A DNA stretch of 64,000 bases, taken from the NCBI RefSeq assembly GCF_964204645.1, contig NC_134030.1, forward strand, positions 14,074,110 through 14,138,109, read 5' to 3'. Positions within the stretch are counted from its first letter, which is position 1. Every line of letters begins with the position of its first letter. Source of the stretch: Tubulanus polymorphus (taxonomy: Eukaryota > Animalia > Nemertea). Position numbers and translations under genes: made by a program. The notes beneath the pieces are model-generated. The model searched no databases. It was given only the letters and a program-made list of their open reading frames with translations, and was not told the origin of the DNA. Positions 1 through 64,000 of the stretch are shown one piece after another.

Positions 1-3000
1 CGTCGTTCAGCGCGAGAAAAGACGTTTTCTCATCAGATCTTCTCCGTATCGAAAAAATGAAAATGTCGACACGCAAAAGCGCTCAAATCGACGGGAAAAT
101 CACATTTCGACCCGTAAACGTCGTTCAGCGCTAGAAAAGACGTTTTCTTATCAAGTTTTCCCCGTATCCAAAAAATGAAAATGTCGATACGCAAAAGCCC
201 TCAAATCGACGGGAAAAGCACATTTCGAACCGAAAACGTCGTTCAGCGCGAGAAAAGACGTTTACTCATCGAGTTTTCCCCGTATCGAAAAAAATGAAAA
301 TGCCGATACGCAAAAGCGCTCAAATCGACGGGAAAAGCACATTTCGATACATTTCGACCCGAAAACGTCGTTCAGCGCGAGAAAAGACGTTTTGTCATCA
401 AGTTTTTCCCCGTATCGAAAAAATGAAAATGTCGATACGCAAAAGCGCTCAAATCGACTGGAAAAGCACATTTCGATACATTTCGACCCGAAAACGTCGT
501 TCAGCGCGAGAAAAGACGTTTACTCATCGAGTTTTTTCCGTATCGAAAAAATGAAAATGCCGATTCGCAAAAGCGCTCAAATCGACGGGAAAAGCACATT
601 TCGACCCGAAAACGTCGTTCAGCGCGAAAAAAGACGTTTTCTCATCAAGTTTTCCCCGTATCGAAAAATGAAAATGTCGATACGCAAAAGCGCTCAAATC
701 GACGGGAAAAGCACATTTCGATAAATTTCGACCCGAAAACGTCGTTCAGCGCTAGAAAAGACGTTTTCTCATCAAGTTCTCCCCGTATCGAAAAAATGAA
801 ATTGTCGATGCGCAAAAGCGCTCAAATCGACGGGAAAAGCACATTTCGACCCGAAAACGTCGTTCAGCGCGAGAAAAGACGTTTTCTCATCAGATCTTCT
901 CCGTATCGAAAAAATGAAATTGTCGATGCGCAAAAGCGCTCAAATCGATGGAAAAAGCACATTTCGACACATTTCGACCCAAAAACGTCGTTCAGCGCGA
1001 GAAAAGACGTTTTCTCATCAAATTTTCCCCGTATCGAAAAAATGAAAATGTCGACACGCAAAAGCGCTCCAATCGACGGGAAAATCACATTTCGACCCGT
1101 AAACGCCGTTCAGCGCTAGAAAAGACGTTTTCTCATCAAGTTCTCCCCGTATCGAAAAAATGAAATTGTCGATGCGCAAAAGCGCTCAAATCGACGGAAA
1201 AAGCACATTTCGACCCGAAAACGTCGTTCAGCGCGAGAAAAGACGTTTTCTCATCAGATCTTCTCCGTATCGAAAAAATGAAAATGTCGACACGCAAAAG
1301 CGCTCCAATCGACGGGAAAAGCATATTTCGACCCGAAAACGTCGTTCAGCGCGAGAAAAGACGTTTTCTCATCAAGTTTTCCCCGTATCGAAAAAATGAA
1401 AATGCCGATACGCAAAAGCGCTAAAATCGACGGGAAAAGCACATTTCGACCCGTAAACGTCGTTCAGCGCTAGAAAAGACGTTTTCTTATCAAGTTTTCC
1501 CCGTATCGAAAAAATGAAAATGTCGATGCGCAAAAGCGCTCACATCGACGGGAAAAGCACATTTCGACCCAGAAACGTCGTTCAGCGCGAGAAAAGACGT
1601 TTTCTCATGAAGTTTTCCCCGTATCGAAAAAATGAAAATGTCGATGCGCAAAAGCGCTCAAATCGACGGGAAAAGCACATTTCGAACCGAAAACGTCGTT
1701 CAGCGCGAGAAAAGACGTTTACTCATCGAGTTTTCCCCGTATCGAAAAAATGAAAATGCCGATACGCAAAAGCGCTCAAATCGACGGGAAAAGCACATTT
1801 CGATACATTTCGACCCGAAAACGTCGTTCAGCGCGAGAAACGACGTTTTCTCATCAAGTTTTCCCCGTATCGAACAAATGAAAATGTCGATACGCAAAAG
1901 CGCTCAAATCGACGGGAAAAGCACATTTCGATACATTTCGACCCGAAAACGTCGTTCAGCGCGAGAAAAGACGTTTACTCATCGAGTTTTTTCCGTATCG
2001 AAAAAATGAAAATGCCGATACGCAAAAGCGCTCAAATCGACGGGAAAAGCACATTTCGACCCGAAAACGTCGTTCAGCGCGAGAAAAGACGTTTTCTCAT
2101 CAGATCTTCTCCGTATCGAAAAGATGAAAATGTCGACACGCAAAAGCGCTCCAATCGACGGGAAAATCACATTTCGACCCGTAAACGCCGTTCAGCGCTA
2201 GAAAAGACGTTTTCTCATCAAGTTCTCCCCGTATCGAAAAAATGAAAATGCCGATACGCAAAAGCGCTAAAATCGACGGGAAAAGCACATTTCGACCCGT
2301 AAACGTCGTTCAGCGCTAGAAAAGACGTTTTCTTATCAAGTTTTCCCCGTATCGAAAAAATGAAAATGTCGATGCGCAAAAGCGCTCACATCGACGGGAA
2401 AAGCACATTTCGACCCAGAAACGTCGTTCAGCGCGAGAAAAGACGTTTTCTCATGAAGTTTTCCCCGTATCGAAAAATGAAAATGTCGATACGCAAAAGC
2501 GCTCAAATCGACGGGAAAAGCACATTTCGATACATTTCGACCCGAAAACGTCGTTCAGCGCGAGAAAAGACGTTTTCTCATCGAGTTTTCCCCGTATCGA
2601 AAAAATGAAAATGTCGATGCGCAAAAGTGCTCAAATCGAGGGGAGAAGCATATTTCGACCCAAAAACGTCGTTCAGCGCGAGAAAAGACGTTTTCTGATC
2701 AAGTTTTTCACGTATCGAAAAAATGAAAATGTCGAAGCGCAAAAGCGCTCAAATCGACGGGAAAAGCACCTTTCGACACATTTCGACCCAAAAACGTCGT
2801 TCAGCGCGAGAAAAGACGTTTTCTCATCAGATCTTCTCCGTATCGAAAAAATGAAAATGTCGACACGCAAAAGCGCTCAAATCGACGGGAAAATCACATT
2901 TCGACCCGTAAACGTCGTTCAGCGCTAGAAAAGACGTTTTCTTATCAAGTTTTCCCCGTATCGAAAAAATGAAAATGTCGATACGCAAAAGCCCTCAAAT

Positions 3001-6000
3001 CGACGGGAAAAGCACATTTCGAACCGAAAACGTCGTTCAGCGCGAGAAAAGACGTTTACTCATCGAGTTTTCCCCATATCGAAAAAATGAAAATGCCGAT
3101 ACGCAAAAGCGCTCAAATCGACGGGAAAAGCACATTTCGATACATTTCGACCCGAAAACGTCGTTCAGCGCGAGAAAAGACGTTTTCTCATCAAGTTTTC
3201 CCCGTATCGAAAAAATGAAAATGTCGATACGCAAAAGCGCTCAAATCGACTGGAAAAGCACATTTCGATACATTTCGACCCGAAAACGTCGTTCAGCGCG
3301 AGAAAAGACGTTTACTCATCGAGTTTTTTCCGTATCGAAAAAATGAAAATGCCGATACGCAAAAGCGCTCAAATCGACGGGAAAGCACATTTCGACCCGA
3401 AAACGTCGTTCAGCGCGAGAAAAGACGTTTTCTCATCAGATCTTTTCCGTATCGAAAAAATGAAAATGTCGACACGCAAAAGCGCTCCAACTGACGGGAA
3501 AATCACATTTCGACCCGTAAACGCCGTTCAGCGCTAGAAAAGACGTTTTCTCATCAAGTTCTCCCCGTATCGAAAAAATGAAATTGTCGATGCGCAAAAG
3601 CGCTCAAATCGACGGAAAAAGCACATTTCGACCCGAAAACGTCGTTCAGCGCGAGAAAAGACGTTTTCTCATCAGATCTTCTCCGTATCGAAAAAATGAA
3701 AATGTCGACACGCAAAAGCGCTCCAATCGACGGGAAAAGCACATTTCGACCCGAAAACGTCGTTCAGCGCGAGAAAAGACGTTTTCTCATCAGATCTGCT
3801 CCGTATCGAAAAATTGAAATTGTCGATGCGCAAAAGCGCTCAAATCGACGGAAAAAGCACATTTCGACACATTTCGACCCAAAAACGTCGTTCAGCGCGA
3901 GAAAAGACGTTTTCTCATCAAGTTTTCCTCGTATCGAAAAAATGAAAATGCCGATACGCAAAAGCGCTAAAATCGACGGGAAAAGCACATTTCGACCCGT
4001 AAACGTCGTTCAGCGCTAGAAAAGACGTTTTCTTATCAAGTTTTCCCCGTATCGAAAAAATGAAAATGTCGATGCGCAAAAGCGCTCACATCGACGGGAA
4101 AAGCACATTTCGACCCAGAAACGTCGTTCAGCGCGAGAAAAGACGTTTTCTCATCAAGTTTTCCCAGTATCGAAAAAATGAAAATGTCGAAGCGCAAAAG
4201 CGCTCAAATCGACGGGAAAATCACATTTCGAACCGAAAACGTCGTTCAGCGCGAGAAAAGACGTTTACTCATCGAGTTTTCCCCGTATCGAAAAAATGAA
4301 AATGCCGTTACGCAAAAGCGCTCCAATCGACGGGAAAAGCACATTTCGATACATTTCGACCCGAAAACGTCGTTCAGCGCGAGAAAAGACCTTTTCTCAT
4401 CAAGTTTTCTCCGTATCGAAAAAATGAAATTGTCGATGCGCAAAAGCGCTCAAATCGACGGGAAAAGCACATTTCGACCCAGAAACGTCGTTCAGCGCGA
4501 GAAAAGACAAGTTTTCCCCGTATCGAAAAAATGAAATTGTCGATGCGCAAAAGCGCTCAAATCGACGGAAAAAGCACATTTCGACCCGAAAACGTCGTTC
4601 AGCGCGAGAAAAGACGTTTTCTCATCAGATCTTCTCCGTATCGAAAAAATGAAAATGTCGACACGCAAAAGCGCTCCAATCGACGGGAAAAGCACATTTC
4701 GACCCGAAAACGTCGTTCAGCGCGAGAAAAGACGTTTTCTCATCAGATCTTCTCCGTATCGAAAAAATGAAATTGTCGATGCGCAAAAGCGCTCAAATCG
4801 ACGGAAAAAGCACATTTCGACACATTTCGACCCAAAAACGTCGTTCAGCGCGAGAAAAGACGTTTTCTCATCAAGTTTTCCCCGTATCGAAAAAATGAAA
4901 ATGTCGACACGCAAAAGCGCTCCAATCGACGGGAAAATCACATTTCGACCCGTAAACGCCGTTCAGCGCTAGAAAAGACGTTTTCTCATCAAGTTCTCCC
5001 CGTATCGAAAAAATGAAATTGTCGATGCGCAAAAGTGCTCAAATCGACGGAAAAAGCACATTTCGACACATTTCGACCCAAAAACGTCGTTCAGCGCGAG
5101 AAAAGACGTTTTCTCATCAAGTTTTCCCCGTATCGAAAAAATGAAAATGTCGACACGCAAAAGCGCTCCAATCGACGGGAAAATCACATTTCGACCCGTA
5201 AACGCCGTTCAGCGCTAGAAAAGACGTTTTCTCATCAAGTTCTCCCCGTATCGAAAAAATGAAATTGTCGATGCGCAAAAGCGCTCAAATCGACGGGAAA
5301 ATCACATTTCGTCCCGTAAACGCCGTTCAGCGCTAGAAAAGACGTTTTCTCATCAAGTTCTCCCCGTATCGAAAAAATGAAATTGTCGATGCGCAAAAGC
5401 GCTCAAATCGACGGAAAAAGCACATTTCGACCCGAAAACGTCGTTCAGCGCGAAAAAAGACGTTTTCTCATCAAGTTCTCCCCGTATCGAAAAATGAAAA
5501 TGTCGATACGCAAAAGCGCTCAAATCGACGGGAAAAGCACATTTCGATACATTTCGACCCCAAAACGTCGTTCAGCGCGAGAAAAGACGTTTTCTCATCG
5601 AGTTTTCCCCGTATCGAAAAAATTAAAATGTCGATGCGCAAAAGTGCTCAAATCGAGGGGAGAAGCATATTTCGACCCAAAAACGTCGTTCAGCGCGAGA
5701 AAAGACGTTTTCTCATCAAGTTTTCCACGTATCGAAAAAATGAAAATGTCGAAGCGCAAAAGCGCTCAAATCGACGGGAAAAGCACATTTCGACACATTT
5801 CGACCCAAAAACGTCGTTCAACGCGAGAAAAGACGTTTTCTCATCGAGTTTTCCACGTATCGAAAAAATGAAAATGTCGAAGCGCAAAAGCGCTCAAATC
5901 GACGGGAAAAGCACCTTTCGACACATTTCGACCCGAAAACGTCGTTCAGCGCGAGAAAAGACGTTTTCTCATCAGATCTTCTCCGTATCGAAAAAATGAA

Positions 6001-9000
6001 AATGTCGACACGCAAAAGCGCTCCAATCGACGGGAAAATCACATTTCGACCCGTAAACGTCGTTCAGCGCTAGAAAAGACGTTTTCTTATCAAGTTTTCC
6101 CCGTATCGAAAAAATGAAAATGTCGATGCGCAAAAGCGCTCAAATCGACGGGAAAAGCACATTTCGAACCGAAAACGTCGTTCAGCGCGAGAAAAGACGT
6201 TTACTCATCGAGTTTTCCCCGTATCGAAAAAATGAAAATGCCGATACGCAAAAGCGCTCAAATCGACGGGAAAAGCACATTTCGATACATTTCGACCCGA
6301 AAACGTCGTTCAGCGCGAGAAAAGACGTTTTCTCATCAAGTTTTCCCCGTATCGAACAAATGAAAATGTCGATACGCAAAAGCGCTCAAATCGACTGGAA
6401 AAGCACATTTCGATACATTTCGACCCGAAAACGTCGTTCAGCGCGAGAAAAGACGTTTACTCATCGAGTTTTTTCCGTATCGAAAAAATGAAAATGCCGA
6501 TACGCAAAAGCGCTCAAATCGACGGGAAAAGCACATTTCGACCCGAAAACGTCGTTCAGCGCGAGAAAAGACGTTTTCTCATCAGATCTTCTCCGTATCG
6601 AAAAAATGAAAATGTCGACACGCAAAAGCGCTCCAATCGACGGGAAAATCACATTTCGACCCGTAAACGCCGTTCAGCGCTAGAAAAGACGTTTTCTCAT
6701 CAAGTTCTCCCCGTATCGAAAAAATGAAATTGTCGATGCGCAAAAGCGCTCAAATCGACGGAAAAAGCACATTTCGACCCGAAAACGTCGTTCAGCGCGA
6801 GAAAAGACGTTTTCTCATCAGATCTTCTCCGTATCGAAAAAATGAAAATGTCGACACGCAAAAGCGCTCCAATCGACGGGAAAAGCACATTTCGACCCGA
6901 AAACGTCGTTCAGCGCTAGAAAAGACGTTTTCTCATCAAGTTCTCCCCGTATCGAAAAAATGAAAATGCCGATACGCAAAAGCGCTAAAATCGACGGGAA
7001 AAGCACATTTCGACCCGTAAACCTCGTTCAGCGCTAGAAAAGACGTTTTCTTATCAAGTTTTCCCCGTATCGAAAAAAATGAAAATGTCGATGCGCAAAA
7101 GCGCTCACATCGACGGGAAAAGCACATTTCGACCCAGAAACGTCGTTCAGCGCGAGAAAAGACGTTTTCTCATGAAGTTTTCCCCGTATCGAAAAATGAA
7201 AATGTCGATACGCAAAAGCGCTCAAATCGACGGGAAAAGCACATTTCGATACATTTCGACCCGAAAACGTCGTTCAGCGCGAGAAAAGACGTTTTCTCAT
7301 CGAGTTTTCCCCGTATCGAAAAAATGAAAATGTCGATGCGCAAAAGCGCTCAAATCGAGGGGAGAAGCATATTTCGACACATTTCGACCCGAAAACGTCG
7401 TTCAGCGCGAGAAAAGACGTTTTCTCATCGAGTTTTCCACGTATCGAAAAAATGAAAATGTCGAAGCGCAAAAGCGCTCAAATCGACGGGAAAAGCACCT
7501 TTCGACACGTTTCGACCCGAAAACGTCGTTCAGCGCGAGAAAAGACGTTTTCTCATCAGATCTTCTCCGTATCGAAAAAATGAAAATGTCGACACGCAAA
7601 AGCGCTCCAATCGACGGGAAAATCACATTTCGACCCGTAAACGTCGTTCAGCGCTAGAAAAGACGTTTTCTTATCAAGTTTTCCCCGTATCGAAAAAATG
7701 AAAATGTCGATGCGCAAAAGCGCTCAAATCGACGGGAAAAGCACATTTCGAACCGAAAACGTCGTTCAGCGCGAGAAAAGACGTTTACTCATCGAGTTTT
7801 CCCCGTATCGAAAAAATGAAAATGCCGATACGCAAAAGCGCTCAAATCGACGGGAAAAGCACATTTCGATACATTTCGACCCGAAAACGTCGTTCAGCGC
7901 GAGAAAAGACGTTTTCTCATCAAGTTTTCCTCGTATCGAACAAATGAAAATGTCGATACGCAAAAGCGCTCAAATCGACTGGAAAAGCACATTTCGATAC
8001 ATTTCGACCCGAAAACGTCGTTCAGCGCGAGAAAAGACGTTTACTCATCGAGTTTTTTCCGTATCGAAAAAATGAAAATGCCGATACGCAAAAGCGCTCA
8101 AATCGACGGGAAAAGCACATTTCGACCCGAAAACGTCGTTCAGCGCGAGAAAAGACGTTTTCTCATCAGATCTTCTCCGTATCGAAAAAATGAAAATGTC
8201 GACACGCAAAAGCGCTCCAATCGACGGGAAAATCACATTTCGACCCGTAAACGCCGTTCAGCGCTAGAAAAGACGTTTTCTCATCAAGTTCTCCCCGTAT
8301 CGAAAAAATGAAATTGTCGATGCGCAAAAGCGCTCAAATCGACGGAAAAAGCACATTTCGACCCGAAAACGTCGTTCAGCGCGAGAAAAGACGTTTTCTC
8401 ATCAGATCTTCTCCGTATCGAAAAAATGAAAATGTCGACACGCAAAAGCGCTCCAATCGACGGGAAAAGCACATTTCGACCCGAAAACGTCGTTCAGCGC
8501 TAGAAAAGACGTTTTCTCATCAAGTTCTCCCCGTATCGAAAAAATGAAAATGCCGATACGCAAAAGCGCTAAAATCGACGGGAAAAGCACATTTCGACCC
8601 GTAAACCTCGTTCAGCGCTAGAAAAGACGTTTTCTTATCAAGTTTTCCCCGTATCGAAAAAATGAAAATGTCGATGCGCAAAAGCGCTCACATCGATGGG
8701 AAAAGCACATTTCGACCCAGAAACGTCGTTCAGCGCGAGAAAAGACGTTTTCTCATGAAGTTTTCCCCGTATCGAAAAATGAAAATGTCGATACGCAAAA
8801 GCGCTCAAATCGACGGGAAAAGCACATTTCGATACATTTCGACCCGAAAACGTCGTTCAGCGCGAGAAAAGACGTTTTCTCATCGAGTTTTCCCCGTATC
8901 GAAAAAATGAAAATGTCGATGCGCAAAAGCGCTCAAATCGAGGGGAGAAGCATATTTCGACCCAAAAACGTCGTTCAGCGCGAGAAAAGACGTTTTCTGA

Positions 9001-12000
9001 TCAAGTTTTCCACGTATCGAAAAAATGAAAATGTCGAAGGGCAAAAGCGCTCAAATCGACGGGAAAAGCACATTTCGACACATTTCGACCCAAAAACGTC
9101 GTTCAGCGCGAGAAAAGACGTTTTCTCATCGAGTTTTCCACGTATCGAAAAAATGAAAATGTTGAAGCGCAAAAGCGCTCAAATCGACGGGAAAAGCACC
9201 TTTCGACACATTTCGACCCGAAAACGTCGTTCAGCGCGAGAAAAGACGTTTTCTCATCAGATCTTCTCCGTATCGAAAAAATGAAAATGTCGACACGCAA
9301 AAGCGCTCAAATCGACGGGAAAATCACATTTCGACCCATAAACGTCGTTCAGCGCTAGAAAAGACGTTTTCTTATCAAGTTTTCCCCGTATCCAAAAAAT
9401 GAAAATGTCGATACGCAAAAGCCCTCAAATCGACGGGAAAAGCACATTTCGAACCGAAAACGTCGTTCAGCGCGAGAAAAGACGTTTACTCATCGAGATT
9501 TCCCCGTATCGAAAAAAATGAAAATGCCGATACGCAAAAGCGCTCAAATCGACGGGAAAAGCACATTTCGAACCGAAAACGTCGTTCAGAGCGAGAAAAG
9601 ACGTTTTCTCATCAAGTTTTCTCCGTATCGAAAAAATGAAATTGTCGATGCGCAAAAGCGCTCAAATCGACGGGAAAAGCACATTTCGACACGTTTCGAC
9701 CCAAAAACGTCGTTACGCGCGAGAAAAGACGTTTTCTCATCGAGTTTTCCACGTATCGAAAAAATGAAAATGTCGAAGCGCAAAAGCGCTCAATTCGACG
9801 GGAAAAGCACCTTTCGACACATTTCGACCCGAAAACGTCGTTCAGCGCGAGAAAAGACGTTTTCTCATCAGATCTTCTCCGTATCGAAAAAATGAAAATG
9901 TCGACACGCAAAAGCGCTCACATCGACGGAAAAAGCAGATTTCGACCCAGAAACGTCGTTCAGCGCGAGAAAAGACGTTTTGTCATCAAGTTTTCCCAGT
10001 ATCGAAAAAATGAAAATGTCGAAGCGCAAAAGCGCTCAAATCGACGGGAAAAGCACATTTTGAACCGAAAACGTCGTTCAGCGCGAGAAAAGACGTTTAC
10101 TCATCGAGTTTTCCCCGTATCGAAAAAATGAAAATGCCGATACGCAAAAGCGCTCAAATCGACGGGAAAAGCACATTTCGACCAAGAAACGTCGTTCAGC
10201 GCGAGAAAAGACAAGATTTCCCCGTATCGAAAAAATGAAATTGTCGATGCGCAAAAGCGCTCAAATCGACTGGAAAAGCACATTTCGACACATTTCGACC
10301 CAAAAACGTCGTTCAGCGCGAGAAAAGACGTTTTCTCATCGAGTTTTCCACGTATCGAAAAAATGAAAATGTCGAAGCGCAAAAGCGCTCAAATCGACGG
10401 GAAAAGCACCTTTCGACACATTTCGACCCGAAAACGCCGTTCAGTGCGAGAAAAGACGTTTTCTCATCGAGTTTTCCACGTATCGAAAAAATGAAAATGT
10501 CGAAGCGCAAAAGCGCTCAAATCGACGGGAAAAGCATATTTCGACCCAAAAACGTCGTTCAGCGCGAGAAAAGACGTTTTCTCATCAAGTTTTCCACGTA
10601 TCGAAAAAATGAAAATGTCGAAGCGCAAAAGCGCTCAAATCGACGGGAAAAGCACATTTCGACACATTTCGACCCAAAAACGTCGTTCAGCGCGAGAAAA
10701 GACGTTTTCTCATCGAGTTTTCCACGTATCGAAAAAATGAAAATGCCGATACGCAAAAGCGCTCAAATCGACGGGAAAAGCACATTTCGATACATTTCGA
10801 CCCGAAAACGTAGTTCAGCGCGAGAAAAGACGTTTCCTCATCAAGTTTTCCCCGTATCGAAAAAATGAAAATGTCGATACGCAAAAGCGCTCAAATCGAC
10901 GGGAAAAGCACATTTCGACCCGAAAACGTCGTTCAGCGCGAGAAAAGACGTTTTCTCATCAGATCTTCTCCGTATCGAAAAAATGAAAATGTCGATACGC
11001 AAAAGCGCTCAAATCGACGGGAAAAGCACATTTCGATACATTTCGACCCGAAAACGTCGTTCAGCGCGAGAAAAGACGTTTACTCATCGAGTTTTTTCCG
11101 TATCGAAAAAATGAAAATGCCGATACGCAAAAGCGCTCAAATCGACGGGAAAAGCACATTTCGACCCGAAAACGTCGTTCAGCGCGAGAAAAGACGTTTT
11201 CTCATCAGATCTTCTCCGTATCGAAAAAATGAAAATGTCGACACGCAAAAGCGCTCCAATCGACGGGAAAATCACATTTCGACCCGTAAACGCCGTTCAG
11301 CGCTAGAAAAGACGTTTTCTCATCAAGTTCTCCCCGTATCGAAAAAATGAAATTGTCGATGCGCAAAAGTGCTCAAATCGACGGAAAAAGCACATTTCGA
11401 CACATTTCGACCCAAAAACGTCGTTCAGCGCGAGAAAAGACGTTTTCTCATCAAGTTTTCCCCGTATCGAAAAAATGAAAATGCCGATGCGCAAAAGCGC
11501 TCAAATCGACGGAAAAAGCACATTTCGACCCGAAAACGTCGTTCAGCGCGAGAAAAGACGTTTTCTCATCAGATCTTCTCCGTATCGAAAAAATGAAAAT
11601 GTCGACACGCAAAAGCGCTCCAATCGACGGGAAAAGCACATTTCGACCCGTAAACGCCGTTCAGCGCTAGAAAAGACGTTTTCTCATCAAGTTCTCCCCG
11701 TATCGAAAAAATGAAATTGTCGATGCGCAAAAGCGCTCAAATCGACGGAAAAAGCACATTTCGACCCGAAAACGTCGTTCAGCGCGAAAAAAGACGTTTT
11801 CTCATCAAGTTTTCCCCGTATCGAAAAATGAAAATGTCGATACGCAAAAGCGCTCAAATCGACGGGAAAAGCACATTTCGATACATTTCGACCCGAAAAC
11901 GTCGTTCAGCGCTAGAAAAGACGTTTTCTCATCAAGTTCTCCCCGTATCGAAAAAATGAAATTGTCGATGCGCAAAAGCGCTCAAATCGACGGCAAAAGC

Positions 12001-15000
12001 ACATTTCGACCCGAAAACGTCGTTCAGCGCGAGAAAAGACGTTTTCTCATCAGATCTTCTCCGTATCGAAAAAATGAAAATGTCGACACGCAAAAGCGCT
12101 CCAATCGACGGGAAAAGCACATTTCGACCCGTAAACGCCGTTCAGCGCTAGAAAAGACGTTTTCTCATCAAGTTCTCCCCGTATCGAAAAAATGAAATTG
12201 GCGATGCGCAAAAGCGCTCAAATCGACGGAAAAAGCACATTTCGACCCGAAAACGTCGTTCAGCGCGAGAAAAGACGTTTTCTCATCGAGTTTTCCCCGT
12301 ATCGAAAAAATGAAAATGTCGATGCGCAAAAGTGCTCAAATCGAGGGGAGAAGCATATTTCGACCCAAAAACGTCGTTCAGCGCGAGAAAAGACGTTTTC
12401 TCATCAAGTTTTCCGCGTATCGAAAAAATGAAATTGTCGAAGCGCAAAAGCGCTCAAATCGACGGGAAAAGCACATTTCGACACGTTTCGACCCAAAAAC
12501 GTCGTTCAGCGCGAGAAAAGACGTTTTCTCATCGAGTTTTCCACGTATCGAAAAAATGAAAATGTCGAAGCGCAAAAGCGCTCAATTCGACGGGAAAAGC
12601 ACCTTTCGACACATTTCGACCCGAAAACGTCGTTCAGCGCGAGAAAAGACGTTTTCTCATCAGATCTTCTCCGTATCGAAAAAATGAAAATGTCGACACG
12701 CAAAAGCGCTCCAATCGACGGGAAAATCACATTTCGACCCGTAAACGTCGTTCAGCGCTAGAAAAGACGTTTTCTTATCAAGTTTTCCCCGTATCGAAAA
12801 AATGAAAATGTCGATGCGCAAAAGCGCTCAAATCGACGGGAAAAGCACATTTCGAACCGAAAACGTCGTTCAGCGCGAGAAAAGACGTTTACTCATCGAG
12901 TTTTCCCCGTATCGAAAAAATGAAAATGCCGATACGCAAAAGCGCTCAAATCGACGGGAAAAGCACATTTCGATACATTTCGACCCGAAAACGTCGTTCA
13001 GCGCGAGAATAGACGTTTTCTCATCAAGTTTTCCCCGTATCGAACAAATGAAAATGTCGATACGCAAAAGCGCTCAAATCGACGGGAAAAGCACATTTCG
13101 ATACATTTCGACCCGAAAACGTCGTTCAGCGCGAGAAAAGACGTTTACTCATCGAGTTTTTTCCGTATCGAAAAAATGAAAATGCCGATACGCAAAAGCG
13201 CTCAAATCGACGGGAAAAGCACATTTCGACCCGAAAACGTCGTTCAGCGCGAGAAAAGTCGTTTTCTCATCAGATCTTCTCCGTATCGAAAAAATGAAAA
13301 TGTCGACACGCAAAAGCGCTCCAATCGACGGGAAAATCACATTTCGACCCGTAAACGCCGTTCAGCGCTAGAAAAGACGTTTTCTCATCAAGTTCTCCCC
13401 GTATCGAAAAAATGAAATTGTCGATGCGCAAAAGCGCTCAAATCGACGGAAAAAGCACATTTCGACCCGAAAACGTCGTTCAGCGCGAGAAAAGACGTTT
13501 TCTCATCAGATCTTCTCCGTATCGAAAAAATGAAAATGTCGACACGCAAAAGCGCTCCAATCGACGGGAAAAGCACATTTCGACCCGAAAACGTCGTTCA
13601 GCGCTAGAAAAGACGTTTTCTCATCAGATCTTCTCCGTATCGAAAAAATGAAATTGTCGATGCGCAAAAGCGCTCAAATCGACGGAAAAAGCACATTTCG
13701 ACACATTTCGACCCAAAAACGTCGTTCAGCGCGAGAAAAGACGTTTTCTCATCAAGTTTTCCCCGTATCGAAAAAATGAAAATGCCGATACGCAAAAGCG
13801 CTCAAATCGACGGGAAAAGCACATTTCGACCCGTAAACGTCGTTCAGCGCTAGAAAAGACGTTTTCTTATCAAGTTTACCCCGTATCGAAAAAATGAAAA
13901 TGTCGATGCGCAAAAGCGCTCACATCGACGGAAAAAGCAGATTTCGACCCAGAAACGTCGTTCAGCGCGAGAAAAGACGTTTTGTCATCAAGTTTTCCCA
14001 GTATCGAAAAAATGAAAATGTCGAAGCGCAAAAGCGCTCAAAATCGACGGGAAAAGCACATTTTGAACCGAAAACGTTGTTCAGCGCGAGAAAAGACGTT
14101 TACTCATCGAGTTTTCCCCGTATCGAAAAAAATGAAAATGCCGATACGCAAAAGCGCTCAAATCGACGGGAAAAGCACATTTCGATACATTTCGACCCGA
14201 AAACGTCGTTCAGCGCGAGAATAGACGTTTTCTCATCAAGTTTTCCCCGTATCGAACAAATGAAAATGTCGATATGCAAAAGCGCTCAAATCGACGGGAA
14301 AAGCACATTTCGATACATTTCGACCCGAAAACGTCGTTCAGCGCGAGAAAAGACGTTTTCTCATCAGATCTTCTCCGTATCGAAAAAATGAAAATGTCGA
14401 CACGCAAAAGCGCTCCAATCGACGGGAAAATCACATTTCGACCCGTAAACGCCGTTCAGCGCTAGAAAAGACGTTTTCTCATCAAGTTTTCCCAGTATCG
14501 AAAAAATGAAAATGCCGATACGCAAAAGCGCTCAAATCGACGGGAAAAGCACATTTCGATACATTTCGACCCGAAAACGTCGTTCAGCGCGAGAAAAGAC
14601 GTTTTCTCATCGAGTTTTCCCCGTATCGAAAAAATGAAAATGTCGATGCGCAAAAGCGCTCAAATCGAGGGGAGAAGCATATTTCGACCCAAAAACGTCG
14701 TTCAGGGCGAGAAAAGACGTTTTCTCATCAAGTTTTCCACGTATCGAAAAAATGAAAATGTCGAAGCGCAAAAGCGCTCAAATCGACGGGAAAAGCACAT
14801 TTCGACACAATTCGACCCAAAAACGTCGTTCAGCGCGAGAAAAGACGTTTTCTCATCGAGTTTTCCACGTATCGAAAAAATGAAAATGTCGAATCGCAAA
14901 AGCGCTCAAATCGACGGGAAAAGCACCTTTCGACACATTTCGACCCGAAAACGTCGTTCAGCGTGAGAAAAGACGTTTACTCATCGAGTTTTCCCCGTAT

Positions 15001-15701
15001 CGAAAAAATGAAAATGCCGATACGCAAAAGCGCTCAAATCGACGGAAAAAGCACATTTCGACCCGAAAACGTCGTTCAGCGCGAGAAAAGACGTTTTCTC
15101 ATCAGATCTTCTCCGTATCGAAAAAATGAAAATGTCGACACGCAAAAGCGCTCCAATCGACTGGAAAATCACATTTCGACCCGTAAACGCCGTTTAGCGC
15201 TAGAAAAGACGTTTTCTCATCAAGTTCTCCCCGTATCGAAAAAATGAAATTGTCGATGCGCAAAAGCGCTCAAATCGACGGAAAAAGCACATTTCGACCC
15301 GAAAACGTCGTTCAGCGCGAAAAAAGACGTTTTCTCATCAAGTTTTCCCCGTATCGAAAAATGAAAATGTCGATACGCAAAAGCACTCAAATCGACGGGA
15401 AAAGCACATTTCGATACATTTCGACCCGAAAACGTCGTTCAGCGCGAGAAAAGACGTTTTCTCATTGAGTTTTCCCCGTATCGAAAAAATGAAAATGTCG
15501 ATGCGCAAAAGCGCTCAAATCGAGGGGAGAAGCATATTTCGACCCAAAAACGTCGTTCAGCGCGAGAAAAGACGTTTTCTCATCAAGTTTGCCACGTATC
15601 GAAAAAATGAAAATTTCGAAGCGCAAAAGCGCTCAAATCGACGGGAAAAGCACATTTCGACACATTTCGACCCAAAAACGTCGTTCAGCGCGAGAAAAGA
15701 C
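1..15701. repeat. Tandem satellite DNA array, 118-bp monomer with a 128-bp variant (10-bp ACATTTCGAY duplication); roughly 130 monomers; runs off the left edge of the window
   Basis: The unit CGTCGTTCAGCGCGAGAAAAGACGTTTTCTCATC...CGTATCGAAAAAATGAAAATGTCGA...CAAAAGCGCTCAAATCGACGGGAAAAGCACATTTCGACCCGAAAA repeats continuously and stops abruptly at ...GAGAAAAGAC (15701). Confidence 0.99.
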
Positions 15702-16310
15702 AATAATTCCTGGTAAAGCTGCAGCAGATTTTTTAGATAGTTCCCATAAATATTTTGCTAATTTCTTTAAACCATCTTTAATTTTATCTTGTATAGAATC
15801 ATTCGGGGGTTTATCCGGTTTATTGGGAGTAGGAGTAGATTTCAAAGAATTTGATATTGCTAAACCAATTGTTGTAAATAACATAGTTACAGCTGTTAGA
15901 ATTGAAAGAATTGTTATTCCTTCTAATTTAAATAATAACTTTATTCTATCTTTCAATGATATTTCAGAATTTGGTTTAATCAACAAATCTTTAAAAATAA
16001 CTTTTGAAAATGCTAAAGGTCCAACGTCTTCATCATTTATGTTAAGTTTGGAATTTTCAATTATACGTTCTAATTTAGGTATTTTGTTTAAATTATCTAA
16101 ATCTTTTTTTACTAAATCTGGGTCTAAATTTTCAGGATTTAATTGTGATTCTGCATTTTTAATATAATCAGGCATATTTAAATTATTATTATATTCTGGC
16201 TCATTACCGTCATTAAAACTTGTTTCACTAAAATCAGGCGGTTGTTCTTCAGTTATGCCAGGTTCATCTAAAGGATCCATTCCAATTTCTTCTCCACCTT
16301 CTACATCCAT
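15702..16310 (-). pseudogene. Viral predicted membrane protein, C-terminus truncated by the satellite
   Basis: Acidic N-terminus, hydrophobic segment EGITILSILTAVTMLFTTIGLAI, Pro-rich linker, amphipathic helix ending ALPGII at the junction. The rest of the ORF-track translation (to 15633) is satellite read-through. Confidence 0.7.
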
Positions 16311-16329
16311 TTATATAATAAAAAAATTA
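16308..16329 (-). promoter_or_regulatory. Shared viral promoter-like cassette TAA-T7-ATTATA-TAAATG
   Basis: Read on the minus strand; one of 8 copies. Confidence 0.75.
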
Positions 16330-17648
16330 AAATTTAAAATATAATATTCCTCCTATAACAATTCCTATACAAGTTAAAGCTAATTTAGTATTAAAATGGA
16401 ATTTATTATCATTATCAGTTTTAATTATATCATGTTGAATATTATCAGTTTTAATATTTTCTGATGAATTATGATCCGGTTTAGAATCACTATTTAATTT
16501 AATATTCTTAGTTTAGTTTCTGTTGATTGAATATGTTTTTTATTTTTTTCACCTTCCATTAATTTTGGAGCAGTAATAATCTTTTTATTTATATCATTTA
16601 ATCCAAATGAATTATTTATTGTTGCAGTTTTAATTAGATTATTGTAACCAATGATGTTTCCCATCTTTAATACTAAATCATTAGAAATAATTAATAGATT
16701 AGGGCCTATACAATAATTTAATCTAATATGTGATTTATCTAAATAATTTTGATATCTTACAATGTTTTCTGGAATCGATCTATTTTTATCATCATGAATA
16801 GAATCTTCAAATAATACTTTGAATTGTTTCTGTGCATCGAATGAAGTGTTATCATTTCCAATTATTGGGGATCTTGTTTCAACTTGTGCACCTAGAATAC
16901 ATATCAAATAAGTTCTAATTGATTGATTTATTCTTTGTATTCCAGCTTTAGTAAAACCTTCACCATTTTCTAAAATGAAATTAACCCAACCATTATGGTT
17001 TTGTTGTTGTATATTATTATAACATTTTGGTAATTCATTCCAATTTAGTGTTCTTATATCTGAATTTGTCATTATTTTTCCAAATTCTTTAGTATATAAT
17101 ATTCCGAATCCACCCATTGTTCCAATTTTTGCTCTAAAATCTTTATTTGAATTAATATTAAATTCATTACATATTTTATAAAACTTAGAAAAATTAATAT
17201 TATTATTTAGTTCTTTAAAATATTTTGAACCTGGTAAAGGACATTCTAATTCATCTAATATTAATTTTATTTGAAAATATGTATGAAATCTAAAAAGTGA
17301 TAACATCAATGGTAAACTTGGTTTGTTTAAATGATCATTCCAACTAATTCCGCATCCTGTTCTTGCGCAATAAACAGCAAAATTTAATTGGTTCTGCCAA
17401 TACTTCATATTAGATTTTAATAACCATTGTTTTGCCTCATTTAAATTTTTGAAATTAATTGTATACACATGAAATATATTTTCCATCTTTACATGAAAAT
17501 TATTACTTTCAGTAACATAAATATATAAATCAATTAATGAATTTAAAACTTCATTTCTATATGTAATATCTTTATTAAAATCTATTGCTGGAATATTATA
17601 TTTAATTGATTTATTATATTGGAAAGCTTTTGGAAAACTATCTACCAT
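16327..17648 (-). pseudogene. Viral ~440-aa protein with C-terminal membrane anchor (frameshift near 16510)
   Basis: 384-aa ORF (WQNQLNFAVYCARTGCG motif) continues in another frame as ...KFHFNTKLALTCIGIVIGGILYFKF*, with its stop at 16327-16329 inside the shared intergenic motif. Confidence 0.7.
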
Positions 17649-17667
17649 TTATATAACAAAAAAATTA
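17646..17667 (-). promoter_or_regulatory. Shared viral promoter-like cassette TAA-T7-GTTATA-TAAATG
   Basis: Read on the minus strand; one of 8 copies. Confidence 0.75.
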
Positions 17668-18099
17668 ATAATTTATTAATTCTTTTAATAATTTATCTTG
17701 TTCTTCAACTGTTATATGACCATTTAAACTTATTAGTGTATCTAATGTATTCTTTAATTTATTAATTTCTTTTATATTAGTTTTAATTTTTTCTTTATTA
17801 CTTTTTATATTCAATTTTGAACTTATACCAGTTAAAACACTTGAACTTAATCCTAATACACCAATTGATATAGCTAAAGGTGTTAATGGTGAGAATATTG
17901 CAAGAAATGTTATTACAGAACTAATTGTAACTGAACCACTAATAATAAGATAATATATAATTTTACTTTTTAAATATTTTTTCTTTTTAACTTTTAAATC
18001 ATTTTCAAATTCTAATATTTGTTTTTCTAAATATATTTTTAATTTAGTTTTATTTATATCATGAGGAATAATATCAATACTATCAACTTTATCTTCCAT
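17665..18099 (-). CDS. Viral 144-aa protein: coiled coil, two hydrophobic helices, coiled coil
   Basis: Intact ORF with hydrophobic stretches IIYYLIISGSVTISSVITFLAIF and LAISIGVLGLSSSVLTGI; flanked by the shared motif. Confidence 0.75.
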   Translation of the reverse strand: MEDKVDSIDIIPHDINKTKLKIYLEKQILEFENDLKVKKKKYLKSKIIYYLIISGSVTISSVITFLAIFSPLTPLAISIGVLGLSSSVLTGISSKLNIKSNKEKIKTNIKEINKLKNTLDTLISLNGHITVEEQDKLLKELINY

Positions 18100-18118
18100 T
18101 TTTTTAGAAAAAAAATTA
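18097..18118 (-). promoter_or_regulatory. Shared viral promoter-like cassette, variant TAA-T8-CTAAAAAAATG
   Basis: Same 22-nt spacing, with AAAATG in place of TAAATG. Confidence 0.6.
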
Positions 18119-18540
18119 CTAATTAGTAAAGTTATATGCTACAAATATAACAATAAATGTTCCGCCTAAAATCCAAATTATTTCATATTTCTGCTGTTCC
18201 TTACTTGGGGTATAATAATCTGATATTGTAGGTTTATGTAGATGTAATTTTTCTTTATTGGTTACCGCGTTATATAAACTCATTGCATCATCGACTGATT
18301 GAAAATCTCTATGTGAAATCTTCTGATCATATAATTCCTTGTTATGTAATCCATATAGTTTTGTCTCTTTTCTCTATATTCTTCCGCTGCTTTATTGTAT
18401 TTCTCTAAAGCTATGTTATGTCTTTTTTGTTCTTCTAATGAACTATTTTTATCTATATGCCTAAATAAATAACTACCGCCAGTAAATGCTAAAGCGTTAG
18501 CAATTGCCGATCCTATAATAGTTATAACTGCAGAAGCCAT
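18119..18540 (-). pseudogene. Viral protein with N-terminal hydrophobic helix, coiled coil and C-terminal hydrophobic tail (frameshifted)
   Basis: MASAVITIIGSAIANALAFTGGSYLF...EEQKRHNIALEK; downstream frames give SDYYTPSKEQQKYE and WILGGTFIVIFVAYNFTN*. Confidence 0.65.
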
Positions 18541-18559
18541 TTATTTAGCAAAAAAATTA
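18538..18559 (-). promoter_or_regulatory. Shared viral promoter-like cassette TAA-T7-GCTAAA-TAAATG
   Basis: The TAA here is not the upstream stop codon, which is at 18565. Confidence 0.75.
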
Positions 18560-18564
18560 TGCAT

Positions 18565-18786
18565 TTATATGGGAGGAATATATTTTTGTTTTTCCAAATA
18601 ATCAATAGTTAAATTAGATAAAGTAACTGCTAATGTTAATTTTAAAATATAATTTATATCAAATCTATCAACATTAACACTTCCCATTTTAAATACTTTT
18701 TTTAATACCATTGAATAACCACCAGTTCCAACTGATAGTAATGCTCCATTATATATTCCAGTTATTATCCACTTATTATCACTCAT
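18565..18786 (-). CDS. Viral small hydrophobic protein (73 aa)
   Basis: Intact ORF preceded by the shared motif; two moderately hydrophobic segments. Confidence 0.65.
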   Translation of the reverse strand: MSDNKWIITGIYNGALLSVGTGGYSMVLKKVFKMGSVNVDRFDINYILKLTLAVTLSNLTIDYLEKQKYIPPI

Positions 18787-18805
18787 TTATTTATCAAAAA
18801 AATTA
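18784..18805 (-). promoter_or_regulatory. Shared viral promoter-like cassette TAA-T7-GATAAA-TAAATG
   Basis: Embedded in the last codons of the upstream ORF. Confidence 0.75.
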
Positions 18806-19128
18806 CTATCATCAAAATATTTAGTTATCTTAGTGATGATTAATTCAACATTTATTTCATTACTACTTTTATGATTATCATATATTTTGGATAATATGTT
18901 TTTAATATCATCGATAATTCCACCTTTATTTAATTCATAATATTCTAAAGACGTTTTGATTAAATCAATTACTTTTTCTATATTATAATTTTCTTTATTA
19001 ATCATTGATGCATTGTTAAATGATTTACTTTTTATATCAGTAATTACATCATTTAGTTTAATTCTCATTTCTTTACCATGTTTAAAATCAAACTCAAAAC
19101 ATATACTCGGTCCAACAGTTATATTCAT
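18787..19128 (-). CDS. Viral hypothetical protein (113 aa)
   Basis: Intact ORF with TAAATG start inside the shared motif; abuts the next gene. Confidence 0.6.
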   Translation of the reverse strand: MNITVGPSICFEFDFKHGKEMRIKLNDVITDIKSKSFNNASMINKENYNIEKVIDLIKTSLEYYELNKGGIIDDIKNILSKIYDNHKSSNEINVELIITKITKYFDDSNFFDK

Positions 19129-19148
19129 TTATATAGTGAAAAAAATTA
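19126..19148 (-). promoter_or_regulatory. Shared viral promoter-like cassette TAA-T7-CACTATA-TAAATG
   Basis: Read on the minus strand; one of 8 copies. Confidence 0.75.
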
Positions 19149-19904
19149 CTCTCTACATCTTATAACTAATTCATAAATTACAGGGAAATTATTTAAATCA
19201 ATTAAGTATCCATTATGATTTCTAATTTCTAACCTAAAATTATTAAAACGAGGAATGCATGGTTTGAAATCACATTCTGTTAAATTATAATTTATTTGCG
19301 TTCCAAATTCTTTAACATTCTTCAATGGTAAAATGTTTAATAAACCAGAATTACAAGTTATATCTTTAGTTGCTTCGAATGTTTTTGTAGGATTGATTAA
19401 ATTGCAATAAATATAAAAATGCGTGTAAGGTATTAAGTTTGGTGTAGCATCAACATTTGAATAAAGTTTATCTGGTGTAATTCCTAATAGTTTAGCAATA
19501 GGTTTTTTAACTAAAAATTGATATTTTTCTTGATTAGTTAACCTTATCTTAATTTTATCAGAACTATCACTTTTTAAAAATCTAATACTAAACCCGGAAT
19601 TAGTACCTAATTTGTGCCAGGCTTTTCTATTAATTTCTTGAGATAATGTATCTAAATTATATAACCCTGGTTTTAGAAATAGAGGATACCATTTATTTTT
19701 ATTTTTGTTAATAACTGCAAAACCACTATGATCAATAGTTTTATCCGTTATATTATAAAAAGAATTACATAAACTCAAATTAACTAATTTTAAATCAACA
19801 CAATTCTTAAATTATCTATCTAATTGTACTTGTAAATTATGTGATTTATAATTTGTAAGTCTTCTTGAATCAACAAATATTCTGTATTCTTTTAATTCTA
19901 CCAT
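19146..19904 (-). pseudogene. Penton-like minor capsid protein (single jelly-roll), one in-frame TAA at 19812-19814
   Basis: The likely start is ATG 19904: MVELKEYRIFVDSRR...QLDR*FKNCVDLKLVNLSLCNSFYNIT...HFYIYCNLI...GLLNILPL...LEIRNHNGYLIDLNNFPVIYELVI. This pattern fits Polinton/NCLDV minor capsid proteins. Confidence 0.75.
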
Positions 19905-19926
19905 TATTTATAACATAAAAAAATTA
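19902..19926 (-). promoter_or_regulatory. Shared viral promoter-like cassette TAA-T7-ATGTTA-TAAAT-AATG (penton gene)
   Basis: There is no upstream co-oriented gene, so the motif is not merely a stop or terminator. Confidence 0.7.
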
Positions 19927-19972
19927 CCGCTCATCACTAAAAATTAATTTTAATAAAATTGTTCCTTAATAA

Positions 19973-21285
19973 ATGGATGAGAAGATAGCATGTGAAATTT
20001 GTGGTGAACTTCTAAGAAAAAGTAATATGGCTCGACATATGAAAAAACATGATGAAAATTATAAACCCCCTAAACAAAACTGTCCAAAATGTAATAAATT
20101 ATTCTCAAGAAATTATGTTAAAAAACATTCAGAGAAGTGTAAAATTAATGGTGCAACGGCTAATGTTGATAGTAATGAAAGTAATAGTAATTCTGTTGAA
20201 GTTGAACCTGAAATTATTTGGAAAAGACCTTTCTTATTCTATGATAAGGATGATATAAAAGATCATTTCTGCGAGCCTTGTCGAATAAAATATAGCCCTG
20301 AAAATATAGAAGATTGGGAGAATCATCAATTTCGTAAAGCACATATAGATAAAATTTCTAATAAATTTGAAACTGAATTCAATGAAAGAAAAAATAATTT
20401 ATTAGAAAAAATAAAATATGAGAAAACGTTACCAGATAATTAAGAAACAGTTGAAAAGTTAGAAAAACAATATAATGAATTAACAAGAAAAACATATTAT
20501 TGTAAATATTGTAAATTGATTATTACAACAAGTAATTCAAATCTACATAATAGAACAATAAAACATAAAGAAAACGTAAGAAAAAACCAAGAGCTTAATG
20601 AAAATCTATTACCAAGAAATTATAAACAAAAATGCCCACAATGTAATTACGCGACCTTAAGACAAGAAGGTACTGTGTTATTTTGTGTTGATTGTGGATG
20701 GCAAAAGAATTTATGGGGTGAAGAAAAAACTAGAAATTTTCTCAAAATTAATCCAAAATTAAATTATCTAGATGAAATTTTTAAAATATTTTCTATAGAA
20801 GATCATACACCAGAATATATGCAATGGCTTGAAAAAATGAAAATAATAGAAAATAAAAATGGTGAAATAACTAAAAAAGATATTATAAAAACAATTATTC
20901 CGTCAACATTTAACACAAAACAAAAGAAAATGTATTTATATTTATTATTTAACGATTATTATGAAAAACCTAAATTAACAGAAGAAGATATGGAAAATAT
21001 AAAAAAAATATTTAAACAAATATTAATGTATCATTTGGAAAATAGAATAACAGATTCATTAAATTATGAATTCTTTTTAATTTAAACATCGATATTATAA
21101 TTCCATTTGATGAATTAACGAACAAAAAGAAACAAAGAGAGCGAGATGAAATGTGGAATAATATAACACGTAATTTAAATGAGAAAAATGAAATGGAAGA
21201 ACCTAAACAAATTATACAAGAACAATTAAATGAAAAAGAAGAAACCAATAGTGATTTCGAGTTTGATGATATTGATACATTTTAA
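19973..21285 (+). pseudogene. Viral multi-zinc-finger protein broken by two frameshifts (near 20440 and 21080)
   Basis: CEIC..RHMKKH, CPKC..KKHSEKC, CEPC..HQFRKAH, YYCKYC..HNRTIKH, CPQC..FCVDCGW; acidic tail ...DFEFDDIDTF*; TAAATG start. Confidence 0.7.
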
Positions 21286-24200
21286 TAACCATAAGGTAAT
21301 GTTTTTATACCATCATCTGAAATATGTCTTTTATCATCAAATGGATTTAAACTAGTTTTTTCAACTTCATTAATGTACATCTCGTGATCTTCTGATCTTA
21401 AACAATTCATTTTATTTTTCATTACAATTGAGTTATATAAACACTTTATATAATCTTGAAATTCTATATGTTTATCAACATTCTTCAAATTCTTCATTAT
21501 ATTTTATAGCAAAATCTTTAGGATTATTCACATGTATTCTATAACATTGCGATGATTTCATAACATCTATGATTTTGAATGTTTTATGTGAATAAACTTC
21601 TTCACAGAATTTCTTTATTCTTTCTAATAATTTCAAATCTTGATTGCATAAATACCAGCAATATTGAGTGCGATTAACATAATTATACACACCTGCTGAA
21701 CCATCTCCCATGAAAAATCCTTTGATAAAATATTCTTTTTCTTCTAATGTTTCGGGTTCTATATTATAAATATTATCAATAATTTCATCAAATGACATAT
21801 GATTCATTCTTTGGAAAAATCTTTTATGTAATAATTCATCTCCAATTTTTATATCAGTTGGTTTTATTTCATCACCATTTCGTTTAATTAAATTATGATC
21901 TTCTGTAACATCTACAAACCCTAATTTAGTTCTAACTCTATAGATTTTCTTATTTGTTTTATGCCTAATAATATTCTTTAATTTTTTCCATCCATTTCTT
22001 GTTCAAACATCCATTAATCCATTTATTTGTATTAATTCTTTTTCACCATATGAAATATAACATTCATTTTGTTTTGGAATTATTTCTGAAATTCTTCTTA
22101 TCAATATTTTATCATTACATTTTAATAATATTGGGGTGTCAGCTGTTACAGAATCAAAATATAATATTTCAATATGCTTTTCCCCAAAAAGTGGTTGTAA
22201 AACATTATAATAAAAATCATACATTAATAATTTTGATACTTCTAAAACAGTTGAACCAATGAATATAGGTTTATTAAATTTCATTGACGTTCTTTTTAAT
22301 TTTCCCGCGGTTAAATAATCTTCAAATCTTTTATTTCCTAAATGTCTAGGACTTGATTGTAAATGTCTTAATCTTTCAGAATTATTTACTAATTCAATAT
22401 CATTTCTATTTCTAATATTTTCACATGTTTTTCCATAAAAACTATTGTTCATTAATTTGAAGAAATCTTTTTCAAAATCTGTTTTTGATATGGTTCTCTG
22501 TTGAGTATTGAAATCTATATATTTTTCTAACCACTTCGATTGATTAAATTCAATATATCTATGTACTTTCTTTAATTTCATTCCTTGTTTTACATAAAAT
22601 TTTACCATTCTATAATGAACGATATAAGTGTATTTATTATTTTGACTAAGTATTAATTTTTCTGTAAAAACATGATCTTTCGGTTTTATTTTCTTCTGGT
22701 ATTCACTTAAATAACTATCATCTACAGTTAAATGTTCTGGGCAATAAGGAAAGTTTCTTGTTTTAAACTTTATATTTTCAGGATATTCTAAATCAACTAC
22801 AAAGAAATAACCAATTGGTGCTTCATCTTCTAAACTCATAATTGCGCTTTCCCAATTAGTTTTATCATCATTTTCAACTTCTGTTAATATAAAATTTTTA
22901 TATGGTTGAGGTTGCATCATTGCCCAACCATATAAACTTTTGGCGTCAATATATAATAATTTATATTCATCATTTGCTTTAAAATACCTCCCATAACACC
23001 ACTAATTCCACCTCTAATTTATTTTTCAAATAATAAAACCATATCTGGTTCTTTTAATAAATCTAATTCTACATTTGTATATTTTAAACCACATTGCCAG
23101 GTTAAACCAGGACTAGAGTAGCAATAACAAGGATCAACATTAAAATGATTCAAATTAACTTCTCTAAATTTTTCAAATATGTCAGCCAATTTCATAACAT
23201 CTGATTTTTAAATATAATTCAACTAATTCACCATGATTTTTCATCTTAAAATGGTTCCAAATATTTAATGTTCTATTAAACACTTCGTCTTTCACATACT
23301 CCTCTTTTAATTGATCATAAAATTGATCTTTTAATAATTCTGTTACATTAAAATCATTGTGTGTTTTATAAAATGAATAAGGAATTGCGCCTTTATATCT
23401 CAATAATTTAGAATCTTGGTCATTTGGATAATAATATCGAGTTATAACGAAATCATTATCAACTAAACTTTTTGATAAATTATCTAATGAACTTGCTAGA
23501 AATCTATAAGAGTCTAAAAATCTAATGCAACCAAATTGAAATGAAATATAATTTTCAGATGTTTAAGCTAATAGTTTAAAATCATATTTTCTTACATTTA
23601 CACCATTCATAGCATTATATTCTTCTATTTCTTGATTAATTGAACCCAATTTTCCTGATAATTGTTTTATAAATAGATGGGTATCATAGCCTGATAAATT
23701 ATGAAATAAAATTGGTACGAAATTAACTTTCTTAGCTTGTAAATTGCAATCTTCATGAGCAGCTCCACGATATTTTGAATTTAAATGATTATGATCTCTA
23801 ACTTTTTTATCAAATGAATAAAAATGTTTTTCACAATAACAACAATGAGTTGCATAATTAAAATCAATTTCATCTTCTTTTGTCATAACTATTCTTTTAT
23901 TTTTGTTTAATAATTTTGCAAAATCACTTTCTAATTCAATCATTTTGTTACAAAAATCATCAACTACATCTTCACCTCTAAAAGAAATATATTGACTTTC
24001 ATATAATTCAGGATAATTTGATTTCATATAAATTCCATAAGCTGCAGCTCTTTGATGAACTTTTTTAATTGTATTTATAATTGGTGGATCCTGTGTTGTG
24101 TCTTCATTTAATTCATTTCCTTTATCCATTGATTTTAATAATTGCTTTTTGTTATATATTTCTTTTCTATCTTGATCAGTTAATTCTTTATTCAACGATT

Positions 24201-25700
24201 CAAAATCCCCATAAATTACAAATGGAACAATATTCTTAAATTTATGATTAGTAAATTTCAATTTATAATCTTTTTCTGTTGGCATTATTAATTTACAAAA
24301 ATCTTTATTATCACATAATTCTTTATGTTTTAGTAATGTATTCTCAGTCATAAATTTAGATAAACATTTTCTACATAGATAAATTTTACGATGATGATCA
24401 CTTTCTGTTCTAAAGAATAAATCAATTTGTTTTAACCACATATAATGTTCATTTTCATCTTTTTTGTAATATAACAAATCTATAGCATTTTCATCATCAT
24501 AATATTCTGTTAAATATAAAGCTTTCAATGTATAATCTTTAATATTTTCACCTTTTGTCTTTGGTAATTGCATTAATTCGAATACATTTATTTTTAAATT
24601 ATTAACTTTTTCTATTTTAAAAATCATTTTTATAGTTACTGGATATTGATCAATTTTATATAATGTTTCATATTTCCGGTAATTTGTTATTCTAAAACTA
24701 TGTGTAATATCTTCTGTTGGATGTAAGCAACTAATAATTGCCCACAGAAAACATTTATAATCTTCATTTTGAACATTTATTACTGCTTTTGTTGTAAATG
24801 GTAATTTAATATAAGATGATCCTTTAATATCCTCCTTTTCTGTTGTAAAGTTTGAATCATTTTAAAACATTTTATTACTTTTTGATGTTTTATTTCTTTT
24901 TGTATTATAAACATTTAAATCTAAAAATATAATTTCATTTAATGATAAACCAGAACCCTCAAAATATCTTTCTTCAATATGACGTTTAAATTCATTAAAT
25001 ATTTTTTCTAACTTCTCTTTTATTTGCGTTTTTGAAATTATTTCTTCAGAGAGTGTTTGAATATTATAATCCATTTTCTCTTCTGACTTTAAAAAACTTA
25101 CTTTCCCAGAGATACTAATTTTTGGATATTCAACATCTGTTATCAAATCTAGTATTTTTCTCTTATTTCATTAAATTTACTATAATCTTCTATTGTTGTA
25201 CCTTTAAAAAATCTAAATGTAATAGCTGCAGGACCAATTTTATTACGTAATGTTTCTAATATTTCAATTGTATCTTTTATTTCTAGTGAATCAATATAAT
25301 TTCTAACATTTTCCATGTAAGGTTTATTTGAAATGGATTTAGTTTTTGAAGTTGGTTTTTTTACTTGTTGAGGTTTATCATCAAAATAATATTTTCCTAA
25401 AACATTATTACTCAAATTTTGATGGTGTTTTTGTGATTCGAGATGTCTATTATAATTCCTTTTTGTTATAAATTCATTACAAACTTCACATTTTATTTCA
25501 TCCACATTCATATTTTCTAATCGTTCTTTTCTTTCATTGGAATTTTCTGAAGTTTCAAAATCTATAACATTTTTTATATGATTTGCTGTTTTTTCATGTC
25601 GTGATTTTTGGGATTTATCAATGTATTTTTTACAATATTGGCAATAATATTGATTTTTATTAACATTATTGTTTTCTGGCTGGTGTTCATTCTCCCCCAT
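21282..25700 (-). pseudogene. polB: Protein-primed family B DNA polymerase (pPolB), intein-interrupted, with many lesions and an internal deletion
   Basis: In order: two Zn fingers; GSSYIKLP...VINVQNEDYKCFLWAI (OTU-like); ExoI VIYGDFES; endonuclease VII CCYC..VRDHNH..YRGAAHEDCN; ExoII HNLSGYD; FLDSYRFL; ExoIII YLK/SDV; IRGG; motif A YIDAKSLYGWAM; motif B KLMNNSFYGKT; motif C YFD|; C-terminal KTSLNPFDDKR..TLPYGY. In-frame stops at 24862, 23563, ~23020 and 22003; frameshifts near 25148, 23207 and 22990. Confidence 0.95.
21490..22152 (-). mobile_element. Intein (HINT N-region plus first LAGLIDADG motif) at the Pol-c site of pPolB; C-terminal half deleted
   Basis: Starts SVTADTPILLK immediately after YFD; V*TRNGWKKLKNIIRHKTNKKIYRV; block B VDVTEDHNL; LAGLIDADG helix FIKGFFMGDGS. 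It stays in frame across the TGA at 22003. Confidence 0.92.
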
Positions 25701-25719
25701 TTATTAGGAAAAAAAATTA
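25698..25719 (-). promoter_or_regulatory. Shared viral promoter-like cassette TAA-T8-CCTAA-TAAATG (polB)
   Basis: Precedes the polB ATG at 25700; no upstream ORF. Confidence 0.75.
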
Positions 25720-25723
25720 CTTG

Positions 25724-25794
25724 TGGTGATGAGTGGTGTCTCGACCGCACGACCTCTGGTATGAAACCCACATCTTCCTATTACTAAGACCACC
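25724..25794 (-). tRNA. Degenerate tRNA-like sequence resembling initiator tRNA-Met
   Basis: 71 nt GGTGGTCTTAGTAATAGGAAGATGTGGGTTTCATACCAGAGGTCGTGCGGTCGAGACACCACTCATCACCA; ends pair 6/7; B-box-like GGTCGAGAC; T8 run follows. The D, anticodon and T stems pair poorly. Confidence 0.35.
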
Positions 25795-25886
25795 TAGTGT
25801 TAATTCACACACAGCACTGAATTGACTGCTGTCCATTGTCACATTCAGAATAACCATCGTTAATAAAAAAAAAAACAAGTAGCCTC

Positions 25887-26480
25887 AGCGACGGAGATCA
25901 CTGGTGGAGACAACCACTGCCAGTGCTGGGTGAAATGGTATTGTTGTCGATTGACGACCGTTCCTTTGAGCAGGGTAGATTTTGATGGTGCTGTAACGGA
26001 GACATACTGCCTTGTATGTCGATATCTTCGAGGTCACACGCAGTACAGGTTCTCGCAGAAGCGTGACCTCATAGTTTTGGTCGAGTTTCTTTCTTCTATT
26101 GATGTAAAAATCGACTTTTAAGAGGTCCATAGAACGTAAATCGAGACACTCTGGAGGCGGCCATGTTACATTGCTCACGTGATGAAATACTGAAATCTGA
26201 TTGGATCCGTATATTCCGCGGAAGATGGCGGACGGTTTAAACCTGTCCTATTTAAACTGGTCGCCTGTCCAATTCTGCGCCACCTGCATTCGCAGTCAGA
26301 ATAGGACAGGAGCGACAACCTGTACTACGTGTGGCCTCGATGATATCGACATACAAGGCAGTATGTCTCCGTTACAGCACCATCAAAATCTATCCTGCTC
26401 AAAGGAACGGTCGTCAATCGACAACAATACCGTTCACCCAGCACTGGCAGTGGTTGTCTCCACCAGTGATCTCCGTCGCT
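25887..26480. repeat. Inverted repeat, ~170-bp arms (25887-26056 and 26312-26480) with ~255-bp spacer
   Basis: AGCGACGGAGATCACTGGTGG...GATATC...CAGGTTCTCGC is reverse-complementary, with few mismatches, to GCGACAACCTG...GATCTCCGTCGCT. Confidence 0.9.
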
Positions 26481-28108
26481 CTACGATCCTAGTGTAACCA
26501 TCTGTGGCACGACACTAAGATTCTCAGTGAACAATACCGACGAACTTGAGATAATTTCTACTCACTGACTTACTGAACTGAACCAGCCATGCAGCAGAGG
26601 CCACGACACCGGCAATTTGTTTGTTCACTTAAGATGACTGATTGATTATGCTGAATGTGACACTAGATATTAGCAGTCAATTCAGTGTGGTGAAAATATT
26701 AGCTTATACGACGGGTAACTTCACTTACTTCACTTCAATGTCTTTTAAAACTTGTGAACAGTAAATGAATACTTATTTACAAATATTCTGTTGATTGTCT
26801 ATTGTAGGTCATTGTGTGTGTTCTGATGTTGATTTTCTGAGATACAACTCAGGTTTTCTTAAGAATTAGAAGTTATACGTATTAAATTGAATGAGCTCAA
26901 CATACACATGAATTGTTGTTGTATCATGGTAATTTTGAAAAACGGATGAAACACGAATTGAAAAGTCAATCCAGGTTTAATTGTTAGTGTATGCATATCA
27001 GTTTAATTTCAGAAATTAACCTCAATCACGAATCAAAGAGATTAACGAATCCAGCACTAATCATCATGAAATTAGATTCCAAACAACAATTGTGGTGAAA
27101 ATCCTAGATTCTGATACAGTAATGAGTTTTAAAGAGCTGGAATTTATTAATCCCACGAGCGAGCATGCAATACGAATTGAGATTGGATTTAGGCCTACTT
27201 TCTGGTCAAGACTTGGTCTTTGTGATTCGAGTTAAGTTAGAGATATCAGTGTCATTCTGTTGTCACACAATTTGCCATGTCACAAAATACATATGTCACC
27301 GTCTTGTCAGGCAGTCTGTATATTGAATAAGATTTTGTACTAGAAAGTGGACAATAAATATAGAATTGCCAGTAAAAAAGAGTTTTTGTGATGGATTTTA
27401 CTCAATTTCTAGCAAAAATCATGTATGGTCCATGGGGAGAGGAAAATATTGCAAGTTAATCTGATCACTGGTCTATCCCAACTTGCTGTCTGTATCATCA
27501 GGAATATATGTAGAGATGCCGCGTTGGATCCAAATATCTGATATAAAAAAACTGACAAGGAGTTCAACTGTTGTAAACTTTATTCAGACTTTAGTCATTT
27601 TCACATCATCAGAAACACAACAATTGAGTGAATATATTTTACATATCAGCCAAGTTCCCTCAGAATGACTATCACAGCTGATCCCTTTTTCTTACCTACA
27701 AAATTAATAAGTATCAATATCAGCGGATTAATTCGATACTCACAGCAATTAATGCCTTTTCTTCGGTCTTTAAATTTACGTTTGTTTGCCGATTACATTT
27801 ATGATTCATAGATTATCAGTTGATTTACTGTAATCAATCATTCCAGTGCGATTTTGATATTACTCTTAGTTTCGCTTATTCGATGAGACGCCATTTTAAC
27901 CCGGAAGTAACTCGATACTGACATGTTTGACATGCATCGAAAATGTAAAATGGATGATGGGATCAACCCGGTCTCTAACTGAAGGTTCACCAAGAGTCTT
28001 AGTGTCTGATGTACCAGGATCGTAGAGCGACGGAGATCACTGGTGGAGACAACCACTGCCAGTGCTGGGTGAAACTGAAGGTAGAGACCGGCAACCAGTC
28101 TATGTCCT

Positions 28109-29262
28109 CACAGGGGCTCGTTACGATAGCTGGGGGTCCAAAATCAAAGATTTGACCCAGTATCCTAGGTACCACCTATAAAAAAAGAAAAGGGAGCTAA
28201 CATTTTGACATACTAGAATTGACCTTCTCATTTCAATCGCTCATAACTTCGTAACTCATCGACCGATTCGCTCGAAATTGGTTTCGTTTCATTCCTAAGA
28301 GGTTACTTTTTTTTGAGACCTTCCGCGACAAAATCGGATACGAGACACCCGAGAAATCACGACTCAAATCCGAAAAAACGAGTCAAAATAGCCAAAGCCG
28401 GAATTACTAGGACGTCTCGGAGTAGTCGATTCCCGACGAAAAACGATGAGTTGACGCGGTTCCCGGACGTTAATCTTCACATATCATACATCGCTGGAAA
28501 GCTTATGAACTGACCTTATTGAAAAATGCGTTTATTTGATAATCCGTTCCGAAACCGGCGACAAGCGAGGTGATAATACGCACCGAACCGATAAATACGC
28601 ACTTAAAGCGTCACTGAACCGCCATTGAGGGTGTGACGTCACGGGCTCTGAGGACTGATAAATTCGCGATACGTGATTGGTCGACTGAATATGTTAATTA
28701 TCTAGCGTTGCATGCTGGGATTTCTCATGACGTCACGCAGTTAATGGCGGCCGGAATACACTTGGAAATCGTATTTATCGCATCAATCTGGATTATCAGC
28801 TCGCCAGTCGCGGGTATCGGAACGGATTATCAAATAAACGCGTCTGTCAATAAGGTCAGTTCATAAGCTTTCCAGCGATGTATGATATGTGAAGATTAAC
28901 GTCCGGGAACCGCGTCAAATCATCATTTTTCGTCGGGAATTGAGCACTTCAAGCCGTCCTAGTAATTCCGGCTCTGGATATTTTGACCCGTTTTTTCGGA
29001 TTTGAGTCGTGATTTCTCGGGCGTCTCCGGTCCGATTTCATCGGGGAAGGTCTCAAACGAAAAAGTCACCTCTTGGGAATGAAACGAATCTAATTTCGTG
29101 TAAATCGGTCGATCGGTTACGAAGTTATGAGGGGTTGAAATGAGAAGGTCAATTCTTGTATGTCAAAATGTTAGCTCCCTTTTCTTTTTTTATAGGTGGT
29201 ACCTAGGATACTGGGTCAAATCTTTGATTTTGGACCCCCAGCTATCGTAACGAGCCCCTGTG
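28109..29262. mobile_element. Non-autonomous foldback DNA transposon (1154 bp, almost wholly palindromic), 8-bp TSD TATGTCCT; P or hAT superfamily
   Basis: Ends CACAGGGGCTCGTTACGATAGC...GCTATCGTAACGAGCCCCTGTG; TSD at 28101-28108 and 29263-29270; arms pair for about 500 bp. Confidence 0.92.
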
Positions 29263-31932
29263 TATGTCCTATTCTGACTGCGAATGCAGGTGGCGCAGAA
29301 TTGGACAGGCGACCAGTCTAATATTTCGGCGGTTTCTCTCGTAAAATATTATTACCAACTTCCGTCGTGTGAGATATAACATCGACCAGGAACGGCGATT
29401 GAAACAAAATGGCGACGTTTAAGATAGGTATAAAATAGCTAAAATTTGCTACAATTAACGTAGAAAAGGTGATTATCTGTGCATTCAATCAATAACTTCC
29501 AGTCTTTCTTGAAGTAGGATTATATGTGATGGATGATATGGAGGTGACGGACTCCTTATCAGCAATGATTCGTTTTGCATTAATTCAAGTTGTAGATAGA
29601 TAGATTGTAGTAGAAATAGAATAGGCCTACATTACAATACAACGCAATCGCCACCAGTCCACAGGGGTTTGCGATGGGCTTGGATTTTATTTCCGGGTTG
29701 TTGATAATCTCGCAAGAATGGCACTAAATATGAACTGCAAATAAATTATAATTTTAAAATACCTTATAAATTCAAAATACCTTGTTTTTATAATGTTTAT
29801 TTATCCGCTATAGGCCTAAATAAAGTTCCGATAAACAATTGGTCCTTAAGGATCATTATCAGACGGTCGATATGGCCTAATTAGCGTATTTTAGTGTCGA
29901 CACCTCTAAACTGTAACTTAATTGTTCGATGTTAGGGTTTTCAAGTGAAAATTTTCCAAACACTATACAAACAATTTAAAAGGCCTAGATGAAAGAAGGG
30001 TTTAATATAATATCATAGCAATTGAGCTATAAATTGGATCCGTTTTCCGTTTTCTATCTGCGCGAAGTAGTTACACGATCGCGTAATGACGTCTTGCGCA
30101 AGTTGTTACTTCGTGCAGAATAAACCTGCAGGTGCGCGATCGCGTATTGATGTACTGTACCGCGCGAGTTCTTCACGCAGAATGAACCGCGCGAGTAGTG
30201 ATGAACAGATTTGACTTTATTCAATTAATTATGCAGCGAACTGTTAAAACATCAATAGGCCTATTAATAAAGATAAGATTTCCACTAGGCCTATTTGGAT
30301 TTGTCAAGAAGCGATATTTAATAGAAACGTTGTTATTTGTAAATTATCGCTATAAAGATTTAATGGTTTTGATTTTATATGCCTAAAGACGATGATTGAT
30401 TACATCGATGTAGTGTATCAAACTTGTAACTTGTAGTGTATCAAAATAGTGATATGGTACGTGAAAACTAGCTTATTTACCTTTATCTGTTTATTAATCC
30501 TAATGTCATGAAATAATCCTGGTCTTGTTATATGATTATATTAGTGTATTCCGACATGTGCCCAAGACGATGTCCTAACGTAAACTGACCCGTTCCGTTA
30601 GTCGTCGTGCTGCGACCGATTTTTATCTCGGAACGCCGCACACCTCGTTAAAAAATCTAAAAATATAAACCATTTTTATTTGATCAAGCAAAAGATCCAA
30701 AACGAAACTACATCTCCTAAACGTCTTAACAAATAAATATATCTAGGACACTTATACTAATATAACGTTACTTAGGCCTACTGTGCCAATCGTATGCTGA
30801 CTGACAAATTCCGCAGACGACTTCGGACCACGTACACCCTGCCTTGTTCAGTCTAAAATCCGATCAAGGGTTCTTGAATGGCAGGTCTGCAGGCCACTAT
30901 GGCACTCTTTTGGATTCATCGCCCCAGCCCGGACAGTTTGAATGAAATATCAGCGTGGCACAGATCGATCTAACTTCGTTACTATACAGATCACGGATCT
31001 CCATTTTTTCTTTTCGTGAAAATAACTCACTCACTTTCGGCAAATCTCCGTTAGTTTCCTTTGCCGTACCTGCTGGTGCCGAAGGCACGTGCTCCACAAA
31101 TTTCTGCCGAATGTCATTCGTTGCACCTTCTGTTACCTTTGTGGAAAGTGTGAGGGATTCCAGTTTGTTTTTGTTATGTTGGTTCTTTCCTTCCTCTAAT
31201 CCGCAAAGAATAACCGCATATCCCGATTTCTTCGAAGATTTCTCAGCATACTTCGTTGCCATATGCCACATGTCGTAAATTTGCTGTCATTTTGTTTGAG
31301 TCCGTAACCATGTCATTGGTCGTTGAGCGTTGGTCGTTTTCCGTTGTAAGTGATGTTAAGTGTTAAAAGAATCAAATAATACCGTTTTATGTGCTGAGAA
31401 ATTGCATATTTTTATATGGTTCTTCTATCATTGTCTTCAGAATTTCTAGACCAATTATTTTACATAAGTCTTCTAAACACGATAATTATGAAGAAATTAG
31501 GGTTCCTGGTACGGTTGGCAAACATTGTGCTGGTGTTTTAAAATAAATGGGCGAATGGGATTACTTATTATGCACATGTCACAATTTCTGCTTCGTTTTA
31601 CATTTTGGCTACTTATTGTAAGAAAATTACTCCCATTTGAATCTAATTCTAAAGAATTAGGTACCGATTATAATGATTTCATTGTTCATTACCTCAGGAG
31701 CCAACACTGGACGGGTACTTCAGAGTTTAAAAATGCATTAACATAGTAGTTTATACTAGACTTAAAATTAGTTAACGGCAGAAATTCATAATAAATGAGT
31801 ATATTCATAGTAATCAAGTTATAGCCAATCAGGCGTATTCCATCCGACTGCCAGGTGCCTTCAGAAAGTAACTTTTTTATTGACCAAAAAGAAAATCTTA
31901 ATTGATTAATGCAAATGATAGATTTCAAATAT

Positions 31933-32051
<119 letters not shown>

Positions 32052-32379
32052 GCAGGAAGGAGATCGAATTTATGGCAAAAAATTAGGGCTTCCATCTCAT
32101 GCCGGGTAATTAAGTAAATTCCAAACAGAAATGCTGGCCAACTCATTTTCTTAGCTGTCGGGTTTAAAAATTACTTGTTTGTAGAATTATTTGAATACTT
32201 CATGAATAGGTGCCCGCGTAAAATTAACTTGGGGAAAAATGAGAAGGTATCATTTTTGTCTTATATCCCGCAATAAATGAATCTAAAAACTAAAAAATGC
32301 TAACTACAGACCACGAAAAGAGATTTTTCTTTTTAATCTGTGGGTGTTCAACGTTAAGGTTTAACGTGTTATTTTAATA

Positions 32380-33563
32380 TTTTTTGACGCCTTATAAAAC
32401 GTTACCATTATGAAACCTAAACAATGTTAACCATTCAGCGTCATTTTACAAACGACAGCCGTAAATCGATGTGCAAAACGTCACAGGTCTATGTGTACAC
32501 AAATAAGCTATCTGGCAAAATATTATTGACATGGATGTAGAATGGCTTCCTGTGATTATATAATGACCTTTATTTGAACGTCGAAATGTTATATTGCATG
32601 GAATATCATTAGAAGACGTATTGTAATAGTAAAGGATGTATGATTATATCAGAAGTGGCAGGCATAAATAGAAATGATAAGTAAATCGGATTATTCGGAT
32701 AAATGGCGGATGTATACACGATTTGGAAGTCTGATATAAAAGTCAGACCCTGACGTGGGCATGCCGGTGGAATGACGAAGCTATCTACGATGTGTGTAGG
32801 GCCGGCGTGAATTTCATCAGCGGCTACAAGCGGTCAATATGAAAATGTGTAAACATATAATTTCAATATTCAAACGTTTTAGAAAATAGGCTATGTTTGA
32901 TATTAGGAGTATGCAGGTTTCGTGAGATTAGCAATTTATAATAGCATAGCTATCATATACGGCTCCGCGTCCTCTGATGGCATGTGTATTAGGTGACAAT
33001 TCAATTCAATTCTTTATTGATCCTTATTACATTGAAATTTCGGGATAAAATTCCCAAATTCAATAAATACAAATTTTAAAATAAATTAATACAACATACA
33101 TGACACACGGGTAATTCATACAGAACAACATAAGCATGTTATTTTAAATGACAATGTCTACTTCAACCCACCCAGACTCAAGACTCTAGGATATCGAGTG
33201 ACAGCCAAACCTGTGGGCCGGCTGGCTAGGCCACACGATATGCTCGAAGTCATGATGAAGCAGACATCAGAAGAGCTCTTTCTTCATCCATGGAGGCAAT
33301 GAAGTTGCAGACCAGCTTAGAGGCATAAGTAAATGAAGTCGGTCGCAAGTTCGCGATCAATTATTGAGAATTTTCAATAAAAAAATTTAAACCACTACTA
33401 GAGTCGAAGACCCGCTGTATCATCTACCCAATCGCCAAATCTCATCATTCCCCAAATTTCTTAAAACTTCGATTTCAAATTTGCAATTCCACATTAGCTT
33501 AGCCCAGAAATTATACATTTTTTTGCAGGCGTCAAATAATTTTCTAAAATTAATTTTCTTGTT
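32380..33563 (+). mobile_element. ~1.2-kb non-autonomous Helentron-like element, copy 1
   Basis: Begins TTTTTGACGCC; subterminal GGCGTCAAA; ends TTTTCTTGTT; similar copies at 39555 and 57793. Confidence 0.75.
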
Positions 33564-36172
33564 TATATATAATGTTCGCGTATAATGTTTATTCAAAAAT
33601 TTTTACATGTGTATGATTTCATAAGTAATGTACAGAATTGTTATGTAATACTCGTCTTTTCTCTCGACCAGTATACGTGTATTTAATGTTCTCTGCTAAA
33701 CTGTCGATTTTCTCGTCTGTTTGTCATTGTCGGAAAATCCTTTGAAAAAAGTATCACTTGAAATCCCGCCCGAAAAATGATTGCGCTAAATAGAGGTAAA
33801 ATAAAATCCACGCGTCCGCAACAGAAGTCTTTGATAGTACGAAGTACCGGGTCTAATAACCTCGCGCAACTGATCATGAAAATATCCTAGCTACACGAAG
33901 TAACAACTCGCGCAACTGATCATTACGCGATTGCGTAACTGGTTCGCGGAGATCGTCAGTTTCTGACCTTTATATACCTGAGCAATTAACAGAACTAAAT
34001 TCGGTCGAGCCGTTCAAAAGTTATGAAGGAATTTGTCGGCTGAAAATCACACTTCTCGGCCATAGAGTCTTCATTAGGAAATGAACTAAAGGTCACAAGG
34101 TCAAATGGTGACCAAATGATGATTTCTTAGTTAAGAAATAATTGAAAGTAGAGAAGAAACTTTATAAGTATATCTTTGGGAATTGTCATCCGATTTCAAT
34201 CAAACTTCCTGAAAATTCAGAGTTATAGTTTCCCTATTGATTATAAAACTTAAACTAATTATTAATTAAGCCAATTAAGGGTAATTAGCTTAATTAATTG
34301 GCTCATTGCCAGTTCCAGTTATTTATCAACTAAAAAAAAAGGATAAATGTTTACTAATTTGTGTTACAACTTTACAAGGATAAATATATCTGACTATAAT
34401 TTACCGCAGACATCGCAACACATAAAAATTGGTTGCAATTAGCAACAATTGATTTTTGGGATTAAAATGGTTGCCGGCGCTCGGAAAGTATTTCAAACCC
34501 AAAAACGCATCATGATTGGTATCAAACTGATCGTATTCACCCCAGCTTCCTCTATTTAATCAGGATTCATGCATTCAGTTCATTGGTAAGAACATATTAG
34601 TGATCCAGTAAGAATTCTTGAATTTCAAATTTAGGCCTATTGGATCCTCGTAGCTAAAGAAGATCCAGAAAGAACCTTTATGGTATATAAAGTACTTGAA
34701 GAAGGATCTATTAATTGAAACTTTTATCTTTTGCAGGTGACTCAAAGAACTATGATGTTAAATTAGCCAACCCTTCTTAAAAGAATCATTATGCAAAAAG
34801 TGTAGGCCAAGTCCTAAAAGCTTTAGCTCTCACTGAGATGGAGTTATTCAAACTGCAACCATCTTATCTAAATAAGCTTCAATATAGATAAGTTAATGGA
34901 ATTGTGGATTAAGAATTTTATATGAGCAATAAAATACAGCAATTATAAATTTTGTGGCGGCCCAAGTCCAAGGAAGATGATAATTGACTAAGAGTAGGAG
35001 TCAGCTTTGGTCGTTTCAATTGTAGCTTGAAAAACATAAATAAATGATTTCTTGATAAATAAATATTGTATTTTCATTTCAGTTTAGGTTTTATATGGAC
35101 ATTTTTATTGGGGAGAGGCAGGTTTTCATCTAGCTGCTTTTTCAGTGTGATTGATGATGTTGGCCTAAGCCCTTCAGAATGACACACGGGATTTCTTGAG
35201 CTTTATCGGCGACATCTTCCCCAAAGTTGCTCAAATTAAAGTAATTATCATAAATTTCATTGATTCTGAGAGAAAATGACTTAGAACAACTTAAAACTAG
35301 TGTAAACAGCTGATTTACACATGTAAACAAACGCTTACGCGAACCCGGAAGTGAATGAAAATGCCCGGATGTAGCAATTTTTTTGATACTTCCCAAATTT
35401 AACCCAAAAGTCGAGAGCGATGGCTTACCGAATCTAACTAAAACCTTTTGCAATATACACTAAAACTACTATATTTTTCCACCTGGGGGAGAACTTATTT
35501 CTAAATTTCATTATTTGATGAAATATATTGCGTTAAAATATTTTAAGTGTCGCAAAATCAGTCAAATTGCCGGTACAAACAAGTACGGCAAACCTGGATG
35601 TTAATCAAGAACTTTTGAAAACACCTGTGAAGGTTTCGTGATCCCCAGTCCCGCCCCTATTCTGCAGGATCACCTAGAAGATGGGCATCTAAAAACTGCA
35701 TTTTTCGGAATCCGCGGTGAAGACTACACGCGCACCTGTCAATCAACAATCTAAAGTTGGCTGGAGTCCAACAGCTTGTAACTTACGAACTAAGCCGCGC
35801 ATCAACATGGAATTTTCAACACAGTACAAGATGCTTATTGTCTTTCCTCGAAAATTTAGTTGAAGTAAATCGGATGACAATTATAAGATTTATCAAGTTC
35901 ATAACTTTTGAAGTGGGAAAAAACGGCACTATGGCTGGTTTTGGTCACGTGATCTGAAAACCCCATCAATATGTTCTGAAGGTCCATCTTGTTTCATGTA
36001 CAAGATATTTTATATATTTCAGTTCAAGGTAACTAGCCCGCAAAGAAATAGATGAAGGAAGATATTAGCTGTTACAGCATTGATAAATTATAAAAGGTTG
36101 GTGGAGTCCTGAAAGTTGCATGTGTAACTTCTGTAGATGAGACCGGTCCATATTACCGAGATGACATATTTT

Positions 36173-37031
36173 CAGAGATGCTAGTTTTCCGGAAATATCC
36201 GGAATTCCGGAAATTTAGGATCGCCGATGTCAATTCCGGAAATTGGGTGAGAATTCCTCGCGGCGACCAGTAATGGCACGGACCGTTAAAACGTTCGTTT
36301 GCTTGTACTCGTCATCGCTTCTGTGTTATTTTATCTTGGTCTCTGTTTCCGAGGACGTTCTGCTACAATGTATATATGTGTGCTTGTTGTGGTATCTCTA
36401 CGTGCGTAGGCGGAGCGCCACTGTTGTGACGCCATTTCCAAATAAAAGTCAATTATCTTTACGCGCCGTTGTACATCGTCCCGCTGATGGCCAACAATGT
36501 GAAGATGCACGTGGTACTAATTAAGATGATATCTAATAAATATCATCTTAATTATAACCACATGCGTGCTTTGTCCTGAGGCACGCAGCTTTGAAACTTT
36601 CTTTTTGCCTGCAGCTGTCAAGCGGGACGGTCTGCAAAATGAGCCCGCACGGAAAGATTGTCAGTCGGGAGTCGGCCGATGTAAAGGCAATTGACAGCGG
36701 TATAAAAAATAAATTTAACTGGCACTGGCTAGAGTGTAAGGACAGTAACGGGGACTACTTATCAAACTACATTCGTAAGTTAGACTTAGCTGGCGTGGCG
36801 TAGTGTCGTTTGTAAAGACCAGGTCAAATACGGTAGTGGCGGGAAAAAAGATATTCTTCGTCACCCGGATAGCGCGCGGCATAAGCAGCGAGGGATGTGA
36901 AGCACAACGAATGCCTGCCGTCGTATTTTCAGATACCCAGGTCGCTCTAGAACGCATTTCCGGCGATGCAAAAATGCAAAAAGACCCCCGTTCTATATTC
37001 CGGAATTTTGGTACTTTGGCCCTAGCATCTG
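36173..37031 (+). mobile_element. Non-autonomous hAT-like element retaining a transposase N-terminal remnant
   Basis: Ends CAGAGATGCTAG...CTAGCATCTG; 36639-36830 encodes IDSGIKNKFNWHWLE...IRKLDLAGVA, homologous to the start of the 47990 transposase. Confidence 0.7.
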
Positions 37032-37419
37032 TATTTTACCGAGATGACATGAAATATAACATATTTATTCCTTATCGATTTTAACACTTGAAATCATATT
37101 AGGCCTATATCAGTAATAAATGCCTGCTGGAGTCATTTTTGGTTTACCTTTGTCAGGAGTATGAGGTTGGCATTGAGCCAATTCATGTAAAATCGCGGTA
37201 CGTTTTAGCCAACTTGGGACTTTAGTCCCAGCGGGCTATTGCGTTCACTTTTCGTGCATCCGTCCGTCCGTAGATGGAATCCAGTTATTCAAGACGCTTC
37301 AAGGTAATGTCCTGATATTTGGTTTATACATGTATCTACCCTAGACTCATCTTCAGCCCAAAAACTGGCCCTGTCAATATCAAGATGGCCGACTGGCAGC
37401 CATTGTTGTTCGTAAAAAT

Positions 37420-38836
37420 CACAGGGGCTCGTCACGATAGCTGGGGGTCCAAAATCAAAGATTTGACCCAGTATCCTAGGTACCACCTATAAAAAAAGAA
37501 AAGGGAGCCAGTGTTGCCACTTCTCCGGAATTCCGGATTTAAAAAAAATCCAATTTCATTTCCGGATTTTCGGGAGAAGTCAAATAACCACAAAAGAAAA
37601 CATCGCGAAAAAAATAAAATCCGGGATTCGACCCTAAACATCAAAACGTGACGGCTCCGTAGAGGGTTCGAAAAAGCCGTATTGTGCTGCCACGTAGTGG
37701 CAACAACCCTGCAATACACGATTAAACCAAGATGACGCGACGATTGAAATCGACTGACGCTTCGTTTGTTTTTTTGGCTCTCTGGTTTATGTATGAGGTT
37801 TATTTGACGGAACCAATCGCTATTTGAAAAAAAAGATCCATAGGCGGTAATGAAAGCGAGGCCTATAACGTCTATTGCGCCAGAACGCATCTCCTGGCGT
37901 TCTAATTTCAAAAAGTTTTTTGGGGGAGGGCCCCCAGACCCCCGACTTATTTTCCGGATTTTTAGCTTCACATAAGTGGCAACTCTGAGGGAGCTAACAT
38001 TTTGACATACTAGAATTGACCTTCTCATTTCAATCGCTCATAACATCGTAACCCATCGACCGATTCGCATGAAATCGGTTTCGTTTCATTCCTAAGAGGT
38101 TACTTTTTCGTTTGAGACCTTCCGCGACAAAATCGGATAAGAGACACCCAAGAAATCACGACTCAAACCCGAAAAAACGAGTCAAAATAGCCAATGCCGG
38201 AATTACTAGGACGTCTCGGAGTAGTCGATTTCCGACGAAAAATGATGAGTTGACGCGGTTCCCGGATGTAAATCATCACATGTCATACATCGCTGGAAAG
38301 CTTATGAACTGACCTTATTGAGAAATGCGTTTATTTGATAATCCATTCCGATACGGGCGACAAGCGAGGTGATAATCCAGATCGATCTGATAAATACGCA
38401 CTTTAAGCGTCACTGAACCGCCATTGATGGTGTGACCTCACGGTCTCTGAGGACTGAAAAATTCGCGATACGTGATTGGTCGACTGAATATGTCAATTAT
38501 CTAGCGTTTCATGCTGGGATTTCTAATGACGTCACGCAGTTAATGGCGGCCGGAATACCTTGGAAATCGTAATTATCGCATCAATCTGGATTATCAGCTC
38601 GCCAGTCGCGGGTATCGGAACAGATTATCAAATAAACGCGTTTTTCAATAAGGTCAGTTCATAAGCTTTCCAGCGATGTATGATATGTGATAATTTACGT
38701 CCGGGAACCGCGTCAACTCATCGTTTTTCGTCGGAAATCGACTACTGCGAGACGTCCTAGTAATTCCGGCTTTGGCTATTTTGACTCATTTTTTCGGGTT
38801 AGAGTCCTGATTTCTCGGGTGTGTCATATCCGATTT
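37420..38836. mobile_element. Second copy of the CACAGGGG foldback element, right end truncated, carrying a nested MITE
   Basis: Collinear with 28109-29040 apart from the 37509-37987 insert. Confidence 0.88.
37509..37987. mobile_element. MITE with 14-bp TIR CAGTGTTGCCACTT / AAGTGGCAACTCTG and 7-bp TSD AGGGAGC
   Basis: The empty site is visible in the first foldback copy (AAAGGGAGCTAAC, ~28190); TSD at 37502-37508 and 37988-37994. Confidence 0.88.
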
Positions 38837-39554
38837 TCACTTCTTCAATTTGATCGATTTAGCCTATTCAAATTACTCATTGATTCTTTGAAATAGGTTT
38901 ATGCAATAGACAATAGATCCTTTTACCTTCCTGGCCAGTTTCAAAACTGTTTAACAATCTGGCATTGAGATATAACAGAAAATACACGCAGTTTCCTCAA
39001 AATTCAACGCATTTCTATAGACGCTATTTCTCAGCTCTGCCTTTAATGACGTTGCAGCGCGCACCTGCTGATTTAGCCGACGCTGAACAGTAAGCGATGT
39101 AAACAACGAAATGAGGTCAAATATCTTGTTACAAAATCATAAATTGCGCGTAAACTAAACATTTTGGAACAGAACGGTTGAAGGTGATTGTATAGATCAA
39201 TAGAATATCATATTTTGAAATAAAAAAAAGTGTCAGTTACCCTTTAAATCAATTTACCTTGATCTTTCATATATATTTGAATCCCCCAAGGGCCCATCAC
39301 CATAAGAAAAATTGGGTCGACTGGACTTAAGATGGCCGTCCTATGACCTTTTTAGTGCCCTAAAATGTCAATTTTGTCCCAAATTCTGAGTCCTGTAGCT
39401 TCCTACTGGTTGGCCATTTCTCATTACAATTTGTGAAGGATATTCTTTGGAAAGGGATGTTTTATACCTTAGCCAGGAATTTTTGATCGGCCAATTATGA
39501 CCTAATTTGTGGCCATCTTGGTATCATCAGTACTCATTCGTAGGTGGGAAAAAG

Positions 39555-40720
39555 TTTTTTGACGCCTTATAAAACGTTACCATTATGAAACCTAAACAAT
39601 GTTAACCATTCAGCGTCATTTTACAAACGACAACCGTAAATCGATGTGCAAAACGTCACAGGTTTATGTGTACACATACAAGCTATTTGGCAAAATATTA
39701 TTGATAAAGATGTAGAATGTCTCCCTGTGATTATATAATGACCTCTATTTGAACGTCGAAATGTTATATTGCATTGAATATCATGATAAGACGTATTGTA
39801 ATAGTATAGTATGTATGATTATATCAGGAGCGGCAGGCATAAATAGAAATGATAAGTAAATCGGATTATTCGGTTAAATGGCGGATGTATACACGATTTG
39901 GAAGTCTGATATAAAAGTCAGACCCTGACATGGGGATGCTAGTGGAATGACGAAGCTATCTACGATCTGATTAGGGCCGGCGTGAATTTCATCGGCGGCT
40001 ACAAGCGGTCTATATAAAAACGTGTAAACAAATAATTTCAATATTCAAATGTTTTAGAAAATATGTTCGATATTAGGGGTATGCAGGTTTCATGAGATTA
40101 GCAATTTATAATAGCATAGCTGTCATATACGGCTCCGCGTCCACTGATGGCATGTGTATAAGGTGACAATTCAATTCAATACTTTATTGATCCTTATTAC
40201 ATTGAAATTCCGGGATGAAATTCCCAAATTCAATAAAGTTACAAATTTTAGAATAAGAAAATACAAAATACAAGACACATGGGTAATTCATACAGAATAA
40301 CATGAATAAGTTATTTAAATGACGATGTCTACTTCAACCCAGACTCAAGTCTAAGATACCGAGTGACAGCCAAACCGGGCCCCGGGACCGGGCCGCTGGC
40401 TACACGATATGCTCGAAGTCATGATGAAGCAGACATCAGAAGAGCTCTTTCTTCAACCAATGAAGTTGCAGTTGCTCTGAGGCAATGAAGTTGCAGACCA
40501 GCTTAGAGCAAAAGTGAATCGAAGTCAGTGACAAGTTGACAATTTTTTTTTTAAATTAGACCAGTCAAAGACTGTATCATCTACCCAATCGCCAAATCTC
40601 GTAATTCCCCAAATTTCTTAAAACTTCGATTTCAAATTTGCAATTCCACATAAGCTTATCCCAGAAATTCTACATTTTTTCGCAGGCGTCAAATAATTTA
40701 TTAAAGTTAATTTTCTTGTT
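39555..40720 (+). mobile_element. ~1.2-kb Helentron-like element, copy 2, inserted in a T-run
   Basis: Compare the empty site GAAAAAGTTTTTCCACATTATATTG at ~42933-42957. Confidence 0.8.
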
Positions 40721-41331
40721 CCAGATTATATTGATACCTAATCATATTTTGTTACCACAATCGATTGCAAAGTTGTAGCTCATGACATTGTCTATGATTG
40801 TGGTGAGTTTTAAGGACATGAGTTAGTCTATATGGTCACCAGGGGGTGTTGAATAGTAGAATAACTTAGTATTTCTTTATAAGATTAGTACCTAGGCATA
40901 TTTTGTTACCATGATCAATTGCAAAGTTGTAGTTCATGACATGTTCTACTAATGTGGTGAGTTTCAAGGTCATTGGGTTTTGCATATGGTCACCAGGAGG
41001 CATTAAATAGTAGAATAACTTAGTATTTCCATATTAGATTGGTAATGAGGCATATTTTGTTATCACAATCAATTACAAAATCGAAGCAGCTGACATATTC
41101 AATGATTGTAGTGAGTTTCAAGGTCATTGGTTTTTGTATATAATCACCAGGGGGCGTTCTTTATGGTGTGCAGAGTTGAAAGCCTGATTTACTGATAGCA
41201 TCAGATTTTTGAGATGAGTCTGACATATACACGAGTGGAATACTTGTTTTATCATCATTAATTGAAGCATTAGCGTTCCATTTTGGAGCCTGATTATTAG
41301 CTTGTTAACTGCGGTACAGTGATGAGCGTTT

Positions 41332-41522
41332 GCGCGGCATAAGAAGGCAGCCAGGGATGTGAAGCACAACGAATGCCTGCCGTCGTATTTTCAGATGGAA
41401 GATGCCGATCGTGATACAGCATCTCCGGCGATGCAAAAACGCAAAATTTTTTTCTGGGGGAGAATTTTTCAGACCCCCGTTCTAAATTCCGGAATTTTGG
41501 TACTTTGGCCCTAGCATCTCTG
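41332..41522 (+). mobile_element. Right-end fragment of the 36173 hAT-like family
   Basis: Matches ~36875-37031 and ends CTAGCATCTCTG. Confidence 0.7.
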
Positions 41523-42347
41523 ATATATGAAAAACCTCCGATGAAACCCAGGCTCTCACCAAGTTTCTACCGTATCTTAACGGGTCACTCATCAGTGCTT
41601 CTTCTAGCCCAAAATAGAGGGGCGGTCCGCCCCGCCCCTGAAAATAGCCGCACTTGTGCCTTCAGATGTGTCCCATGCTCGCACTTGTGCCCTCATCACT
41701 TGCCGTAGGTAAGCCCTCCTGCCCTTGTCAGTCACGAGTAATGAGTCAGTGCTTTCAAAATAAGCCGTCGCATCCGACTGTTAGTAAAAAATCTGTGACG
41801 GCTATGAAATATCTTGTATGATATCAATGATAGTAGCTCATGTGATCAGTGGTTATATTTAGATGTACTGCAGTCAGTGTGCATCGTGTGAAAGCGTGCC
41901 TCAGACGCGTGGCCTAGTTTAAGTTTCCAGGAAATTGGCTGACTTCCAAACTACTGCCAAACATTCTAGCGACTGCCGTTGTAAAGCTGGTAGTGTATAT
42001 TCAATGGATGGTTTCGTTTTGAACACATCGTGATGCTCTGGATCTTTCTATCTAGACTATTAGACAAATTTTATATATACAAGGTGAAAAACTTCGGTGT
42101 TCGGTGAACAATTGTTCGGTGAACTCACAGAGAGACTCACTGAGACAATTAGTTTGAGTAGCCTCATAGCAATAATGTGTTCTTAAGCTGGCTGCTAATC
42201 AATTATCAGCAGTTACTTGCTAATCACTAACACTATCAATTTAAATCAATTAAATTGATATTTCTAAGATTAAAAATATGAAATTTCATGAAGGCCTATA
42301 CACTATTGCTGGCTTCTTTTGCTGTATCATTTGCTTTTTGAGATTGC

Positions 42348-43613
42348 TTTTTGGCCCACTTGGGACTTTAGTCCCAGCGGGCTATTGCGTTCCCTTTTCG
42401 TCCGTTGTCCGTTCGTCCGTAGACGGAATCCAGTTATTTTGGGAAGTTTTGAAGACACTCTAAGGTAACGTCTTGATATTTGGGTTACACATGTATCTAC
42501 CCTAGACCCATCTTCAGCCCAAAAACTGGCTCTGTCAGAATCAAGATGGCCGACTGGCAGCCATTGTTGTTCGCCAAAATCAGCACTTTTTACACATTTT
42601 TCAACTTTTTTAGGGAAATTTTGAAGAGGCTTTGATCAATTAGCTTGATCTATCGGATATATGTGAATCCCCCCAGGGCCCATCAGCATAACAAAAATTA
42701 GGTCGTTTAGACTCAAGATGGCCGTCCCATGACCTTTTCAGTGCCCAAAAATGTTAATTTTGGCCCGAATCCTGAGTCCTGTAGCTTCCTACTGGTTTCC
42801 CATTTCTCATTGCAATTTGTGATGGGTATTCTTTGGAAAGGGATGTTTTATACCAGAGAGGTATTTTTCATCAGCCAATAATGATGCAATTGGCGGCCAT
42901 CTTGGTGTCACCAGTACTCATTCGTAAGTGGGAAAAAGTTTTTCCACATTATATTGATACCTAAGCGTATTTTGATACCACAATCAATTAGAAAGTTGTA
43001 GCTCATAATGTGTTCTATGATTGTGGTGATTTTCAAGGTAATTGGATTTTCGTATATATGGCCACCAGGGGGCGTTGAATAATAAAATATCTTCGCATTT
43101 CTTTATTATATTCGTACCTATGCATATTTTGTAACCATAATCAATTGGAAAGTTGTAGCTCATGACATCATCTATGATTGTTGCGAGTTTTGAGGACATT
43201 AGTTTTTCTATATGGTCACCAGGGGGCGTTGAATAGTAGAATAACTTAGTATTTCCTTGTTATATTGGTACCTAGGCATATTTTGTCACCATGATCAATT
43301 GTAAAGTTGTAGTTCATGACATGTTCTATGATTGTGGTGAGTTTCGAGGTCATTGGGTTTTGAATATGGTCACCAGGGAGCGTTGAATAGTAGAATAACT
43401 TAGTATTTCCATATTAAATTGGTAACGAGGCATATTTTGTTATCACAATCAATTACAAAATCGTAGCTGCTGACATGTTCTATGATTGTGGTGAGTTTCA
43501 AGGTCATTGGTTTTGTATATGGTCACCAGAGGGCGTTGAATATTGAAATTGTTAGATTGTTGAGCATTTGGAACCACTTCCCAAGTGGGCATGGTGTCCC
43601 TGGGCCCCTAGTT
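42348..43613 (+). mobile_element. Helentron-associated (HINE-like) element with about four internal 154-bp tandem repeats
   Basis: 5' TTTTTGGCCCACTTGGG, (GTCC)-like microsatellite near the 5' end, subterminal CCCAAGTGGGC, then a short GC-rich segment and AGTT; repeat anchors at 43060, 43214, 43368 and 43521. Confidence 0.8.
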
Positions 43614-46600
43614 TCTGCTATATTTTGTCGGCAACTGGTTTTCCAAATCATTTTGAAAGCCCTATCTATTGATTAACTTTTGTTCATTGACAGGCATAGG
43701 TGTAAGGATGTGCTGTGGTCAAGTGTGTCACTCATGGCAAAATCAGAGTTAAACATAGTTTCTAGTCCTCGATCGTAGTAGGGGGTACCTCGATTCTATG
43801 CAATAGGGAACATTGCAGGTTGCCCCTAAAAGAGACGTGAGTGCCTTATTATGTGCCCTTGCTCCACTTTTTTACCATACTCACTCCAGCAGTATTCCCT
43901 ATTACAGTACCCAAATTCTTTTTAACACATTTTGATGATGATGCTTGCTGCAGCTTCGTGATAGAATCTCAGCATCTGCAGTTTAACAGCACTTATTCTG
44001 TTATTTTCTTGTTTTATTGGTATCATTTATCGTTCTAACTTGACATGGTTAACTCCTTTATATCTTCAAGATTATAATGGTAGGTAGTTTCCAAAAATAT
44101 CTGATAATAATGATCGTGTAGTGCTGCCATCTATGGCCTGTAACAGCGATCATTGTCTTGTCTTTGCATTGCTGATTTATCTTATTTAAAGTAAGTTTTC
44201 AGGAATCAAAGGCTTATAGGCCTAACAGTAGACTGAAAAATTATAAAATACTTCAATCTTCAGTGCCTGGTGGCTCTTTATGTTTTAAAGTTCATTAATT
44301 TTGTTAAATTTTACTCGAACTGTCGAGTTCGGACGATTTTCTTGTCATTTCGCCTTTTGCCTAGGTGACCGAACACTAGCGCACCTAGCTGTGGCGGCAA
44401 ACATCATCTGAATAGAAGTATTGAAAGGGTTAAAAAAACATCAGCGCGCGCTGCATATGGTACGTGTCTCTGATCAATAAAGTTTGTTTAGCGTCTGTGG
44501 ATCATCAATAAATGTATGCGCAAATGAAGTTTATATACATTTTTGTTGACTGCATCATTGATATTGTGTCATATATATCTAGTAGGATTTTCTTTGAGCT
44601 GAGTAAAGGTAACACATTAAAAAAGTGATATGTAGCGGTGATAGTCAGCCTCAACGTGAGTGTGACAATGTATTCATATCCCTGGCCAAGTACCTTGTTT
44701 CCTGGAAAACTACAACTAAACCACGTGTTGAGGCATGTTCTTCTCACTACACGCCGCGCTGCCTCGGCGCTGTTGCTTTTAAAATATCTTATCTTATATG
44801 TCCCATTTGATTTCATCAAAATACATTTTACGCTTCAAAATCGTCTCGCTTTATTTTCTAAAAAGAATTGCATGTAAGTGTTTGTTCATGCATTCATTCT
44901 CTCCAGTGCGTGGGTCATCGTCAGTTTTTCTAAAAATAGACAACCATCATAGTAACTGAGCCATTCGCCCAGTTTTCATTGATTTGTGATGTTTGGCGTC
45001 CAGCATTAAAACCATCTGTGACTTTTCACAAATTCCAGTGTGATTTTCTGTCTCAGACACTCTGAGGGGCGTTAAATTTTAAAATTTTCTTGGGGGACCC
45101 CCAAACCCCCCGCAATGACTTCGCACCTTCGGTGCTCGCTTTGTCGTTGAAGAACAAGGATAATATATCATACTGCGCCCTGCTATAAATTTGACCTGTG
45201 GAGAACACTGCTGTCTCTGTGTAGGATTCATCTGGTTGACCTCTTATTTGCGCTACTGCTTGACGCTAAGTTTAGCAATGAGACGGTTACGTAGCAGGGT
45301 GGCCGCAATCCGCGCGCTTTCTTGTACAGCGTGGTTTAAACTGTATTGCTAGTAGAATGATACTTCGGGGATCATGGACTGTCGCTTCAGTGTGGCGCGT
45401 AAATATCGCTCACATATACATATTGTTCATGTCGAATTGATCTACTGTAGTTAAGAATAGATAAAGAATTCACCTGAAATGTCAAACTTGTTGCTTACCC
45501 CACCACACAGAAAGAATCTTTCTAGTTATAAAATGTTAAAATTGGTTCATTTCTAAATCTGCTGTTATAATAAAATATAATTGATCATGGTTTAAAAAAG
45601 TAATGTACAGGTTAGATAGGTGGCCGGCGGAGTCAACTTTTAAGTTCGGCAAAGAGCGGAGAGACAGGGTATCAATTTTTGGCGAACCGTAGGTTTGCCT
45701 ATACAAACGGTCAGGTCAAGCAGTTTTCATTGAAAATTAATCGAGTACCGATGTCAACAAGGCACAAACATTGGCTAATGAACCAATAATGTTGATTTTG
45801 GTGTCATTGTTTGGAGTTCTCAAGCGAAGAAAAATTCCATAGTGACAGAGTTATTTTTTGGGGACATATTCTTGAAAAACACGTAAAAACCCTGCTTTTA
45901 AGCACTTATTAATGGCACGTTTTTATATATGACAATCTGCATACTTAGAATTGAAATATATAAAAGTTCAATTCTTCCTGGAAGTGTTGCCCGTTTTAGT
46001 GGGACTCATCTCGGTGTACTTTCGACCTACAGGCCCTCACTTTATAAACCCCCATAATTTTCTTGCTTCTAGTTATTTGAGTTGACCTTGTTACCTGAGC
46101 TACAATGAATGTGATGTTTTGTGGGATATACGGGAAATGCCGGGAACTTAAGCGCTTCTGATGTAATTAATGAGGTTTAACAATACAAATCGCATAAGCT
46201 ATTAAATCATGCGGCAGAAAAAATGAAATTCATTCAATTCTTAAGTCTGTGGTCCTCCCAATCAACATCATAGAACAGATTTTCCGGCAGATGTAAAGCA
46301 TTAACCACTTAATACCTTACCACAGTATAATCTACCAGTGCTTCAAGGCCCATGGGCCTCTTTTAATGTTTTCATGATATTCAGTGCATATTGCACAACG
46401 TTGCTGTTTTTATTTTTCCGATCGTCTTCATCGATGTGGTATTCATGGATGAAAATCATCCGCTGATTTCCGCGGTCAAAGACTCATTTTTATTACTCTT
46501 GAGATAGCCTTAGTGCAAATCCATTGAGAAATGGGGGGTAGGAGTTGTTTTCGGCGCAATATCTGCGATACTCACTCTGAATCAGGCATTGTTAGCGATA

Positions 46601-47989
46601 ACAAATGCCTACTAAAGCGTTCTATTTTTATAATGCTCCGATCAGAATATATTCGTATGTGTGTGTATAAATACATGTAAAAAATCAATAATCTTATACG
46701 TGAGACTTATTAGCGTGCGCATAACACACCACCGCATCTACCTGACTGCCGGTTTTAAGCTTCCCACGCCGTGTTTTTGGTTTACCTTTGTCAGCGATAT
46801 GAAGTTGGCATTGAGCCAATTCATGTAAAATCGTGGTACGCTTTTTTATGTGAGCATTTGTTTCATTGGTTCTCGGCTTAAACGACGTATAATCGATGCG
46901 ATTGAAGACATGGCCAACCTACATCGATGACATGGTCAACATTGTTAAAATTCTAACAAAAACTGTTTTTGGCGGGAAAATTCTTAGCTCTCGCATATAA
47001 AATTGCAATAACCTCGATTGGGGGGCGTTGTCTCTACGAGCGAATGTGATTGGCTGTTTTTGGGATATATGGGGAATTCCGGCGCTAATAAAATAATTAT
47101 GGGAAAGCCATAGAATGGAACGTTTCATAGGACTAGGTGCCGTATACGTGCAAATTTCAAATGCTCATTGCTGGTGAGAATGTAATTATTATCCGCCATA
47201 GGTATTGTTTCATTTTAATACCCGGTGATTGATTTGTTTGACATTGATGTGTAAGCGAACATTCACTTACACAAGGCCACCACGTGCGCGCGGAAATCAT
47301 TAGATTAGACTGTTGCACACAAACACACGCACGTACAGTATACACTACTATAGTGATGCTGTAACGCTGCTTGCTGGCGCGTTTGACATTTCATGAGCAG
47401 AAGTGGGCTGTGTTTTCTGTTTGATAGAATTTGTAATAAATTGTAATAAATTGTGACCTGCAAATACTAAGCAGCAAACTATAAGAATAGTTCGAGGTCT
47501 GAATATTGTAGTGGTAAATTCCAGGATTTAAAACGAGGATCTAATACACCGATTCCTTACTGCACCGGTATTTTAGCTGCCATACATTCAGCCGCCCTCT
47601 GATATGTGACATCATATGAATTTTATTTGAATATTTTTTCGTATGAAAAATGATATTTTTCATAATATTTTTTCATATTATGAAAAATATTTCTTTGAAA
47701 ATATAAGATAGTTTCCATGCCGCGCCTACCTGTACCCTACGAAATGTTGGATGTGGACCGTAAACAAATGTAGATCTTTGGTCTTGTTTGACTACAAAAT
47801 AATCCTTTAAGAAAGATAAAATACAATATTTTTAAACTTGTAGAACTTTGAAGTCACGAATTAAAAAGATTTTTCAAGCAATACCCTTACCCCAAACAAC
47901 CTCTAGCTTTCAAGGTAAACCACACTTTGTCCATGGGCAATTTATTTTTAATACCGGGATGCTATTTATGAGCGGTTATTTTGTCACTC

Positions 47990-49975
47990 ATGGATCATAA
48001 GATCATAGACAGGTGCTCTTCTGTAGACCCAGGGGGTGTTGATAAACGATTGAAAAATCCATGGAAATGGAACTGGTTGGAGACTTTAATTGACGATGTT
48101 CCCCTAGCTGAATGTATTAGAAAAATCAGGGTTCTTGGAAGAGCACTATGCATCTGGTGCAACAGGGAAATCAACTATGGTGCACGGGGAAAGGTTGCTA
48201 TTTCTGATCACGTAAAGGCAAAAAAACACAAAGATATAGTTAAGGACGGAATAATTACAAACTACCAGGTATGCATTCTTTGTTTTTGAACTAGGCCTTA
48301 AACTTTTGTCAGCCGGTACATGAGTTTATTCCGTGGAAAAGACTTCAGCAGGATTTTCAGAATTTATTTGCAGCTTTTAGATACAATATTAAGATCATAT
48401 GATAAATAAAATCAGACACGATTGGGTCGTTAATTGCTTACCTTACAGGGTCTTCAACAACATCATAGCAGGAGAAACGTCATTGGCAAATGTTTGAAGA
48501 TTCACCATCCACTGAAAACGCGAGCAGTCATCCGAAAGTTGAACCTTTCATTCCAGTGCAGGGCAGGATTCTTCATTCTGAGGCTATGGAACTTGCATTC
48601 ATTGCCGACAAAAGCTTGCCATTTAACATTGTTCCGGATGTGATAGATCTGACTACAGCCTTAAGTAAAGACAGAAATGAATTACAGCATCGAACAAAAT
48701 GGAACATGGCTTGGCCAAGACATTTTCAGATCAGTTGAATGGAGATCTGAATGAGAACTTTTTCTCTCAACATCGATGAAGCATCGAGCTTTAATCTGAA
48801 AAAAGTTCTTTCTATTCTGGCCAGTTTTTATTCACCAGTCGAGAAAAAGATCATTTCGGTATGTCTCGTCATTTAAAATCATCTCAGCGAATAGTGAAAG
48901 TATTTATAACGAGGTCATTGGCGAGTTGGACCATCGGCAGATATCTTATGATCGCTTATTGTCCGTTCTTGTTAATTCATGTAATGTCATGCGTGGCTGA
49001 AGATCGGGGTTCGAGACCAGGTTGCGTAATAAGGTCCCCCACCTTCTAAACATCGACGGTGACTCGGCGCATCACGTACACAATTTGTCAAAGCAGTTTA
49101 CCAATTGTTTTGATAAAGTGATGGAAAACTTATTACAGTCCTGTACAATGATTTGAAATGGTCACCTGACTTGCGCGATGATTACCTTTGTGAAATATGT
49201 TCTTTGTTGGGATTTAACTTCACGATGCTCGAAAGATATGTTTTTTCCAGGTGGCTGTCATTGCACGATGCCGCTGTTGCTTTACAACGTACGTTTGATG
49301 CATACACAGTTTTCTACTTCGGTTTTTTTAATCCAGGTGATCGCATTATATATCTAGCCCGTTGCGTAGAAATTTATCGGCACTTGGGTATTTCAGAACC
49401 TGCACGAGAGCGCGTTAAAAAACAAGAAACTTACCGAGGACGGAAAAGCAAGGAAATATCGCATTACGGATTGTTTGTTTGTCGACCGAAAACGGACAGT
49501 TATGTACCTGAATTTCCTGATTTCAGTTTTGCCTGTTCTGAAAAAGTCCATTCTGAAAGTTCAAAAAAGAGAGCCTCTGATACATAAGCTTATTGATGAA
49601 CAAGTCAGTGTATTCCGGGAATTTCTCTCTTGCTTTATTAAGCCTGACAAGATCCCTACTGATGATCGAAAATTAGTTAGTGTCGATCTTTGCTCGATGA
49701 AACCGAGTGAAATGTTTGTTGGAGCCAGTCTCAAAACTGATCAGTGAGAATCCAAAAGATCCAGTTGTCAAAGAATTTTACTGCAAAGTCAGAAAGGTGT
49801 ACATTTCTTGTGCTAAATATTTGGTAAAGAAACTACCACTAGACAGTAAGACGCTGTTACGTATAGCTGCAATTGATCCAGCATGTCGCAGTCATACCTT
49901 GACTATCTAAAGGATTTCCCAAATATTGCAACACATGTTCTGAATTCGGATGAGGTTGATAGCTACCAGCTTGAG
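47990..49975 (+). pseudogene. hAT-superfamily transposase remnant with a probable intron (~48269-48449)
   Basis: BED-like CIWC..INYG..DHVKAKKH; IDEASS catalytic Asp region; IDGDSAHHVHN; ERYVFSRWLSL (RW motif); many frameshifts. Confidence 0.85.
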
Positions 49976-50148
49976 GTATAATAATAATCTTTATTTTTCG
50001 AAGAAATTATAACATATAATATAAGTATATTAATACAAAGTACAAAGTAACTTTAATTATTAAATGCCATAATATCAATGAAAGGTGCCCATGAGAAGCA
50101 AAGTTGCTTGTAATTATGGGTCACCTAACACACACAGACACATGCAGA

Positions 50149-50270
<122 letters not shown>

Positions 50271-50665
50271 TATAGTATTTGTAAATGTAGTCACATTAAA
50301 CAGTAGGATAAAAATTTAGTAACGGTTAATTATGTCAATTTTGAATTTGTTTTTTAACTGCAAAACTGATTTTGATGATTTAAGGTGTTTACCAAGATTC
50401 TGCCAGGTGGCGGGAATTGAACAAAGGAAGCTTCTATTAATTATACTTTTAGTATGTTGAGGTATACGAGGGTAATTGCGTTGGCGAGTATAGTAGTTAT
50501 GGTTATAAGAATTTTTTTTAAAAATATCATTAATTGGTAAAGGAATTAGATTTTTAGAAAGCAGATGTCAAAATTTCGCAGCTTCAAGCTGGATCATATC
50601 TTCAAATTTTATGACATTGAATTTTTTAAATAATAGATTAGTTGGGCTATTGTATTTAGCCTTAG

Positions 50666-51583
50666 CTATAATCCTGATTGCTTTTTTCTGCAGTTGAAAA
50701 TCCTATTCTGGTTAAATTTTGAAATAAACGATCCCCAAGTTATCAGACAATAGTTTATGTGACAATATATATAGCTATTATACAGCATTTTCAGAGTAAA
50801 GCATGGTACAAAATGTTTAAGAGAATTCATCAAATAAATTTGTTTAGCTATTTTTTTGCAAATTGAGTTTACATGCACGTTAAAATTTAAATGCTCATCA
50901 ATTTCAAGACCTAGAAAGGTAACTGAGTGTGATAAGTTGATCTGGTAATGATTTATTTTTATGAAGTTTTGATGGGCTGCTTTTTTAGCATTTTTAGGCT
51001 TAAAGAGGACGAGTTTAGTTTTACCTAGGTTTAATGTAAGATTGTTTGCAGAGAACCAACTATATAGAGTTTTCAAATCATGTGTAAGGTCTTTAAATAA
51101 TTTAGTGAGTGATTTACCAGTGACGAATATATCAGTGTCATCCGCAAATAAAATTGGTTTACACTTTTTCAAACAGAGATACATATCGTTGGTATAAATT
51201 AAAAACAAAAGAGGTCCTAGTACAGAGCCTTGCGGGATTCCGTAATTAAGTGGGTAGACAATAGATTCTGTATTGTCAAATTTTACATACATTTCCCTAC
51301 TATTTAAGTAACTTTCAAACCAGGCTAGTGCCTGTCCCCTTATACCATAGGTATAAAGTTTTTTCATTAGAATATTAAGATCAAGACAATCAAATGCTTT
51401 ACTAAGATCTAGGAAAGCTGCTAGTGTATAACAATTAGTTTCAAACCCATTAATAATATTGCCAACTAACTCCATAGTAGCATGGCAAGTTGAATGCTCT
51501 GGCCTAAAGCCATATTGGCTATTGTACAGAATTGAGTATTTGACTAGATAGTTATATAGTCTTTTGTGTACGACCTTCTCCAA
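50666..51583 (-). pseudogene. LINE ORF2 reverse transcriptase domain fragment
   Basis: QYGFR, FLDLSKAFD, GIPQGSVLGPLLFLIYTND, LFADDT, FLGLEID. Confidence 0.93.
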
Positions 51584-52249
51584 AAGCTTTGATACACAAG
51601 GTAATAACGATAGTTCGAAAATTCTCGATTATCGTCGAGCAAAAACAATTTAAATTCTTTTAATAAGATTATATTAAGGTAATCTTGTATTAAGATTATT
51701 AAGACCAATTGACAAAAAATTGAATTCTAAGATTTGAACGATTTAGATCGTTAAGACATGAACTGCGAATTTCGTTCAATATTCTAATTTGATCGTCTCT
51801 CAGCATCTTAATATGACTAATTTTAAGTTCTTTACATTGCCTTTCTTCTTGCTGCTGAGCAAATGTAAATGGACCAACATTGCCATATATGTTAAGTGGG
51901 CCAAGGAAAAGCAGTTGCCTCGAAACTTTTTCGACGTCATCTCGTTTAGGCCATGCAAATTCAGTTGCGGATATCTTGTGCCGATACTTGATCTCGGCCT
52001 CGTCTTCGTCGTATATTGATTAGAATTATATGTGACCAGATAATACAAAAAACGTAAAGTTTTTACGCAATCAATTAAATCAAAAATGAAAAAAATTGCG
52101 GAAAATATCGTTTACATTTAGCTGTGGCATGTTAATTGGTGTTTGCTCTTCAATCGCTATTTCATGAAAAACATGAACATCAAGCTCCGTCGCTATATCA
52201 GGCTGAGTGGCCATTTCAGTCTCCGTTACCCACGGGTGAAGGTTACAAC

Positions 52250-54520
52250 AAAATTATTCTGCCGAAATATTCTTCGGCATATTCAAGTCTGAGGCACAAA
52301 CACATGCACAAAAGCACTTTTGCATGAATTGCAGAATCATGAAAAATGGCGAGCAAGCAGACTATACGGGGTACCAGTACAATGTAAAGCATGAAGCCAT
52401 CTGCACCCTTTAATAGTGTCAGTGGTGATAGTTTGAGGCCAATCTCTGTCAACATTCTCGCTGTATAAGAATCCTCGTTTTGTCAATATATCATCCGATA
52501 ACAAATTCTCACTACAGTAATGATATAGATCTTTTGCACAAGTAATAACCTTGCCTCCCGCTATAGCCCTGCCCTATCGACTGCTCTGTTTACTTTACCA
52601 ATTTCCTTATCCCCCTCACCCTTCCCATGCTCTGATCCAAAATAATGCCTTTCAATGCCCTCGATATCCGACAAAGAAAGATCTGCGCAAGTTCCTTTCC
52701 CTGTGTATTGGCTACTGCACCCGTCGCTGAAAGAGTACACGAGAAAACCCTTTTTGTCTCTTTGATACGTCTCTTTGACATATTGAGATATGTGTTGGCT
52801 GCATGATAATCATGTTTACGATCACTGCTTATGACGAGAATAGCATGTCTGACGGGATTATTTAATCCATCTTTGAAAAAGGAAACAGGGGTGCATTGTG
52901 ATCTGTGATCCCGAAGTATGCCGATTTAATTTCACCTTGAAATTTTATTTTACGGTTTTTAGCGAAATCACAGACCATGATACACCACCCATTTGGGAGG
53001 TTTTCTTTGACAGTTCGATACTGCTTCTCTTGCCATTTGTGAGTAAACATTTCACCCAGTCCTGTAGTGTGGCTGTCTCCACAGTGATCTACGTCGCTCT
53101 ACGATCCTGTGTACCCACCAACCCAGACACGTTCATTCATATTCACGTGACTTTAGCTGACACAATTTCCGTCGGCATTTTTGCCTGTGTTCAAACTGTG
53201 ATATCTCAGTTAATAAAAAACCGATTTTTTAAAATACACTATACACTAACCTTATGACACCTTACATTTGTTCATTATATCATTTTGATGATAAATGTGA
53301 TTTTAGTACGATTAAAGTTAAGATACAAAAATGATGCGCTGTTAAGTGATGAGACACGCATAGCCCAAGTTGTCTTGTTGCTAACGAACTGCAGCGTTAC
53401 AAGGCCAGTTTCAAAGTGAAGAATGGTGACATTTTTGCTACTTCTGTATATATATGTTTATTTCTGTTTACAGAAACATGAATGAAATTTACACAACATG
53501 AATTTATATCGAATATTCTCACAATATACGCATGTGCAACAGTTCAATGTGTTGCACAACTTTTATACATTCAGCGGAAGAAGCAATGTAAATTTCATGA
53601 GCCCTATCTTTACTCTCGGGTATTCTGATTTAAAGAGTTTGAAGGCACTTTTTAGGGTTACCTCCAACACATGACACCCGGCGGAAGAAGCAATGTAAAT
53701 TTTATGAGCCCTATCTTTACTCCCGGGTATTCTGATTTAAAGAGTTTGAAGGCACTTTTTAGGGTTACCTCCATCACATGACACCCGGCGGAAGAAGCAA
53801 TGTAAATTTCATGAGCCCTATCTTTACTCTCGGGTATTCTGATTTAAAGAGTTTGAAGGCACTTTTTAGGGTTACCTCCATCACATGACACCCGGTCCGT
53901 GCTTCGATGCATATCATTTCTGCGGTAATACACTGGAAATGTCAGTGCGCAGATAGAATTGACGTATAAATGATTTTCTATCGGGACCCAATGCATCCCG
54001 TCTCGCTTTGGTATGAGCCCCTGAACAGTTATTCGATAGACTGATTTTCTGTTTAATGCCCACTTTCGAGCCAATTGAGGGATGTTCAAGTTTGTAGGGT
54101 TTTTTTACTGAAGCTGATACAAACAGCTTTTTGACGGATGTCTGATGTTTAGGTGGAAACTCACTAATTTGCGAAACGATGTCATTTGATTGCTGTATTG
54201 GCTTTGGGGTTTTGTTGTGGCATAAACGGCCTAGAACTTCAGCACACTTTCTAGGGGATTTTTTCAAGGTTTTTTGCCAAAGCCAAAACCCGTGTACATC
54301 TACAGTCTGTAGGTTTTGCCGAGGCGCACATCTGTGTAAGATTAGCTAGGTCCGTGGGAAATAAACATTCTCTCGAATCGGTAATAACCGATAGAGACCA
54401 TGAGTAACTGCTTAGATTTCGGGTTATGTAGGCCAAAGATCAAGGTCTCCGGAAGCTGTTTTTTTGTATTTCTCATTCCTGCTTTCAATCATATATGAGG
54501 TTCATTTTACACTTAGGCAT
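52250..54520 (-). pseudogene. Sola2-like DDE transposase remnant
   Basis: Manual translation gives FYLRTDISSVLPQK, VCDFAKN..EIKSAYF, FSDGCSSQYTGKG, HYFGSEHGKGEGD and a Cys-rich tail. The family assignment relies on recalled Sola2 motifs. Confidence 0.65.
53574..53894. repeat. Three tandem copies of a 107-bp unit
   Basis: GCGGAAGAAGCAATG starts at 53574, 53681 and 53788. Confidence 0.97.
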
Positions 54521-55931
54521 TTCACCTGATGTGGGGGCATCAGTCGGCTTCAGCAATGTTCTAGTTAGGTCAGATCGTATGCATCCAATCAGCCGGTCAT
54601 GATTTTTTGGCTTAAAAATTTGAGGCTGGAAAATCATCTTATTCGCTAGAAAAATACAATGTTTCTTGGAAAGGGATATTTAAAATATCATACAGGTATT
54701 TTCAATTAGCTAATAATTACGCAATTGGCGGCTATCTCAGTTGGTATCTATACCCATGTGGGCATGGTGTCCACCTAGTTGATATTGGCTGGTCTTTGAT
54801 TCTCTTGCTCCATAAGTTGTACAAAACACAACATTGATTATGTTATATAATAGCATCACTGAAACTTCTGCTTTTATTTACAGGAATAACATCATACGGT
54901 TAAAATGAAAACTAGGTCCAGTAACCAAGCTGGTAAAACCGCAAGTCCCGCAGAAAAATCTACCGGCAGTAGTCAACAAAGCACAGGTAAATATCCAGTG
55001 CATCACACTGCAAGACACAAAAAAACAAGAAATTTTTGATGCATTTTTCAGGAAGTTTGGTCAGTAATTCAGTCCCGTTTTAAGATATTTGATTATATTT
55101 ACCAACAGATTTTATTATAAAGGTTGGTTGATAAGGATTGAATTTCGATCTGGTCCCGCAAATTGCCGGATTTTTCAACCATACGTAAGAAGTTTAGGCT
55201 ATGATTTCAAGTATTCACATTTTATGAATGAACTTCATGTGTGTCTCATAATTCACTTCTGTTGAAGCATTATATTGAAGCAAGTTTTTCTTGAAAAATG
55301 ATTTGTACTTAGCATAGACATATGTTATATTGGGGATTTGGTGGTGCCACCTCTGATATGATTTTGGGAAATTAGGATCCAGCAGCTGGCGCTAAAAAGA
55401 ATCTTGATGAGAAATCATGAATTATTTTTAGGATATGGAAACTGAATTCTATGATCTTTATGAATGTCATGACTTCTTAGTTAGTTAATAGCGCCATCTT
55501 GTCAGGGATCTTACTGCTGTAGCAATGCTTTTTGTTCATTTGATCATATAAAATAAACAATAACTATGATCTAAAACCTGTGTTTGAAAAGATTCCCTCT
55601 CAATTTGACACAGCGGATAAAGAGAGCATCATCGCAGTAGTAATAAGTGGTTAAGATTAGTTTTATTAATAGGTGCTTATAAGGTAGGTATATGCGTAGC
55701 ACCTACTTCCAGTCTCAAGAACCCGTATTATTGCAATACTGTTTGAATTGATCGAAGATTTTGCTGGTTTCACTCAAGCTATCTGTTGGATACCCTGATC
55801 TAGATTGAGGGATCGTACTTCTCATGATTGATGAATTTGAACTACTACTTACTAAGTTAACAATTTGCATCATTTCCCAAGTTTTTAGAAAAATGTTATT
55901 CCAAGGTTGATTCTATCAATACTGTTTTACC

Positions 55932-56100
55932 TTAACCCTTTCAGTGCTGGCTAATTAATACCCTATATTGCTGAAGATAATTTGAAAATTCTGAAAAGTT
56001 CCACCCTAGGGAATAGCACTATAGTGCGTCTACACCCTGGCGCGGTATATCGTTAGTTACTAATATTTCACTATGTTTGATAGGTGCTGCCATCTTTCAA
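55932..56100 (+). mobile_element. piggyBac-like terminus TTAA|CCCTTTCAGTGCTG
   Basis: TTAA followed by CCC; a related right end GTATTGAAAGGG|TTAA lies at ~44418-44433 but belongs to a separate copy (wrong order to be a pair). Confidence 0.4.
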
Positions 56101-57792
56101 GAGAGATAATTAGTAATTACAAATTAAATCAATACACCGCAGTGCGGTGTACTAGCAAAATCCATCACTGATTCGTACAACGCACATTTTGATGGCATTT
56201 GCTCTTTAACTCTGTGCCTGCCACACCTTCTTATTTTTCAGGCGCTTAACCGGGATTTCAGGGTTTTTCAAAGATTTATTAGACAATACTAGAAGAGATG
56301 TTTTCAACAAATTTGTTCATCTGGTCTTGCTTTTCATGGTCAATCATTAGGATGTCTTCTTAGATTGATACAATCTGTTTTAATCATAGACAATATGCCG
56401 ATTCAGGCATATATAACCCCCCTTTTCAATAGATGACATCACTAACACGCTACTTAGAATGACCGATGATAATCTGCTTTAGTAGTAAAAGGCATTAGAC
56501 TAACTGCGGTGATGAATTCGTCATCTAAGAAACGAGTCAACCGTACAAGTACGGTTTTGGCAGCCAAATGATTGGAAATATTAAGCGTACCAGTATGTGG
56601 TTTGGCAGGCAAGGAGTTAATCATCATGGTACATGCGATAGAAAATTGATACAGTACTGTTTTCATGAGTATATAATACAGCCTTGATTGATTAATTGGT
56701 GGAATGAAATGGTTTTGCGTAATTAATCACTGATTCTATTTCCTGGGTCTGCCTGGGAATAATACAATAGGCCTAACTGTATATGTGTGCTTACTTGTAC
56801 CAGGGAAGTGTATTGAGATGGAATACGGGCGCTATTGTGCAGCTCTAGTCGAATGTGCGTTGTCATTGCCCTAAAGCTGATAATGTTTCGTCGGCGAGCA
56901 CTTTGTTACAGGGCTGCCAACCGTCCCGTTTTCGCCGGGACTTGTCCCGTGGACACGGCACCTGTCACGGTGTCCCTGACAGTAATAAATTGTCCCGGTT
57001 TTTAATATTTTGAGAAAAATCCCGGAGATTTCTCGAGTGTACCGCTTTATAATAATTGTCCCATCTGACATTCCCAATGTACCGCGCAATAAATAAATCA
57101 CTCTTTTTTCCTGCTGCGTGTATCTTTATACATAGTCCCGTTTAACTTTTAAACCTATGTATGTTTTCATCTACAAGCAAATGAGGTCACGCATCGATAA
57201 GCTTGTATGTATGCCTGGTAGCCTTGGCAACGCTTGACATTTTGTTTCGTGATGATTCACCAGCAATGCTTGTCTAGAACTAGGCCAGCACACCCATCAG
57301 CTGTGAATCGGGGTAAGCTAATGCGAACTGTATGTATTCTAGTATACACAGCTGATATTATGGAGATAGATAGACGGAAATAAACCTTCGGGGCGGGGGC
57401 AAGCGGCCCCAGTCCTAGGTAAAATTGTTTACCTTCACGACGTAGTCATGTAGGTTATAAGATGGAAGTGAGCCGATGACGTCATTTTCGTGTCACCACT
57501 TACAACTTGTTGGTGGGAGTTCAGAGTAAGATTTTTTTTCCTTGGTCTTTTTTTCCTAGGCAAATACCTTGGCCATTCTTCCTTGGCCATCAACTTGGCT
57601 GTTTTCTATTTTTCAATCTGTTGCCCCTGCTACTATTTACTTACCCCGAATGATGTGCTTGGCACTGCCACCTCCTAGTGTAAAGAGGCTATTCTCACGG
57701 TTATCTTTTACTGAATATGTTCAGCTGTATCCTCAATCTTATTATAGACCATTGTACTAAAGGGATGGTGGTTGATTTATAAGTGAATTGTC

Positions 57793-58979
57793 TTTTTTTT
57801 TTTGACGCCTTATAAAACGTTACCATTATGAAACCTAAACAATGCTAACCATTCAGCGTCATTTTACAAACGACAGCTGTAAATCGATGTGCAAAACGTC
57901 ACAGGTTTATGTGTACACAAACAAGCTATCTGGCAAAATATTATTGACATAGATGTAGAATGGCTTCCTGTGATTATATAATGACCTATATTTGAACGTC
58001 GAAATGTTATATTGCATTGAATATCATTAGAAGACGTATTGTAATAGTAAAGGATGTATGATTATATCAGAAGGGGCAGGCATAAATAGAAATGATAAGT
58101 AAATCGGATTATTCGGTTAAAAGGCGGATGTATACACGATGCGGAAGTCTGATATAAAAGTCAGACCCGGACGTGGGCATGCCGGTGGAATGACGAAGCT
58201 ATCTACGATCTGAGTAGGGCAAGCGTGAATTTCATCAGCGGCTACAAGCGGTCAATATGAAAATGTGTAAACATATAATTTCAATATTCAAACGTTTTAG
58301 AAAATATGTTTGATATTAGGAGTATGCAAGTTTCGTGAGATTAGCAATTTATAATAGCATAGCTGTCATATACGGCTCCGTGTCCTCTGATGGCATGTGT
58401 ATTAGGTGACAATTCAATTCAATTCTTTATTGATCCTTATTACATTGAAATTCCGGGATAAAATTCCCAAATTCAATAAATACAAATTTTAAAATAAATT
58501 AATACAACATACATGACACACGGGTAATTCATACAGAACAACATAAGCATGTTATTTTAAATGACAATGTCTACTTCAACCCACCCAGACTCAAGACTCT
58601 AGGATATCGAGTGACAGCCAAACCCGTGGCCCGGGCCGGCTGGCTAGGCCACACGATATGCTCGAAGTCATGATGAAGCAGACATCAGAAGAGCTCTTTC
58701 TTCATCCATGGAGGCAATGAAGTTGCAGACCAGCTTAGAGGCATAAGTAAATGAAGTCGGTCGCAAGTTCGCGATCAATTATTGAGAATTTTTAATAAAA
58801 AAATTTATACCACTACTGGAGTCGAAGACCTGTATCATCTACCAAATCGCCAAATCTCATCATTCCCCAAATTTCTTAAAACTTCGATTTCAAATTTGCA
58901 ATTCCACATTAGCTTAGCCCAGAAATTCTTCATTTTTTCCCCAGGCGTCAAATAATTTTCTAAAATTAATTTTCTTGTT
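57793..58979 (+). mobile_element. ~1.2-kb Helentron-like element, copy 3
   Basis: Highly similar to 32380-33563, with the same termini. Confidence 0.8.
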
Positions 58980-59630
58980 TCTCTCATTCGTAGACCTGGT
59001 ATTTCTCATACTCTAAAGTAATTTTATATGAAATAGGTCAGAGTTCTGACAGATAGCTCAACCGAAACCTTGAAGGATATCTCTAGTCACTCGCACCAGT
59101 CAGCTTCTATGCGGATTCTGCCTCCTGGGTCCTAAGTACTTACTCCAGGGCTCGGTAGAGGTCGAAAGATTTCATATCATTAAACCACAGACGAGTTGGA
59201 TGCTCACTGGCGAGTGTACATCTTATAGGGCCACGTGTGATATGTATATAGCCTATATATAGGCCTATATACTATCATATGATCCGAGATTTACATGTAT
59301 ATGTAGGAGCTTCATTAAATATGATCATCGGATTGAAATATTTCTCTCACATTTTCCACCCCAGATCAGGTTGTGTTCTGTTTGAGGTACAATATATCAG
59401 TCAGATTTTCTTTGTCTTTGTTTATGTAATATTATTATATAATATTCTTTCTGTCCATATTGTGATATCTATATTTAACCTGCTCAAATCTGTCTGTATA
59501 CTCAATTACTGCAATATCCAACAAGTACTTATAATGCCGAATAAGATGGTGACCTGAAGGAGAAACTGATGTCAGTGAACGAAAAGAACTAAGATCGTTA
59601 CTCCTATGGCTACAGAGGAGCAAGCGATAA

Positions 59631-59632
<2 letters not shown>

Positions 59633-59727
<95 letters not shown>
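59633..59727. repeat. (TA)n microsatellite
   Basis: Direct reading. Confidence 0.99.
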
Positions 59728-59728
<1 letters not shown>

Positions 59729-62443
59729 TCCATCAAAAGCCAAGCATAGAATGTACACGAAATTGTGTAATGAAATTAATGTGCATTGCTTTGAGATGAG
59801 AAATAAGATTTACTGAAACCCTATTTATGAAACCAAATTGATGCATGAGAGCCAATCAGTCACCACTAGTGGAAGAAATCACTTGAAATTATGTGATTGC
59901 TTGTTGCGCTGCTGATTTTGTGTTTTATAGGGTGCGATACTTGATATCGAATTCAAAGGCTCTAATGAATAACTTTTAATTTTAAACATTGCTGCAGTAA
60001 TTGAGTGTGAAGACATGACTGTTGTTTGTTATGCTGCCACTATTAACAATTAACACCACTGAAAGTTTGTGTATGTATTTCCCCTATTCCCAGTAGCCAG
60101 TTTTTTGAGCCGCCAACTTTTTAATGCTATGTAATGCTTGGGTTGCCTTTGATTTTAAACAAACATGACACATCCCTGCATTTATATGTATACACGTGCC
60201 TATATAAATCCACTGAAACTGTCCAAATGACATGCCATTTTTTCCTGAAAATGATATTACTATTGAAGCAATTATTCTGATTAATATGTACAACTAATTA
60301 GTAAATGATAGCTGTAAGTTGTATTTTGATAAAATAGCGTTGTGAACTGAGTAAGTGGTATATATGTATGTACACAAATTGCAATGTATGGAATTGGTAA
60401 AGTTTAATTACTTGTTTTTAATTTTCTTATGATTAACAGTAAAATTCCCCAATTGTTTTTATTTTCATTGATTCATTGATTAACAAGTTTTAATTTTTTC
60501 CACTAGTATTTTTGATTAACGGAATTTGTTTCTTTATAAATTATAGCTTTAGTGCGGGGTATCACACACTATTGACTAGGCTTGCACACCTGTTGGATTG
60601 GTTCTTTCTCTCTCTTGTTCTCTCTTTTTTTCTTTAATTGTTGTTTTTTCTCATCACATGAATGATGGATTTTATTTCGCGGGCTTGCTTAGTATAATGT
60701 ACACATTTAAGCAATTTTACTCAGCAGCCATGGTATGACCACCAGTTTTACAATTGATACATAAAACCAGAGTCATTTTCATTCTGATACGTAACTGTTT
60801 TAACAAGTTCATATCTATCATTTTGCCTATTTATGTATTGGATGAAATGGTTTCTATTGGTTGAAAGTAAGTCAAAAGCTATTTTTGATCTTTGGGTGCA
60901 ACTAAGAATAGGATCAATTACTTGAGATGACATTTTCAAAGATCCCCCTATGGTATCACTTTTTCTAATGTGATGTACAATTTATTCTTATTTCCTTAGA
61001 GTACTGTACCCTTCCTTTTACCTCAATTAGCTAATATAGTCTGATTTTGGATCACTTGCGAATTATTTATGTATGCCCCCTCCCGGATTTGTACTACATG
61101 TATATATAAAACTCCATCTTTTCTTTCATTCTACAAATAGTCTAATTCATTGAGTCTGCTACATGGGCCTCCCAACATTTCTTGTTAGTGAAGTCTATAT
61201 TGCAATGATGGCTGCAAGATTATTTTTGAAGTTCAGCGAATATTTCAACCAAAGCAGTGAAAACTTCAATGCAATAATTCTGACTTTTATGATATTTACT
61301 TTGATGGTAATTAGCTAACTCCATGATTATAAAATGTTTTCCGAGGCCACTTTGTTCTGAGGTTAATTGTGTGGTCATGACGAGTTGTTAAGCAAACATT
61401 GTTCCTCCTTTACTTTTTAAAAGTGTAACCCATTGAGTCAGAAGGAAATCCCAGAGCAAAGTATTCTATCACACAAAGTTTGTAACTAGGTCATTAATTT
61501 AAGGAGTCTTGGAGTTCTTTCATTCAATTCTATATCAGAACCTAAAAAATTGCATAGTTTCGTATCAGCATGTTCTTATATGACCCCTTAAAGTTCCTCC
61601 TAAAATTAGCTTCCTTATATCAGTACACAGGATGCCTGATGGACTAAATGAGCATTCACTAAATCACTTGCAGAGCAAGTTAGTCATTTCAATAGTGTCC
61701 CTTATGGGACCAGATCCTTGTTTATACAAAATATGTGAAAGGGAAACTGACGCGTGTTTTAAAGATTTTCAACTTTTTACACTAAACAAAGGTAATAGTA
61801 TACAATAAGGCTTGGTGATTTCAAAATTGGAAAAATCTTTTCAAACTAGTCAGGATTGATGATTTTGATGTTCAAGCACCTGTTCACGATACCTATAGTC
61901 ATAAAACTACATAAACAAAACACCATCATGGCTGCTTAGTAAGCCAAGTATGGTAGTCACCCGGTGAGCCGTTAAAGGGAAGTGTAATAAGGGTCGAGTG
62001 AAGCGTCATGAAAATACGTGGCTAGCTTAGCGTGGACCGGTTTTCAGGGCGGAATTATTTTCTGCGCTTGATAAGCTGCGTATTTTGGTAAGATGATGAA
62101 CTGAATAAGCTGTGAATAGGTCTCGAATAATTTCATTGTGTGATCACTTAGCAATGTACTGAAATCCTTGTGTGAACGCAGCTATAAACAATCTTCTGCT
62201 GGCAAAACTTGCAGTTCGATATGGACTATATAAATCAGGGGATATCTAAAGTCTGTCTCAGCCCAGTTTGCCGCGAATTTGTTAGGCAAAGGAGATCAAA
62301 TGTACACATGTAAATTGGTACTGACAGCTGAAGTGGCTGAACCTCGCGCAAAGATTCAGTGAGTCAGCAAAATCAGCTGACTGTTGATATAGTAACGGCA
62401 AAGAGTGGGTAACAGGAGCAAGAATGCAAACGAATTCCAGTTA

Positions 62444-63039
62444 CCGTATTTTCCAGCGAATAAGCCGAGGGCAGTTTTTTAGCCTAAAATACATGGATTT
62501 CATAAAGCTTCGGCCAATAAGCCGAGGCCCTTCATCAGAGATTTTAATTCACTGATTTGTCAATTAGTTCGTCTGAATTGACGATTTAAGAGGCTGACAG
62601 TAGCCCCCGCCGATGTGTGAGAGTGCTGTGCATACTATCATCGCCGAGTGACTGTGCTCTATATAGACTCACTCAGCTGATTACTATACATACAGCCATA
62701 CACGCAGTACGCGGCTCACTGCTGATTTGCATATATACTAATGTATGAACTGACATGTGGTAGTACGATGAACTCGCGCGTTATATAAATGTATACCATT
62801 GGATGGAACAATCAAAGTAAAAATAAAATAGTTCAAAATAGATTATAATTGGTAGTAAATAATGACCTCAAATAAATATCGACCACTTTTCTTGATTTTG
62901 ACAATCATTGAGAGCATTAGAGTGGCATAGATCAGGAAGTGATTTTTTATGTCAGATCGTATCCGCCTAATAAGCCGATCACGATATTTTGGGTAAAAAT
63001 CTGAGGCTAGAAAATCGGCTTATTGGCCGGAAAATACGG
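62444..63039. mobile_element. Tc1/mariner-pogo type MITE with TA target site duplication
   Basis: TA|CCGTATTTTCCAGCGAATAAGCCGA ... TCGGCTTATTGGCCGGAAAATACGG|TA. Confidence 0.85.
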
Positions 63040-63379
63040 TATGCTTTACTACCTTGTTGCATGTCAGCTAAATCTTAGAACGACTTCATGAACTTTCAAT
63101 TCTTGGAGTATCCAAGAGTGCGTAACTTTTATACACAGTTTTCATGTTTGTTTTGAAGTTGTCAGGGGTGTTTTGATGGACCAATTTCCTGGAATCTGTT
63201 AAGATTTAGAACATACAACACAGCTGGAGAGGCAAATAAATAAGTAAAATCTAAAAATATCACTTCAGGAGACACACAATATTTGTTATTCATTCAATAC
63301 ATATACATTAATCCACCAGAGATCCAATTCCAAGCGCATTGATGTCATAATCATAGTCTATCTCCCAGGATTCACCCCA

Positions 63380-63610
63380 ATCACTGTCCTCTGATTTCGT
63401 AATCACTAACGTCTCCGAGGTTGGTAACAATTTGTTCGATGACATAGTCCATGATGCCCTCTGTCTCCATCATTTTATCCTCCACTTTTATGACATGGGC
63501 TATATAGTTCTTCCACTGTGACATGAGACATGGCATCAATTGAAAGTAATCTTACATCATCCAGCTTAAAGGTTTTATTGTTAGCAGCTCTTTGGTACAG
63601 CTGCCAGATA
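63380..63610 (-). pseudogene. IS630/Tc1-like transposase C-terminal remnant
   Basis: Manual translation NNKTFKLDDVRLL...WKNYIAHVIKVEDKMMETEGIMDYVIEQIVTNLGD resembles, from recall, the C-terminus of invertebrate Tc1-like transposases. Confidence 0.5.
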
Positions 63611-64000
63611 TCCTGCTGTGGAGTGTGTAGTTGCCATGCAGTAACCACAGGAATCAGACAATGTTATCATAGTAAAGCTTTGATGTGCTGGGCAAACTGG
63701 CCTGAGACAGACTTAAGTGTTTGATTTAGGGAGGGTTGCAACCCCAAAATAGGCCACATAATTAGAAGGTTACACAATCATTGGAAAATCCCTCTTTTTG
63801 GAACAACACAGAATATGCTTTTGAATTTAAACTTTTTCATTATTAATTGATAGATATTTCATAGTTGATATTTCCTCTCTGAATTTCAGGGCAACCTGAC
63901 ATATTAGGGGGTGTGCACCCCCTGTACTCTCTCTTTGGAGTGCCCCTGAAACAGAACCAACTGGAGGGTTTATGCAGCCTCCAATAATGATTCACTGCAA

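Follow-up and report, generated by a model that had tools for sequence, protein, structure and literature searches.

A poxvirus-late-like signal at the gene starts of a decayed Maverick/Polinton-type element and of its relatives

In mavirus, the late motif of CroV precedes structural and replication genes (PMC8547959). The element described here resembles mavirus and the EMALEs, with their CroV TCTA motif (PMC8547959), in that one helper-type motif stands before the genes of an integrating double-jelly-roll virus, and it resembles Gezel-14T/PgVV, with AAAATTGA (10.1101/2022.07.28.501842), in having a helper-type motif before its genes. As in these virophages and PLVs, motifs differ by lineage and an AT-rich element sits in a GC-richer host. 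However, mavirus, the EMALEs and Gezel-14T/PgVV live in protists and depend, as has been proven, on helpers of Mimiviridae type, whereas here only a promoter grammar is seen, of pox type, in a Beta-PolB Maverick with a likely animal host. An association with poxviruses has its precedent in the entomopoxvirus-associated PLVs (PMC11296320), which are also Polinton-type and tied to animal poxviruses, one lineage adjoining maverick-polintons; unlike the present family they are devoid of the rve integrase, and they were linked through co-purification in occlusion bodies. The text of PMC11296320 holds no promoter analysis (promoter, transcription and motif give 0 matches).

The adintovirus Beta PolB class of Mavericks/Polintons (PMC8502044, PMC11071308) shares with our family the pPolB, the rve integrase, the A32 ATPase and the double-jelly-roll capsid, and homing-endonuclease inserts in pPolB are already known from these papers, whose texts mention neither promoters nor helpers. 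In contrast to that class, no protease was found among the ORFs searched here, and the relative L001 carries an additional gene, a deoxynucleoside kinase, which has no close viral relative. The coral polintovirus paper (PMC11131425) likewise contains no promoter analysis. Yeast pGKL1/2 (PMC6211774) are pPolB elements with a TAAAN initiator at gene starts but, unlike our element, encode an RNA polymerase and a capping enzyme themselves and rely on an early-type upstream sequence. In the literature searched (main texts, with few subscription papers covered), we found no report of the present motif in Mavericks. Animal Mavericks might be expressed and spread like nuclear viruses in their own right, like transposons or by parasitizing larger viruses; a precise 22-nt signal common to the genes of a clade makes this a testable question and offers a sequence handle for the helper.

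The window (the whole 64-kb stretch of DNA analysed) contains an element of 10,179 nt with a GC of about 0.234-0.237, compared with 0.377 in the flank. Judged by its sequence, it is identified as a Maverick/Polinton of Beta-PolB type, truncated and decayed; the copy is itself dead. Its features are the following.

1..15701, 118-bp host satellite array, directly abutting the broken end of the element
15702..16310, minus strand, leftover part of the gene that encodes 485 aa in L001, truncated by the satellite
16308..16329, minus strand, cassette 1: T7, 6-nt spacer, TAAATG
16327..17648, minus strand, conserved Maverick protein, about 440 aa in relatives, 160 homologues; frameshift near 16490
17646..17667, minus strand, cassette 2
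17665..18099, minus strand, 144-aa two-helix membrane protein; weak SLATT match, below cut-off
18097..18118, minus strand, cassette 3: T8, AAAATG variant
18119..18540, minus strand, orthologue of a 139-aa gene; frameshift near 18330
18538..18559, minus strand, cassette 4
18565..18786, minus strand, hydrophobic ORF of 73 aa, with homologues in 16 of 80 loci
18784..18805, minus strand, cassette 5, within the 3' end of the upstream ORF; the TAA of its TAAATG is the stop of that ORF
18787..19128, minus strand, 113-aa ORF, orthologue of L001 1333
19126..19148, minus strand, cassette 6: 7-nt spacer
19146..19904, minus strand, probable penton (minor capsid) gene, with homologues in 48 of 80 loci and an in-frame stop near 19812
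19902..19926, minus strand, cassette 7, reading TAAATAATG; first gene of a divergent pair
19950..19975, plus strand, the plus-strand gene's start signal, a variant with TAAATG and T at -10 in which A-rich sequence replaces T7
19973..21285, plus strand, zinc-finger gene, broken; orthologue of L001 11054
21282..25700, minus strand, protein-primed PolB, Beta type; tblastn to P0121 (PF03175)
21480..22152, minus strand, intein inserted at polymerase motif C and including a homing-endonuclease part; its Pfam Intein_splicing match is below cut-off (E 4e-5)
25698..25719, minus strand, cassette 8, before polB; no same-strand gene upstream

The penton label is presumed, in part from synteny; the product had no match among PDB profiles. 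The broken PolB gene resembles P0121, itself above the PF03175 cut-off, over most of its length; it bears several frameshifts and stops and misses ~220 residues near its end. We take it to be of Beta type by its motifs and the two classes of PMC8502044 rather than by a tree. Its intein, at 63% to the complete intein of P0121, has one in-frame stop and has lost its C-terminal end, and the zinc-finger gene has a stop at 20441-20443 and a frame change near 21075. No paired TIR arms were detected in 15000-32000, the left end being replaced by satellite. In the syntenic relative L001 the 485-aa gene is followed by the capsid, integrase and ATPase genes, all missing from the truncated window copy: the rve integrase is present in L001 and six further loci, L001 5877-7121 folds like double-jelly-roll capsids (Foldseek E 1e-15), and the A32 packaging ATPase (PF04665) is found in L001, L006, L012 and L014. 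No Pfam match to an Ulp1/adenain cysteine protease was obtained in 20 window ORFs, 15 L001 ORFs and 34 of the 100 listed other ORFs, the loci being partial, and Rfam gave no match. The 384-aa protein of the 16327..17648 gene was modelled with a pLDDT of 87.5, and it has no match in Pfam, PHROG, PDB sequences, Foldseek (PDB, BFVD) or Atlas; its best VIA hit (Z 4.6, rmsd 2.9, 62 aligned) was not counted as a match. This absence of matches shows neither novelty nor function. Searching viral contigs with this protein, its alignment and the L001 capsid returned no relatives.

A sequence-only reading of this DNA had listed eight start cassettes, and all eight are present at the claimed positions. 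TAAT7 occurs exactly eight times on both strands of the entire window, and every TAAT(7+) lies 22-25 nt before one of eight minus-strand ATGs. The spans agree as well (22 nt in six cases, 23 at 19128 and 25 at 19904), as does the AAAATG at 18099; we also confirmed that the leading TAA is not an upstream stop at 18559, 18805, 19926 and 25719, and the TAA at 18118 comes after the actual TAG stop. The start at 19904 keeps the TAAAT register with its ATG 3 nt later. When the sole plus-strand gene (19973) is included, TAAAT is present at 8/9 window starts and T occupies the tenth base before the TAAAT position in 9/9.

The proposed check of composition by shuffling placed the cassette far above the AT-rich background in both the element and the whole window. 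Over 1000 dinucleotide shuffles of the element, TAAT7 averaged 2.0 copies (maximum 7) and none reached the observed eight, and the full strict cassette was observed 7 times for 0.02 expected (maximum 1); whole-window shuffles gave 0.05 full cassettes against the same 7. Because the cassette pattern was drawn from the window sites themselves, ranking in a held-out relative provides the independent test: with a matrix made from the eight window sites, 11 of the 16 L001 gene starts ranked 17th or better among 22,924 positions, and five of these 11 belong to the 8 genes absent from the window. At least five T in -13..-7 accompany 27/36 gene-start TAAAT versus 60/620 other TAAAT, these sites being related and not independent.

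The signal is a genuine cis-element, as had been claimed, and homologous elements keep it at 28/29 starts in L001-L004 and at 67/74 in a distant clade. T is found at the tenth base before TAAAT in 26/28 anchored starts of L001-L004. The distant clade comprises 18 loci with a GC of 0.31-0.39 and an identity of about 31-40%; its count is of exact TAAATG, against 6.7% among all ATGs, and its T peak is 0.93 at -11 and only 0.66 at -10. In two other clades the signal is kept at GC 0.31-0.44 with unrelated spacers. Relatives retain TAAAT, T at -11..-9 and A at -15; in place of the leading TAA they show TAT, GAA or AAA, and their T-runs are shorter than the full T7, both of these features being particular to the lineage. 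Where the ATG shifts (19904; L003 1306; L004 960), the TAAAT register is unchanged. The signal precedes structural and replication genes alike, on both strands. It is found at genes that come first (25700) and on either side of divergent pairs (19904/19973, L001 10981/11054); the L001 integrase does not have it. Nineteen of 23 head-to-head gene pairs overlap or lie 14-15 nt apart, a tight packing that does not discriminate because the Kozak-type lineages L012, L045 and L064 show it too.

In the TAAATG clades the signal takes precedence over the Kozak context: T, an unfavourable base at -3, is found there in 70/75 homology-validated starts, whereas other lineages have a purine there in 83/98, a grouping made after the TAAATG counts were seen; this contrast argues for a transcription initiator and not a translation signal.

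Compared with published descriptions, the architecture is that of vaccinia late promoters, as the sequence-only reading had proposed. It comprises TAAAT(G) on the start codon, a short spacer and a T ten bases upstream. In vaccinia late promoters, a T ten bases upstream of TAAAT is the defining feature (PMC11980589), the spacer is 5-7 nt (PMC5294985), which the 6-nt spacer of the window fits, the ATG sometimes lies a few bases past TAAAT, and 5' poly(A) slippage is described (PMC6211774, PMC7163114). Unlike a vaccinia late promoter, the cassette belongs to an integrating element of 15-20 kb in which no RNA polymerase was found, has a conserved A at -15 and heads all genes, polB included. The suggested second role of the T-run as the early terminator TTTTTNT, a signal that in poxviruses comes after early genes and is avoided in the coding strand of those genes, is not supported: the run precedes genes that have no upstream same-strand gene, TTTTTNT is kept in 19/75 validated starts, and eight further copies outside cassettes lie inside minus-strand coding DNA. 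By eye, the plus-strand start did not fit the vaccinia intermediate consensus AAAxAAx11-13TAAA (PMC7911368). TAAATG itself is not pox-specific, being present at 38/127 iridovirus-like and 72/342 other large-virus starts, and the iridovirus-like ones have no T core (T 0.26-0.34 at -11/-10).

A poxvirus-late-like signal at nearly every gene suggests that a large DNA virus infecting the same cell, and not the host itself, probably activated these elements. On balance, we lean towards a promoter read by the polymerase of a helper large DNA virus, with a virophage-like life. That each gene has its own promoter, with transcription starting in TAAAT, is likely; given this, reading by a helper virus is probable; and given a helper, it is rather doubtful that it was a true poxvirid. 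Each gene would have a promoter of its own, made of T-core, short spacer and TAAAT(G), and the enzyme reading it would be a multisubunit RNA polymerase brought by a co-infecting large DNA virus of the cytoplasm whose late promoters follow poxvirus-like rules. Starting inside TAAAT, the polymerase would slip on the AAA and so produce a 5' poly(A) leader, which would give the mRNA an A at -3 again. On infection of the cell by a helper, the hitherto silent integrated copy would become active: its genes would be expressed, its PolB would replicate it, and packaging would take place in the virus factory or close by, in the manner of mavirus with CroV.

If host Pol II were the reader, a compact core promoter (T-rich element plus initiator) would give near-leaderless mRNAs and the pox likeness would be AT-rich convergence. 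We consider this unlikely, even though Polintons have an integrase and reside in nuclear DNA, RNA-seq of coral colonies shows expression of polintovirus genes (PMC11131425) and a TATA-box word, TATATAAA or TATAAAT, lies within 4/8 cassettes. From a TATA box, transcription begins 25-30 nt further downstream (PMC5294985), past the ATGs where homology puts the protein starts; the 10-nt spacing from core to initiator misfits the Pol II pre-initiation complex, as argued for ASFV in PMC7163114; and the T at -3 runs against the purine kept by lineages without the signal. Sister elements moreover differ in dialect. In the sister element L006 a bipartite T-core + TATA is present at 10/13 starts versus 35/402 ATGs, and by analogy it looks like the ASFV late initiator described in PMC7163114 and PMC5294985.

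It is improbable, more so than the host reading, that a factor or polymerase encoded by the element, in its unseen part or among unassigned ORFs such as the 440-aa protein, reads the signal. Yeast pGKL does use a TAAAN initiator with slippage and its own polymerase (PMC6211774), several conserved ORFs have no assigned function, the loci examined are all partial, and VLTF3 occurs in some polintoviruses (PMC11131425), L006 having a weak VLTF3-like match (E 6e-4, below cut-off). Against it, the window, L001 and 34 of the 100 listed other ORFs gave no polymerase or capping Pfam match, and the DxDGD motif of RNA polymerases was absent there and from the ORFs of the 80 partial loci; the 440-aa protein occurs also in lineages without the signal; and, according to PMC6211774, no such machinery had been reported in polintoviruses.

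Action of the cassette on RNA, by stop-start reinitiation, as a splice or trans-splice acceptor, as a poly(A) signal or as a terminator of the upstream gene, is quite improbable. TAA-T7 is like a branch point with its pyrimidine tract, AATAAA is in 3/8 cassettes, in three cases the upstream ORF ends at the leading TAA, and TAAATG forms a true stop-start at 18789. Yet AG between T-run and ATG is found in 0/8, AATAAA is in 21/75 validated starts only, TTTTTNT is similarly scarce, and first genes and divergent pairs have the signal as well. Kozak sequence, TATA box, terminator, splice acceptor and poly(A) signal were all rejected as readings of the cassette. Chance in AT-rich DNA (element GC 0.237, with TAAT7 alone frequent in shuffles), or one junction copied among genes, is refuted by the shuffles, the held-out L001 ranking and conservation in distant clades, and has a negligible probability.

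Returning to the helper reading, we searched for a virus sharing the motif. Among the sampled viral contigs, with poxvirus core regions outside the sample, none was found: a tight cassette scan gave 31 single matches, one at a gene start, naming no helper, and a loose scan (6/64 parts) gave 120 stretches, 12 at ORF starts; neither scan showed a virus using the cassette genome-wide. More broadly, we tentatively propose that clades of integrase-bearing animal Mavericks are endogenous virophages, with the pox-type TAAAT dialect in at least three subclades, an asfar-type TATA in the sister element and host-type starts elsewhere. If true, helper-triggered virophage-type proviruses would extend from protists to animal genomes, the dialect would predict undiscovered poxvirus-like viruses of aquatic invertebrates, and helper switches could be read on the Maverick tree from promoter dialects.

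The PolB intein offers a further trace. In a quick tree of 49 of 101 inteins, ignoring the P0128 row (a mis-cut long branch), the PolB intein clade (7 rows, SH-aLRT 100) falls among inteins of Pol-delta-like polymerases of large viruses, which implies past co-residence with such viruses; its relatives are not in poxvirus polymerases, and its sister group is provisional (support 89-93). Eleven loci of large viruses from the PolB clade that bears the related intein mostly have TATAAAATG-like starts, with TAAAT at 14/124.

A sequence-only reading of this stretch had described a TAA-T(7-8)-spacer-TAAATG cassette before eight minus-strand ATGs (16310, 17648, 18099, 18540, 18786, 19128, 19904 and 25700). 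A pattern count over the window found it at all eight, and both the claimed spans and the four leading TAAs that are not stop codons were correct on re-reading. Across the 64 kb, TAAT+T7 occurs in 8 copies, each on the minus strand and 22-25 nt before one of these ATGs. When the 10,179-nt element was shuffled 1000 times with its dinucleotide counts kept, the full cassette, observed 7 times, reached a mean of 0.02 and a maximum of 1; TAAT7 alone (observed 8) had a mean of 2.0 and a maximum of 7. The window T7 is centred on -10, with a spacer of 6 nt to TAAAT. The cassette of the 19904 gene is TAAATAATG; at 18118 the leading TAA sits after a TAG stop, and the cassette at 18805 is placed within the upstream ORF. 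The single plus-strand gene (19973) has a TAAATG start and T at -10, without T7. We also observed the word CTCATCAC shortly upstream of the start signals of the zinc-finger gene (19936-19943, plus strand) and polB (25725-25732, minus strand).

The AT-rich block extends from 15702 to about 25880 (GC 0.234 vs 0.377 in the right flank), with a 118-bp satellite on one side and repeat-rich eukaryotic DNA on the other. Features of the window are as follows:

16327-17648, minus strand: well-conserved Maverick protein, confident model (pLDDT 87.5)
21480-22152, minus strand: intein remnant at motif C of the Beta pPolB
25887-26493 and 28013-29321: MITE-like nested elements with inverted repeats, right of polB
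40735-41155, 42937-43542 and 53574-53895: 154-bp and 107-bp tandem repeats, host flank
50669-51628, minus strand: reverse-transcriptase remnant, host flank

The protein-primed PolB, which we take to be a Beta-PolB from its motifs and the classes of PMC8502044, is disrupted by frameshifts, stops and a deletion; the block also has one zinc-finger gene plus seven others that are small or unknown, several of them broken. Structure comparison of the 16327-17648 model gave no fold match. The 384-aa ORF has 160 homologues, and a metagenome scan yielded 208 confirmed stretches, with the best 80 retained. The relative L001 is syntenic with the window element, 81% identical, and extends beyond the window's break into a double-jelly-roll capsid (Foldseek E 1e-15), an rve-chromo integrase, an A32 ATPase and a deoxynucleoside kinase. 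Because of the PolB, the gene set and this syntenic locus with capsid, integrase and ATPase, we conclude that the window element is a truncated, dead Maverick/Polinton, whose terminus may be hidden by the MITE-like elements. GGCCTA, a word characteristic of echinoderms and some fishes, is over-represented in the window (19 vs 4.9); together with the satellite, the microsatellites and the retro-elements it points to an animal host. The kinase (L001:10340-10981, minus strand), seen here in a Maverick, has three close homologues (60-67%); the search gave no close viral relative.

The cassette observation was confirmed and widened to three clades. In the close relatives L001-L004 (66-81% DNA identity within aligned blocks, starts curated), TAAAT stands at or just before the ATG in 28/29 starts, the exception being the integrase; these 28 have T at -10 in 26, A at -15 in 26 and A at -1 in 27. 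At least five T in -13..-7 were found at 27/36 gene-start TAAAT sites vs 60/620 other TAAAT sites. With a matrix built on the window's 8 sites, 11 of the 16 L001 starts were among the 17 best-scoring of 22,924 positions; the remaining five ranked 107, 119, 349, 496 and 15,757. A distant clade of 18 loci (about 31-40% identical) has exact TAAATG at 67/74 ORF starts vs 6.7% of all ATGs, with T frequencies of 0.93 (-11), 0.66 (-10) and 0.72 (-9), neither C nor G occurring at -11/-10. On a 74-row FastTree the signal is confined to three subclades inside one 30-row branch and absent from the 44-row branch and from L005/L006, sisters of the window clade; this amounts to 4 changes, to be read with long-branch warnings.

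In several loci (L008, L014, L029, L033, L039 and others) the ATPase and 440-aa genes lie head to head and overlap by 16-43 nt, each TAAATG start lying within the partner's coding sequence, and capsid gene pairs are 14-15 nt apart, the CATTTA of one strand occupying the T-core position of the other. Such tight starts carry no weight for the promoter reading, since they are present in Kozak-type lineages too.

For the role of the signal, the most telling contrast concerns position -3 relative to the ATG: homology-validated starts have T there in 70/75 cases within the TAAATG clades, and a purine in 83/98 cases within other lineages. These groups were defined after the TAAATG counts were known, yet are consistent with the tree. 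The distance from TAAAT to the core stays constant when the ATG shifts (3 cases). As described in the accessible text of PMC11980589, vaccinia late promoters have TAAAT, usually with G on the start codon, and a T that is conserved ten bases upstream; in that of PMC5294985 the core contains T and is separated from TAAAT by 5-7 nt, and ASFV is given TATATA at the start and, at -15..-11, a TATTT core. The window cassette resembles the vaccinia promoter in its T at -10 and 6-nt spacer, a likeness judged from these two descriptions because poxvirus core regions lie outside the sampled viral contigs. In vaccinia and pGKL, starts within TAAAT with slippage give a poly(A) leader (PMC6211774, PMC7163114, accessible parts); here, too, transcription would start inside TAAAT and slippage would add such a leader to the mRNA.

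From the U at -3, the fixed TAAAT-core distance, the failed RNA-level readings and the lack of DxDGD, we infer that the signal is somewhat more probably than otherwise a promoter read by the polymerase of a helper, a co-infecting large DNA virus. A compact promoter for host Pol II, which comes next, seems unlikely, a fixed U at -3 being unexpected in a host-type mRNA. In the accessible part of PMC11131425, colony RNA shows expression of coral polintoviruses, so that transcription with no helper known does occur in some lineages. An element-encoded reader is less probable again, the DxDGD polymerase motif being absent from the ORFs of the 80 partial loci. Action at the RNA level is very improbable, with AG in 0/8 cassettes for a splice acceptor and a poly(A) signal in 3/8 cassettes and 21/75 validated starts. 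The promoter interpretation of the earlier reading is therefore partly supported: the late-promoter geometry it described stood, the signal proved to be conserved in relatives, and a terminator role for the T-run, which it had matched to the poxviral TTTTTNT, was rejected (19/75 validated starts, 8 copies within coding strands). One TTTTTNT lies about 19 nt past the plus-strand gene's stop; such words are common in such DNA.

No helper was found among the sampled large-virus loci and viral contigs. In 14 loci, presumably iridovirus-like, TAAATG is at 38/127 starts, preceded by AA and without T core; 27 other large-virus loci have it at 72/342 starts with a weak T excess, and in 11 loci from viruses with the related intein in their PolB clade, TAAAT is at 14/124. 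Scanning viral contigs for the tight cassette produced 31 single matches, of which one sat at a gene start. In the iridovirus-like contigs (L213-L225, L253) about 30% of starts read AATAAATG, a candidate late-promoter motif in which -6 is A and -13..-11 is A-rich. The sister Maverick L006 has TATA within 22 nt of 10/13 starts vs 35/402 ATGs in general, mostly preceded by an ATTTTCT-like core; it also has a weak VLTF3-like ORF (L006:3242-3748). Starts at L005:619, 657 and 1941 are a T- or A-run plus TAAAAATG, resembling large-virus loci L202-L212.

Promoter borrowing is established in protists for mavirus/EMALEs and Gezel-14T (accessible parts of PMC8547959 and 10.1101/2022.07.28.501842), and the Maverick start signal is predicted to work like a virophage promoter, by analogy at the promoter level. 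Entomopoxvirus occlusion bodies contain PLVs according to the accessible text of PMC11296320, in which the word 'promoter' is absent, as are 'promoter' and 'helper' in that of PMC8502044. The literature searched, with incomplete coverage and without supplements, did not describe pox-type promoters for Mavericks that carry an integrase.

The motif C intein is also present in the Beta pPolB of P0121 (which the window gene matches over most of its length), P0122, P0126, P0132, P0135 and P0144, and is allelic with inteins found in the RNA-primed PolBs of large viruses. In a quick tree of 49 of 101 rows, the Beta-PolB inteins group as a single clade of 7 amid inteins of Pol-delta-like viral polymerases, with an ambiguous sister. 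Endonuclease inserts in polinton PolBs were known already (PMC11071308, accessible part). P0128 carries such an intein in a second pPolB type.

Follow-up and report, generated by a model that had tools for sequence, protein, structure and literature searches.

The AT-rich island at positions 15702 to ~25790 of the window (i.e. the whole stretch of 64,000 nucleotides of Tubulanus polymorphus DNA analysed here) is a degraded, incomplete copy of an endogenous Maverick/Polinton family that is present many times over, and we consider it likely, with a probability of about 0.6, that this lineage is an integrating satellite relying on a large cytoplasmic DNA virus for late transcription. An earlier note on this DNA had proposed a comparable virophage-like element from several independent signals. 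These turned out to be fewer and less independent than claimed; the promoter and the intein hold up, as do the Polinton identity and the endogenous, multi-copy state.

The island has a GC content of 23.6 % versus 37.8 % in the right flank, in line with the AT richness first noticed. On its left lies a host satellite array (118-bp unit, 1..15701), which is context outside the element and cuts ORF A at 15701/15702; different sequence precedes 15701 in 14 contigs of run X1. DNA sequencing of the same species revealed many diverged copies of the family, i.e. tens to hundreds, and many family reads differ from the window copy at numerous sites. In the whole-genome run X5 (another sample with the same species label), depth over the family was 200-1000. 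Family depth peaked at ~2100 over 25708-25758 and dropped to ~17 beyond 25810, and other copies part from the window copy at 25766-25785. The inverted repeats of the right flank (25887-29321) were rejected as element termini because family depth collapses after 25810. At the window copy, whose left end is cut by the satellite, no repeat pair was seen that could represent terminal inverted repeats or a 6-bp target-site duplication. Stops and frameshifts affect five of the nine genes, a sixth is truncated and ~220 polymerase codons are lost, so that this copy is indeed dead, as the earlier note had it.

Within the island, TAATTTTTT-N4-14-AAATG occurs seven times, versus a mean of 0.18 and a maximum of 3 in 500 order-3 Markov simulations. 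TAATTTTTT stands just upstream of all eight minus-strand starts, polymerase included; six of these starts show exact TAAATG and the other two read TAAATAATG and TAAAAAAATG. The promoter-like motif of the polymerase gene (T-run + TAAATG) covers 25698..25719 on the minus strand, and further such motifs start at 19926, 19148, 18805, 18559, 18118, 17667 and 16329. ORF H also starts at TAAATG, with an A-rich core in place of the T-run. The vaccinia late promoter architecture, as described in PMC5294985, matches this arrangement, the match being to the late-promoter class and not to the promoter of any named helper. We thus regard T-run + TAAATG as a probable giant-virus-type late promoter-like motif. 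It is not exclusive to poxviruses and was also found in contigs of other giant viruses and of T4-like phages. The motif behind the pox-late-like promoters initially reported is far above chance.

The motif was then counted at conserved starts of related loci, excluding ORF B starts because TAAATG there comes, in some loci, from the opposite-strand ATPase gene. TAAATG was found at 56 of 79 starts below 45 % GC and at none of 122 above (12/15 below 25 %, 44/64 between 25 and 45 %, 0/122 at 45 % and over), against a background of 7.5 % of all ATGs. In only four of the 56 does the TAA double as the stop of the upstream gene. A T at position -3 was present at 61/79 starts below 45 % GC versus 14/122 in GC-rich relatives, which show a purine there. 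The T-rich core holds a fixed position (-17 to -14) in mid-GC loci, and the motif is retained up to 44 % GC. In the ORF B tree (inferred with FastTree, with long-branch and composition warnings, from loci that include near-duplicates), all 11 TAAATG loci, the window and locus L006 form one clade with a support of 100. The TAAATG promoter is therefore shared across the clade and is not accounted for by base composition. L006 itself departs from this with a bipartite motif (T-rich core + TATA), present at 6/11 starts versus 9/399 ATGs and 3/102 in other loci; as the pattern was tuned on the same starts, these counts are descriptive. Signal depletion, assessed for six motifs in four groups of non-independent loci, was weak, with no absolute z beyond 3.4: TTTTTNT gave 25 versus 36.7 in TAAATG loci, GTAAGT 4 versus 10.4 in other loci and 6 versus 6.2 in TAAATG loci, and AATAAA 47 versus 44.3 in the window coding sequence, i.e. 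no depletion.

Judged by sequence similarity, the window element holds a protein-primed family B DNA polymerase, broken in this copy into eight ORF pieces (21282..25700, minus strand). It has zinc fingers at its N terminus as well as an insert resembling endonuclease VII, and matches protein P0121 (itself with PF03175) at 34-54 %, the direct PF03175 match being weak. Relative to P0121, the ~220 lost codons correspond to residues 1403-1625, and a deletion near 21480-21493 takes the end of the intein and the second half of motif C. The intein remnant (Hint + LAGLIDADG; 21478..22152, minus strand) sits in motif C, has one stop and has lost its C-terminal splicing part. Its domain matches are weak (Hint, E 4e-5; LAGLIDADG, E 0.025), and it has 119 homologues within longer proteins. 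In a quick tree, it falls together with inteins of other Polintons: nine Polinton-type inteins form one clade (99), sister to those of four RNA-primed polymerases (96), two of which match giant-virus bins at 93 % and 100 %; P0132 is Polinton-type by sequence. The window intein is thus related to giant-virus polymerase inteins, whose motif-C type we take to be Pol-c, and the NCLDV-style intein proposed in the earlier note is confirmed. The sister polymerases are delta-like / mimivirus-like, none of their 59 PDB matches being a chain from a poxvirus or asfarvirus, and their genomes seldom use TAAATG (136/1239 starts; 0/22 in L148). The intein is present in two unrelated pPolB types; it may be old and passed among Polintons. 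No relatives of ORF B, of the intein piece or of P0121 were found among the viral contigs searched.

All other genes of the island except ORF H lie on the minus strand. ORF A (15702..16310), truncated by the satellite, encodes a conserved family protein with an acidic start and a hydrophobic helix; it shows 76 % identity over 103 aa to a 485-aa ORF of the syntenic relative L001, where this counterpart directly precedes a capsid-like gene, and its family profile gave no significant match against the PDB. ORF B (16327..17648; frameshift near 16500) is conserved, with a C-terminal membrane anchor, ~440 aa in relatives and 160 homologues. Its model (pLDDT 87.9) yielded no Foldseek match at E 0.001, a best Z of 3.9 and no usable Atlas match. 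A few papain-like peptidase matches (Z 2.2-3.4), together with Gln, Cys and His residues that are conserved, were too weak to accept ORF B as the missing protease. ORF C (17665..18099) is an intact 144-aa two-helix membrane protein, 77 % to L001 and weakly SLATT-like (Pfam SLATT_fungal, E 0.004, below cut-off). ORF D (18119..18540; frameshift near 18340) is small, with hydrophobic helices at both ends and a family of 15 ORFs among related loci; ORF E (18565..18786) is an intact conserved 73-aa protein, 86 % to L001, with a family of 16 ORFs; ORF F (18787..19128) is an intact 113-aa protein with a counterpart only in the closest relatives. ORF G (19146..19904; premature stop at 19812-19814) is, by its predicted fold (pLDDT 82.5), a single jelly-roll penton (minor capsid protein): Foldseek retrieved the mavirus minor capsid protein at E 2.5e-7, as well as other pentons, and comparison with the mavirus penton gave a Z of 6.3. 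On the plus strand, ORF H (19973..21285; one stop, one frameshift) encodes a multi-zinc-finger protein with a zinc ribbon and a helical C-terminal part, and has intact relatives (P0276 and P0277).

The genes missing from the truncated window copy can be sought in L001, which encodes an rve integrase and an A32 ATPase (E 1.5e-10 and 4.6e-11), both absent from the window, and a deoxynucleoside kinase. The double jelly-roll major capsid gene is likewise absent from the window; in L001, the 415-aa gene next after ORF A is similar to capsid clusters in its language-model features (0.97-0.98), with no PDB sequence match. No adenain-like cysteine protease was recognised by a simple motif scan of the ORFs of 80 partial loci.

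Several features put forward at the outset do not discriminate. AT richness, the absence of introns, the absence of an RNA polymerase and the membrane genes are all common to promoterless relatives or general to Polintons: in the GC-rich promoterless relatives, the ORF lists likewise read as uninterrupted and without RNA polymerase. The lack of introns and of RNA polymerase is thus true and uninformative, and the membrane-protein cluster exists (ORFs A to D all show hydrophobic segments) with no diagnostic value. The tRNA-like element was not substantiated. The GC-richer block abutting the polymerase promoter (25720..25796, minus strand) is tRNA-like by eye and part of the multi-copy family; ARAGORN made no call there down to 75 % of threshold, Rfam gave no match at E up to 10 and the folding z-score was -0.88. 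A tRNA call in L004 at lowered threshold sat inside a broken gene and was rejected.

In the satellite lifestyle that we favour, the rve integrase would store the element in the host genome, where it would stay mostly silent because the motif abuts the start codon with a T at -3, fitting neither Pol II TATA spacing nor a purine at -3. Upon helper infection, the post-replicative RNA polymerase of the helper would initiate within TAAAT and turn on all genes, polymerase included; in vaccinia, slippage at TAAAT adds a 5' poly(A) leader (PMC6211774). The protein-primed polymerase would copy the linear genome, and capsid, penton and A32 ATPase would package it. In a compartment shared with giant-virus DNA, an ancestor could have acquired the motif-C homing intein. 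The Bcl-2 and the weak Pox_VLTF3 match of L006 and the deoxynucleoside kinase of L001 count in favour of this reading, as does, weakly, the absence of AATAAA depletion. No sequence of a helper was found. The putative helper would be pox-type or another member of Nucleocytoviricota, pox-type being most likely on the form of the promoter; intein and promoter together do not name one helper, since the sister polymerases are mimivirus-like with different promoters. We more tentatively extend this scheme to an entire clade of animal Mavericks, whose members might live as endogenous virophages on undiscovered pox-type viruses that infect aquatic invertebrates. Promoters would then record helpers (TAAATG in the clade of the window versus asfarvirus-like in the sister L006) and helper switching, with a VLTF3-like factor (intermediate-type promoter) preceding late genes; we rather doubt that this holds as a whole.

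The strongest alternative, still unlikely in our view, is an autonomous nuclear Maverick in which host RNA polymerase II is steered by the element's own factor and the intein is old and passed among Polintons, as its presence in two unrelated pPolB types would allow. To reach tens to hundreds of diverged copies, the family must have integrated into the germ line many times, which would be easier for an autonomous element. In corals, expression of hallmark genes is described for polintoviruses, and the part of PMC11131425 considered here reports no helper. As for the factor, ORF H or an ORF of L006 could encode a late factor serving host Pol II instead: L006 ORFs include a weak Pox_VLTF3 match (E 6e-4, below cut-off), and P0276 shows a colinear, non-significant resemblance to true VLTF3. 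Some giant viruses without RNA polymerase retain VLTF3. In other PLVs, too, VLTF3 is reported (10.64898/2026.06.19.733378; PMC8502044). However, ORF H is VLTF3-like by eye only: neither its pieces nor its intact relatives match Pfam, and hhalign against VLTF3 (PF04947) gave a non-significant probability of 0.8 % and a score of 18.9 versus 17.0 for the best of 30 shuffles. Moreover, ORF H itself begins at TAAATG, therefore no window gene has a recognisable host-type promoter to launch a cascade; T at -3 in 61/79 starts below 45 % GC also argues against host transcription, and TBP and TFIIB were unmatched in the 16 L001 ORFs scanned. It is improbable that the family is a former satellite turned passive repeat, its promoters and intein recording a past helper, its copies spread by transposition or satellite-DNA duplication, and nothing reactivating it. 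The window copy, broken in most genes and adjoining the satellite, and the many divergent family reads agree with this, but the close relatives L001-L004, which come from metagenome assemblies unrelated to one another, share these promoters and retain intact ORFs, and the lineage was therefore recently under selection. Finally, it is very improbable that the motif arose by chance from AT richness or that the island is a contaminant or an assembly chimera. Such readings would fit the lack of any record shown to span the junction with the satellite, and of visible terminal repeats or target-site duplications, but the motif is far above chance and persists up to 44 % GC, and the family is abundant in a second sample labelled as this species.

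The integrating-satellite reading bears on how animal Mavericks live, be it as autonomous viruses, as transposons or as satellites. Within one family, the promoter signature separates a clade with TAAATG from one lacking it, so that the sequence alone would predict which elements depend on a cytoplasmic helper. A further prediction is that these hosts harbour pox-type or related viruses yet to be discovered, and animals might even possess a mavirus-like inducible defence.

Compared with known systems, the window shares protein-primed PolB, penton and membrane-protein genes with Mavericks/Polintons (Polintoviricetes; adintoviruses, PMC8502044; groups 1 and 2, 10.64898/2026.06.19.733378), and its family is likewise multi-copy and endogenous, L001 adding the capsid-like gene, A32 ATPase and rve. 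It differs from them in its clade-wide late-type promoters, its full motif-C intein and an ORF B to which no fold could be assigned; the adenain-like protease typical of adintoviruses and group 1 Mavericks was not recognised by the motif scan in the window or the loci. Yeast cytoplasmic linear pGKL1/2 (PMC6211774) are pPolB elements with a pox-like TAAAN initiator, as here, but they lack a capsid and bring an RNA polymerase and a capping enzyme of their own; such transcription genes were unseen here. Mavirus-CroV and PgVV (Gezel-14T)-PgV are likewise integrating, with pPolB, rve, penton and helper-type promoters on their genes, i.e. the helper late promoter in mavirus (10.1101/068312) and the helper early promoter in PgVV (10.1101/2022.07.28.501842). 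They differ in their protist hosts, mimivirus-family helpers and other motifs, and their dependence was shown experimentally, whereas that of the window lineage is inferred. The best precedent for the proposed lifestyle is the entomopoxvirus-associated Polinton-like viruses (PMC11296320), which are animal and tied to a cytoplasmic poxvirus. Occlusion bodies were the source of these viruses, and a cysteine protease is encoded by each of the four described; the article nowhere mentions 'promoter' or 'intein' in its main text, and one of its supplements contained neither of two motifs from ORF B/ORF D. Poxvirus-associated Polinton-like viruses are thus already known, and for the clade-wide promoter signature we found no earlier description in the literature.

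The window contains a real, decayed Maverick copy, belonging to a clade marked by a promoter signature of giant-virus type and by an intein related to those of giant viruses. This island (15702 to ~25790; 23.6 % GC) is bordered on the left by a 118-bp satellite (1-15701) and on the right by a repeat-rich flank of 37.8 % GC, where nested long inverted repeats (25887-29321, arms up to 293 bases) form a multi-copy, foldback- or MITE-like host repeat. A host retroelement left an RVT_1 reverse transcriptase fragment at 50666-51628 (E 1e-30). Of the nine genes found in the island, only ORF H is on the plus strand; the other eight run along the minus strand in the order polymerase, G, F, E, D, C, B and A. 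The island polymerase matches P0121, a 1693-aa protein-primed PolB carrying an intein, at 34-54 %, is split into eight pieces and lacks the stretch corresponding to P0121 residues 1403-1625. ORFs B, D, G and H are likewise broken, ORF A is truncated by the satellite, and ORFs C, E and F are intact; the copy is dead, as the earlier note had it. A penton fold was predicted for ORF G, with the mavirus minor capsid protein among its best named matches (E 2.5e-7). For the ORF B family (16327-17648, alignment A1), a fold was predicted confidently, for which neither PDB nor BFVD gave a match; the family has a C-terminal membrane anchor and five invariant residues (Gln85, Gln87, Asn89, His122 and Asn149).

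Relatives were retrieved by scanning the ORF B alignment against metagenome contigs and are the best 80 of 225 confirmed loci, ORF B being present in each by construction. In the close relative L001 (ORF B 81 % to the window; 19.6 % GC), the order G-F-E-D-C-B-A is followed by a 415-aa capsid-like gene and, beyond it, by an rve integrase with chromodomain, an A32 ATPase, a deoxynucleoside kinase and an ORF H homologue. The ATPase gene is separated from the one that follows it by 326 bases of extremely AT-rich sequence containing internal repeats (L001:9084-9410). Distant loci (50-59 % GC) have the same core, membrane genes included, in uninterrupted ORFs. Given the L001 gene set and this common core, the island element is assigned to the Mavericks/Polintons, which upholds the proposed Polinton-type identity (PolB and penton in the window; capsid-like gene, integrase and A32 ATPase in L001). 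From the known range of this group (10.64898/2026.06.19.733378), we infer an animal host.

Several signals advanced earlier carry no weight. AT content within the family varies between 20 % and 59 %, and the membrane-protein genes are also common to distant GC-rich loci. Lack of an RNA polymerase is expected, because no Polinton was known to encode one (PMC6211774). The supposed tRNA-like element gave no tRNA call with ARAGORN or Rfam, although the block belongs to the element's own multi-copy family and depth peaks over it.

X5, a whole-genome run from another sample bearing the same species label, covers the island to a depth of ~200-1000, versus ~7-17 for the thinnest bins nearby. Its reads differ from the window copy in many places, and together this points to tens to hundreds of diverged copies. 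Other copies extend past 15701 (14 contigs in run X1) and diverge from the window copy at 25766-25785; neither a terminal repeat nor a target-site duplication was seen. In X1, summed contig depth over 16000-26000, which is not copy number, was 25,000-210,000 on the island and ~1,100-15,000 on the right flank, a larger excess than in X2 or X5. In some copies the promoter T-run block (25710-25735) is tandemly duplicated, as 87 reads of X5 show, and there are contigs that connect it to other downstream sequence.

The word TAATTTTTT lies directly upstream of all eight minus-strand starts, that of the polymerase included, and has only five other matches in the whole 64 kb. For the joint motif, 7 occurrences were observed and 0.18 expected. 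Its form matches the vaccinia late promoter (PMC5294985), and in salmon gill poxvirus, too, many genes have TAAATG (PMC4542343). In ORF H and its L001 homologue (n=2 sequences), the TAAATG start is accompanied by an A-rich core, a layout recalling an intermediate promoter (PMC5294985). Among the relatives (76 of the 80 loci had usable entries; short ORFs and the starts of ORF B were left out), TAAATG occurred at 12/15 conserved starts below 25 % GC, 44/64 at 25-45 % and 0/122 at 45 % or more. Its TAA is the stop codon of the upstream gene in only 4 of 56 cases, and the T-rich core keeps a fixed position even in loci of 31-44 % GC. With TAAATG, position -3 is a T, whereas 90/122 starts of GC-rich relatives have a purine there. 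The window groups with L006 and all 11 TAAATG loci in a single clade (support 100; FastTree, 33 ORF B rows, flagged for long branches and composition). This giant-virus-type signature of the clade is statistically firm. In the sister element L006 (1-10290, 49 % GC), many starts are preceded instead by a T-rich core and TATA, which may point to a different helper class. Its ORFs include a homologue of Bcl-2 (7433-7843, E 2e-18) and one weakly similar to VLTF3 (3242-3748). A third form, T-run plus A-run ATG starts, was seen in three AT-rich loci outside the clade (L019, L028 and L045). The pox-late-like promoters held up in uniformity and form but are not exclusive: a motif scan of viral contigs gave 65 loci (each selected for one match), some of them in T4-like phages and some in giant-virus bins, where 3-4 of 4-8 ORFs start at TAAATG.

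The intein begins in motif C, at a site identical to that of RNA-primed polymerases. A start could be recognised in 99 of the 119 homologues, and 100 inteins entered a quick maximum-likelihood tree. There the window and eight other rows of Polinton type make up a clade (99), with four rows from RNA-primed polymerases as its sister group (96); the whole lies within the RNA-primed part of the tree. The intein thus shows a single transfer between giant viruses and Polintons, with spread over two polymerase types. Giant-virus bins contain matches to two of the sister polymerases, P0130 (93 %) and P0138 (100 %). P0130 is nearest to the Pol delta of cells, and its 59 matches include no chain from a poxvirus or asfarvirus. 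From gene context, we take these polymerases to be mimivirus-like. As only 136/1239 starts in their neighbourhoods have TAAATG, the intein, giant-virus-related as proposed, does not name the present-day helper. The same intein occurs in the P0123 cluster of 121 Polinton-type polymerases and in a second, unrelated type (P0128), implying spread among Polintons; homing endonuclease inserts in Polinton polymerases are described as likely intein remnants (PMC11161782).

The main rival explanation, which we consider unlikely, is an autonomous element directing host Pol II with its own factor. Coral polintoviruses are expressed with no helper reported (PMC11131425). The candidate factor, ORF H, may resemble VLTF3, at a non-significant hhalign probability (0.8 %). 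We favour, with a probability of about 0.6, an integrating satellite transcribed late in infection by a cytoplasmic large DNA virus, whose late transcription machinery would read all element genes, polymerase included. Such a satellite predicts a uniform late-type motif, also on the polymerase, and T at -3, as observed. Helper dependence of the clade, which the promoter signature and the intein fit, is graded as likely; neither a helper nor any transcript or particle was seen. The signature was not found in a search of mainly open-access literature on Polinton/Maverick TAAATG, poxvirus late promoters, helper motifs and pPolB inteins. Polinton-like hyperparasites of entomopoxviruses have already been reported (PMC11296320), and in the main text of that report ‘promoter’, ‘transcription’ and ‘intein’ have zero occurrences. 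The model for the satellite reading is mavirus, which is transcribed by CroV (10.1101/068312).

Follow-up and report, generated by a model that had tools for sequence, protein, structure and literature searches.

A truncated Pol-c intein in the protein-primed DNA polymerase of a Polinton-like remnant and its family of intact relatives

A decayed protein-primed polymerase in an AT-rich element

We analysed a window of 64,000 nucleotides from the nemertean Tubulanus polymorphus (NC_134030.1, positions 14,074,110 to 14,138,109; coordinates below count from the window's first letter), in which the minus strand from approximately 25700 to 21282 carries a decayed protein-primed family B DNA polymerase (pPolB) whose reading frame is split by the remains of an intein. 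The features of the locus are as follows.

15702..25720, no strand assigned: Polinton/adintovirus-like remnant, AT-rich (20-25% GC against 31-45% in its flanks; ends approximate)
22153..25700, minus strand: N-extein of the pPolB pseudogene (61.5% identity to the intein-free pPolB P0253 over 1027 columns)
21488..22152, minus strand: N-terminal part of a Pol-c LAGLIDADG intein (~221 codons, the N-terminal ~62%)
22152, minus strand: block A Ser1
22005-22003, minus strand: in-frame stop inside the intein
T 21906 and H 21895, minus strand: block B TxxH, reading VTEDH
21720-21700, minus strand: first LAGLIDADG helix, GFFMGDG
21480..21487, minus strand: 8-nt filler at a deletion joint, an exact repeat of 21496-21489
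21282..21479, minus strand: final ~65 codons of the pPolB C-extein (tblastn to residues 1625-1689 of the intein-bearing pPolB P0002 and 1244-1313 of P0253)
19146..19811, minus strand: 221-aa open reading frame (ORF), candidate minor capsid (penton) protein (ESM Atlas first cluster 0.98; no Pfam match)

The N-extein comprises zinc fingers, an HNH/endonuclease VII-like insert, an exonuclease domain, motifs A and B and the first Asp of motif C, and it is damaged by stops at 24864 and 23565 and by frame changes near 25155 and around 23184-23004. PF03175 is found on its relatives P0002, P0121, P0369, P0379 and P0009 and matches the window pPolB weakly. In an extein tree of 96 rows, and by the domain matches of its relatives, the window extein clusters with pPolBs, and its closest counterpart in the protein collection is the intein-free P0253 (72% identity over 270 columns). 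We read the element as a remnant and its polymerase as a pPolB of the Polinton/adintovirus kind.

Besides the polymerase, the element contains zinc-finger ORFs, the candidate penton and several small ORFs. Preplasmiviricota is the commonest taxon in the ESM Atlas cluster of the 221-aa ORF, among the 6 members with a phylum, and this ORF may encode a minor capsid protein, which we offer as a lead only. No Pfam assignment to an integrase, packaging ATPase, protease or capsid was obtained among the 17 ORFs of the truncated remnant, and the window yielded neither a pair of terminal inverted repeats bounding the element nor a target-site duplication. An open ORF of 384 aa (16494-17648, minus strand) had no match in Pfam, the ESM Atlas or IMG/VR. 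Three small hydrophobic ORFs of 157, 86 and 73 aa (17665-18786, minus strand) gave only weak SLATT/VTT Pfam matches, and to us they presumably resemble the membrane-active accessory genes of adintoviruses.

Positions 1-15701 are taken up by a satellite array (118-bp unit, 246-bp higher period; at least 15.7 kb) that adjoins the left end of the truncated element. Nested inverted repeats beside its right end (25887-26493 and 28013-28073; 123 nt at 95% and 61 nt at 98%) are probably a MITE-like host repeat. Also present in the window are a LINE reverse transcriptase fragment (50666-51628, minus strand; PF00078, E 1e-30), a candidate DNA-transposase remnant without Pfam match (49117-49747, plus strand) and, in the element's flanks, TA microsatellites.

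The insert is the N-terminal part of a Pol-c intein

On the minus strand, motif C reads EILYFD up to 22153 and continues in frame as SVTADTP from 22152, which places the insertion between the D and T of motif C, the Pol-c site. The sequence-only reading that preceded this work had described motif C running into block A, a TxxH motif, a LAGLIDADG helix and a stop, all of which were recovered at the same coordinates, and had called the insert an intein, an identification that is now independently supported. TIGR01445 (intein_Nterm) scores 28.2 bits on the insert, above its cut-off of 24.5; PF14890 matches at E=1.7e-5, short of its curated cut-off; the closest PDB sequence is the intein endonuclease PI-PkoII (E=3e-4); and the top protein match is an intact intein-bearing pPolB (E=2e-65, 66% identity). 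Identity to the intact intein of P0002 is 62-66%. Hedgehog and Vint proteins are absent from the protein matches to the insert, the Vint family appearing among the intein families of 1 PolB in 120 rows of a further protein search, and we rejected a Hedgehog/Vint Hint domain because the insert is internal to a PolB and carries a LAGLIDADG domain. Since the extein groups with pPolBs, the other identity that would have undone the earlier reading, an RNA-primed extein, failed as well, and its placement of a Pol-c insertion in a protein-primed polymerase holds.

A point absent from that reading is that the insert has been truncated by a deletion, which fuses the intein (21488) to the C-extein (21479). 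The missing stretch corresponds to residues 1404-1624 of P0002, that is, 134 residues of the intein and 87 of the extein, TDS among them, so that the second LAGLIDADG motif, block F Asp, terminal (His)-Asn and +1 residue are all gone and the first LAGLIDADG motif alone is retained. Filler copied from adjoining sequence, as at this joint, is a typical scar of end-joining repair. Because of the in-frame stop and the loss of both the C-terminal part of the intein and TDS, the window copy is inert: judged from its sequence it is a dead fossil, predicted to be incapable of splicing, cutting or replication.

Four sequencing runs contain about half of the sequence words sampled, and RNA data sets are absent from this listing. 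Raw reads (1934 million letters, with 3886 reads falling on 21150-22750) from a separate sample labelled as the same species indicate that other copies differ. Depth over the intein part is 146-262 and the entire insert is covered; because such depth at a single-copy locus would imply a genome as small as ~8-13 Mb, the element is multi-copy. At the intein's first base precisely, 129 reads diverge from the window (24 loose ends listed, 188 others), as they would if drawn from empty alleles. Reads likewise diverge at both sides of the deletion (129 at 21488 and 176 at 21479, among the 24 loose ends listed), as longer copies would produce. Of 202 reads over the stop codon, 190 disagree with the window sequence, and the stop is therefore not common to most copies. 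No read or contig in this sample spans one complete intact intein; an intact copy likely exists in the window's host.

A family of intact inteins in protein-primed polymerases

The main finding of this work is a family of pPolB inteins, of which the window copy is a fossil member. A protein search with the insert returned 119 proteins, 10 of them of pPolB type, 6 type II topoisomerases and the rest from RNA-primed PolB families, and further searches and cluster look-ups yielded 12 cluster representatives with a complete pPolB intein of 333-354 aa. Intein-bearing and intein-free relatives, both of which the sequence-only reading had proposed to look for, are thus available, the former as these representatives and the latter as the empty alleles described below.

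Each of the 12 intact inteins retains Ser1, the TxxH motif, the aspartates of both LAGLIDADG motifs, block F Asp and terminal Asn, and Thr+1 and the block D Lys are each retained in 11 of 12; the penultimate residue is His in nine, Lys in two and Ser in one. TIGR01445 scores lie above cut-off for P0121 and P0004 and slightly below for P0002 and P0009, with no match for P0123. In the AlphaFold model of P0004 the insert has a pLDDT of 81-98 (blocks of ten) and the exteins are poorly modelled; the top Foldseek matches of this model are TliVMA, PhoVMA, PI-PkoII, PI-PfuI, PI-SceI and I-DmoI. Between lineages the endonuclease domain is 45-51% identical, as against 37-49% for the N-extein, and is thus conserved like extein and Hint. 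No mini-intein occurs among the 12 representatives; short forms are frequent in viral (186-280 aa) and archaeal (150-173 aa) relatives.

The residues ahead of the insertion Asp differ among carriers (YFD, YGD, YMD, YSD, ASD, SSD and YLD). The carrier P0009 comes from another, distantly related class of pPolB, with exteins 20-30% identical to those of the other carriers and intein parts 40-61% identical; we take this class to be marked by a VSR-like motif. Intact carriers come from JGI, ENA, NCBI and Logan records, all with the same junction. The sole carrier with a name, P0408, is annotated as a hypothetical protein on a 2.5-kb contig of a Thiodiazotropha symbiont MAG from a lucinid clam, and we infer that this contig is probably DNA of a host element that ended up in the bacterial bin.

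IMG/VR scans with P0004, P0002, the 384-aa ORF and P0253 gave no relative. The 80 IMG/VR loci listed (45 of 64 parts aligned) comprise 74 RNA-primed PolBs, 6 unassigned loci and no pPolB, and therefore no free virus with an intein-bearing pPolB was seen among them; a metagenome scan gave one locus (L081) from 479 candidates. The inteins of the six type II topoisomerases (P0052, P0054, P0080, P0086, P0093 and P0115) are related to the Pol-c family (E 4e-15 to 3e-7), possibly reflecting non-allelic spread among viral genes. Giant-virus-type PolB inteins also lie on contigs binned as Heimdallarchaeia, Promethearchaeota, Patescibacteria and Bacteroidales (P0191, P0454 and L082-L089), which would reflect wrongly binned viral sequence or genuine transfer.

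Filled and empty alleles differ around the insertion site

Coexisting filled and empty alleles were found in three families. In a 136-member cluster, 7 of the 15 members listed are filled and 6 empty, with a length difference of exactly 346 residues between copies that are 94-98% identical, and in a 121-member cluster 3 of the 15 listed are filled and 1 is empty, with a difference of exactly 339 residues; over both clusters, presence/absence pairs are 94-99% identical. These exact differences mean that the insert is in frame and that its removal leaves an uninterrupted host protein. Copies of the 136-member cluster sit on contigs measuring between 57 kb and 1 Mb, which is expected of integrated copies.

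We compared the flanks of filled and empty alleles in the P0121 family (7 versus 6 kin alleles; 15 of 136 members covered), where all 10 fixed differences lie between positions -7 and +44 and none in 850 other positions, with the proviso that the copies are kin and non-independent, which inflates p-values. Among these kin alleles, 5 of 14 target-site residues vary among the empties and none among the filled, as against 68 of 891 elsewhere. The empty alleles form three haplotypes, with motif C reading YFD-TDA, YTD-CDS and YGD-TDA. Empties with an unusual motif C (CDS or TDA) include P0365, P0367, P0368, P0369, P0371 and P0372, which are 94-98% identical copies; this group of variants provides candidates for nuclease-resistant targets. 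Co-conversion and escape from cutting would be expected to leave such a flank and target-site pattern. The filled-allele flank is also present in one empty relative, P0310, and the flank pattern may also stem from suppressed recombination beside a large insert.

Trees place the family beside giant-virus-type inteins

The pPolB inteins form a single clade in each of four trees with support of 100 (100/100), contributing 13 of 181, 11 of 61, 14 of 55 and 11 of 57 rows. The 61-, 55- and 57-row trees hold 50, 41 and 34 viral rows hand-picked from 168, and the 181-row tree is restricted to inteins of 320 to 435 aa and to complete viral inteins; omitted from the trees were the pPolB fragments P0005, P0013, P0025 and P0420, near-copies and 12 archaeal inteins. 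When the 57-row tree is rooted on 12 archaeal Pol-c inteins, the pPolB clade falls within viral-type PolB inteins (98/94), its sister being a group with ChoanoV1, with Mimivirus elsewhere in the tree. The 61-row tree nests the clade at 98/91, and a quick tree of 55 rows agrees with the others. The stem below the clade measures 0.42 changes per site, and an AU test does not reject a position of the pPolB inteins outside all viral PolB inteins (p=0.335).

The close likeness to the Mimivirus PolB intein suggested by the sequence-only reading therefore survives as raw identity, which is 44% to Mimivirus (209 columns) and 37-42% to ChoanoV1 and three others, but not as phylogenetic neighbourhood, which belongs to the group holding ChoanoV1. 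All 8 pPolB inteins long enough to include the C-terminal motif have a version one residue shorter, as do 34 of 168 PolB inteins, which are exactly the clade's tree neighbours; the outgroup leaves the polarity of this motif unfixed. Giant-virus MAG names are attached to 14 of the 15 IMG/VR loci listed with this short motif. The proposal that the intein homed from a giant-virus polymerase stands for a giant-virus-type origin; the direction, from giant virus to Polinton, is favoured by the nesting. Its corollary that the two genomes shared a compartment applies at best to an old event: the pPolB inteins have diverged down to 41-50% identity among themselves, and the transfer is thus uninformative on whether this host shared a cell with a giant virus.

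In the extein tree, whose sampling is biased to the query's relatives, the intein is present in 19 of 96 rows, in two sub-clades interleaved with empties and explained by 7 changes, and within the main pPolB class the order of carriers largely mirrors the intein tree. The P0009 intein lies inside the pPolB clade at 97-99/96 (AU for its exclusion p=0.09, not rejected); given the distance of its extein, a lateral move would be needed for this intein wherever P0009 falls in the tree.

Homing, vertical descent and other explanations

By standard intein chemistry (see PMC7765530), inteins excise themselves and rejoin their exteins, and their endonucleases cut empty alleles that are then repaired from filled ones. 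By analogy, splicing, cutting and target escape can be inferred for the pPolB family. The insert of ~340 residues would splice out after translation, restoring D-TDS and hence a working polymerase, and its endonuclease would cleave empty pPolB alleles at motif C, with repair off a filled copy converting the cut alleles and carrying along some flank. Tens of element copies per nucleus, or co-infected cells, would offer a steady supply of empty targets, and because such targets keep coming the endonuclease would be preserved; the empties that survive would tend toward altered target codons, and the same cutting could have permitted one further jump, into the second pPolB class. The conservation of the endonuclease, the coexistence of filled and empty alleles and the confinement of their differences around the site all fit ongoing homing. 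We therefore consider it probable, on comparative sequence evidence, that the window insert is a broken member of a Pol-c intein family acquired once from a giant-virus PolB and kept by homing among Polinton copies. A stronger version, in which animal nuclear genomes host a working giant-virus-derived intein that homes among Polintons, has twice jumped between classes via a six-residue motif and drives escape at active-site codons, is a tentative one that we would sooner doubt than assert.

Much of this pattern could also arise if the intein had been gained once and inherited vertically because splicing is essential, with sporadic loss by recombination with empties and the endonuclease acting as a folding aid. 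That the intein tree largely agrees with the extein tree in the main class is as compatible with prolonged vertical inheritance and loss as with homing, the 7 changes on the extein tree are readable as losses, and in the window intein and extein show no shift in composition (GC 24.3 versus 24.4%, GC3 13.6 versus 14.6%). We nevertheless regard purely vertical descent as unlikely, since both catalytic aspartates persist in all 12 representatives across ~45% identity with no mini-intein, whereas viral and archaeal relatives frequently drop the endonuclease domain, since the occurrence in the distant P0009 requires a lateral move, and since the empties vary at the target site.

A separate question is whether the donor was a giant virus at all. 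The pPolB inteins could be an old sister of all viral Pol-c inteins, could derive from some large DNA virus that is not a member of Nucleocytoviricota, or could have been the donor to one giant-virus group, and the AU result, the long stem and the fact that only two viral rows (Mimivirus and ChoanoV1) bear virus names, the exteins of the others being unplaced, speak for such scenarios. Set against them are the nesting of the clade in the best trees, the giant-virus MAG names among loci with the shared C-terminal motif, and the restriction of the pPolB intein to two sub-clades when the Pol-c allele is widespread in giant viruses and archaea, and we judge these scenarios decidedly unlikely. That the whole observation is an artefact, either an assembly chimera of giant-virus and Polinton DNA or a misread Hedgehog/Vint-type Hint domain, might be suspected from a broken, truncated copy with Pfam scores under curated cut-offs. 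It is highly improbable given an in-frame junction at a conserved site that recurs in 12 independent intact proteins, coverage of the entire insert by reads of a separate sample, and a LAGLIDADG domain without Hedgehog matches; the independent intact proteins led us to reject the chimera outright. Our preferred reading thus remains acquisition from a giant-virus PolB followed by homing.

Significance and comparison with known systems

The pPolB is apparently a host in which this familiar type of element has not been described before, in keeping with the sequence-only reading, to which inteins were not known as a feature of Polinton/adintovirus pPolBs. In the main texts of the openly available papers searched, we found no Hint-bearing intein in a Polinton pPolB. 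The main text of Jeong 2023 (PMC10748475), whose topic is HNH and VSR domains, uses 'intein', 'LAGLIDADG' and 'Hint' 0 times, and the adintovirus paper is likewise without these words. Krupovic 2024 (PMC11161782) has one sentence proposing 'intein invasions' behind the homing endonuclease inserts of Polinton pPolBs, citing Jeong 2023. A survey of 257 eukaryotic and 136 viral inteins (PMC5784728) records them from fungi, from algae, from a small number of protists and from four giant-virus families, with no entry for animals or Polintons.

The Pol-c allele is known from archaea and Mimivirus, and Ogata et al. considered direct homing between distant PolB genes implausible (both PMC549080). If our reading is correct, the allele crossed into pPolB, which shares little beyond motif C, and then between pPolB classes, and natural filled and empty alleles now make the question of distant homing testable. 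The pPolB inteins would then record, at the molecular level, that DNA of giant viruses and of Polintons came into contact. They would also provide a naturally occurring multi-copy setting in which to study homing and target escape within a eukaryotic nucleus, and a source of new inteins and meganucleases likely functional in animal cells.

The closest known counterparts are the Pol-c inteins of giant viruses (Mimivirus, Ogata 2005, PMC549080; ChoanoV1, QDY51635.1), which occupy the same YxD/TDS site, measure 330-360 aa and share Ser1, TEDH, two LAGLIDADG motifs and xN-T ends at 37-44% identity; they sit in RNA-primed PolBs, whereas the PolB interrupted here is protein-primed and belongs to a small element that integrates. 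Archaeal Pol-c inteins (Thermococcales and others, including PI-PkoII) have the same insertion site and architecture but are far more distant from the pPolB inteins, and served as outgroup. The HNH and VSR inserts of Polinton pPolBs (Jeong 2023, PMC10748475) are likewise endonuclease domains within a pPolB, and the window pPolB itself has an endonuclease VII-like insert; those inserts are described without a Hint domain, in contrast to the complete splicing domain that here splits an active-site motif and is present or absent among alleles. Finally, Gallot-Lavallee 2023 (PMC10710043) describes inteins in viral PolB genes that lie on nuclear scaffolds of Klebsormidium, Tetrabaena and Hondaea. 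These too reside in an endogenous viral polymerase in a eukaryotic nucleus, but they are described as viral-like polymerases in algae and a protist, whereas the element with the inteins described here is of Polinton type and multi-copy, and its filled and empty copies share one host, probably an animal.
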